Of a stretch of 40,896 nt of DNA, positions 1 through 40,896 are shown piece after piece. Under the pieces are notes generated by a model. It ran no database searches. It was given only the letters and a program-made list of their open reading frames with translations, and had not been told where the DNA came from. The translations under genes and the position numbers were made by a program. Source of the stretch: a bacterium (GTDB lineage: Bacteria; Margulisbacteria; WOR-1; O2-12-FULL-45-9); NCBI GenBank assembly GCA_043816125.1, contig JBDRIF010000068.1, positions 1 to 40,896 of the forward strand, given 5' to 3'. Position 1 is the first letter of the stretch; the number at the start of each line of letters is the position of its first letter.

Positions 1-2
1 TA

Positions 3-467
3 TTGAATGTCATGGTGGCCAAATTAAAAGGGGCCAAAGTTATCGCCACAGATATCAACGAATACCGTCTAAATAAAGCCAAGGAATTTGGTGCCGACCA
101 GATAATCAACGCCAAAGAAAAACTAGACTTTAAGGCCGACCGGATTATCGTCTGCACCGGGGCCTATTCAGCGATAGAACAAGCGTTTAGATGTATTGAT
201 AATAAAGGGACAATTCTCCTGTTCGCCATCCCCAATAAAAATATCGAAATACCGACCGTCGATTTTTGGCGCAACGAAATTACGATCACCTCATCCTACG
301 GCGCGGCAGGGGACGATTTGCCCGAAGCCCTCGAATTAATTAGAAACAAACAAATTAACGTTAAAGCGCTGATCACCCATGTCCTCCCTCTGGCCGAGAT
401 TCAAAAAGGATTTAAGCTTGTCGCAGAAGCCCAAAACTCGTTAAAAGTCGTCTTGACTCCCCAATAA
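3..467 (+). CDS. Zn-dependent alcohol/polyol dehydrogenase (MDR superfamily), C-terminal part; 5' end lies outside the window
   Basis: The frame is open to the window edge. It shows the nucleotide-binding half and C-terminal tail typical of threonine/sorbitol-dehydrogenase-like MDR enzymes (KVIATDINEYRLNKAKEFGAD, IIVCTGA, SLKVVLTP). Confidence 0.7.
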   Translation: MNVMVAKLKGAKVIATDINEYRLNKAKEFGADQIINAKEKLDFKADRIIVCTGAYSAIEQAFRCIDNKGTILLFAIPNKNIEIPTVDFWRNEITITSSYGAAGDDLPEALELIRNKQINVKALITHVLPLAEIQKGFKLVAEAQNSLKVVLTPQ

Positions 468-482
468 ACCCCGTGATATGAT
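453..482 (+). promoter_or_regulatory. sigma-70-type promoter of groES-groEL
   Basis: TTGACT (453-458), an 18-nt spacer, then the extended -10 TGaTATGAT (474-482). CIRCE begins 2 nt downstream. Confidence 0.5.
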
Positions 483-483
483 A

Positions 484-510
484 TTAGCACTCAACTGTTG
501 AGAGTGCTAA
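484..510 (+). promoter_or_regulatory. CIRCE operator (HrcA binding site)
   Basis: Perfect match to the consensus TTAGCACTC-N9-GAGTGCTAA, ending 27 nt upstream of the groES ATG. Confidence 0.93.
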
Positions 511-536
511 TAAAGTCAGGGAGGTGAGTTAAGAAA

Positions 537-830
537 ATGTCCAACAAAGGTTTAACCCCGATCGGAGACAGAGTTGTTATCAAACCGGCTCCGGAAGAAA
601 TTAAGACCAAGTCCGGCATTGTTTTGCCCGATTCAGCCAAAGAAAAACCACAAGAAGGGACTGTCATTGCTGTCGGATCAGGTAAATACGAAGACGGCAA
701 AAAGGTCGCTTTAGAAGTCAAAGTCGGAGACAAGGTAATTTACAGCAAGTACGGCGGAACCGAGATCAAAGTCGAGAACGAAGATCTCATCATCCTGCAA
801 GAACGCGATATCCTGGCAATCAAATCATAA
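537..830 (+). CDS. groES: co-chaperonin GroES
   Basis: 97 aa with the typical GroES sequence ([12 protein letters not shown]..., [20 protein letters not shown]). SD GGGAGGTGA lies upstream, and it sits immediately before groEL. Confidence 0.97.
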
Positions 831-834
831 TTAA

Positions 835-2505
<1,671 letters not shown>

Positions 2506-2536
2506 TCTGGTTTAATAAGTTTAAGATCCGATAAAA

Positions 2537-2565
2537 GGCTCTGGGCAACCAGGGCCTTTTTCTTT
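2537..2565 (+). terminator. intrinsic terminator after groEL
   Basis: An 8-bp stem GGCTCTGG/CCAGGGCC (one G-U pair) with a GCAA loop, followed by TTTTTCTTT. Confidence 0.6.
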
Positions 2566-2580
2566 GACAATAATTTAAAC

Positions 2581-2609
2581 TTGAATCGACAATTAAGAGA
2601 TGATATATT
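2581..2609 (+). promoter_or_regulatory. candidate promoter of the lipoprotein gene
   Basis: TTGAAT (2581-2586), a 17-nt spacer, then the extended -10 TGaTATATT (2601-2609). SD AGAGGGGG precedes the ATG at 2636. Confidence 0.4.
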
Positions 2610-2635
2610 TACACTAAGAAACAAGAGGGGGAAAT

Positions 2636-3739
2636 ATGATAAAGATTAAATTATTACTCGGCACATTACTTATCTCTAGTGTTTTATTATTTGGCTGCGC
2701 AACAACAAGCACAACCTCCACTTCCACGACTACCACAACAGCAAGCACTACATCCACTTCCACAACTACTACAAGTTCGACATCCACAACAACAACCAGC
2801 ACATCAACGACTACCACGTTAGCGCCAAACCTGTACGATATTAATTTCAATACCAGCGGAGTGGGGCTAGCCGTGGGCGCAGACGGAATGGTATTAAGAA
2901 CAGATAATTCCGGGTTAAGTTGGGAAGTACTCGACATCGGCAGTTCAGAAGATTTTTACTTGGTATATTCCAACGACGACGGAACAGGAACTTTGCTCGG
3001 CACCAACGGCACCTATTTAGCCTCAAATGACGGCGAAACTGGTTGGGGTGAGCAATTTAACGCCCCTGACACAACTGAAACTCTTTATTTTTTTGATGTC
3101 TTTAATGATGACGGGATCGGGCTCATTGCCGGCTCTAATGGAACAATATTGAGGAGTCAGACCCTTGGAGGAACGTTTGAAGCCATTACCGGGGTCACAA
3201 CTTTTGATATTTTTGCCTTGACGAGTAATGGGGGAAATACAATACTTGGATGCGGGAGCAACGGATTAATCATTGTCTCCACCGATACCGGTGAATCATG
3301 GACAGTCGCTGAAAGCGATACAATCAACGATCTTTATTCGATCATTTATCAGCCGGAAATGAATCTTATTTTTGCTGTTGGAGCAAACAATACGCTCCTT
3401 GCCTCCGACTCCTTTGCCTTGACCTGGGAATCAAGTAATATCGACTTAGTATCCAGCTCAACCGATTTTTACACTATGGGAGGGATTGGCAATAATTTAT
3501 ATATTGTTGGAGCTAATGGCACAATATTAGAAACTGCCGATTTTGTCACCTGGACGACAAAAGAAAGCGGGACAACTAGTACTCTTCGAAAATGGGTTGG
3601 GCTCGAAGACAACGAAGAAAATCCGACCGGCTACTTTTTTATCGGTGATAATATGACCATGCTCAGATCGACTGACGGGACAACCTGGTATTTATCTAAT
3701 GATGGTGGCCAAACATGGGGCCCCCCATTTTCCTGGTAA
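2636..3739 (+). CDS. secreted lipoprotein with a Thr/Ser-rich linker and a BNR/Asp-box (Ycf48-like) beta-propeller
   Basis: Signal peptide with lipobox LLFGC. A 40-aa tract made almost entirely of Thr/Ser follows. About seven SxDxGxTW-like Asp-box repeats are present (TDNSGLSW, SNDGETGW, STDTGESW, SFALTW, ADFVTW, STDGTTW, NDGGQTW). Confidence 0.65.
   Translation: MIKIKLLLGTLLISSVLLFGCATTSTTSTSTTTTTASTTSTSTTTTSSTSTTTTSTSTTTTLAPNLYDINFNTSGVGLAVGADGMVLRTDNSGLSWEVLDIGSSEDFYLVYSNDDGTGTLLGTNGTYLASNDGETGWGEQFNAPDTTETLYFFDVFNDDGIGLIAGSNGTILRSQTLGGTFEAITGVTTFDIFALTSNGGNTILGCGSNGLIIVSTDTGESWTVAESDTINDLYSIIYQPEMNLIFAVGANNTLLASDSFALTWESSNIDLVSSSTDFYTMGGIGNNLYIVGANGTILETADFVTWTTKESGTTSTLRKWVGLEDNEENPTGYFFIGDNMTMLRSTDGTTWYLSNDGGQTWGPPFSW
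2699..2818 (+). repeat. low-complexity ACN/TCN codon tract encoding the Thr/Ser linker
   Basis: Encodes ATTSTTSTSTTTTTASTTSTSTTTTSSTSTTTTSTSTTTT. The antisense poly-Val ORF here is an artefact of this tract. Confidence 0.85.
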
Positions 3740-3743
3740 TAAC

Positions 3744-3772
3744 TTGACATACCTATAGACGCTAGCTATAAT
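3744..3772 (+). promoter_or_regulatory. consensus sigma-70 promoter upstream of nusA
   Basis: TTGACA (3744-3749), exactly 17 nt, then TATAAT (3767-3772). It starts 5 nt after the lipoprotein stop codon. Confidence 0.55.
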
Positions 3773-3783
3773 GGATTTGTAAG

Positions 3784-3814
3784 AAAAAGTGGGAGAACTC
3801 CCACTTTTTCTTTT
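3784..3814 (+). terminator. intrinsic terminator-like hairpin in the nusA leader (also the only terminator candidate for the lipoprotein gene)
   Basis: A-tract, then stem GTGGGA/TCCCAC with a GAAC loop, then TTTTTCTTTT. It lies about 10 nt downstream of the predicted TSS and 72 nt upstream of the nusA ATG. Confidence 0.5.
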
Positions 3815-3885
3815 GTATAGCGTTTTTACGCCTAGATTTATAGGCAAATCAGGGTTAGGACACTGATTAAAGGGAGCAAATTAAG

Positions 3886-5043
3886 ATGAAAATAGAGAAT
3901 TTTGATGCGATGCTGGAGGAGATCCAAAGGGAGCGAAATATCCCCAAGGAAGCTCTTCTGGAGGCTATAAAAGTCTCTTTACTCTCCGCAGCGAAGAAAC
4001 GTTTTAAAGAAGAAGACGAAGAAAATCTGCAGGTTAAAATCACCAAAGAAGGGGATGTTAGAATCATCCATAAAGAAGGGAAAAAAGAAAAGGATGTTAC
4101 CCCTGGAGATTTCGGTCGTCTGGCCGCTCAAACAGCTAAGCAAGTTATTATTCAAAGGATCAGAGAGGCCGAAAAAGACGAAGCCTTCAACGAGTTTAAC
4201 GCCAAAGTCGGGGATATTATCACCGGCACCGTCCAACGACGGGAATACGGCGGCTATTTAGTCAATCTGGGACGAATAGAGACTGTCTTGGCCGCAACCG
4301 AACAGATCCCCGGCGAAATTTTGCGTGAACGTGAAAAGGTGAGACTCTATGTAGTGGAGATCAGAAAAACCCCCAAAGGCCCTTTTGTCGTTGTCTCCCG
4401 CGCTCACCCAGGGCTAATAAAGAAACTATTTGAACTGGAGATCCCTGAAATAAAAGACGGGATTCTGGAGATCAAAGGGATCGCCCGCGAAGCGGGTCGA
4501 CGGACCAAAATTGCGGTCTTCTCCAACGATCCAAAAATTGGGGCAGTCGGCACTTGTGTCGGTCATATGGGAGCCAGGATCCAAAATATTGTTAAAGAGA
4601 TCGGTCCGGAGAGGATCGATATTATCGAATGGAAAGATAAACCGGGGGCGATGATCGTCAATTCGCTCAGCCCGGCCAAACCGAGCAAAGTAATCCTGAA
4701 CAAAAAAGAGATGTCGGCCAAAGTTTACGTACCTGAAAAAGACCTCTCTCTGGCGATCGGCAAAGAGGGGCAGAATGTCCGTTTAGCCGTTAAGCTTACC
4801 GGTTGGAAACTCGATATTCTAAACGAAGCAGAAGCAACTAAGGAGCCGATTGAAGCGGCTGAGAAAGACGTCGAGGAAGCTAAAATCAAAGTGAGTGAAT
4901 TAGCTAAAGATTTTGGTTTGAAGAGCATTGAAATTGTTGGCAAACTGCAAAAGCTCGGTTACAAAGTTAAAGCGGCCAACAGTCTGGTCCCGGCCGATGC
5001 GATAAAAAAACTTAAGGAGCAACATGACGAAGAAGCAAAATAA
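3886..5043 (+). CDS. nusA: transcription termination/antitermination factor NusA with a C-terminal IF2_N-like extension
   Basis: 385 aa with NusA N-terminal, S1 and two KH regions (GDIITGTVQRRE, IAVFSNDPKIGAVGTCVGHMGARIQ, LAIGKEGQNVRLAVKLTGW). SD AAAGGGAG lies upstream. Confidence 0.95.
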   Translation: MKIENFDAMLEEIQRERNIPKEALLEAIKVSLLSAAKKRFKEEDEENLQVKITKEGDVRIIHKEGKKEKDVTPGDFGRLAAQTAKQVIIQRIREAEKDEAFNEFNAKVGDIITGTVQRREYGGYLVNLGRIETVLAATEQIPGEILREREKVRLYVVEIRKTPKGPFVVVSRAHPGLIKKLFELEIPEIKDGILEIKGIAREAGRRTKIAVFSNDPKIGAVGTCVGHMGARIQNIVKEIGPERIDIIEWKDKPGAMIVNSLSPAKPSKVILNKKEMSAKVYVPEKDLSLAIGKEGQNVRLAVKLTGWKLDILNEAEATKEPIEAAEKDVEEAKIKVSELAKDFGLKSIEIVGKLQKLGYKVKAANSLVPADAIKKLKEQHDEEAK

Positions 5044-7045
5044 GATTAAGGTTGGAGACTTGGCGATCAAACTAAATATCGATCCCAAAGAACTCCTCAA
5101 AATATTAAAAGATTTTGATGTTCCTGCCAAAACTGCAGCTTCATCAATTGATGAAGAGACCGCCCGGATCGTCACCGAATCTGTCCACCCCTCAAAAGAG
5201 AAACCAGTTGAAAAAGTAGAAACAAAGAAAATAGAACCAGAAAAACCTGTAGCAGCTCCGATCCCAGCGGCAGAGGTGGCTCTGCCCGATGAAAAAAACC
5301 GCGAAGCCATAACCATCGAAACCGAATCGATCACCGTCAAAGACTTATCAGAGCTGATCAAAGAAAAACCGTCTATCGTGATCATGGAATTAATGAAGAA
5401 AGGGGCGATGGCCAACATCAATCAGATGATCAGCACCGATATGGCCAAAGGGGTCGCCGCCAATTTGGGGCATCACCTGATTCTTAAACTTCCTAAGAAG
5501 ACAGATGAAGCAAAATCTCATAACATCGATATTGAACAGCTGGTTACCCGTCCCCCGGTAGTCACCATCATGGGCCACGTTGACCACGGCAAAACCAAAC
5601 TATTGGACGCCATCAGATCTTCCCGCATAGCCGAAGGTGAAGCCGGTGGAATCACTCAACATATCGGCGCCTACCAGGTTGAAATCGAAGGAAAAAAAGT
5701 CACTTTCCTGGATACCCCGGGGCACGAAGCCTTTACCGCCTTACGAGCCAGGGGGGCTAGTGTGACCGATATCGCAATTTTAGTTGTCGCGGCTGATGAC
5801 GGAGTCAAACCACAAACTGTCGAAGCGATCGATCATGCTAAAGCAGCCGGAGTCCCGATCATTGTCGCAATCAACAAAGTCGACAAACCTGATTCCGATA
5901 TCGATAAAGTTAAAACTCAACTCTCCAAACTCGATCTGTTGGCCGAAGACTGGGGTGGAAAAACTGTCATGGTCCCTGTCTCGGCGCTAAAAAAAGAAGG
6001 AATAAATGACCTGCTCGAAATGATCCTCTTGGTAGCGGAAGTCCTGGAATTAAAAGCCGACCCGGCCGCTAACCCGGTCGCCATTGTTATCGAATCACGA
6101 CTGGATAAGGGGAAGGGACCGGTCGCCGATATCTTAGTTAAGAACGGGACCCTGAAGATTGGCGATATTTTTCATAGCGGCTCGACCTACGGCAAGGTCA
6201 GGGCCCTTTTTGATGAACATGGAAAAAGACTGACCGAAGCAGGACCTTCTCGACCGGCCGAGCTATTAGGGATTGCCGATATCACCACTTCTGGTGATTT
6301 GCTGACAGTAGTCAAATCAGAGTCTGTAGCCAGGCAATTAGCTGAAGATAATCAACAAAAAATTAAAACAACCGCTCAACGCAACATCCTCTCATTAGAA
6401 GATTTCTCCAAACATATCAAAGAAGGAGAACAAAAGAATTTAAATCTGGTCCTCAAAACCGATGTTCAAGGTTCCCTTGACGCGATCAATCAATCAATCC
6501 AGGGATTGACCGTTGGGAACATCACCTTAAACATCATTCATAAATCGGTCGGTGCTATCGCCGAATCTGATATTATGCTCGCCATAGCCTCTAAGGCGAT
6601 CGTAGTCGGCTTTAATGTTCCGCTCGAGGGGAACACCTCCGACATCGCCTCTCAAGAAGGGGTTGAGGTCAGGCAATACGACATTATTTACAAGCTGATC
6701 GACGATATCAAACTGGCGATGGAAGGGTTGCTCGAGCCCGAATATGAAGAGGTGGTCCTTGGTCATGCAGAAGTTCGCAACACCTTTAAGTTCTCCAAGG
6801 TCGGAGTCATTGCCGGTTGTTTTGTCACCGACGGCAAAATGCAGCGCGGGGCCAAGATCAGGATCTTTCGTGACGAAGAAAAGATCTTCGAAGGAAAACT
6901 GGAATCGCTCAAACGGTTTAAAGAAGACGTTAAATCGGTCGAGCAGAGTTTTGAATGTGGCATCGCCCTGCAAGGCTACATCAATTTTAAAGCAGACGAT
7001 CAGATCGAGTGTTTTGAGATCAGAGAAAAAGCAAGGAAAAGATGA
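5024..7045 (+). CDS. infB: translation initiation factor IF-2
   Basis: 673 aa with the GTPase motifs ([17 protein letters not shown]) and an IF2_N domain at the N-terminus. SD AAGGAG lies upstream. It overlaps the nusA 3' end by 20 nt. Confidence 0.97.
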
Positions 7046-7407
7046 GCCGACCAGAACGAATAGCCGAACAGATAAAAAAAGTGGTCAGCGCGATCATCAG
7101 AGAAGATGTTAATGACCCCCGCATCGGTTTTGTCAGCATTACCAAAGTTGAACTCACCTCAGACTTAGAAAACGCCAAGATTTTTATTAGCATATTAGGT
7201 GATGAAAACCAAAAAGTTGAATCGATGAAAGGGCTGCAGTCGGCCACCAGTTTTGTGCGGGGTAAATTAGGGGATGAAATTGAATTTCGCTCGGTACCGG
7301 AGATCCGCTTTGTTAGAGACGATTCGCTGGAAAAAGGGAGTCAGGTCCTAAACATCATGTCCAAATTTAATAGGGACAATAATGAAAGAAACAGCCAACG
7401 CGATTAA
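7042..7407 (+). CDS. rbfA: ribosome-binding factor A
   Basis: 121 aa with the typical RbfA N-terminus (RIAEQIKKVVSAIIREDVNDPRIGFVSIT). An ATGA overlap couples it to infB. Confidence 0.9.
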   Translation: MSRPERIAEQIKKVVSAIIREDVNDPRIGFVSITKVELTSDLENAKIFISILGDENQKVESMKGLQSATSFVRGKLGDEIEFRSVPEIRFVRDDSLEKGSQVLNIMSKFNRDNNERNSQRD

Positions 7408-8359
7408 GCAGGCGATTAAAGACTCCAAGAATGTCTTAGTCGCCTCCCATATTGATCCTGACGGTGACTCGCTCGGTTCGATGCTCGCCATGGGGCAGCT
7501 TTTAACGCAGTTTGGCTTGAAAGTTGATTACTACTCGGAAGATGGAGTCCCAAAAAACTACCGCTTCTTACCCGGATCCGATAAAGTCCGTCGCACACCG
7601 ACCCCCAACCGGATCTATGACCAGTTATTTGCCATGGACGCGTCCGACATTTCCCGTTTGGGAGATAAAGCCATTTTTGCCAATTTCTGCAAGAACGTAA
7701 TTAACATCGACCATCATCCGGATAACACTAAGTACGGCGATATTAACTACGTAGCGTTGACCTCTTCGACCGCCGAACTGGTTTATAAATTATCAAAACA
7801 GCTCGGGCTTAAGATTAACCGTGGGATAGCCGAAAACCTTTATGTCGCTCTGATCACTGATACAGGTAATTTTCGTTATGAGAACACCTCACCGGCCACT
7901 TTTGAGATGGCCAGCGATCTATTAAAGACCGGAATAAATACGCATTCCATCACCACCAGGATTTATGACAATAAAAATTTGGCCAACATTAAGATCCAGG
8001 CCGAGGCCCTGACCAACCTAGAATCTGCGGAAGACGGTAAGGTTGCCTGGGCAATGGTTAATCAAGAGATGATGGAAAAGTATCAGGCCAAAAGTGAAGA
8101 CCTGATCGGGTTGGTCGATCAGCTCCGCTCGATCGAAACGACCGAAGTTGCCATCCTTTTTCGTGAAGAAGAGGGACATGTAAAAATCAACTTTCGCTCA
8201 AAAGAAAAAATCAATGTCTCCCAGATCGCCAAACATTTTGGCGGGGGCGGGCACATTAGGGCGGCGGGGGCGGTCGTTAGAGGGAGAATGGATATGGTTA
8301 AAAACGAAGTTGTGGCCGAAGTGATTAAACATCTTAAGGCCTCAAAGTATCTGGCTTAA
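7382..8359 (+). CDS. DHH/DHHA1 family phosphoesterase (NrnA-like oligoribonuclease/pAp phosphatase)
   Basis: 325 aa with the DHH motifs in order (HIDPDGDSLGS, DHH, GGGGH near the C-terminus). A position after rbfA is common for nrnA-like genes. Confidence 0.8.
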   Translation: MKETANAIKQAIKDSKNVLVASHIDPDGDSLGSMLAMGQLLTQFGLKVDYYSEDGVPKNYRFLPGSDKVRRTPTPNRIYDQLFAMDASDISRLGDKAIFANFCKNVINIDHHPDNTKYGDINYVALTSSTAELVYKLSKQLGLKINRGIAENLYVALITDTGNFRYENTSPATFEMASDLLKTGINTHSITTRIYDNKNLANIKIQAEALTNLESAEDGKVAWAMVNQEMMEKYQAKSEDLIGLVDQLRSIETTEVAILFREEEGHVKINFRSKEKINVSQIAKHFGGGGHIRAAGAVVRGRMDMVKNEVVAEVIKHLKASKYLA

Positions 8360-9267
8360 AAAGAGCTTGCAGCTTCTTCGGTAAGCAGGACTGTCAACAT
8401 CCCCCCATTGGCAATATATTCCTGAACAAAAGATAAAGGACATTCCGCACTAACTCTCTCGGTTAAAGCTCTTTTTGTAATGCCTGCCTTCTCTTTTTGA
8501 GTAGCCATTAAGAGAACATGACGCGGAGGACTTAAGAGCCCCGGGACTCCAAAGATTGTTCCCGGGCCAACAGTCACTGCATAACCAGGGATTTCATCCA
8601 TATTTGCACCCATAAGCCTGGCATTTCTCTCTCTGGTTTGTTCAACTACCGATTGGAGGCTAACAGTCTCTACTCTTGCCGCATCCGTTGACTGATGGTC
8701 ACGAGGCTCATAGAAACCGACATGACCATTCACCCCATATGGCAAAACGACCATATCTATCCCTCCCCAAGCCTCAATCCGCCGCTCAAAATGTCCGGTC
8801 CCAACATCAGCAATTGCCGGAAAATAGGGGGCCCAATCTGGAACCTTAAATAAGCCTGTCTCTTCCATCTGTTTCTGCAGGCTCAAGGGATGATCACTAG
8901 GGAGCAACATCGGGTCACTGTTTGGTTCACTAACCAAATACTCATCCATATTAAAGCTTCTGCCACTAAATCTTTTTGCTCTACAAACCGCGGAAAAGGC
9001 TCTAATAGATGTTGCGGCAGTTGTTGATGAAGGGAAGATATAACTTGGAATACGCCCGGCAGATATGGAGTCTGTCATAACGGAGGCCATTAAGTACGTA
9101 GCCAGTTTTGCCAAATCAAGATCATTGGCAATTATATTTATTGCGATCAGAGTATTGAGGGAAGTACGAACCATTTCGGATGCAACCCGAATCTTTGTTT
9201 CGCGCGGCAGTAACATATGCCGACCTGTCCCTTTTTGAACTTGTACCGAATAATAATGACTCGCCAT
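8356..9267 (-). CDS. divergent glucosamine-6-phosphate deaminase / 6-phosphogluconolactonase family (NagB/Pgl-like) protein
   Basis: 303 aa with NagB-like blocks FNMDEY, YGVNGHVGFYEP (compare GNDGHIAFNEP) and IPGYAVTVGPGT (compare KYALTVGVGT). The N-terminal Gly-rich phosphate loop is degenerate. Confidence 0.6.
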   Translation of the reverse strand: MASHYYSVQVQKGTGRHMLLPRETKIRVASEMVRTSLNTLIAINIIANDLDLAKLATYLMASVMTDSISAGRIPSYIFPSSTTAATSIRAFSAVCRAKRFSGRSFNMDEYLVSEPNSDPMLLPSDHPLSLQKQMEETGLFKVPDWAPYFPAIADVGTGHFERRIEAWGGIDMVVLPYGVNGHVGFYEPRDHQSTDAARVETVSLQSVVEQTRERNARLMGANMDEIPGYAVTVGPGTIFGVPGLLSPPRHVLLMATQKEKAGITKRALTERVSAECPLSFVQEYIANGGMLTVLLTEEAASSF

Positions 9268-9312
9268 AATAATTATTTATCTGTTGATTTTTCAGAAGAT
9301 TTCACTCTTTTT

Positions 9313-9321
9313 TGTTATAAT
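9313..9321 (+). promoter_or_regulatory. extended -10 promoter element of truB (leaderless architecture)
   Basis: Perfect TGtTATAAT, 8 nt before the truB ATG. The upstream gene is divergent, so the promoter must lie within 9268-9329. Confidence 0.5.
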
Positions 9322-9329
9322 GGGGTCAT

Positions 9330-12643
<3,314 letters not shown>

Positions 12644-12646
12644 AGA

Positions 12647-14404
12647 TTAAGAAATATGCAACAAGTTTTTGAGCATGCGAGCTGTTGAATGGACTAATCC
12701 ATCAGTATTCAACGATTGACCTGCATTAACACCCAACATTCGCTTACGAATATCAACACCTAATGCTTTACCTAACTCAACACCCCATTGATCGAAACTA
12801 TTCAGCCCCCAAATAAAGCCTTTAACAGCCGTTCGATGTTCTGTCAAAGCTAAGAGAGCGCCAGTAACGAAGGGGGTCAATTCTTCAAAGATCATGGTGC
12901 TTGACGGTCTATTCCCGGTAAATATTTTGTGGGAAACAAGAGCCTCAGCTTTTTCCTGCGTTATTTTCCCTTTATCAACCTCTATTTGTAAGTCAGCTCT
13001 AACCTCAGCCTCGTTTTTTCCAAAAGCCAAAGCATCGGCCTGAGCAAGAACGTTAGCATTCAACTCATTTTGATGAGAAACAGCCTCTGCTGTATTTTTT
13101 CCTAACTCCGAACCAGGCTGTGCTTTTCTAAAAGCAATGAAATCAGCTGGAACTGTAACACCTTGGTGAAGCAACTGATAAAAAGAATGTTGACCATTTG
13201 TTCCGGCCTCACCAAAAACCGCTTCCCCAGTAAAGAAGCTTACAACACGTCCGAATAAATCGACCCGTTTGCCATTACTCTCCATCTCACCTTGTTGAGT
13301 ATATCCTGGAAATTTTGCCAATCGTTGAGAGTAAGGGAGTAGAGCACGAATTCTGAACCCAAGGAAATTTATATTTAAAACATCTACTAACGCAGAAAGA
13401 ACCGGAATATTTTTGCTAAATTCCGCGGTTCTAAAATGCTGATCCATCCATTCAGCACCACGTAGAATTTGCTCAAACTTTTCATACCCTAGAAAAAGAG
13501 AAAGAGGAACAGCTCCAACAGCAGAGGTCGCGCTATAACGTCCACCAACCCAATCCCAAAACCCAAACATGTTCGCTGTATCAATCCCAAAAGCTTCAAC
13601 CTTGTCCGCAGCAGTGGAAACAGCGATAAAATGGCTTCTGATTACTTCATCAGGTTTTTTTGTAGGGCCACTATGACTTAACTTACTAATCATCCAGGCT
13701 TTTGCAGTTTGCGCATTCATCATCGTCTCTGCAGTAGTGAAAGTTTTGGAAACAATAATAAACATAGTCTCTTCAGCATCAAGATCCTTTGTTTGCTTAG
13801 CAAAATCTGATCCATCTACGTTCGCTACAAATCTTAAGGTCATCCCCTTATCAGCATAAGCTTCACAAGCTTCAGCCAAGTAGGCAGGGCCTAAATATGA
13901 TCCCCCAATACCGATAGCAACAACATTTTTTATTTTCTTACCGCTAACACCAGTCCGAGTCCCATCATGAATTTCTTTTGAAAACTGCTTAACATCGGCC
14001 AAAACCTTCTTAACTCCAGGCATGACATCTTTTCCGTCAACCATAACAGGTAGGTCAGATGATTGTCTTAAGGCCGTGTGCAAAACAGCACGGTTTTCAG
14101 TAACGTTGATTTTTTCACCGTTAAACATAGCCTCGATCTTGCCTTTTAGACCGGCCGCATCAGCCAGTTTTAACAACAAACGCATAGTTGTGGAAGTCAC
14201 TAATTGGCGAGAGTAATCATATTCAACCGTAGTTCCTTCTGGAGACATTAATTCAACAGAGAGGTTATCGGATCTTTTCTGATCATTTTTAAAAGCCTCT
14301 CTTAACTTTAATGGGTTTATCCGTCTTGCCTGCGTATGCAGCCAAAGATTTCTCCAGGCACCTGTTTTATTTATCGGTCTGGGCATTGCTACTGATCCTT
14401 CCAT
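12647..14404 (-). CDS. pgi: glucose-6-phosphate isomerase
   Basis: Long-form PGI blocks are present (IGIGGSYLGP, VSKTFTTAETM, GGRYS, QQGEMESNGK). I chose the start at 14404 because AAGGAGG lies 5 nt upstream. The longer ORF to 14446 has no SD. Confidence 0.93.
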   Translation of the reverse strand: MEGSVAMPRPINKTGAWRNLWLHTQARRINPLKLREAFKNDQKRSDNLSVELMSPEGTTVEYDYSRQLVTSTTMRLLLKLADAAGLKGKIEAMFNGEKINVTENRAVLHTALRQSSDLPVMVDGKDVMPGVKKVLADVKQFSKEIHDGTRTGVSGKKIKNVVAIGIGGSYLGPAYLAEACEAYADKGMTLRFVANVDGSDFAKQTKDLDAEETMFIIVSKTFTTAETMMNAQTAKAWMISKLSHSGPTKKPDEVIRSHFIAVSTAADKVEAFGIDTANMFGFWDWVGGRYSATSAVGAVPLSLFLGYEKFEQILRGAEWMDQHFRTAEFSKNIPVLSALVDVLNINFLGFRIRALLPYSQRLAKFPGYTQQGEMESNGKRVDLFGRVVSFFTGEAVFGEAGTNGQHSFYQLLHQGVTVPADFIAFRKAQPGSELGKNTAEAVSHQNELNANVLAQADALAFGKNEAEVRADLQIEVDKGKITQEKAEALVSHKIFTGNRPSSTMIFEELTPFVTGALLALTEHRTAVKGFIWGLNSFDQWGVELGKALGVDIRKRMLGVNAGQSLNTDGLVHSTARMLKNLLHIS

Positions 14405-14498
14405 TTTTTCCTCCTTGCCCCGAGCATCGTCGAGGGGCTTATTCAACCTTTTTTATTTTACTACATCCATCACTCTCCCACTAGGGGAAGGTGAGGGG

Positions 14499-16148
14499 TT
14501 AACTAGGTAAACCTAATAACGCATCAAGCTCTTCGGACGCTTTAGCGGCAACTCCCAATGGTTGATCATGAGCTTCCTGATAATCCTTAATAATGGGTTC
14601 TGTCCCAGAAGGTCTCTTCAATACCCAAATTCCACCTTTCAAAACAACCTTAATACCATCACCGATAACCATTCGCTCAATATCACGGCCATTAACTTTT
14701 TTTCCATCTAATAGTCTATGGACCTCAGCTGGATCACTGGCCAAGGCTTTTAATCTCTTTTTCTTAGCATCAGTGGCAGGACTATCAACTCGATCATAGT
14801 TGAAGGTTCCATGTTTAGCGACTAATTCGCCATACAAAGTTCCGATATCCTTGCCTGTCGAAGCAATAATTTCCATCATTAGTAGTACAGCCACGATACC
14901 ATCCTTCTCCGTAACCCAAGTACTCCCATCCATTTGAGGCACACTAAAGCCAGCACTCTCTTCACCTGCCAAGACATAACGACCTTCGACTAGTCCTTTA
15001 ACATAATATTTAAAACCGACGTTCACTTCATGAACCGGCCGGCCTAAGGAATTAGCAATAGCATCCAACATATGAGAGGTTCCGATGGTTCTACCAATCC
15101 CCATGCTCTGATCAAATCCACGAGTTGTTGCCAGATGATGAAAAACAACACTGAGAATATGGTTAGGGTTGAGAATTCCAGTTGAATCTTCGCCACCGAA
15201 TCTATCAGCATCATTATCATTGGCTCCGACAAAAGGAACATTATGTTCTTTACGCATCCCATCAACAGCCTTCATAACATATGGAGAAGAAGGATCTCCC
15301 CTATGCACACCATCATGATCTATTGTACGATTTGCTCCTGCAGGATCTGGTTGAGCAAGCAGCTCGACAATGTTTGTCCCGTGTTCTGCATTTATTCTTT
15401 CATAATAGCCATGTGCCGATCCACCAAGAGAAGTGGCCGCGAATCTCCCTTCACGAACAGCTTCAATATTAACAACTAAAGGTAACTCAGCGACATATTG
15501 CCCCTGCAAGTCCTCTGTAACAACTAGTCCCGCGGCAACAGCCTCTTCCATTGACACTTGAGCAATCTCACTAGCATTTGGCAGTAATTGATTACTTCTT
15601 TCATCAATTTGTGCAGTTCTTGTGTTTGGACCACCATCCTGTCCATTCGATTTGATCCCGCCATTATCTGGAGCATTGTGAGAGGCAGTTACAATAATAC
15701 CTTCAGTTCCACTTTCTGCTTGTTTGTTTCCATTGATGATTCGTCGAGAGACAACTGGAGTAGGGACAGCTCGGCCATCAATATCAACAATCGAAGTGAC
15801 CCCATTAGCGGCCAAAACACCAATTGTAGTTACTCTTGCAAAATCAGAAAGAGCTCTAACATCATGACCGACAACGACTGAGCCTGCAGGTTTCCCTTTT
15901 AAATGAGAGAGAACATCAGGACCATAAGTCCCTCTTTCATTTCTAATATCAACTAAGGCTTGGGTCATAGAAGCAACCTGAGACCTGTTAAAGCCGGCAC
16001 CGGCTTTACCTCTGTGTCCAGAAGTCCCGTTCTTAACTTTATCTGTTTTAGCTCGCTTTTTCCCATAAAGATCGCGCATTTGTTTTCTGGTGATTAGCTC
16101 ATGCGACGCCAACTTCTGTCCTGCTCTTGGATGTATCGTTCTATTCAT
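14499..16148 (-). CDS. pgm: phosphoglucomutase (alpha-D-phosphohexomutase family)
   Basis: 549 aa with the active-site loop TASHNAPDNGGIK, the metal loop NDNDADRFG and an E. coli Pgm-like N-terminus (HPRAGQ). SD AAGGGGGAAAAG lies upstream. Confidence 0.9.
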   Translation of the reverse strand: MNRTIHPRAGQKLASHELITRKQMRDLYGKKRAKTDKVKNGTSGHRGKAGAGFNRSQVASMTQALVDIRNERGTYGPDVLSHLKGKPAGSVVVGHDVRALSDFARVTTIGVLAANGVTSIVDIDGRAVPTPVVSRRIINGNKQAESGTEGIIVTASHNAPDNGGIKSNGQDGGPNTRTAQIDERSNQLLPNASEIAQVSMEEAVAAGLVVTEDLQGQYVAELPLVVNIEAVREGRFAATSLGGSAHGYYERINAEHGTNIVELLAQPDPAGANRTIDHDGVHRGDPSSPYVMKAVDGMRKEHNVPFVGANDNDADRFGGEDSTGILNPNHILSVVFHHLATTRGFDQSMGIGRTIGTSHMLDAIANSLGRPVHEVNVGFKYYVKGLVEGRYVLAGEESAGFSVPQMDGSTWVTEKDGIVAVLLMMEIIASTGKDIGTLYGELVAKHGTFNYDRVDSPATDAKKKRLKALASDPAEVHRLLDGKKVNGRDIERMVIGDGIKVVLKGGIWVLKRPSGTEPIIKDYQEAHDQPLGVAAKASEELDALLGLPS

Positions 16149-16163
16149 TTTCTTTTCCCCCTT

Positions 16164-16195
16164 AAAATAAAAAAGCCCTAATTTCTTAGGGCTTT
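16164..16195 (-). terminator. intrinsic terminator ending the four-gene operon, about 15 nt upstream of the pgm SD
   Basis: On the minus strand, AAGCCCTAA-GAAA-TTAGGGCTT (a perfect 9-bp stem) is followed by TTTTTTATTTT. Confidence 0.65.
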
Positions 16196-16246
16196 AAAAG
16201 TCTCTATCTTTTTATCAGACACTTTTCTGAAAAATTTCAGTTATTT

Positions 16247-16852
16247 TCAATCTTTTGGATAATTTCCCGGATGCTGCCACTGTGATCGAACATCCCTTGT
16301 TTTATCAACAGAATCCAAATAAAGTGCGTGCTCTAGAGAAACATCAGCGCCAACCTCGGTCAGATCAAGCTCAACAACTTCGGCATCTCTAACTTCTGCT
16401 AAATATCGATCAACAGTAGAAATATTGTGTAACGCGGCAACAAAAACTAAAATCTTGTCCGTCACATCTTTCTGTACATCATATCTTTCAACCACAATAA
16501 ATCTGGCCTGAGTAGTCCCGGCAGAATGTTCAGCAAGACCCAGGACCGCTTCTTCCAAAGCCTCAATTAATTTCATCGGCTCCATTACTACCTCTCCAGG
16601 GGAGAGGTCAGATAAATCAAACTTGCTCAGCACCTGATCGAGCAAACGTTGACCCAATACATCACAGCGGATCTCCTGCAAAGGAAAAACGCTTAATAAC
16701 GGAATTAGGAATTGTTTAAACCCAGCCTTCAATGGGAACGGTTTCAAAGTGTTACTCATTCTCTGAAAAGGATGGCCCATCATTTTAGTGGTTGAAGCAC
16801 GTCCTTCGCCAACTTTTGGGGACCAGATAATTACTCTTGATACTGCGCTCAT
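16247..16852 (-). CDS. hypothetical acidic protein (orphan), last gene of the YvcK-like operon
   Basis: 201-aa ORF with SD GGAGGA 8 nt upstream of the ATG. It is co-directional with the upstream genes, and I recognised no family. Confidence 0.55.
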   Translation of the reverse strand: MSAVSRVIIWSPKVGEGRASTTKMMGHPFQRMSNTLKPFPLKAGFKQFLIPLLSVFPLQEIRCDVLGQRLLDQVLSKFDLSDLSPGEVVMEPMKLIEALEEAVLGLAEHSAGTTQARFIVVERYDVQKDVTDKILVFVAALHNISTVDRYLAEVRDAEVVELDLTEVGADVSLEHALYLDSVDKTRDVRSQWQHPGNYPKD

Positions 16853-16913
16853 AATTTTTTATCCTCCAAACTAGTTTCGCTAGATAAATCAGAAAATTTC
16901 ACTATAAATACTT

Positions 16914-18092
16914 TTAAGCAACCAAGCGCATCAGCTCATCTGCCAAAGTCTTAGCTTGATAATGGACAGCCACAACTTTAGCCAGGTCGTCTTTGTCATA
17001 AACTGGTTTAAGCAAAGAAGAAGTCTTTTCCAAATCCAAACCTGCTAGGTCTTGAGAAATGGGATGTAAACCAGGGGCTAATATTCCCGCCCATTCACCG
17101 ACAAAAACCCTTTGAAGATAATCGCCATCAACCGTGCTGGGGGAGGAGTCAAAGCGACGCAGAGTATCAATGACTTTTCCGGCCATCATCCCGGTTGTCA
17201 TACCAACAGTTTCCCTGTCTTCAGTCGGATTAGCAGTAAAAACCTTTACAGCCTTGGTATTGCTCCTAACGGCCTCTGCCATCCCTCTTATATATAATGT
17301 AGAAAGAATACTGGTATAGAAGCTCCCCATAGAAAAAACGATCATATCAGCGTTAGCTATTGCAGCTATCGCGTCCTTATGAAGCCGGGGAATAATAGGT
17401 GCGTCCAGGCAAGGATATGCCCAATCCAGATAAAATAGTTCCTTTATGGGTGAGGGCGATGTTTTCTCATGTGAAATAACATGCTGTTCAACAAGATTGG
17501 TCCCATCCTCCAGTTTAGCCGCCAACGTGAGACTTTCTGTCGTCGCCGGAATTACATCCCCCCGCACATTCGCCAGCTGATGATAAAGGAAAATTGCTGT
17601 TTCTAAACTCTGTCCATAGTCAAAATATGCGCCGGCTAAAAATAGGTTTCCAATACTGGCTTTGGCCAGGTCAAACAAGACTCGTTGTTCATGCTCAACA
17701 ATACGGCGCTCAGTCTCACATACATTGAGTTCTTTAAGCAAAATCCTGGTAAAAGCTTCATTATCAATAGCTTGAACTAGTCGATGATCCCCTTTTAATA
17801 TTGATTGCCATTCTCTTTCTAATTCCGCAGGCTCTTTATCAACAGGCAATCGATATTTAAGTAAAGCAGTTGACGCCTCATAAGCAGGAGACTCCCGATC
17901 AGCCAAGTCGATCAAACGACTGCGTAGATCTCCGATGGCCGGCAGTTTCTCAAACAACAATCTTAACTGTCTGGTGCTACCACCACTGTCAGAAACATTG
18001 ATAATATGAGCTGTATGACATTTGCGTCTGGCCATCTCTCTGGCAATTCCCCGCGCGCCTGAGCCACCTGTAATAAAAACTATATTAGCCAT
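16914..18092 (-). CDS. divergent YvcK/GlmR-CofD family (UPF0052) protein
   Basis: 392 aa with the family blocks in order: VFITGGSGARG, NVSDSGGSTRQLR, IGDLRSRL, SIGNLFLAG, NVRGDVIPAT, ADMIVFSMGSFYTSILS. SD GGGAGG lies upstream. There is an 8-nt overlap with the upstream ORF. Confidence 0.75.
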   Translation of the reverse strand: MANIVFITGGSGARGIAREMARRKCHTAHIINVSDSGGSTRQLRLLFEKLPAIGDLRSRLIDLADRESPAYEASTALLKYRLPVDKEPAELEREWQSILKGDHRLVQAIDNEAFTRILLKELNVCETERRIVEHEQRVLFDLAKASIGNLFLAGAYFDYGQSLETAIFLYHQLANVRGDVIPATTESLTLAAKLEDGTNLVEQHVISHEKTSPSPIKELFYLDWAYPCLDAPIIPRLHKDAIAAIANADMIVFSMGSFYTSILSTLYIRGMAEAVRSNTKAVKVFTANPTEDRETVGMTTGMMAGKVIDTLRRFDSSPSTVDGDYLQRVFVGEWAGILAPGLHPISQDLAGLDLEKTSSLLKPVYDKDDLAKVVAVHYQAKTLADELMRLVA

Positions 18093-18999
18093 TTTGCGCC
18101 TCCCGTTCCATTTGAACAGCCACCGCTATGACATGTAATTCCTTAACCCCTTTAAAAATGCGATCAGCAAGAATTGCCTGATGGACTCGCGGCGCTCGTT
18201 TTGCCACCACCGCCATAGACTGTTGTCCGTGCCTGATAAAATATTCAACAACCTGGCGCCGACTGGAATCTCGTAAAAATACCTGTTCGATCGGCTGCTG
18301 AGCCCGTTTAGCACGAGCTAATACAGCTTCGGCTCTTGCTCTGGCAATACAGCCATAAACTAATAATATGTCATGCCTCTCCTGGGACGAAAATGAGGTC
18401 AGGGGGGTAAAGGGCCTGTTTAGCAGTTGAGCCAATACACATTCACTAACACTAACACGCGGTTTTTGCGGCTCTTTCTTTTGCTTAGGTTCAGCAATTT
18501 TTATCCGACCTTCCTCCTCCTGATAACGAGCAATTGCTGTCTCAATATTGTCCAAGGCTACCCATTCGGCCAGCAACCGAATAACAACATTCCTTACCAA
18601 CTCTGGTCGTTCTGACACACCAACTATTGCCATAACCTCTTTCAATCCCATAACCTTATAATCACTGCCAAAGAGTAAGCTATATACGTTTCGACATTCC
18701 TCATCTCCACGATCAGCCAGGGCTTTTAATTCATCCTTTTTAAAGGGAGGATTAGTCTCAAAAAAGTGCACCACTTTAAGCACTCCCAATATCCTTGCTT
18801 CAACTTTCGCCACCGTCATCATCGGACTATTGACAGGGTGATTGGAAGTTCTTAAAAAGGAAAATCTTGATCGGAGATCCTGAAGTATTCGATCACAAAG
18901 CAAACTGACATCATTATTTTTGCGTAGATCGGACCGTTCAAGTCTTTTATCCCTGAGTTCTTGAATTTTGGGACCACGGATAGGAAAGGATACTCTCAT
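18085..18999 (-). CDS. hypothetical protein with two copies of a ~50-aa helical repeat shared with the upstream 682-aa protein
   Basis: 304-aa ORF that is translationally overlapped with the YvcK-like gene. Repeats lie at aa 69-127 and 248-295. No clear SD, so the start is uncertain. Confidence 0.55.
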   Translation of the reverse strand: MRVSFPIRGPKIQELRDKRLERSDLRKNNDVSLLCDRILQDLRSRFSFLRTSNHPVNSPMMTVAKVEARILGVLKVVHFFETNPPFKKDELKALADRGDEECRNVYSLLFGSDYKVMGLKEVMAIVGVSERPELVRNVVIRLLAEWVALDNIETAIARYQEEEGRIKIAEPKQKKEPQKPRVSVSECVLAQLLNRPFTPLTSFSSQERHDILLVYGCIARARAEAVLARAKRAQQPIEQVFLRDSSRRQVVEYFIRHGQQSMAVVAKRAPRVHQAILADRIFKGVKELHVIAVAVQMEREAQNG

Positions 19000-19041
19000 G
19001 GTAGTTATCTATCGGCTTGGTTTGGCTAAAATTTCACTTTC

Positions 19042-21090
19042 TTAGCTGCGACACGGGCTTACTTTCGCCTTCATTTCCGCAGCCAACGCTCTTACCTGTC
19101 CAATACCGGTAAAGAGATGACGATGGAATATCATGTTATATATTTTGCGGTGATTCCTTTTCAGGTCCAGGACCGAAATGTTTGGGTTGTCAAAAATAAA
19201 GAATTTAAGCACTTCTTTTTGCTGCGGTGTAAAACCAGCCCAAACCCCCTCAGTAATTTTTTCCTCTGCCGCTTTTATTATTTTGCGCTTTTCCACTTTT
19301 GCCGCTACTCTGGCCACTCTCATATTCCCAAACACTTCCGGATCATTAATCAGGGCTAAGATCTCTGGATGTTTCTGTTCAAGGTCATAAAAAGTCAATC
19401 GAGGATTATCCAAGAGATGCTTGATTACTCTTGATCTTTTCGCTGCAAGTTCATCTCTTGGCTCAGCAACTGGCTCTGCATCAGCCAAAACGTCTTCTTC
19501 AATTGGAGAGGGCTCAATAATATTAACATCCTCTAACTGCCCGGCACGTCGCCTTAAGTCCGCAATAACTTTGGCAGAAACCAATTTATCGGCAGCAGCT
19601 AAAGCATGCCCCTCAACAATACCATTGACCACAATATGCCCCCTTGGCCCATAAACCAGATTTTTAATCTTTCCGGCTGCGAAAACTTCATTTTTCCCGG
19701 CAGCCTCGTTTTCCTCAAAAAATCTAATTACAGCCATGACTTGCTTCGCCCGATGAATAACCCGCTCAATGCTTCTCCGATCTTCCGGGAGCACAATATC
19801 ATTCTCTCTGGGTTTGTAGGGATATCGGGCCTGGAGTTCTTCGATCAACATCAGGCAGTATTGTTTCGCATTGTCAGTCACCGGCGGGAGATCAGCCTCA
19901 GCCAAACAGAGCAAAAGTTCTGTTTCCAGTTTAGCTATTATTTTGCGGCATAGATTTAAATCTGTCATTCCAGCTACAGCTTTAGCTTGTTTGAGACCTG
20001 AAAATACTTTGTTTTCAAAAAGGAACTCCCCAATCACCGAAGATGATGCTTTGAGTTCGGCGGCTTTAATTCCCGGATGCTCTCTGACATGTCTGATGAC
20101 TCGCACCATTTGGCTAAGCCGACTGGCAAATCTACGCAGCCCTTGCAGATTACTAGGCAGTTGACGGCTATCTTTTGTCGAAGCTAAAAGAGGGTATCTA
20201 TCAAACAGGTTACTGGCAACCATCATGCAATAAATTTCAACCTCCGCCGGGTTCAGCTCATGAGCAATAGTAAAAGAGTTGGCTGCTCCGGCATACGTTC
20301 CCTCGCAAAATAAATCAAAGCCGGAATCAAAGAGAGGGGAACTAATCTGGGAAGTATCAATTTCTGACTGCCGCAAAAGTGAGCCGATTTGCCTGGCTTC
20401 GTCCATCTCTCCCTGTTCAATAAGGGAGATAAGGAGCCTGGGCATAATCCGGACATGATTGTCTACATCACTTTTTGCAGAGATCAGGCCTAGACGCAAC
20501 CGCACTTCTGAAACAGCATCCAGCGAATCGTAGAAATCATTGAGTTCCTTCCCATGCGGAGTAAGCTTCATCGCTGATAAGGCACAATTAACAGCCATTG
20601 ATATATTGCCCTCAAGCATATATTTTTCTGCAGCTGATAATAATCCGGCTTTTCTTGTTTTTCGCATGGCCGGAGACTCTTCTTTTGCCGGCCTACTGGG
20701 AGCTGCTGCAGAAATTGGTGGGGGCGGAGACGAATGAACAGGGACCACAACCTCAGGACTAATTTTTTGAGACAACTCAATAGCACCAGGATCATGGGGC
20801 TTAACTTCTAACGCCCGTTTAACGGCCAACCGGGCGCCCTGTATATCTTTATGCGTCCGAAGTTGACGACGTGCCCGTCCCATAAACAGTTCAAATACTC
20901 TATCTACTTCCGCATTTACTAACCGATTATTAGGATCCAACCTCTGGGCTAATGATAAAGCAGCCAAAGCCTCATTCGTCCTTCTGTTTGCCAAATGAGC
21001 TTTTGATTGAGCAAGCAAATCAAAAACAGATGTTTGTCTGTTGGGTGTACTAACAGGCTTTGGGCCGAGAGGAATACGAGTTTTCATCAT
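19042..21090 (-). CDS. hypothetical TPR-like protein with four C-terminal copies of the same ~50-aa helical repeat
   Basis: 682-aa ORF. TPR-like helices span aa 25-105 and about 150-300, with a Pro/Ala-rich linker at aa 111-140. Repeats lie at aa 328-377, 450-500, 552-598 and 624-672. Confidence 0.6.
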   Translation of the reverse strand: MMKTRIPLGPKPVSTPNRQTSVFDLLAQSKAHLANRRTNEALAALSLAQRLDPNNRLVNAEVDRVFELFMGRARRQLRTHKDIQGARLAVKRALEVKPHDPGAIELSQKISPEVVVPVHSSPPPPISAAAPSRPAKEESPAMRKTRKAGLLSAAEKYMLEGNISMAVNCALSAMKLTPHGKELNDFYDSLDAVSEVRLRLGLISAKSDVDNHVRIMPRLLISLIEQGEMDEARQIGSLLRQSEIDTSQISSPLFDSGFDLFCEGTYAGAANSFTIAHELNPAEVEIYCMMVASNLFDRYPLLASTKDSRQLPSNLQGLRRFASRLSQMVRVIRHVREHPGIKAAELKASSSVIGEFLFENKVFSGLKQAKAVAGMTDLNLCRKIIAKLETELLLCLAEADLPPVTDNAKQYCLMLIEELQARYPYKPRENDIVLPEDRRSIERVIHRAKQVMAVIRFFEENEAAGKNEVFAAGKIKNLVYGPRGHIVVNGIVEGHALAAADKLVSAKVIADLRRRAGQLEDVNIIEPSPIEEDVLADAEPVAEPRDELAAKRSRVIKHLLDNPRLTFYDLEQKHPEILALINDPEVFGNMRVARVAAKVEKRKIIKAAEEKITEGVWAGFTPQQKEVLKFFIFDNPNISVLDLKRNHRKIYNMIFHRHLFTGIGQVRALAAEMKAKVSPCRS

Positions 21091-21154
21091 AACGCTTCTT
21101 CGCTTACAATATCTGCAAATTTCACTTTTTCTTTAGATATGATAGTATTTACTT

Positions 21155-22129
21155 ATGAACAAACAAATCAAATCGATTGCAGTCTTAACAACAGGTGGCG
21201 ATGCGCCGGGGATGAATACAGCAATTAGAGCAGTGGTTAGGACCGGAGTTTATCACGGTCTAAAAGTCTGGGGAGTCAAAAGAGGCTGGTCGGGCTTGAT
21301 TAACGGATTGATCGAAGAGATGAGCCGCCACTCGGTCAGCGATATCGTTAATCGCGGCGGGACAATGCTCCATACCAAACGCTGTCCCGAATTTAGGGAA
21401 AAGGTTAATCGGGCCAAGGCCTACAAAAATATGACCGATAGAGGGATAGACGCCTGTGTTGTTATCGGCGGCGACGGCTCGATGCGGGCTTCCCACCAAT
21501 TCGCACAAGACTTTAAAGTACCGATCAATGTTATTCCAGCTACTATAGATAATGATATTGCCTATACCGATTTTACGATCGGTTTTGACACCGCAGTTAA
21601 CACTGCTTTGGAAGCGATCGATAAGATCAGAGACACTGCACATTCTCACGAACGGCTCTTTGTGATCGAAGTAATGGGGAGACACAACGGTTTTATCGCC
21701 CTCGATGTCGGTTTGTCCGCCGGAGCCGAAGCTATCCTGATCCCGGAGATTAAATATGATATCAACAAACTTATTAAAAACATTAAAGCCGGACAACAGC
21801 TCGGAAAAAACAGCTTTATTATAGTAGTAGCCGAAGGAGCAGGGGATGCTATCGAGATTGGGAAGAAACTCCAGGCTAAGATAAATCTTGAAGTTAGAGT
21901 AACCAAACTCGGTTATATGCAAAGAGGGGGGACACCGACATCCTTTAGCCGAGAATTAGCCTGTAAACTTGGCGCTTCTGCAGTCGAATCACTGATCAAC
22001 GGAAAATCAGGCTATCTTATCGGGGCGATATCGGACAGCGTGCAATTAACCCCATTAACCAAGGTCTTCAAAGCTAAAAAGAAGATCGATATGGAACAGC
22101 TCCGGATCGCCGAGATGTTGGCTTCATAA
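21155..22129 (+). CDS. pfkA: ATP-dependent 6-phosphofructokinase
   Basis: 324 aa with TTGGDAPGMNTAIR, GGDGS (the Gly characteristic of ATP-dependent enzymes), ATIDND and MGRHNG. Confidence 0.93.
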   Translation: MNKQIKSIAVLTTGGDAPGMNTAIRAVVRTGVYHGLKVWGVKRGWSGLINGLIEEMSRHSVSDIVNRGGTMLHTKRCPEFREKVNRAKAYKNMTDRGIDACVVIGGDGSMRASHQFAQDFKVPINVIPATIDNDIAYTDFTIGFDTAVNTALEAIDKIRDTAHSHERLFVIEVMGRHNGFIALDVGLSAGAEAILIPEIKYDINKLIKNIKAGQQLGKNSFIIVVAEGAGDAIEIGKKLQAKINLEVRVTKLGYMQRGGTPTSFSRELACKLGASAVESLINGKSGYLIGAISDSVQLTPLTKVFKAKKKIDMEQLRIAEMLAS

Positions 22130-22174
22130 TCCTCACCCCGGTATAACTTTAATTGATTACAGTTCCTCAATTGT

Positions 22175-22201
22175 CCCCTCTCCATTAAAAATGGAGAGGG
22201 G
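22175..22201. repeat. palindromic element 1 (CCCCTCTCCAT-N5-ATGGAGAGGGG) between the convergent PFK genes
   Basis: A perfect 11-bp stem with a 5-nt loop and no flanking T-tract. It is a near-copy of the element at 22242. Confidence 0.7.
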
Positions 22202-22228
22202 AGAGGCTATCGAAACAGGAAAATCAAG

Positions 22229-22268
22229 AAAAAAAACTCAACCCTTCTCCATCAAAGATGGAGAAGGG
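22229..22268 (-). terminator. palindromic element 2 acting as the intrinsic terminator of pfp
   Basis: CCCTTCTCCAT-N5-ATGGAGAAGGG is a perfect 11-bp stem. On the minus strand it is followed by TTGAGTTTTTTTT. Confidence 0.6.
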
Positions 22269-22312
22269 CGGTTAAGATAAACTAGGCAATTGAGAAAAAC
22301 CTGGGATGAGGT

Positions 22313-23518
22313 TTAATAAAAATCTACAGCATTCCTCATCTTGAATAGCTGGTGAGATTCTTCGACAAACTTGCCGCCTTTAACTTCTAAAAGATCGCTG
22401 GCAATAATATCGTCACCTTTAAGTCCTGGATAAACACCAAACTTGCCGGCTGCCATGAAGTCAAAGATCGCGTCGCCATAGCGGAGACCCAAGATCCGGT
22501 CTGACACATGAGCAACACCACCACGGATAGCGTGTCCACAGTTTTGCAGTCTTAAAGGAACTTCTGGCGCGTGTTGAGAGATCAAAGCATGGAAGTACTC
22601 ACCAATGCCACCTAACTGTTCATTGCCAAAAGAATCCATTTTCTTCGGCAGCTCATGACGAGCCTTGACTAAAGCATGTTTCGGATTGGCAATAACCGCA
22701 GCCAACAGCTTTTTATTGCTCTCATTAACTTCTTTGGGGTAGCTGTTATGAAACAAGCGAGCTCCTTCGGAAACAACAACAGTACAATAATTCTGATAAG
22801 CCATCGCCTTTTTAATCTTGTCGATCACAACTTTAACATCAACAACTTCTTCGGGCAGAATTGTAATATCAGCTCCGCCAGCAATCCCGGCATACAGCGC
22901 AACCCAACCGGCATGGCGCCCCATAACCTCGATGACAAAACAACGGTTGTGAGAGCGGGCAGTCGTCATGATATTTTCAACAAAGTGGACACTTTCAATA
23001 ACGGCCGAATCAAAACCATAGGTCTTGTCGGTCCCGATCACGTCGTTATCCATCGTCTTGGGAGCGCCAAACATCGGAAAGGAGTACTGTTTGCCCAGTT
23101 TTCCGGCAGCACCAAGAGTATCGTCACCACCCAGAACGACTAAACAATCGAGCCCCAAAGCTTTTAAATTCTCCATCGCCTTTTCAGGAGCTTTCTTGGC
23201 GACATTTTCCTTAGAAAAGAGGTTGGTGCGGGATGATTTGATGATCGTACCGGCAACTTTGTAAGAATCCTGGAGATCAGCGGTTGAAAGTTTTCGCATA
23301 AACTTGTCTTTGTCTTTCGGATCCAAAGTCAAAGCCTTCCAGCCTTCCAATAACCCCCAAAGCTCCATCTGTTCATCTTTGGGCAAAGTCCTATTCGCCG
23401 CATTGATCCGTTTTAACAGACCATATATAACCGCGTTGTGTCCGGCACAGTCGCCACCACCGGTCAGGATTCCTATCTTTTTGATATTGATCTCTTTTCC
23501 TTGGAATTTTGTCTTCAT
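22313..23518 (-). CDS. pfp: 6-phosphofructokinase, predicted pyrophosphate-dependent
   Basis: 401 aa with GGGDCAGHNAVI, GGDDT (Asp in place of the ATP-type Gly), PKTMDND (Lys in place of Gly) and MGRHAGW. Confidence 0.85.
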   Translation of the reverse strand: MKTKFQGKEINIKKIGILTGGGDCAGHNAVIYGLLKRINAANRTLPKDEQMELWGLLEGWKALTLDPKDKDKFMRKLSTADLQDSYKVAGTIIKSSRTNLFSKENVAKKAPEKAMENLKALGLDCLVVLGGDDTLGAAGKLGKQYSFPMFGAPKTMDNDVIGTDKTYGFDSAVIESVHFVENIMTTARSHNRCFVIEVMGRHAGWVALYAGIAGGADITILPEEVVDVKVVIDKIKKAMAYQNYCTVVVSEGARLFHNSYPKEVNESNKKLLAAVIANPKHALVKARHELPKKMDSFGNEQLGGIGEYFHALISQHAPEVPLRLQNCGHAIRGGVAHVSDRILGLRYGDAIFDFMAAGKFGVYPGLKGDDIIASDLLEVKGGKFVEESHQLFKMRNAVDFY

Positions 23519-23522
23519 GATT

Positions 23523-24497
23523 CTACGCCTTCCCAGCCGATCCTAACACGTTGGTGTTTTTGGCCACGATCAGCTTCTTTAGTTCATCGCGAGCAGGGCC
23601 CAAATATTTACGAGGATCAAACTCTGACGGTTTCTCCGCAAACACTTTTCGGATAACACCGGTCATAACCAAACGGCCGTCGCTGTCGATATTGATTTTG
23701 CAAACAGCAGACTTAGCCGCTTTTCTTAATTGCTCTTCAGGAACACCGACAGCTCCTTTCATCGCACCGCCAAATTTGTTGATCATCTCCACATATTCCT
23801 GAACTACAGAAGAAGCACCGTGGAGCACAATCGGGAAGCCAGGTAATCGTTTTTCACATTCTTCCAAAATATCAAAGCGGAGTGGGGGGACAGGTTTCCC
23901 AGGTTTAAACTTGTAAGCACCATGTGAAGTTCCAATCGAGATAGCCAAAGAATCGACGCCAGTCCTCTTTACAAAGTCTTCAACTTGATCCGGTTCCGTA
24001 TAAGTATGTTTTTCGGCGGAGACCTCATCTTCGATTCCAGCTAAAATACCCAACTCACCTTCGACAGTAACATCAAATTTATGAGCGTATTCAACAACTT
24101 TCTTGGTCTCTTCAATATTCTTTTCGTAAGGGTGGTGCGAACCATCGATCATGACAGAAGAGAAACCCATATCGACACAAGATTTGCACAATTCAAAAGT
24201 ATCACCATGATCCAAGTGAAGAACGATTGGGATATTGCTCTTAAGATCATTTCTCGCCATTTCAACTGCACCTTTAGCCATATGCTTCAGCAAGGTCTGA
24301 TTGGCATATTTTCTGGCGCCGCTGGAAACCTGGAGGATAACAGGCGAATTGCTCTCCGCACACCCCATAATGATCGCCTGCAGCTGCTCCATATTATTAA
24401 AATTGTAAGCCGGGATCGCATACTTGCCTTCCATCGCCTTTTTGAACATCTCCTTGGTATTCACTAAACCTAATTCTTCATATAATCTTTTTGTCAT
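23523..24497 (-). CDS. fba: class II fructose-1,6-bisphosphate aldolase
   Basis: 324 aa with class II blocks (AIPAYNFNN, PVILQVS, LHLDHG, VLHGASS). SD AAAGGAGA lies upstream. Confidence 0.93.
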   Translation of the reverse strand: MTKRLYEELGLVNTKEMFKKAMEGKYAIPAYNFNNMEQLQAIIMGCAESNSPVILQVSSGARKYANQTLLKHMAKGAVEMARNDLKSNIPIVLHLDHGDTFELCKSCVDMGFSSVMIDGSHHPYEKNIEETKKVVEYAHKFDVTVEGELGILAGIEDEVSAEKHTYTEPDQVEDFVKRTGVDSLAISIGTSHGAYKFKPGKPVPPLRFDILEECEKRLPGFPIVLHGASSVVQEYVEMINKFGGAMKGAVGVPEEQLRKAAKSAVCKINIDSDGRLVMTGVIRKVFAEKPSEFDPRKYLGPARDELKKLIVAKNTNVLGSAGKA

Positions 24498-24508
24498 TTT
24501 TTTCTCCT

Positions 24509-25246
24509 TTAATATTTTATTAACTGGACAAACGAGTCTACTTTTAAACTCGCGCCGCCGACGAGACCACCGTCGATATCGGGCTGAGCCATCAACTGCT
24601 TAACATTTGCCGGATTAACCGAACCGCCATAAAGAATCCGTACTTTATCAGCAACTTCTTTTGGCAATAATCCTCGGATGAATTTGTGAACTTCTTGAGC
24701 TTGTTCAGGAGAAGCGGTCTTTCCAGTCCCAATCGCCCAAACAGGTTCATAAGCAATTACAATAGAATCCCAATCTGCAGTAGATAATCCTGCAGTCCCT
24801 TCTTTAACTTGAGACTCAACTATTTTCATCGTTTCATTTGCTTCTCTTTGCGCCAGAGTCTCACCGACACAAACAACGGCAGTTAATCCGTGTTTAAGTG
24901 CCGCTTTTGTTCTTTTGTTTACAGTCTCATTTGTTTCACCAAAATATTGCCTTCTTTCGGAGTGACCAATTATCGCGTGAGAACAACCGACAGCTTTGAT
25001 CATCGGGCCAGAGACCTCGGCCGTAAAAGCACCGGCATCTTCCCAGTAAATATTTTGTGCCCCCAAAGAGATATTTGAACCTCTAACAACATCACTAACT
25101 TTTGACAAGCAGACAAAAGTAGGGCAGACTAAAATTTCACGGTCTTTGACATCGGCCACCAGCGGTTTCAACTCCTTAACAAAATCGACAGCTTCAGATT
25201 CCAGTTTCTGCAATTTCCAATTTCCGGCCATAATCGGTTTACGCAT
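24509..25246 (-). CDS. tpiA: triosephosphate isomerase
   Basis: 245 aa with AGNWK, IIGHSERR, AYEPVWAIGTG and YGGSV. SD AAGGAGA lies 7 nt upstream. Confidence 0.95.
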   Translation of the reverse strand: MRKPIMAGNWKLQKLESEAVDFVKELKPLVADVKDREILVCPTFVCLSKVSDVVRGSNISLGAQNIYWEDAGAFTAEVSGPMIKAVGCSHAIIGHSERRQYFGETNETVNKRTKAALKHGLTAVVCVGETLAQREANETMKIVESQVKEGTAGLSTADWDSIVIAYEPVWAIGTGKTASPEQAQEVHKFIRGLLPKEVADKVRILYGGSVNPANVKQLMAQPDIDGGLVGGASLKVDSFVQLIKY

Positions 25247-25268
25247 TAGAACTTCTCCTTTTTAGTCT

Positions 25269-25298
25269 GGAGACTGTGGACTTAAGTCCACAGTCTCC
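25269..25298. promoter_or_regulatory. perfect 13-4-13 palindrome in the tpiA-fba-pfp leader (operator or RNA structure)
   Basis: GGAGACTGTGGAC-TTAA-GTCCACAGTCTCC. It lies between the predicted promoter (25322-25330) and the tpiA SD (25254-25260). There is no U-tract on the transcribed strand. Confidence 0.5.
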
Positions 25299-25321
25299 TT
25301 CTTTTACTTCAACAAGCTGCA

Positions 25322-25330
25322 ATTATAGCA
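25322..25330 (-). promoter_or_regulatory. extended -10 element for the tpiA-fba-pfp operon
   Basis: The minus strand reads TGcTATAAT, about 25 nt upstream of the palindrome. Confidence 0.4.
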
Positions 25331-25355
25331 AAAAGATTCAAGTTAGAAAAGGTGG

Positions 25356-25979
25356 CTATTCTTCAGGCTGAGCAGGCAGGATATAGCGGGTCGACCGGCC
25401 GGCACCTTCCGTCACAACCAATTTCTCGTCAGCTAAAATCGTCAACTCGATATGAGCTGTTTTGTGCGACACATTAAAAGCCTCGCGATAATCACGATTG
25501 GTAATACTCCCGTGCTCCTGCACGATCGCCATCGCTCTGATCTGTCGTTTATTTAAGCCGCGACCAGACCAGGGATTAGTTAATTCTTTGATCTCGTTTT
25601 CCTTCGCCGGTCGGGAGATATTGCCGTCACGGATAAAACAAATCTCATCGGAACGAAAAGGTTTGTCGTCACCTTCGGGCACAGTAATTACGGTAATCTT
25701 ATTTCCACCACGGTCAACAATTTCCACCGTTGGGGAAATGGGGGGGAGACACTTCTTTTTGGCAATATCAAGAACCATATCTTCAAAACGGCTGTCAATG
25801 TTAACTCCGACCAGATGTTTGTTCTTATCATCAATCCCGTAAATGATTTTGCCGCCGTCGGCGTTGGAAAAAGCAACTATATCGCGGGCAATATCTTCGG
25901 GCGGGGGGACTGTTTTTTCAAACTCTATTGTCTGTCCTTCACCTTGGTCAAGTAACGCAATAATTTCAGTCCATTCCAT
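25356..25979 (-). CDS. small AlbA_2 (Schlafen-type DNA-binding) plus winged-helix protein, putative transcriptional regulator
   Basis: 207 aa. The N-terminus matches the AlbA_2 pattern (QTIEFEK, IVAFSNADGGKIIYGIDD). The C-terminus is wHTH-like (GSITNRDYREAFNVSHKTAHIELTILADEKLV). Confidence 0.6.
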   Translation of the reverse strand: MEWTEIIALLDQGEGQTIEFEKTVPPPEDIARDIVAFSNADGGKIIYGIDDKNKHLVGVNIDSRFEDMVLDIAKKKCLPPISPTVEIVDRGGNKITVITVPEGDDKPFRSDEICFIRDGNISRPAKENEIKELTNPWSGRGLNKRQIRAMAIVQEHGSITNRDYREAFNVSHKTAHIELTILADEKLVVTEGAGRSTRYILPAQPEE

Positions 25980-25988
25980 GTCGTGAGT

Positions 25989-25997
25989 ATATTACCA
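25989..25997 (-). promoter_or_regulatory. extended -10 element of the AlbA_2 gene (leaderless architecture)
   Basis: The minus strand reads TGgTAATAT, 9 nt before the ATG at 25979. Confidence 0.45.
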
Positions 25998-25999
25998 TA

Positions 26000-26008
26000 T
26001 GCTATAAT
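26000..26008 (+). promoter_or_regulatory. extended -10 element of comFC (leaderless architecture)
   Basis: Perfect TGcTATAAT, 8 nt before the ATG at 26017. Confidence 0.5.
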
Positions 26009-26016
26009 GCTGTTCA

Positions 26017-26655
26017 ATGAGAAAGTTAGCCGATTCACTTCTAAATCTCATTTTCCCTCCCCGCTGCGAGGTGTGCAAAACCAACAGCCAGGAGATCCTG
26101 TGCCGGCACTGTTTTAGCCAGATAAAATTCATGAAACCGCACCTGGGAGTCCATTGTGTTTCAGCTTATGACGGTGTGATCAAAGAGGCGATTGCCCGGT
26201 TTAAATTTAAAAAGAGAAAACGCTTGCACGAACCACTCGGGATTTTGTTGGTACACTATCTCTCCAGCACCCCTTCACTACAAATGGAGGAGATCGATGT
26301 CATTGTGCCGGTCCCTTTGCATAAGAGTCGACATCAGGAGAGGGGCTTCAACCAGGCCGATTTATTAGCGCAAGTGGTCAGCAAATATCATGCCAAGCCG
26401 GTGGTTCAGGCACTGGAAAGGCACCGACAGACCCAGGCTCAATTTGATCTAAAACGAAACGAAAGATACGAAAATATTCGCGACGCATTTAAAGTAACCA
26501 ATCCTCATCATGTACACGATAAACGGGTTTTGCTGCTCGATGACATTTACACAACGGGCTCAACCATTGCTGAGTGTTCGAGGACGTTGAAACAAGCCGG
26601 AGCCAAGAGGGTTGAGGTTTTGACTCTTTCAAGAGCAATTGAGAATAACTCATAA
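26017..26655 (+). CDS. comFC: ComF family protein (ComFC, phosphoribosyltransferase domain)
   Basis: 212 aa with N-terminal CxxC...CxxC cysteines and the PRTase motif VLLLDDIYTTGSTI. Confidence 0.85.
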   Translation: MRKLADSLLNLIFPPRCEVCKTNSQEILCRHCFSQIKFMKPHLGVHCVSAYDGVIKEAIARFKFKKRKRLHEPLGILLVHYLSSTPSLQMEEIDVIVPVPLHKSRHQERGFNQADLLAQVVSKYHAKPVVQALERHRQTQAQFDLKRNERYENIRDAFKVTNPHHVHDKRVLLLDDIYTTGSTIAECSRTLKQAGAKRVEVLTLSRAIENNS

Positions 26656-26658
26656 GTT

Positions 26659-26667
26659 TGCTAAAAT
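26659..26667 (+). promoter_or_regulatory. extended -10 element upstream of hpf
   Basis: TGcTAAAAT, followed about 11 nt later by SD AAAGGGGG and the ATG at 26692. Confidence 0.4.
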
Positions 26668-26691
26668 AGAGTTACATAAAGGGGGCTCATA

Positions 26692-27051
26692 ATGCAAATA
26701 AAAGTTACAGGCAGAAATATCGATTTAACCCAGGCGATCAAGGATTATGCTTTATCAAAGGCGCAGAAACTCGAAGAATTTTACACTAAGATCCAAAAAG
26801 TCGAAGTAGTTTTAGAAGCAAGGCATATTGACGACCCGGAGAGAACACAAGTCGCGGAATTCCGCGCTTGGCTGGCCGGCAAAAAAGTTGTTCAGGCGAT
26901 CGAAGGGGGCCGGGATATCTATGCGGCAATTGATTTGGCCCTCGCAGAAATTGAAAGACAGATCAAGAAACACAAAGAAAAACATTCCAAAGGGCTAAGA
27001 AGAATCGCCAGCAGAATTAAACATCTATTCCGAGAAAATCTCAACATTTGA
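26692..27051 (+). CDS. hpf: ribosome hibernation promoting factor (short HPF/RaiA type)
   Basis: 119 aa with the typical N-terminus MQIKVTGRNIDLTQAIKDYA and YAAIDLALAEIERQIKKHKEK. Confidence 0.9.
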   Translation: MQIKVTGRNIDLTQAIKDYALSKAQKLEEFYTKIQKVEVVLEARHIDDPERTQVAEFRAWLAGKKVVQAIEGGRDIYAAIDLALAEIERQIKKHKEKHSKGLRRIASRIKHLFRENLNI

Positions 27052-27057
27052 GACCTC

Positions 27058-29433
27058 ATGATTTTTAATTGGCTCTTTAACATTTTCGGCGACTCCGACG
27101 AGAAAAAGCTCAAAGCTTTGGCTCCTCTGGTCGACCGAATCAATCAATTAGAACCGGAAATAAAAAAACTCTCTGATGACGAACTACGTGCCAAAACCGA
27201 AGAATTCAGAAAACGACTAAGTGCCGGAGAGGACTTAGATGGTTTACTGCCCGAAGCATTTGCCGCCGTCCGCGAAGCATCCGTCAGAACAACCGGCATG
27301 CGTCACTTTGATGTCCAGCTATTAGGCGGCATCGTTCTTCATCAAGGGAAAATTGTTGAGATGAAGACAGGTGAAGGAAAAACCTTGGCCGCTACCTTGC
27401 CGGTGTATCTAAACGCCTTATCAGGCAAAGGGGCTCACGTTGTTACTGTCAACGACTACCTGGCCAAACGAGATTCCGAATGGATGGGGCCAATCTACCA
27501 GGCGCTCGGATTAACCGTCGGGGTTATTCAAAACAACATGGATCCTGCCGAAAAGAAGCTGGCTTACAACTGTGACGTAATCTACGGAACCAATAACGAG
27601 TACGGCTTTGATTTTCTGCGTGACAATATGGCCACCTCGGTCGAACAGTGTGTCCAACGGGAACTGAATTTTGCCATTGTCGACGAAGTCGACAGCATTT
27701 TAGTTGACGAAGCAAGAACCCCGCTGATCATTTCGGGGATGATGGAAGATTCGGCCCAAAGTTATCAGAAAGCCGACCAGCTCGCCAAAAATCTGGTTAT
27801 CAACAGTGACTTCATCACCGATAAAAAGACCAAGAACGCGACCTTGTCGGAGATCGGAGTCAAAAAGATCGAGCGGATGCTCGGAATAGAATACTTGTAC
27901 GATCTTAAATATATGGACATCGCCCATCAGATCACCCAGTCATTACGCGCCCGACATATGTTTGATAAGAACGTCGACTATGTTATTAAAGACGGGGAAA
28001 TAATTATTGTTGACGAATTCACCGGACGTTTGATGCAGGGACGGCGCTATTCCGACGGGCTGCATCAGGCGATCGAGGCCAAAGAGAATGTCCAGATCAG
28101 AAACGAATCGCAAACCTTAGCCACTATCACTTTCCAAAATTATTTTCGTTTATTCAATAAACTAGCCGGCATGACCGGGACCGCCAAAACAGAGGAAGCG
28201 GAATTTTGGAAAATTTACGGTCTGGAAGTTCTGATTATTCCGACCAACAAACCGCTGATCAGAGAAGCCTTGCCGGATGTTATCTACAAGAATAAACGGG
28301 CAAAATTTAAGGCGGTAGTCGATGAAATCGCCACCGAGCACAAAAGAGGGCGCCCCTTATTAGTCGGCACGATCTCGATCGAAAACTCCGAGCTCCTGTC
28401 ACAAATGTTAAAACGCCGCGGGATCCAACATAATGTCCTTAATGCCAAACAACACGCCAGAGAGGCAGAAATAATCGCCAAAGCTGGACAAAAAGGGAAT
28501 GTGATCATCTCGACCAACATGGCCGGTCGCGGTACAGACATCAAGCTCGGTGAAGGGGTCAAAGAGCTCGGTGGCTTACTCGTTTTGGGGACCGAACGGC
28601 ACGAAAGTCGCCGGATCGATAATCAATTGCGCGGTCGTTCGGGCCGCCAGGGAGATCCGGGAGCATCCAGATTCTATGTTTCTTTAGAGGACGATCTGAT
28701 GAAACTTTTTGGTTCAAACCGCATTGCCAGTATGATGGATCGCTTGGGGATCGAGGAAGATACCCCGATAGAACATCGGATGATCTCCAACGCCATTGAA
28801 CGGGCGCAAAAGAAAGTTGAAGAATACCATTTTGGAATCAGAAAACAGGTTTTGGAATTTGATAACGTCATGACCAAACAGAGAGAAACGATTTATGACT
28901 TGAGACGAAAGATTCTCAAAGCCGATAATTTAAAAGCAAAGATTCACGAAATGATGGGACAGATAGCCGAAGATCCGACAGAATTGAAACAAGCTTATGA
29001 AGAGCACGAACAAGAGGTCGGCTCCGATAATATGCGTGAGATCGAAAGGCTCGTCATGCTCCAGGTTATTGATAAAGCCTGGATCGATCAGTTACATAAC
29101 ATGGATACTTTGCGGGAAGGGATCGGTCTGCGCGGCATGGGTGGTCGCGATCCGCTGGTTGAATACAAGATGGAAGGATATAAGATGTTTCAGGCGATGA
29201 TGCAGGGGGTGAGGGAAGAGGTTGTCGACATGTTATTAAAGGTTCAGTTGGCGGAACCAAAAATTGAAACGCCTAGACCAAAAGCGATCAGTTACGGTGC
29301 GCCACAGCCGCCGTCTCAAAAACCTGCCACTACAAAAGTTGTTAGTATTGGCCGCAACGATCCGTGTCCGTGTGGTTCGGGCAAGAAATACAAGAAATGC
29401 TGTTTGCGAAAAGAGAGTAGCGGCGACCTTTAG
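27058..29433 (+). CDS. secA: preprotein translocase ATPase SecA
   Basis: 791 aa with the DEAD-like motor motifs ([38 protein letters not shown]) and a C-terminal Zn motif ([13 protein letters not shown]). Confidence 0.98.
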
Positions 29434-29449
29434 GTCGCCACAATAATCT

Positions 29450-30526
29450 ATGAAAGACGACATCAAACTTCATATCAATCAAATAAAAGAAAAAGCTAAA
29501 AATCTATTTCAGCTTCTTAATATCCAAGAAAAGAAAAAACAGCTTGGCGAGATGGAAAAGCAGTCGGCCGATCCTCAGCTCTGGCAAGATCAAAACAAAG
29601 CTAAGAAGGTTATGCAAGACAAAAAGTATCTGGAAAACGAAATCAACAGCTATGAACTATTGGTTAACGGAGTAGAGGACGCAGGCACATTTTTGGATAT
29701 GGCCGGCGATGATGACCTGGCTGAGATCCAACGTGAAGTTGCCGAGATGAGCAAAACAGCCGACAAGCTGGAATTAGCCGCTCTATTAAGCGGTGAATAT
29801 GACAAGAGCAATGCGATACTTTCGATCAATGCCGGTGCTGGCGGAACCGATGCCCAGGATTGGGCACAAATAATGTTGAGAATGTATACGCGTTGGGCCG
29901 AAGCCAAAGAATACAAAGTTGAGATGCCGGATATTTCTTATGGTGATGAAGCAGGGATAAAAGGGGTCACCCTCATGATATCGGGACCGTATGCTTATGG
30001 CTACTTGAGGACTGAAGGGGGGATCCATCGTCTGGTCCGTATGTCCCCCTTTAATTCCGACGGCAAACGCCACACCTCTTTTGCCGCAGTCGAAGTTATC
30101 CCGGAGATGTCTGATGAGATCAATATCGACATTAATCCTGCCGACTTGAGAGTTGATACTTATCGCGCTTCCGGTCCTGGTGGTCAGCATGTTAACAAAA
30201 CCGACTCGGCCGTCCGCTTAACTCATATTCCGACCGGGCTGGTTACTCAGTGTCAGTCAGAAAGATCTCAAACGCAAAACAAAGAATCTGCTATGAAATT
30301 ATTAAAAGCCAAACTTTATGAAATGATGCTGCAGCAGAAAAAAGAGAAGATAGACGAACTGCGTGGTGAGAAAAAGAAGATCGAGTGGGGGAGCCAGATT
30401 CGCTCATATGTATTCCAACCTTACACTATGGTTAAAGACCATCGGACTAAAGCAGAAAACACCAATGTTCAGGCTGTGATCGACGGGGATTTAGACCGGT
30501 TTATTGAAGCGAGTCTGCGCAGTTGA
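29450..30526 (+). CDS. prfB: peptide chain release factor 2 (single uninterrupted frame)
   Basis: 358 aa with the SPF tripeptide (RMSPFNS) and the GGQ motif (SGPGGQHVNKT). There is no internal in-frame stop or +1 frameshift site. Confidence 0.95.
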   Translation: MKDDIKLHINQIKEKAKNLFQLLNIQEKKKQLGEMEKQSADPQLWQDQNKAKKVMQDKKYLENEINSYELLVNGVEDAGTFLDMAGDDDLAEIQREVAEMSKTADKLELAALLSGEYDKSNAILSINAGAGGTDAQDWAQIMLRMYTRWAEAKEYKVEMPDISYGDEAGIKGVTLMISGPYAYGYLRTEGGIHRLVRMSPFNSDGKRHTSFAAVEVIPEMSDEINIDINPADLRVDTYRASGPGGQHVNKTDSAVRLTHIPTGLVTQCQSERSQTQNKESAMKLLKAKLYEMMLQQKKEKIDELRGEKKKIEWGSQIRSYVFQPYTMVKDHRTKAENTNVQAVIDGDLDRFIEASLRS

Positions 30527-30540
30527 TGGGGGCAAGGGAA

Positions 30541-30568
30541 CGTCATGCCCGCGCAAGCGGGCATCCAG
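30541..30568. repeat. GC-rich palindromic element, copy 1 (probable bidirectional terminator)
   Basis: cgtcATGCCCGC-gcaa-GCGGGCATccag in the convergent gap between prfB and the 121-aa gene. Its arms recur at 35121-35169. Confidence 0.7.
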
Positions 30569-30586
30569 AGTAAAGACCTTCGTTCC

Positions 30587-30952
30587 TTAGATTTGTTTTT
30601 GAGGCGAGTTTAAAGGCAAATTCTCCGGCATTTCAGTGAAAGCAGCTGCTGCATATCTAACAGGGTTTTCCGGACATACATGATGAGCAACAGCAAAAGC
30701 CCAGCCAGGATTATAACCCTGAAATTGTTTGGAATCAGTTCTGTCCACGCAATACATGATCGCGTTAGCCAGAGCATTTGACCGCTCGTCAACAGCCATT
30801 GACATAATATCCTCAGCCTTGACCATGGTGGCAGCGGTTGTATTCAAAACATTCTTTTCTGCGTCACTTAATTTTACTGCCGGCGGCATTCGCCACATAA
30901 ACGATCCCGGCTGCCGAGCAGTACGACGGATAGCACCCAAATAATTTGCCAT
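30587..30952 (-). CDS. hypothetical protein, short paralog of the 290-aa ORF at 31285-32157
   Basis: 121 aa. The N-terminal ~70 aa and the YAAAA block align with the 290-aa protein, and the 3'-end DNA is also similar. Confidence 0.5.
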   Translation of the reverse strand: MANYLGAIRRTARQPGSFMWRMPPAVKLSDAEKNVLNTTAATMVKAEDIMSMAVDERSNALANAIMYCVDRTDSKQFQGYNPGWAFAVAHHVCPENPVRYAAAAFTEMPENLPLNSPQKQI

Positions 30953-31016
30953 ATCTTTTCTTCTTAATAATTATCAATTAATTTCAGGAGTTTGCGGCAG
31001 AAGAACTAATTTCATA

Positions 31017-31025
31017 TGTTATAAT
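31017..31025 (+). promoter_or_regulatory. extended -10 element of the small coiled-coil gene
   Basis: Perfect TGtTATAAT. SD GAGGAGGTGG follows before the ATG at 31064. Confidence 0.45.
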
Positions 31026-31063
31026 AATTTTGGACAGAGGGGACAGGACGAGGAGGTGGAGCA

Positions 31064-31279
31064 ATGGATAAAGACCAAATGAAAATGTTATTAGAAGAAA
31101 TTAGAAACGATGTTAAGCTTGCCTTAGAAGGACATGATCTTGTTCGACGGGAAATACAGGGTGCAAAGACAGAATTAAAAACCGATATTCAGCAAGTAAA
31201 AATTGTTGCCGAATATAATGCGCAGCGATTAAACGACCTTAATAAGAAACTCGACTCTCACATATTACAGCCGCACTAA
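31064..31279 (+). CDS. small coiled-coil protein (hypothetical)
   Basis: 71 aa with a strong SD and its own promoter. Heptad-like charged sequence (LEEIRNDVKLALEGHDLVRREIQGAKTELKTDIQQVK). Confidence 0.55.
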   Translation: MDKDQMKMLLEEIRNDVKLALEGHDLVRREIQGAKTELKTDIQQVKIVAEYNAQRLNDLNKKLDSHILQPH

Positions 31280-31284
31280 GAATA

Positions 31285-32157
31285 TTATTGAGGCGAGTCT
31301 GCGGCAGAAGAACTAATGGCTTCCGGCAAAAACTGCCATTCTAAAGCACTAGTATAATTTCTCTGATATAAAGGACTGCCTGAAAAACCGATTCGTCTGT
31401 CAAGGAATCGATAATAGCGCTCATCCAGCCTGCCGATTAATACAGATAAACTTTCTCCCCCTAATTGAAGAACAATATCTTCAATCGCCGCTGCTGCATA
31501 ATGTGGCCACAACGCCAACTCTTCCGCTAAGTCAGATTCCGGAGCCGGTCGCCTGGCTTGCAGCATTTTCTTAAGTGCAATAAAGTTTCCATCATCTTGA
31601 AAATGGGTCACTCTAATCCGCCTCAATGTCGACGGTTCACCGAAAAAGCTCGACCAAAAACCGACAATACCGATTCCTTCAAATTCTTCAGAACTAAAAT
31701 ATGATCTTCGTATTTTATCTGAATTAATAGTTTGCCAGTAGGGGATTCCAAGCTTACTAAATGGCGAAAAGATTTCTCTCCCATCCAATTGTATTGCAGG
31801 TAAAGGGAAAAGTTTGCGCCAATCAGGCAGGTTTTGTTCCAGTAAAGCCAATCCACCATCTTTTGCCACCTGTACACCCAGATCCATCCCGGCATTCGAC
31901 CAGACTTTTACAACAAATCTGAAAGTGTGATTCCCGACAGAAAAGACATGCCCATGAAGGAGAGAGGCTAAGTCCAGGATTGCCTCGTTGTAAGTATCTC
32001 GAACCGCGAGAGCTTCGTCAGCCGATATTCGACCAACGGATGCACGCTTTATCAATTCCAGTTCCGCTACGGTTAGCTTTTCGATTGGTGGTTGGCACCA
32101 AGCGAATGACCGGGATAATCTGGCCGCCTGTCGTAAGCCCCCCAAAGAGTTCTTCAT
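31285..32157 (-). CDS. hypothetical protein, long member of the local paralog family
   Basis: 290-aa ORF. Its N-terminus MKNSLGGLRQAARLSRSFAWCQPP parallels MANYLGAIRRTARQPGSFMWRMPP of the 121-aa ORF. Confidence 0.55.
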   Translation of the reverse strand: MKNSLGGLRQAARLSRSFAWCQPPIEKLTVAELELIKRASVGRISADEALAVRDTYNEAILDLASLLHGHVFSVGNHTFRFVVKVWSNAGMDLGVQVAKDGGLALLEQNLPDWRKLFPLPAIQLDGREIFSPFSKLGIPYWQTINSDKIRRSYFSSEEFEGIGIVGFWSSFFGEPSTLRRIRVTHFQDDGNFIALKKMLQARRPAPESDLAEELALWPHYAAAAIEDIVLQLGGESLSVLIGRLDERYYRFLDRRIGFSGSPLYQRNYTSALEWQFLPEAISSSAADSPQ

Positions 32158-32207
32158 ATTACTATTTCATAATATATCGTAAAGAATTTCAGCTAACCCC
32201 CAAAAAC

Positions 32208-32216
32208 TGATATAAT
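32208..32216 (+). promoter_or_regulatory. extended -10 element of the membrane-protein / csaB-tagA operon (leaderless architecture)
   Basis: Perfect TGaTATAAT, 7 nt before the ATG at 32224. The upstream gene is divergent. Confidence 0.5.
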
Positions 32217-32223
32217 TACAACA

Positions 32224-34062
32224 ATGTTCAACAAATTCAGCAAAGGAATTCTGGTTTCAATTCTCACCATCGGCGTACTGCTGGGCGCCTACCTTGGTTT
32301 CACCCGCTACCTGATTGAACTTCAGGACAGAACAGTTGAATTTTGCGTCGACCTCAATAATATCAAGACCATCGCCGCTCAAGAAAAACAACCGCTGGAA
32401 AAAGTCCTCCTGCAATTAAAAGAGCAGGGGGTTCAATCAATCGGCGTCTTTGAACAGAGACTCCCCGACGCTTACGCCGATGGGGATTTAACTTATGAAA
32501 AGGGTCCGGGTTTATACGAAGTCACTATCCATGCCCCCAATGATGACATTCGCCGTCGGGTTTATTACCATCTGAAGGCCGCTTTGGGCGAGCCAAAGAT
32601 AAAGTTCAGAGGGCAAGAGACGATGATAATGGCAAAACAGGAAGAAGCACTAAGAGAAATCGGTCTCGGCATTTCAGAAAAACAGGAAAAATATCTCTCC
32701 AAGCTCGGTTTCCGAATCATCCCCCGGGTCTGGCAAGACAAACATTTTGGCGGCCACAATCTTCCGTTAAAAATTGAGCTGCTCAAGAAATATGATACGG
32801 TCATCTTTGACGGCGAAGAGATACTCGGTTATCCGGACGCCCTCCCTCTGCTCGCCCATACCTTAAAATTTAACACCTTGAAGTTCGGCTATATCGAGAT
32901 CATTAAACAGTTTGGGAATTCTCAGTTAAAGAGACAGATGGGACGGGATATTATCAGGGTCCACAGCATCTCTCAAGATGAACTAAAGAAAGTCCCGCAA
33001 GATGAAGCGGTTCGGCGTTTTGTCCGCGCCGCCAAAGAACGAAAAGTCAGGCTCTTTTATCTCCGCCCATATCTAACTACCGAAAAACCTGTTGCCGACT
33101 ACATAAATTATGTCGGACAGATCAAACTCGGCTTAGAAAAGTCAGGCTTTACAATCGGCCAGGCTGAATCACTCTCCAAATTCCAGGCCAAACCGTGGCA
33201 GACAATGATCATCTCCCTGGCCATAGCCTGCGCAACTCTTACGCTCCTCAATCTATTTTCTCCAATCTCCGGTCTTGTTCAGTTATTAATAATTGTGTTG
33301 ATGGCCGGAGGTTTATATCTCGGGATCGTACCGGCATTGTTATCAAAGAAGATCTTTGCTCTTTTGGCCACGATCACATTTCCTTCGTTAGCAATAATCT
33401 CCAGTCTGACCAAAGCAAAACAACAGCAAACCTTGCTGTGGGATTCGACGATGCTGATCTTAAACGTTGTTGCCGAACTTAGTGTCGGCATCCTTCTCCT
33501 GGTCGGTCTATTGGCCGATTTTCGATTTATGTACGGTATCGAAAGCTTTGCCGGGGTAAAAATCGCTCTCCTCATGCCGATCATGATCATTCTGACCTAT
33601 TTTGCCCTGCAAACAGGTGAGGGGAGCCTGCGCAAGAGGGCGCAGAGATTCCTCGGGGCTCAGATCCCCTTATTTGCAGTATTGGCAGGGCTTGTTGGCC
33701 TCGGGGCCTTAGGAATATTTATCGCCCGGTCCGGTAACTTTGTCCTCCCAGTCCCCGGTTTTGAAAAAGGTTTTCGGGATTTTCTGGAAACAGTCATGAG
33801 CATTCGCCCACGGAGCAAAGAATTCTTGATCGGCTATCCGGCCCTCTTTTTGGCAGCACTCGCTGCTTTTCGCGGCAACAAAAGAGTCCTCTGGCTCTTT
33901 GCCACTATCGGAGCCATTGCCCCAATCTCTATCATCAATACTTTCAGCCATGTCCATACCCCCTTAGCCGTTTCAATCAGTCGAACACTCAACGGGCTAG
34001 TCTTAGGAATTATCATCGGCTCACTATTGAGCTGGCTTTTAAATAAATTTTTCAGAATATGA
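32224..34062 (+). CDS. large polytopic membrane protein with an N-terminal extracytoplasmic domain (recalls the DUF5693 type found next to csaB)
   Basis: 612 aa with one N-terminal TM helix, a soluble region of about 300 aa, then about 8-9 hydrophobic helices. It overlaps the csaB-tagA fusion by 4 nt. The family assignment is from memory only. Confidence 0.55.
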   Translation: MFNKFSKGILVSILTIGVLLGAYLGFTRYLIELQDRTVEFCVDLNNIKTIAAQEKQPLEKVLLQLKEQGVQSIGVFEQRLPDAYADGDLTYEKGPGLYEVTIHAPNDDIRRRVYYHLKAALGEPKIKFRGQETMIMAKQEEALREIGLGISEKQEKYLSKLGFRIIPRVWQDKHFGGHNLPLKIELLKKYDTVIFDGEEILGYPDALPLLAHTLKFNTLKFGYIEIIKQFGNSQLKRQMGRDIIRVHSISQDELKKVPQDEAVRRFVRAAKERKVRLFYLRPYLTTEKPVADYINYVGQIKLGLEKSGFTIGQAESLSKFQAKPWQTMIISLAIACATLTLLNLFSPISGLVQLLIIVLMAGGLYLGIVPALLSKKIFALLATITFPSLAIISSLTKAKQQQTLLWDSTMLILNVVAELSVGILLLVGLLADFRFMYGIESFAGVKIALLMPIMIILTYFALQTGEGSLRKRAQRFLGAQIPLFAVLAGLVGLGALGIFIARSGNFVLPVPGFEKGFRDFLETVMSIRPRSKEFLIGYPALFLAALAAFRGNKRVLWLFATIGAIAPISIINTFSHVHTPLAVSISRTLNGLVLGIIIGSLLSWLLNKFFRI

Positions 34063-35852
34063 AAATCCTGATTTCGGGATATTATGGTTATGAAAACATC
34101 GGCGACGAAGCTGTCTTACAGGCTATTATTCAACAATTCGCCGGCCACAAAATAACGGTCCTCTCCGCCGCTCCCGGTTTGACACAGGAATTCCACAAAG
34201 TAAAAGCTGTATATCGTTATGCCCCTTTCACTGTGCTAAAAGAAGTATTATCAACCAATTTATTTGTCAGCGGCGGCGGCACACTCTTTCAAAATATCAC
34301 CAGTCAGCGAAGCCTTTTCTATTATCTCGGATTGATTCTTTTAGCAAAGTTGTGTCGAAAAAGAGTTCTTGTTTTGGGGCAGGGATTTGGCCCGCTTGAT
34401 AATTTTTGGCCCAGGCAAATTACCCGCCTGATTCTCAATTTGGCCGACAAGATCACTGTGCGAGACAAAAACTCCTATCAGGCAATGCAAGAGCTGGGGA
34501 TCAAGTCTGACAAAATTGAACTTACTGCGGACCCTGCCGCTCTGCTGGAAATCCCCTCGTTTGAAGAGAGCAATCAACTTCTGGAAAAAGAGGGGATCAA
34601 GAGAACTGGCAAACCGCTCCTGGGGATCGTCTTAAGACGACCGATCAAAGGGCTGGAAGAGAACATGGTGGAGATGATCGCCGACGCCGTCGATTGGTTG
34701 ATCGATAAATACAATTATCAACCGGTCTTTCTCCTCTTTAGGCATCCGAACGATATGGAAATCACCAATAAGGTAATGCGGATGATGAATCATGAGAGCA
34801 GCATCATTTTCCGTTCTTGCCAGCCGCGCGAGATGCTCGGCATTATTTCTCAAATGGATCTATTGATCGGCATGCGATTGCACGCTCTGATCTTTGCGAC
34901 GATGAATGCGGTCCCTGCCTTAGGCTTATCCTACGACCCCAAAGTCTCTTCTTTTATGGAATCGACCGAGCAGGCACATGTCGATATTAAGGATATTGAT
35001 AGTTTAAAAAGTTTGAAGAACAAGCTGGAAGAGATCCTTGTCAATAAAGATCGGATTAAAGCTGACCTGGATAAAAAGAGAAAACAGCTCCGCGAGGCTT
35101 CTTTGAGAAACTTTATAATGCGTCATGCCCGCGCCGTGCCTGCCGGCAGGCAGGAAGGCGGGCATCCAGTTGTCGACTTAGCTGGCATCCAAGTCGACAA
35201 TATCTCGATGTCAGAAGCTATAAGCAAGATTGAAACATTCTTAACTTCAGGCAAACCGAACCTAATCGTCACCCCCAATCCCGAAATAATCGTCGCCTGC
35301 CAGCATGATCAGGAGTTAAAAGAGATCATGAACTCGGCCGATCTACGCACTCCGGACGGGATAAGCATGGTGGTTGTTTCTAAAATCAAACACCAGCCAC
35401 TAATAGAACGAGTCTCTGGCATTGACCTGATGCTGGAAATAATCAGAAGATTTCCTGACAAGAAAGTCTTTTTACTCGGAGGAAAGCCTGATGTTGCGGC
35501 AACTGCAGCCAAAAATCTAAAAGGAAACGTTGTGGGGACTCATGATGGCTATTTCACAGATGACACTACCATGATGAATAAGATTAAAGAAACCAAACCA
35601 GACATATTATTTATCGGTCTCGGGGGAAGGCGGCAAGAAAAATGGGCAGCCAAGCATCTAAGAGAGTTGTATGTTCCAATCGTCATGTGTATTGGGGGAT
35701 CACTGGATGTTCTTTCCGGTCAAAAGAAGAGGGCACCAAGGATTTTTCAGAGACTTTATCTCGAGTGGTTATACCGCCTGCTAAGTGAACCGAAAAGATG
35801 GAAGAGACAGTTGGCCCTGCCAAAGTTTTTATATTTAACACTTATTAAATAA
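34059..35852 (+). CDS. csaB/tagA: fusion of a CsaB-type polysaccharide pyruvyl transferase and a WecG/TagA/CpsF (GT26) glycosyltransferase
   Basis: 597-aa single ORF. The N-terminus is MKILISGYYGYENIGDEAVLQAI (CsaB-like). The C-terminus has TPNPEIIV, DLRTPDGISMV, GGKPDVAATAA, GLGGRRQEKW, LEWLYRLLSEPKRWKRQ (TagA-like). Confidence 0.85.
   Translation: MKILISGYYGYENIGDEAVLQAIIQQFAGHKITVLSAAPGLTQEFHKVKAVYRYAPFTVLKEVLSTNLFVSGGGTLFQNITSQRSLFYYLGLILLAKLCRKRVLVLGQGFGPLDNFWPRQITRLILNLADKITVRDKNSYQAMQELGIKSDKIELTADPAALLEIPSFEESNQLLEKEGIKRTGKPLLGIVLRRPIKGLEENMVEMIADAVDWLIDKYNYQPVFLLFRHPNDMEITNKVMRMMNHESSIIFRSCQPREMLGIISQMDLLIGMRLHALIFATMNAVPALGLSYDPKVSSFMESTEQAHVDIKDIDSLKSLKNKLEEILVNKDRIKADLDKKRKQLREASLRNFIMRHARAVPAGRQEGGHPVVDLAGIQVDNISMSEAISKIETFLTSGKPNLIVTPNPEIIVACQHDQELKEIMNSADLRTPDGISMVVVSKIKHQPLIERVSGIDLMLEIIRRFPDKKVFLLGGKPDVAATAAKNLKGNVVGTHDGYFTDDTTMMNKIKETKPDILFIGLGGRRQEKWAAKHLRELYVPIVMCIGGSLDVLSGQKKRAPRIFQRLYLEWLYRLLSEPKRWKRQLALPKFLYLTLIK
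35121..35169. repeat. GC-rich palindromic element, copy 2, translated in-frame as the CsaB-TagA junction
   Basis: cgtcATGCCCGCg-ccgtgCCTGCCGGCAGGcaggaagg-cGGGCATccag encodes RHARAVPAGRQEGGHP. It has the same 13-nt and 11-nt arms as 30541-30568. Confidence 0.7.
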
Positions 35853-35853
35853 A

Positions 35854-35862
35854 TGTTATAAT
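35854..35862 (+). promoter_or_regulatory. extended -10 element upstream of purC
   Basis: Perfect TGtTATAAT, followed by SD GGAGGG and the ATG at 35886. Confidence 0.45.
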
Positions 35863-35885
35863 TTCCTTAAACGGAGGGATAAATT

Positions 35886-36788
35886 ATGGATGACAAAGTA
35901 ATATTAAACATCGATCTGCCTGGACTCAAGCTCTTTAAAAAAGGGAAGGTCCGTAATGTTTTTGACCTGGGCGACAAGCTTCTCTTAGTCGCTTCAGACA
36001 GAATATCAGCCTACGATTCTGTTATGCCCAATGGTATCCCCGATAAAGGGAAAATATTAACCCAATTATCAGCTTTTTGGTTTGATTTCACCAAAGATAT
36101 TATCGACAACCAAGTGATTGCTACCGATGTTGATGATTTTCCTGCCGACATCAAACTCGATCCAGAGGTAAAAAAACTATTGGCCAAACGATCTGTGTTA
36201 GCCAAAAAGACCGACAGCATCGACGTCGAGTGTGTCGCTCGTGGATATATCTCCGGCTCCGCCTGGAGTGAATACCAAAAGACCGGCTCTGTCTGCGGGA
36301 TTAAATTACCTGCCGGTTTAAAAGAATCAGATAAACTCCCTGAACCGATTTTTACGCCGGCCACCAAAGCCGCTTCGGGCCACGATGAAAATATCTCCGA
36401 AAAACAGATGATGGATATTCTGGGGACCGAAGATGGGACAATATTACGCGACTCAACTTTAAAGATATATAATGCTGCTCGTGATTTTGCCGCCACCAAA
36501 GGGATAATTATTGCCGATACCAAATTCGAGTTTGGCAAAGATAACGGCAAGATAATAATTATTGATGAAATGTTAACGCCGGATTCTTCACGATTTTGGC
36601 CGATGGCAACATATAAACCAGGCGGCTCACAACCGAGTTACGACAAACAATTTGTCAGAGATTATCTCGTTTCTATCAAATGGGACAAAGAGCCCCCAGC
36701 TCCCAGACTCTCTGATGAGGTTGTCGAAAAGACCAGAAAGCTATATCTGGAAGCGTATACAAAACTGACCGGAAAAAGCAGTTTGTGA
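35886..36788 (+). CDS. purC: phosphoribosylaminoimidazole-succinocarboxamide (SAICAR) synthase
   Basis: 300 aa with the long-form PurC blocks (GKVRNVFDLGDKLLLVASDRISAYD, IIADTKFEFG, DEMLTPDSSRFW). Confidence 0.93.
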   Translation: MDDKVILNIDLPGLKLFKKGKVRNVFDLGDKLLLVASDRISAYDSVMPNGIPDKGKILTQLSAFWFDFTKDIIDNQVIATDVDDFPADIKLDPEVKKLLAKRSVLAKKTDSIDVECVARGYISGSAWSEYQKTGSVCGIKLPAGLKESDKLPEPIFTPATKAASGHDENISEKQMMDILGTEDGTILRDSTLKIYNAARDFAATKGIIIADTKFEFGKDNGKIIIIDEMLTPDSSRFWPMATYKPGGSQPSYDKQFVRDYLVSIKWDKEPPAPRLSDEVVEKTRKLYLEAYTKLTGKSSL

Positions 36789-37852
36789 CCACCCAACGCG
36801 AAAAAACAAAAGTAATTAATGTCGGGAACCTCAAGATTGGCGGCGGCAATCCGATCACCGTCCAGTCGATGACAAAAACAGATACTTCCGACATCGACGC
36901 AACCGTCAAACAAATCCGTGAGCTGGAGCAAGCCGGCTGCCAGATTATCCGCTGTGCCGTGCCGGATAAAGAGTCGGCGCTGGCATTAAAAGAGATCAAA
37001 AAGCAGATTAACATACCGCTGGTAGCCGATATACATTTCAATCACACCTACGCAATTATGGCAGCCGAAGCGGGAGTCGATAAATTACGGATTAATCCCG
37101 GTAATATTGGGGACGAAGAAAAGATCAAAGCGGTTGTTGCGGCAGCTATAGAGCATAAAATCCCGATCCGGATCGGGGTCAACTCCGGTTCACTGGAAAG
37201 AAAGATCAGAAATAAGGCCAAGGGACATGTAACCGCCGAAGGTTTGGTCAAAAGCGCGCTGAATAATGTTCGCATCTTGGAAAAATTAAACTTTAAAGAT
37301 ATTATCGTTTCGATCAAAGCGACAAATGTGCCGATGACAATCAAAGCCTATCAAATGATCGCTAAGAAAATCAATTATCCTTTGCATGTCGGCATCACCG
37401 AAGCCGGTATCCCCGCGGTCGGAACGATCCGATCCGCAGCTGGCATCGGAGCAATCCTGGCCGAAGGGATTGGAGACACGGTTCGGGTCTCCTTGACCGG
37501 AGATCCAGTAGAAGAAGTTCGTGTCGCGTACGAAATATTAAAAGCGATGCAGCTGACTTTTCATGGCATAACGATTATCTCCTGTCCAACCTGCGGCCGC
37601 ACCGATATCGATGTCGCCAAGATCGCCACTGAAATACAGGAAAAAACAAAACATATCAAACAACCGTTAACTGTTGCTATAATGGGGTGCGAGGTCAATG
37701 GCCCAGGCGAAGCGGCTGATGCCGACGTCGGTTTGGCCGGGGGGAACGGAGTAGGGCTGATTTTTCGGGAAGGGGAAGTTGTCAGGAAAGTATCTGACGA
37801 CGAAATGGTTTGTGCCCTACTGGATGAAATTGAAAGTATGGCAATAAAATAA
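36785..37852 (+). CDS. ispG: 4-hydroxy-3-methylbut-2-enyl diphosphate synthase (flavodoxin type)
   Basis: 355 aa. A GTG start overlaps the purC stop (GTGA). IspG blocks are present (VQSMTKTDT, RINPGNIG, CPTCGRT, MGCEVNGPGEA). Confidence 0.93.
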   Translation: MTTQREKTKVINVGNLKIGGGNPITVQSMTKTDTSDIDATVKQIRELEQAGCQIIRCAVPDKESALALKEIKKQINIPLVADIHFNHTYAIMAAEAGVDKLRINPGNIGDEEKIKAVVAAAIEHKIPIRIGVNSGSLERKIRNKAKGHVTAEGLVKSALNNVRILEKLNFKDIIVSIKATNVPMTIKAYQMIAKKINYPLHVGITEAGIPAVGTIRSAAGIGAILAEGIGDTVRVSLTGDPVEEVRVAYEILKAMQLTFHGITIISCPTCGRTDIDVAKIATEIQEKTKHIKQPLTVAIMGCEVNGPGEAADADVGLAGGNGVGLIFREGEVVRKVSDDEMVCALLDEIESMAIK

Positions 37853-37860
37853 TCCTAATA

Positions 37861-37892
37861 CCTAAAGGCCAATAGGCCTATAGGCCTTTAGG
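37861..37892. repeat. AGGCCT-core palindromic element between ispG and purB
   Basis: cctaaaggccaataggcctataggcctttagg is a 32-nt near-perfect palindrome (15 of 16 pairs). Confidence 0.75.
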
Positions 37893-37909
37893 AACTAGGG
37901 GGAGTAAAA

Positions 37910-39202
37910 ATGATCGATAGATATACGCTACCAAGGATGAAAGAGATCTGGTCCGAGGAACACAAATTCCGCACCTGGTTGGAGGTTGAGGTCGCGGCTT
38001 GTGAGGCCTGGCATAAATTAGGAAAAATCCCCGGTTCAGCAATAAATAACATCAGAAAGAAGGCCGATTTCTCTCTCAAACGGATCGATGAGATCGAAAA
38101 AAAGGTCGATCACGATGTTATTGCATTTTTAACAGCGGTATCAGAAAAAGTCGGCAACGATTCCCGCTTTATCCACATGGGCTTAACTTCTTCAGATGTT
38201 GTCGATACCTCCGGCTCATTACTGATGAGAGATGCGATCGATATCATTATCGGAGATATCAACGATTTTATTAAGATCTTGAAGAAGATGGCCAAGAAGT
38301 ACGCCGCTACGATCATGATGGGGAGATCACACGGTGTTCATGCCGAACCGATGACTTTGGGACTCAAGTTTGCTCTCTGGATGAAAGAGATGGAGAGGAA
38401 CAAAGAACGGGCTTTAAGAGCTAGAGATACTATTAACGTCGGTCAGATCTCCGGCGCGGTCGGCACATACTCCAATCTCGATCCGAGAATTGAGACACTG
38501 ACCTGCAAAACATTAGGCTTAACACCGACCGAAATCTCCAATCAGGTCATACAACGCGACCGCCATGCCGAATTCATGACAACGCTGGCTATTGTCGCTG
38601 CAACATTAGAAAAAATCGCCTTAGAAGTCCGCGGCTTACAGAAAACAGAGATTGGTGAAGTTGAAGAACCGTTTAAAAAGGGACAAAAAGGCTCATCCGC
38701 TATGCCGCACAAGAAGAATCCAATTACTTGTGAAAGAATTTGCGGTTTAGCCCGTGTCGTTAGAGGGAATGCGATGGTCGCCTTAGAAAACGTCGCTCTT
38801 TGGCACGAGCGTGATATCAGTCATTCTTCAACCGAGCGGATGATTATTCCCGATAGCACAAGTTTAGTCGACTACATGCTGCACAAGATGAGCTGGGTAA
38901 TTGACAACCTGGTTGTTCATCCAAAAAAGATGGCAGAGAATATCGAGAAATCACAAGGTTTAACTTTCTCTCAGAGACTTCTTATTGCTTTAGTGGAGAA
39001 GGGATTGACCAGAGAAGAGTCATATCAAATCGTTCAAGCGGCTGCCATGCACGCTCGAACTACCGGCAAGCACTTAAAAGATGTTATATTAGCTTCCAAA
39101 GACGCGACAAATAAACTTTCTACAGAAGAGATCGAGAAAGTTTTTGATATAAAGCATTATTTGCGCAATGTGCCGGGGATTTTTAAGAGATTGGGATTAT
39201 AG
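37910..39202 (+). CDS. purB: adenylosuccinate lyase
   Basis: 430 aa with the fumarate-lyase signature GSSAMPHKKNP and a typical PurB N-terminus (RYTLPRMKEIWSEE). SD AGGGGGAG lies upstream. Confidence 0.95.
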   Translation: MIDRYTLPRMKEIWSEEHKFRTWLEVEVAACEAWHKLGKIPGSAINNIRKKADFSLKRIDEIEKKVDHDVIAFLTAVSEKVGNDSRFIHMGLTSSDVVDTSGSLLMRDAIDIIIGDINDFIKILKKMAKKYAATIMMGRSHGVHAEPMTLGLKFALWMKEMERNKERALRARDTINVGQISGAVGTYSNLDPRIETLTCKTLGLTPTEISNQVIQRDRHAEFMTTLAIVAATLEKIALEVRGLQKTEIGEVEEPFKKGQKGSSAMPHKKNPITCERICGLARVVRGNAMVALENVALWHERDISHSSTERMIIPDSTSLVDYMLHKMSWVIDNLVVHPKKMAENIEKSQGLTFSQRLLIALVEKGLTREESYQIVQAAAMHARTTGKHLKDVILASKDATNKLSTEEIEKVFDIKHYLRNVPGIFKRLGL

Positions 39203-39207
39203 ACCCC

Positions 39208-39236
39208 AAAGGCCTATAGGCCCATAGGCCTTTAGG
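39208..39236. repeat. AGGCCT-core palindromic element after purB
   Basis: aaaggcctat-aggccc-ataggccttt(agg). It is 27/29 identical to the core of the element at 37864-37892. Confidence 0.75.
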
Positions 39237-39384
39237 CCCAATATTTACCGTCGACAAATACACAAGAGTTAGCTAGGCTAGGGTGCATTTCCAATATTAA
39301 CGTCGCGCAGAGGGCGTTTATTCAGGGCTGCGAATGCAAGTTTCACCTCATTTACTCCGATTAAAGATACAACAGGAGTAAATT

Positions 39385-40332
39385 ATGACACAAATAGACA
39401 AACCGATGACTCCGCCGCAATTTCGACCCGAAACAGTTGGGCAATCAATAAAAGTTACTACCGATCCAACCGAAAATACCCACGCGGCATCCTTTATGAG
39501 TGTGCTATTTAAGAAAGTTAACAGAGCCGAAAAAAAATCTCCGAGCGACGGGGTCGGGGCTGTAACGCGAAATAACCGACCCGAGATCGTTTCGCTAAAA
39601 AGTATCACCAGATTAAAAGTTCCCAATCTCCTTCAGGGCCATAACGAAAGCGGTCCGACAGCGCTGGCAATGTGTTTGGCCAACCTGGGGATCAATAATG
39701 TCGATCAGCATACACTATTCCCATCTTCAACATTTTCACACGATCTGGGCAAATTAAAGAGCAAAGCCGAAGAGTACGGCTTAATAGTTAGAATTCAGAA
39801 TAATGGTTCGCTGGAAGACCTGGACAAAGCAGTGAAAAACGGCATTGCGCCGATAGTGCTCGGCACCCATTACGGGCGCGAACCTGTCACTAATCAATTA
39901 GATGGTAATTATGTAATGGAATATGGCGAGAGTTCGGACTGGATGACAGTCACCGGGACAGAATGCGATGAAAGTGGTCAAGTAACTTATGTCTATTGCA
40001 ATGTCCCCAACAGAAGCAAACCACAACGCTGGTCGGCGAATGATTTTAGAGACAATTATTGGCAAAAAAATATCATTCCCGGAGGCAATTGTACCTATTT
40101 GGCTATTGCCAGAAAGCCTCGAGAAGGGGATGAATTCAAGATATCTCAAGGATATAACTATTTAACCAAAGACTTCAAGGAAGACAGAGTTACAGGCGAA
40201 TTTTTACACAATGTAAACAGAATAAAAGCCTGGTCAAAGGCTATTTACTTTGGCGAAAAGTCGGCCAATGATATTGCTTCTGCGCTGATCAATGCGGCCC
40301 AAGCGACAAGAACACTAATTAATGCAGTTTAG
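39385..40332 (+). CDS. peptidase C39-like (papain-fold) domain protein with Ser at the nucleophile position
   Basis: 315 aa with SD AGGAG upstream. VPNLLQGHNESGPTALAMCLANLG matches the C39-like Q-x4-C-G-P-T-x-L-A-M pattern except Cys is replaced by Ser. The assignment is by eye. Confidence 0.45.
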   Translation: MTQIDKPMTPPQFRPETVGQSIKVTTDPTENTHAASFMSVLFKKVNRAEKKSPSDGVGAVTRNNRPEIVSLKSITRLKVPNLLQGHNESGPTALAMCLANLGINNVDQHTLFPSSTFSHDLGKLKSKAEEYGLIVRIQNNGSLEDLDKAVKNGIAPIVLGTHYGREPVTNQLDGNYVMEYGESSDWMTVTGTECDESGQVTYVYCNVPNRSKPQRWSANDFRDNYWQKNIIPGGNCTYLAIARKPREGDEFKISQGYNYLTKDFKEDRVTGEFLHNVNRIKAWSKAIYFGEKSANDIASALINAAQATRTLINAV

Positions 40333-40479
40333 GCCTCGATAGGGTGCCGAATAATTTCGCTTGATTACGCTAAAAACTCCTATTCGTCACCCCTTATCAA
40401 CTTGACATAAGATATATTATGCGACGTTAGCCTTGATTGAAAAAACGCGGTTTTTAGTCCCCTGCTCACTACTATATGT

Positions 40480-40896
40480 CTAAAATATGCGGTCTGGTGA
40501 AGGCCTGACCTGAATCCCGATAGTTACGTTTCTATCTCCGGGATTAAGCAGATCGTCGCCGGTAACAAGGAAGTCGATATATTCTTGCCAATAGTACTCA
40601 TAACCGAGGCGCATTTTGGGCCACAAACGATTTGTGACAGCACCAACCGTTTCTTCATTATTAATATCATAGACATCGGTCCGATACATAACCTTTTCGG
40701 TTGGGAAAAAGGTCAATCCACCACCTAATTGATTATTGATCACACCAAGCCGAAAACCCCAGGCATTGGAGACCTTTGAGTTAAATAAGACATCCAAAAG
40801 GCCTAAACGTCTGGTAGGGCCCTCCCCCATGCCGAGGCGAAAATAGCGGTTCTCATCTTGAATGATATCAACATTCCCCTTAACCGCATTAGCCGT
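40480..40896 (-). CDS. hypothetical protein, C-terminal part, possibly an outer-membrane beta-barrel; 5' end lies outside the window
   Basis: The frame is open from the window edge. It shows alternating hydrophobic/polar segments, aromatic-rich strands and a terminal Phe (…PSPDRIF). Confidence 0.35.
   Translation of the reverse strand, partial: TANAVKGNVDIIQDENRYFRLGMGEGPTRRLGLLDVLFNSKVSNAWGFRLGVINNQLGGGLTFFPTEKVMYRTDVYDINNEETVGAVTNRLWPKMRLGYEYYWQEYIDFLVTGDDLLNPGDRNVTIGIQVRPSPDRIF

Follow-up and report, generated by a model that had tools for sequence, protein, structure and literature searches.

Does the string of four genes on the minus strand at positions 16247–21090 encode a dedicated set of partner proteins around a CofD-like protein, or does it combine genes of different origin? 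We analysed this string within a contig of 40,896 nt from a WOR-1 bacterium; this whole stretch is called the window in the following. A first-pass annotation had interpreted the string as an operon in which three orphan proteins form an alternative partner set for a GlmR-like protein.

The gene string and its signals

The four ORFs (682, 304, 392 and 201 aa; p682, p304, p392 and p201) were found at exactly the coordinates that had been claimed. We also reproduced the gaps of 42 nt (p682/p304) and 61 nt (p392/p201), the 8 nt overlap of p304 and p392 at 18085–18092 (ATGGCTAA), and the 64 nt spacer that separates p682 from the divergent pfkA. The ribosome-binding sites reported for the last two genes are present (GGGAGG 5' of p392, GGAGG 5' of p201), and inspection 5' of p304 and p682 revealed no visible Shine–Dalgarno (SD) sequence. 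In all four ORFs, the frame-0 codon signal matches that of the window's conserved genes (log-odds of 0.12 to 0.21 in frame versus −0.24 to −0.44 out of frame). The ORFs thus exceed what is expected of chance ORFs.

The terminator that had been proposed for the unit consists of a hairpin with a 10 bp stem and a GAAA loop, followed by a T-run (16164–16195, minus strand; −15.6 kcal/mol, z = −2.2). This intrinsic-terminator-like element ends the p201 unit, yet it lies inside the predicted leader of pgm. No minus-strand terminator-like site occurs within 16247–21090. The description as a four-gene operon fits the common direction, the short gaps and the overlap, but not the three promoters that the string itself probably contains. 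As p682, p304 and p201 are each preceded by a promoter-like motif of their own (see below), the string probably comprises three transcription units, namely p682, p304 with the cofD-like gene, and p201.

Three orphans and a novel helical module

The basic p682 (19042–21090, minus strand; pI 9.2) is a lineage-restricted orphan that matched only itself among 5.8e9 proteins. No relatives were detected in a DNA-level scan of metagenome contigs, and comparisons with PHROGs and PADLOC yielded no match. Likewise, an exhaustive HMMER search of 1.84e9 representatives retrieved only p304 itself (18085–18999, minus strand; pI 9.8), and p201 (16247–16852, minus strand) found only itself when 5.8 and 1.84 billion proteins were searched. 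The three genes are present in 0 of 98 related loci.

The helical repeat that was noticed in p682 and p304 is real (alignment z = 8.9, Gumbel p ~6e-6; phmmer E = 8e-6 among the window ORFs). In p682, a weak TPR-like region at the N-terminus is followed by a Pro/Ala-rich linker and by four helical modules of ~65 aa, whose internal duplications are significant (p ~5e-7 and ~4e-6). This module region (aa ~324–682, 19045–20121, minus strand; four domains with a module HMM) is collinear with p304, which is paralogous to the C-terminal half of p682 and contains three modules. The AF2 model of p304 consists entirely of helices (pLDDT 48). The module has no credible match in PDB or Pfam, and we conclude that it is novel. 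The label TPR-like for p682 goes back to a single TPR_2 match below threshold (25.4 bits versus a cutoff of 27).

The third orphan had been described as acidic. This holds for residues 61–201 (pI 4.6), the C-terminal two-thirds, but not for the first 60 residues, which are basic (pI 11.1). In a related locus (L001), the interval between pgm and pgi contains a 185-aa ORF (8799–9353) to which p201 aligns collinearly (Smith–Waterman, z 6, p ~4e-4, 55 pairs tested). Since phmmer gives E = 2 for this pair, p201 is possibly a remote homologue of that ORF, and we regard the relationship as tentative.

Do the orphans replace RapZ and WhiA? Neither rapZ nor whiA is present, as had been stated, and one reading is that a single operon encodes a GlmR-like checkpoint complex in which p682, p304 and p201 are the dedicated partners of the CofD-like protein. 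The common direction, the short gaps and the p304/p392 overlap are compatible with translational coupling, the string has no internal terminator-like site, and the motif shared by all units makes co-expression probable. Against this stand the missing homologues of all three orphans and their separate promoter motifs. Furthermore, the relatives with enough flanking sequence have the CofD-like gene without p682, p304 and p201, and other, unrelated ORFs fill the equivalent slots in L022, L027, L017 and L011. We consider such a complex unlikely; a conserved partner system of four genes is already refuted by the missing synteny. The proposal of an alternative partner set did not survive the survey of gene neighbourhoods. 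The orphans are recent insertions that were recruited into a putative regulon defined by the motif.

A conserved YvcK-fold protein among glycolytic genes

The conserved core of the locus is p392 (16914–18092, minus strand). A profile search with PF01933 places it in the CofD/UPF0052 superfamily (E = 3e-43), as had been recognized from its motif blocks, and it can be aligned to solved YvcK structures at residues 2–79 and 142–301. Its AF2 model (pLDDT 93) matches 2O2Z best in Foldseek (TM 0.85), with TM values of 0.75–0.85 for YvcK structures versus about 0.53–0.64 for CofD/FbiA. We conclude that p392 is a CofD-superfamily member with a YvcK fold. The label YvcK/GlmR-CofD is therefore right on fold and superfamily, but p392 is nearer to the GAK-type proteins than to YvcK/GlmR: the NCBIfam model TIGR04357 (GAK-type CofD-like) gives 236 bits, below its curated cutoff of 340, and TIGR01826 (YvcK) gives 117 bits, below its curated cutoff of 196. 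These scores place p392 between the two families, at a predicted position closer to the GAK type. Its closest homologues (41–53% identity) are all from Margulisiibacteriota/WOR-1 and form with it an uncharacterised subfamily that is confined to this group.

The insertion of ~60 aa and the Gly/Asp substitutions that were seen as divergent features are present but not peculiar to p392, as they are common to the whole subfamily. The insertion (residues 80–141, with an invariant R81) splits the two YvcK-alignable stretches without being alignable itself and is also found in the GAK-type family. Across 118 sequences, 20 residues are invariant, many of them polar or charged, which indicates a conserved ligand or active site.

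The genes around p392 were confirmed as pgm, pgi, pfkA, a second PFK-family gene, fba and tpiA. On its 3' side lie the conserved neighbour pgm (phosphoglucomutase family; 14499–16148, minus strand; Pfam PGM_PMM I–IV) and pgi (phosphoglucose isomerase; 12647–14446, minus strand; Pfam PGI, E = 4e-187). The divergent pfkA (21155–22129, plus strand) abuts the cofD-like gene directly in five of the seven related loci that have pfkA beside it, with a spacer of ~90–330 nt, and the spacer between the CofD-like gene and pgm is ~125 nt in those relatives whose gene calls provide one. Most Margulisiibacteriota/WOR-1 loci have the order pfkA<>CofD-pgm(-pgi); pfkA<>CofD-pgm/pgi or pgm-CofD is found in L001, L005, L007, L009, L011, L013, L017, L018, L022 and L027. 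Some clade members have no glycolytic genes nearby, namely L002 and L012, where the gene lies beside rmlC, and L008. None of 60 lower-identity loci has glycolytic neighbours. The suggested association with the Glc-6-P/Fru-6-P node is thus real and conserved in this group. The ancestral order is pfkA<>cofD-like-pgm-pgi, and the cofD-like gene belongs permanently to the glycolytic cluster of this lineage.

The similarity to GAK-type proteins raises the question of whether the glycolytic context is incidental and p392 acts in a GAK system, with a role related to phosphate or peptide modification rather than to sugar metabolism and with partners (an ATP-grasp enzyme, an amphi-Trp protein and HprK-related/PhoU-linked kinases) whose genes lie elsewhere. 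TIGR04357 is indeed the best NCBIfam model for p392, the insertion and the 20 invariant residues are shared with GAK-type proteins, and related loci include a canonical GAK neighbourhood (L098) and a PhoU/pst adjacency (L097). However, the score remains below the curated cutoff, and genes for ATP-grasp, amphi-Trp and kinase proteins are absent from the window and from the gene tables of L001–L005, L007 and L008. The clade has the YvcK-like TGG[T/S]G in place of the SGG[S/T]A of GAK-type proteins, and both the pgm/pfkA adjacency and a shared promoter motif recur clade-wide. We judge a GAK role improbable.

A shared promoter-like motif and its known counterparts

The bipartite motif AGTGAAATTT-N14-CGAWA occurs at five sites in the window, all on the minus strand. 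The exact 10-mer is found three times (0.21 expected; at least three in 0 of 100 shuffles). The first site, AGTGAAATTT-N14-CGAAG with the exact 10-mer (21093–21132; PWM score 32.8 versus a shuffle maximum of 16), precedes p682, where the −10 box stops 9 nt short of the ATG and thus implies a near-leaderless transcript. The site 5' of p304(-p392) (19005–19044; PWM 33.4) ends with its −10 box 12 nt before the p304 ATG. At the site 5' of p201 (16870–16909; PWM 27.5) this distance is 24 nt, which accommodates the GGAGG. The two SD-less genes therefore have their −10 box 9–12 nt from the ATG, and the SD-bearing p201 has it at 24 nt. Two further sites lie outside the training set. One (ACTGAAATTT-N14-TGATA, 16208–16247; PWM 28.1) is located between the p201 stop and the hairpin and is orthologous, with a similar spacer, to the pgm motif of L007 (4816–4855). 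With two substitutions and the terminator-like hairpin between it and pgm(-pgi), this copy is a poor fit to a simple promoter. The other (AGTGAAATCT-N14-AGATAA, 9273–9312; PWM 28.3) ends ~9 nt before the ATG of the fifth motif-bearing gene (8356–9267, minus strand), which encodes a divergent NagB-family, GlcN-6-P deaminase-like protein. This protein scores only 13 bits with Pfam Glucosamine_iso; its PDB matches are all GlcN6P deaminases (12/12; best 2BKV, E = 2e-9), and it aligns at NGH[IV]xF.EP.

The motif is specific to the Margulis lineage, with 14 sites in 221 kb of Margulis-clade loci and none in 757 kb of other loci. It lies directly 5' of the CofD-like gene in L001, L007, L008, L009, L013, L017 and L026, 5' of pgm in L001, L007, L009, L011 and L013, and 5' of pgi in L007. 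Its layout is an A-rich stretch, AGTGAAATTT, a constant 14 nt and CGA[A/T]A. The motif supports the view that the YvcK-like protein and enzymes of the hexose-phosphate/amino-sugar node are regulated together. All related loci were retrieved around the CofD-like gene, so regulon content is sampled only locally.

We infer an ECF-type promoter from the motif. Alternatives are a transcription factor operator, a sigma-70 variant promoter of a form typical of the lineage's AT-rich intergenic DNA, and a small repeat or insulator that is spread along with inserted genes. The window contains no gene for an ECF sigma or anti-sigma factor, and the A-rich upstream context and T-tract equally fit an UP-element-like housekeeping promoter. 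The hairpin after the window's pgm copy, and the motif on both sides of p201, which would suit a duplicated insertion footprint, also point to such alternatives. However, the spacer between TGAAAT and CGA is fixed at 16 nt in 14 of 15 sites, the sites are invariably on the sense strand and 4–70 nt before start codons, and the distance from the −10 box to the ATG tracks the presence of an SD. Furthermore, the motif is absent 5' of the window's housekeeping genes groEL, nusA-infB, secA, pfkA and fba, and it closely resembles the published ECF architecture (PMC5758882). A non-ECF origin thus appears somewhat unlikely.

The motif also bears on whether the orphan ORFs are functional at all. That they are spurious, decaying remnants or an assembly chimera would agree with their lack of any homologue, with the poor model of p304 and with the missing SDs of p682 and p304. 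We find this very improbable: ORFs of 682, 304 and 201 codons have the in-frame codon statistics of conserved genes, the significant paralogy and module duplication keep the helical pattern, and the flanking synteny is unbroken. Each ORF is preceded by the motif at a position suited to leaderless or SD-dependent translation, and as the motif is lineage-specific this also disfavours both a chimera and a recent import of foreign DNA.

The explanation that we favour, with about even confidence, is a composite locus: an old YvcK-like core, a shared ECF-like promoter and recent orphan insertions. ECF sigmas usually respond to envelope or nutrient stress, and the enzymes of the regulon interconvert Glc-1-P, Glc-6-P, Fru-6-P and GlcN-6-P. 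An alternative sigma factor, probably induced by envelope or nutrient stress, would co-induce the cofD-like gene, pgm, pgi and, at a distance of 7 kb, the nagB-like gene. The predicted ligand of the YvcK-like protein is a nucleotide-sugar or sugar-phosphate, and the protein might either tune a node enzyme, as GlmR does, or itself be a phospho- or nucleotidyl-transferase. The outcome would be a shift of hexose phosphate between glycolysis and the precursors of envelope or storage compounds. In this genome only, orphan genes would have entered on both sides of the cofD-like gene, p682 and its paralogue p304 between it and pfkA and p201 between it and the pgm promoter, as regulon recruits that each have their own motif copy. 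Against this explanation, the overlap of the p304 stop and the CofD start may reflect a real functional coupling of the two proteins in this organism.

When read as TGAAAT-N16-CGAWA, the motif has a −35/T-tract/−10 architecture like that of ECF (group 4) promoters, whose consensus is tGAAACnTTTt with CGTA, CGTC or CGAC (PMC5758882). The B. subtilis ECF examples have CGTA or CGTC as their −10, whereas the motif here has CGAA or CGAT. GlmR acts at the Fru-6-P/GlcN-6-P step (PMC6171935, PMC7525490, PMC10128056). Compared with Listeria GlmR, p392 retains one of the three residues proposed to be catalytic, with D41 replaced by S36 and N198 by T265.

Family, fold and conserved residues of the CofD-like protein

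The 392-aa protein p392 (positions 16914-18092, minus strand) belongs to the Pfam family CofD (PF01933), which it matches over residues 4-312 with 148.4 bits (cutoff 30, E 3e-43). Its best NCBIfam model is TIGR04357, "GAK system CofD-like protein" (236.4 bits, cutoff 340), which models an uncharacterised family that we call GAK-type in the following. The scores for the YvcK model TIGR01826 (117.4 bits, cutoff 196) and for the true CofD model TIGR01819 (16 bits, cutoff 257) are also below the cutoffs, and thus p392 passes no curated subfamily threshold. All of the nearest relatives (41-53% identity) come from Margulisiibacteriota/WOR-1 MAGs and metagenomes, and a second tier (31-38% identity) is the proteobacterial GAK-type family. 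The protein family and the fold are already known and the subfamily is uncharacterised; our literature search yielded no publication about either the GAK-type family or YvcK in Margulisbacteria.

To describe the fold, we used an AlphaFold2 model built from 118 homologues (pLDDT 93, pTM 0.92). Its best Foldseek matches are the YvcK/UPF0052 crystal structures 2O2Z, 2PPV and 2HZB (E ~1e-22, target-normalised TM 0.82-0.85). For the YvcK-type structures 2O2Z, 2PPV, 2HZB and 2Q7X together, the Foldseek TM is 0.75-0.85, and the CofD/FbiA structures follow far behind (TM about 0.53-0.64, 11-13% identity). An insertion of about 60 aa had been proposed in the first-pass annotation, and the alignments to YvcK structures indeed break between residues 79 and 142. 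This insertion is common to the entire GAK-type family, with R81 invariant and L91 and G101 conserved, and it is predicted to be helical in the AlphaFold2 model (H88-100, H104-107 and H112-136).

Twenty residues are invariant in the 118 sequences (G9, G10, D35, S39, R44, G54, D55, R57, R59, R81, F140, G148, N149, G178, Q203, S257, S261, K283, D292 and E294), a pattern typically seen where a ligand or active site is conserved and contains many phosphate-binding arginines. The GGxG loop reads TGG[T/S]G in the Margulis clade (the Margulisiibacteriota/WOR-1 members), as in YvcK, and SGG[S/T]A in GAK-type proteins. Since the Margulis clade keeps the YvcK-like loop, it sits between the YvcK and GAK-type families. 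For Listeria GlmR, the residues D40, D41 and N198 have been proposed as catalytic for uridyltransferase activity (PMC10128056). When these are mapped through the 2HZB and 2PPV alignments, on the assumption that B. halodurans and Listeria numbering differ by 3 residues throughout, only D40 is kept in p392, as the invariant D35. D41 corresponds to S36, a position that is Ser in 117/118 family members, and N198 corresponds to T265, which is Thr in 11 of the 19 Margulis-clade proteins and Asn in GAK-type proteins. UDP-GlcNAc is bound by Y265 and R301 in B. subtilis GlmR (PMC7525490); the sequence alignments of p392 to YvcK structures end at query residue ~301 (chain residue ~231), so that the Y265/R301 region lies beyond them and is not alignable. 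Because of the analogy to GlmR (PMC6171935, PMC7525490, PMC10128056) and the invariant site rich in Arg, Asp and Lys, p392 most likely binds a nucleotide-sugar or a sugar phosphate. It would either modulate an enzyme at the hexose-phosphate node or perform phospho- or nucleotidyl-transfer.

Conserved gene order and lineage-specific ORFs

The hexose-phosphate neighbours that had been read from the sequence were recovered, with pgm, pgi, pfkA and a second PFK-family gene recognised by Pfam, and then fba and tpiA. We analysed gene order in 98 loci fetched around CofD-like genes (L001-L098), based on gene tables and tblastn mapping. In Margulisiibacteriota/WOR-1, the order tpiA-fba-pfp-pfkA(divergent)-CofD-like-pgm-pgi-...-ligA recurs in L001, L007, L009 and L022 and partly in L011, L013, L017 and L027, and pgm is found directly upstream of the CofD-like gene in L005 and L018. 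A minority is without sugar-phosphate neighbours (L002 and L012, where the gene lies beside rmlC, and L008). Among the 60 lower-identity loci from other phyla, none has a glycolytic neighbour of the CofD-like gene.

A plain GAK-system role of p392 would agree with TIGR04357 as the best-scoring model. Against it stands that the GAK neighbourhood (ATP-grasp, amphi-Trp, HprK-related/PhoU-linked kinase) is absent from the window and from the gene tables of L001-L005, L007 and L008, whereas the canonical GAK locus L098 has a RimK-type ATP-grasp, an amphi-Trp protein and a PhoU-kinase fusion (PhoU-APH), and the GAK-type locus L097 has pst-phoU alongside. More precisely, the GAK-type CofD-like gene adjoins pstSCAB-phoU in L097 (Desulfococcus, 5947-8194) and the PhoU-kinase fusion in L098 (Zhongshania, 5113-8194). 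This PhoU adjacency hints at a phosphate-related role for the wider GAK-type family.

In the window, p392 is accompanied by three further minus-strand ORFs, named by their length in amino acids: p682 (19042-21090), p304 (18085-18999) and p201 (16247-16852). The first-pass annotation had placed all four at these coordinates and described their junctions correctly: a gap of 42 nt between p682 and p304, an overlap of 8 nt between p304 and p392 (ATGGCTAA) and a gap of 61 nt between p392 and p201. The divergent pfkA is separated from p682 by a spacer of 64 nt. Shine-Dalgarno sequences precede the last two genes, as claimed (GGGAGG before p392, GGAGG before p201), and none was found upstream of p304 or p682.

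The three companions of p392 are orphans. In word-indexed searches, p682 matched only itself among 5.8 billion proteins and p201 matched only itself, and p304 had only its self-match in an exhaustive HMMER search over 1.84 billion representatives. A DNA-level scan of metagenome contigs gave no relative of p682. There is no match to Pfam, NCBIfam, PHROGs or PADLOC for any of the three, except for a single sub-threshold match of p682 residues 27-55 to TPR_2 (25.4 bits, cutoff 27, E 1.3e-5), and all three are absent from the 98 fetched loci (tblastn, phmmer and module HMM). Such a lack of relatives could be expected of spurious ORFs. However, a codon-frequency test trained on conserved genes of the window gave a clear frame-0 signal in all four ORFs (0.12-0.21 vs -0.24 to -0.44 in the other frames), and thus they are real coding sequences.

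The helical repeat that p682 and p304 had been suspected to share is present: p304 is collinear with p682 residues 412-674 (z 8.9, p ~6e-6), and a module of ~65 aa occurs in four copies in p682, in three copies in p304 and nowhere else in the window. As comparisons of the module to PDB (7-unit profile, best E ~1) and Pfam (each unit, best E 0.05) gave nothing credible, we claim no fold for it, including the HTH-like fold that its appearance had suggested. The AlphaFold2 model of p304, with its paralogue as alignment, is all-helical and unreliable (pLDDT 48). Both proteins are basic (pI 9.2 for p682 and 9.8 for p304) and have no hydrophobic segments. For p201, a 185-aa ORF that L001 carries between pgm and pgi gave a marginal collinear alignment (z 6, p ~4e-4; phmmer E 2), and we regard this relation as tentative. 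A relation of p682 to the 412-aa ORF L017-412 (z 3.5) was dismissed as low-complexity similarity. Two other ORFs of the window are without credible family assignment: a 290-aa ORF (31285-32157, minus strand) with a weak paralogous match to the adjacent ORF 30590-30970 (E 4.5e-6), and a 315-aa ORF (39385-40332, plus strand) with faint matches to Peptidase_C39_2 and BNR_4.

In related genomes, the same slots hold different, mutually unrelated ORFs, upstream of the CofD-like gene in L022 and L027 and downstream of it in L017 and L011. The flanks of the CofD-like gene are thus a hot spot for lineage-specific genes. The unannotatable ORFs found there are L022 6916-7909, L027 1531-2247, L017 5680-6915, L011 8077-8916 and L007 8516-9193; those of L022 and L027 are alike only in a short N-terminal motif, EMSRMxI...FRGSSSG (z 10.9). 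In the relatives with pfkA beside the CofD-like gene, the spacer between the two is ~90-330 nt in 5/7 loci (loci counted: L001, L007, L009, L011, L013, L017, L022 and L027, as distinct loci), and the spacer between the CofD-like gene and pgm is ~125 nt in L007, the locus whose gene calls give both ends. These spacers are too small for p682/p304 or p201.

The first-pass annotation had proposed that the three orphans form an alternative partner set for p392, a proposal that it had itself tied to synteny in other genomes. This proposal does not stand, as the four genes are not syntenic in any of the 98 loci. A dedicated partner complex is suggested by the overlap of p304 and p392, and the absence of the orphans from all relatives argues against it; an organism-specific interaction of p304 and p392 is possible but unsupported.

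Several observations concern the history of the cluster. In ligA, pda, pfkA, fba, tpiA and the AlbA_2 gene, locus L001 is 69-88% identical to the window and thus belongs to a fairly close relative; despite this kinship, the two CofD-like proteins are only 45% identical. Relative to L001, the conserved genes of the block pgi-pgm-p201-CofD-p304-p682 (12647-21090) have lower identities (45-54%) than the flanks have (69-88%). The GC3 of this block is 0.30-0.40, compared to 0.45-0.49 in the flanking pfkA, pfp, fba and ligA. Foreign origin was considered based on this composition, but the codon log-odds are native and the evidence is insufficient to call a horizontal transfer. A mobile element was likewise discarded, as we found neither long flanking direct or inverted repeats nor an integrase or transposase, and the stretch from 12 to 26 kb of the window has no Rfam family. 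In L001, a 109-aa PGI fragment (6423-6752), 46% identical to residues 74-194 of the window PGI, lies between the CofD-like gene and pgm. The full pgi follows 3 kb downstream, and pgm (624 aa) is of another PGM subtype than that of the window. The fragment and the different pgm indicate that genes have been rearranged and replaced within the cluster. The window also contains a cell-envelope polymer module (32224-35852, plus strand), in which a DUF5693 protein precedes a fusion of a polysaccharide pyruvyl-transferase (CsaB-like) and a WecG-TagA glycosyltransferase.

A shared ECF-like promoter motif

A repeat scan tied together the intergenic regions upstream of p201 and p682. The exact 10-mer AGTGAAATTT has three copies in the 40.9-kb window, where 0.21 are expected and 0/100 shuffles reach three. 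All copies are on the minus strand, one per intergenic gap, 26-41 nt upstream of the starts of p682, p304 and p201. Including the relatives, the element is bipartite and consists of an A-rich stretch, the 10-mer, 14 nt and [C/A/T]GA[A/T]A, with a constant spacer (TGAAAT-TT-N14-CGA[A/T]) at 14 of the 15 sites. A 40-nt PWM finds only five window sites above the shuffle maximum (27.5-33.4 vs 16.0), all on the minus strand: upstream of p682 (21132-21093), p304 (19044-19005) and p201 (16909-16870), as well as two that were not training sites, upstream of pgm (16247-16208) and of ORF 8356-9267 (9312-9273). No PWM site precedes groEL, nusA-infB, secA, pfkA, fba or the pur genes of the window. Across the fetched loci, the PWM detects 14 sites in 221 kb from the Margulis clade and none in 757 kb from other phyla.

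In the relatives, the motif is found before pgm (L001, L007, L009, L011 and L013), before pgi (L007), before the orphan ORFs that precede the CofD-like gene (L022 and L027) and before an ORF without Pfam match after pgi (L007); some of the flanking orphan ORFs of relatives thus carry the same motif. A slightly degenerate copy lies directly upstream of the CofD-like gene in L001, L007, L009, L013, L008, L017 and L026, those of L017 and L026 being read from the sequence by eye. The motif also precedes a 74/75-aa CxxC protein in L004 and L018. This protein with paired CxxC (MKKEERCPSCNKLLMK.GEIKCPRCKE...; L004 7712-7936 and L018 ~15330-15560, both minus strand) lies behind a perfect motif copy in both genomes and may act in the same regulon, either as a zinc-ribbon regulator or as a candidate anti-sigma-like factor.

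Promoters of ECF sigma factors have been described with a -35 element tGAAACnTTTt, whose T-tract is proximal, and a -10 element CGTA/CGTC/CGAC (PMC5758882). The motif has the same architecture as those of B. subtilis sigmaW/M/X/V: a GAAAC-like -35 (TGAAA[T/C]), a T-tract, a spacer of ~16 nt and a -10 that starts with CG. It differs in that its -35 ends in T rather than C and in that its -10 is CGAA/CGAT/CGAC, here mostly CGA[A/T]. Like ECF promoters, the motif has a specialised and not a housekeeping distribution, whereas its targets include central sugar-phosphate enzymes. We infer from these features that the motif is an ECF-type promoter. A non-promoter element might be considered instead, since no protein with a sigma-70 r2/r4 domain is encoded in the window. 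Yet the -10 box ends 9-12 nt before the ATG in p682, p304 and ORF 8356-9267, which lack a Shine-Dalgarno sequence, and 24 nt before the start of p201, which has one. This spacing is consistent with a promoter, and the mRNAs of p682, p304 and ORF 8356-9267 would be near-leaderless. In a scan for sigma-70 promoters, matches were not enriched (15 vs 17.7 expected).

The four genes had been read as one operon. Their short junctions contain no internal terminator-like site, yet three promoter-like motifs (p682, p304 and p201) fall into the string. It therefore probably comprises three transcription units, p682, p304 with the CofD-like gene, and p201. The terminator claimed at the end of the unit is present as a hairpin (10-bp stem, GAAA loop) with a U-tract at 16195-16164. 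It follows the pgm promoter-like site and leaves only ~15 nt to the pgm start codon, and the pgm motif copy in the window has two substitutions. There are several possibilities: the pgm promoter copy may have decayed, with pgm reliant on read-through; the hairpin may be an attenuator or a 5' stabiliser; or termination after p201 may be partial. The pgm leaders of L001, L007 and L011 have no equivalent hairpin, and in L007 and L009 the stretch from the CofD-like gene to pgm is free of plus-strand terminator-like sites.

ORF 8356-9267 (minus strand), with its motif copy ~9 nt ahead of the ATG, has no Pfam match at default thresholds. In a phmmer search against PDB, all 12 of its 12 matches are GlcN6P deaminases (best 2BKV, E 2.2e-9), and the signature NGH[IV]xF.EP is aligned. 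Compared to NagB, the protein is very divergent (Pfam Glucosamine_iso 13 bits, cutoff 27) and ~100 N-terminal residues are poorly matched. The genes of recognisable function behind the motif in the window genome (pgm, pgi and the nagB-like gene) all act at the Glc-1-P/Glc-6-P/Fru-6-P/GlcN-6-P node, and the other targets there are the YvcK-like protein and the orphans.

Interpretation and comparison with known systems

The best-supported reading is that p392 represents a Margulisiibacteriota-specific YvcK/GAK-type CofD-like branch that both gene order and a specialised promoter held in common tie into a hexose-phosphate cluster. If an alternative sigma factor induced the genes behind this promoter, carbon would be shifted between glycolysis and precursors for the envelope or for storage. 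In the window genome, p682 and p304 would have entered the space between pfkA and the CofD-like gene, and p201 the one that separates the CofD-like gene from the ancestral pgm promoter, all three with promoter copies of their own. The orphans are thus best explained as co-regulated recruits. A bolder reading, which we regard as rather unlikely, is a Margulisiibacteriota stress regulon in which an ECF-type sigma factor directly switches on pgm, pgi, the nagB-like enzyme and a YvcK-fold protein that is the functional counterpart of GlmR without RapZ and WhiA. This regulon would be a cradle for fast-evolving lineage-specific genes (the p682/p304 module family, p201 and unrelated orphans in L022, L027, L017 and L007), and, as p304 and p392 overlap translationally, the orphans could here modulate the YvcK-like protein by physical contact.

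The molecular role of YvcK/GlmR is debated, the options being a GlmS activator, a UDP-GlcNAc sensor or an accessory uridyltransferase. To our knowledge, all studies of it come from Firmicutes and Actinobacteria, in which the rapZ-yvcK-whiA context has largely shaped how the protein is viewed. A distant, uncharacterised branch of the fold in a candidate phylum, linked with pgm, pgi, pfkA and a nagB-like gene through both gene order and promoter, is independent comparative evidence that the ancestral job of the YvcK fold is partitioning hexose phosphates. It also gives a first functional lead for the orphan GAK-type family, and with the ECF-like motif, a regulon of an uncultivated lineage can be defined in a testable way. 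The orphans show how new genes get recruited into an existing regulon, and they should not be annotated as conserved partners. The conserved pgm/pgi/pfkA context, the absence of both RapZ/WhiA and GAK partners, and the ECF-like regulon appear to be undescribed.

When comparing p392 to known systems, we find that CofD/FbiA (2-phospho-L-lactate transferase of F420 biosynthesis) shares the superfamily PF01933 and the overall Rossmann-like fold, whereas no F420 genes lie near p392. GAK-type proteins (TIGR04357) have a similar length (~390-400 aa), the insertion with the invariant R81, and the common invariants D35, R44, D55, R57, R59, N149, Q203, S257, S261, K283, D292 and E294. In contrast to them, p392 lacks the ~25-aa N-terminal extension, has T265 in place of Asn and has no ATP-grasp, amphi-Trp, kinase or PhoU neighbours. 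YvcK/GlmR/CuvA (UPF0052, TIGR01826) of Firmicutes and Actinobacteria has the same fold as p392, and both share the motif blocks GGxG loop, DxGGS, GDxR, SxGN and GSxYTS and a genetic tie to the Fru-6-P/GlcN-6-P/UDP-sugar node. GlmR stimulates GlmS and binds UDP-GlcNAc (PMC6171935, PMC7525490) or, alternatively, is an accessory uridyltransferase (PMC10128056). The lack of rapZ and whiA that had been noted from the sequence extends to relatives, with no RapZ or WhiA domain in the window ORFs or in the gene tables of L001-L005, L007 and L008. Compared to YvcK/GlmR, p392 is only ~21% identical, carries the ~60-aa helical insertion and a longer C-terminal region, neighbours pgm, pgi and pfkA instead of rapZ/yvcJ or whiA, lies behind an ECF-like promoter motif, and has S36 and T265 where Listeria GlmR has D41 and N198.
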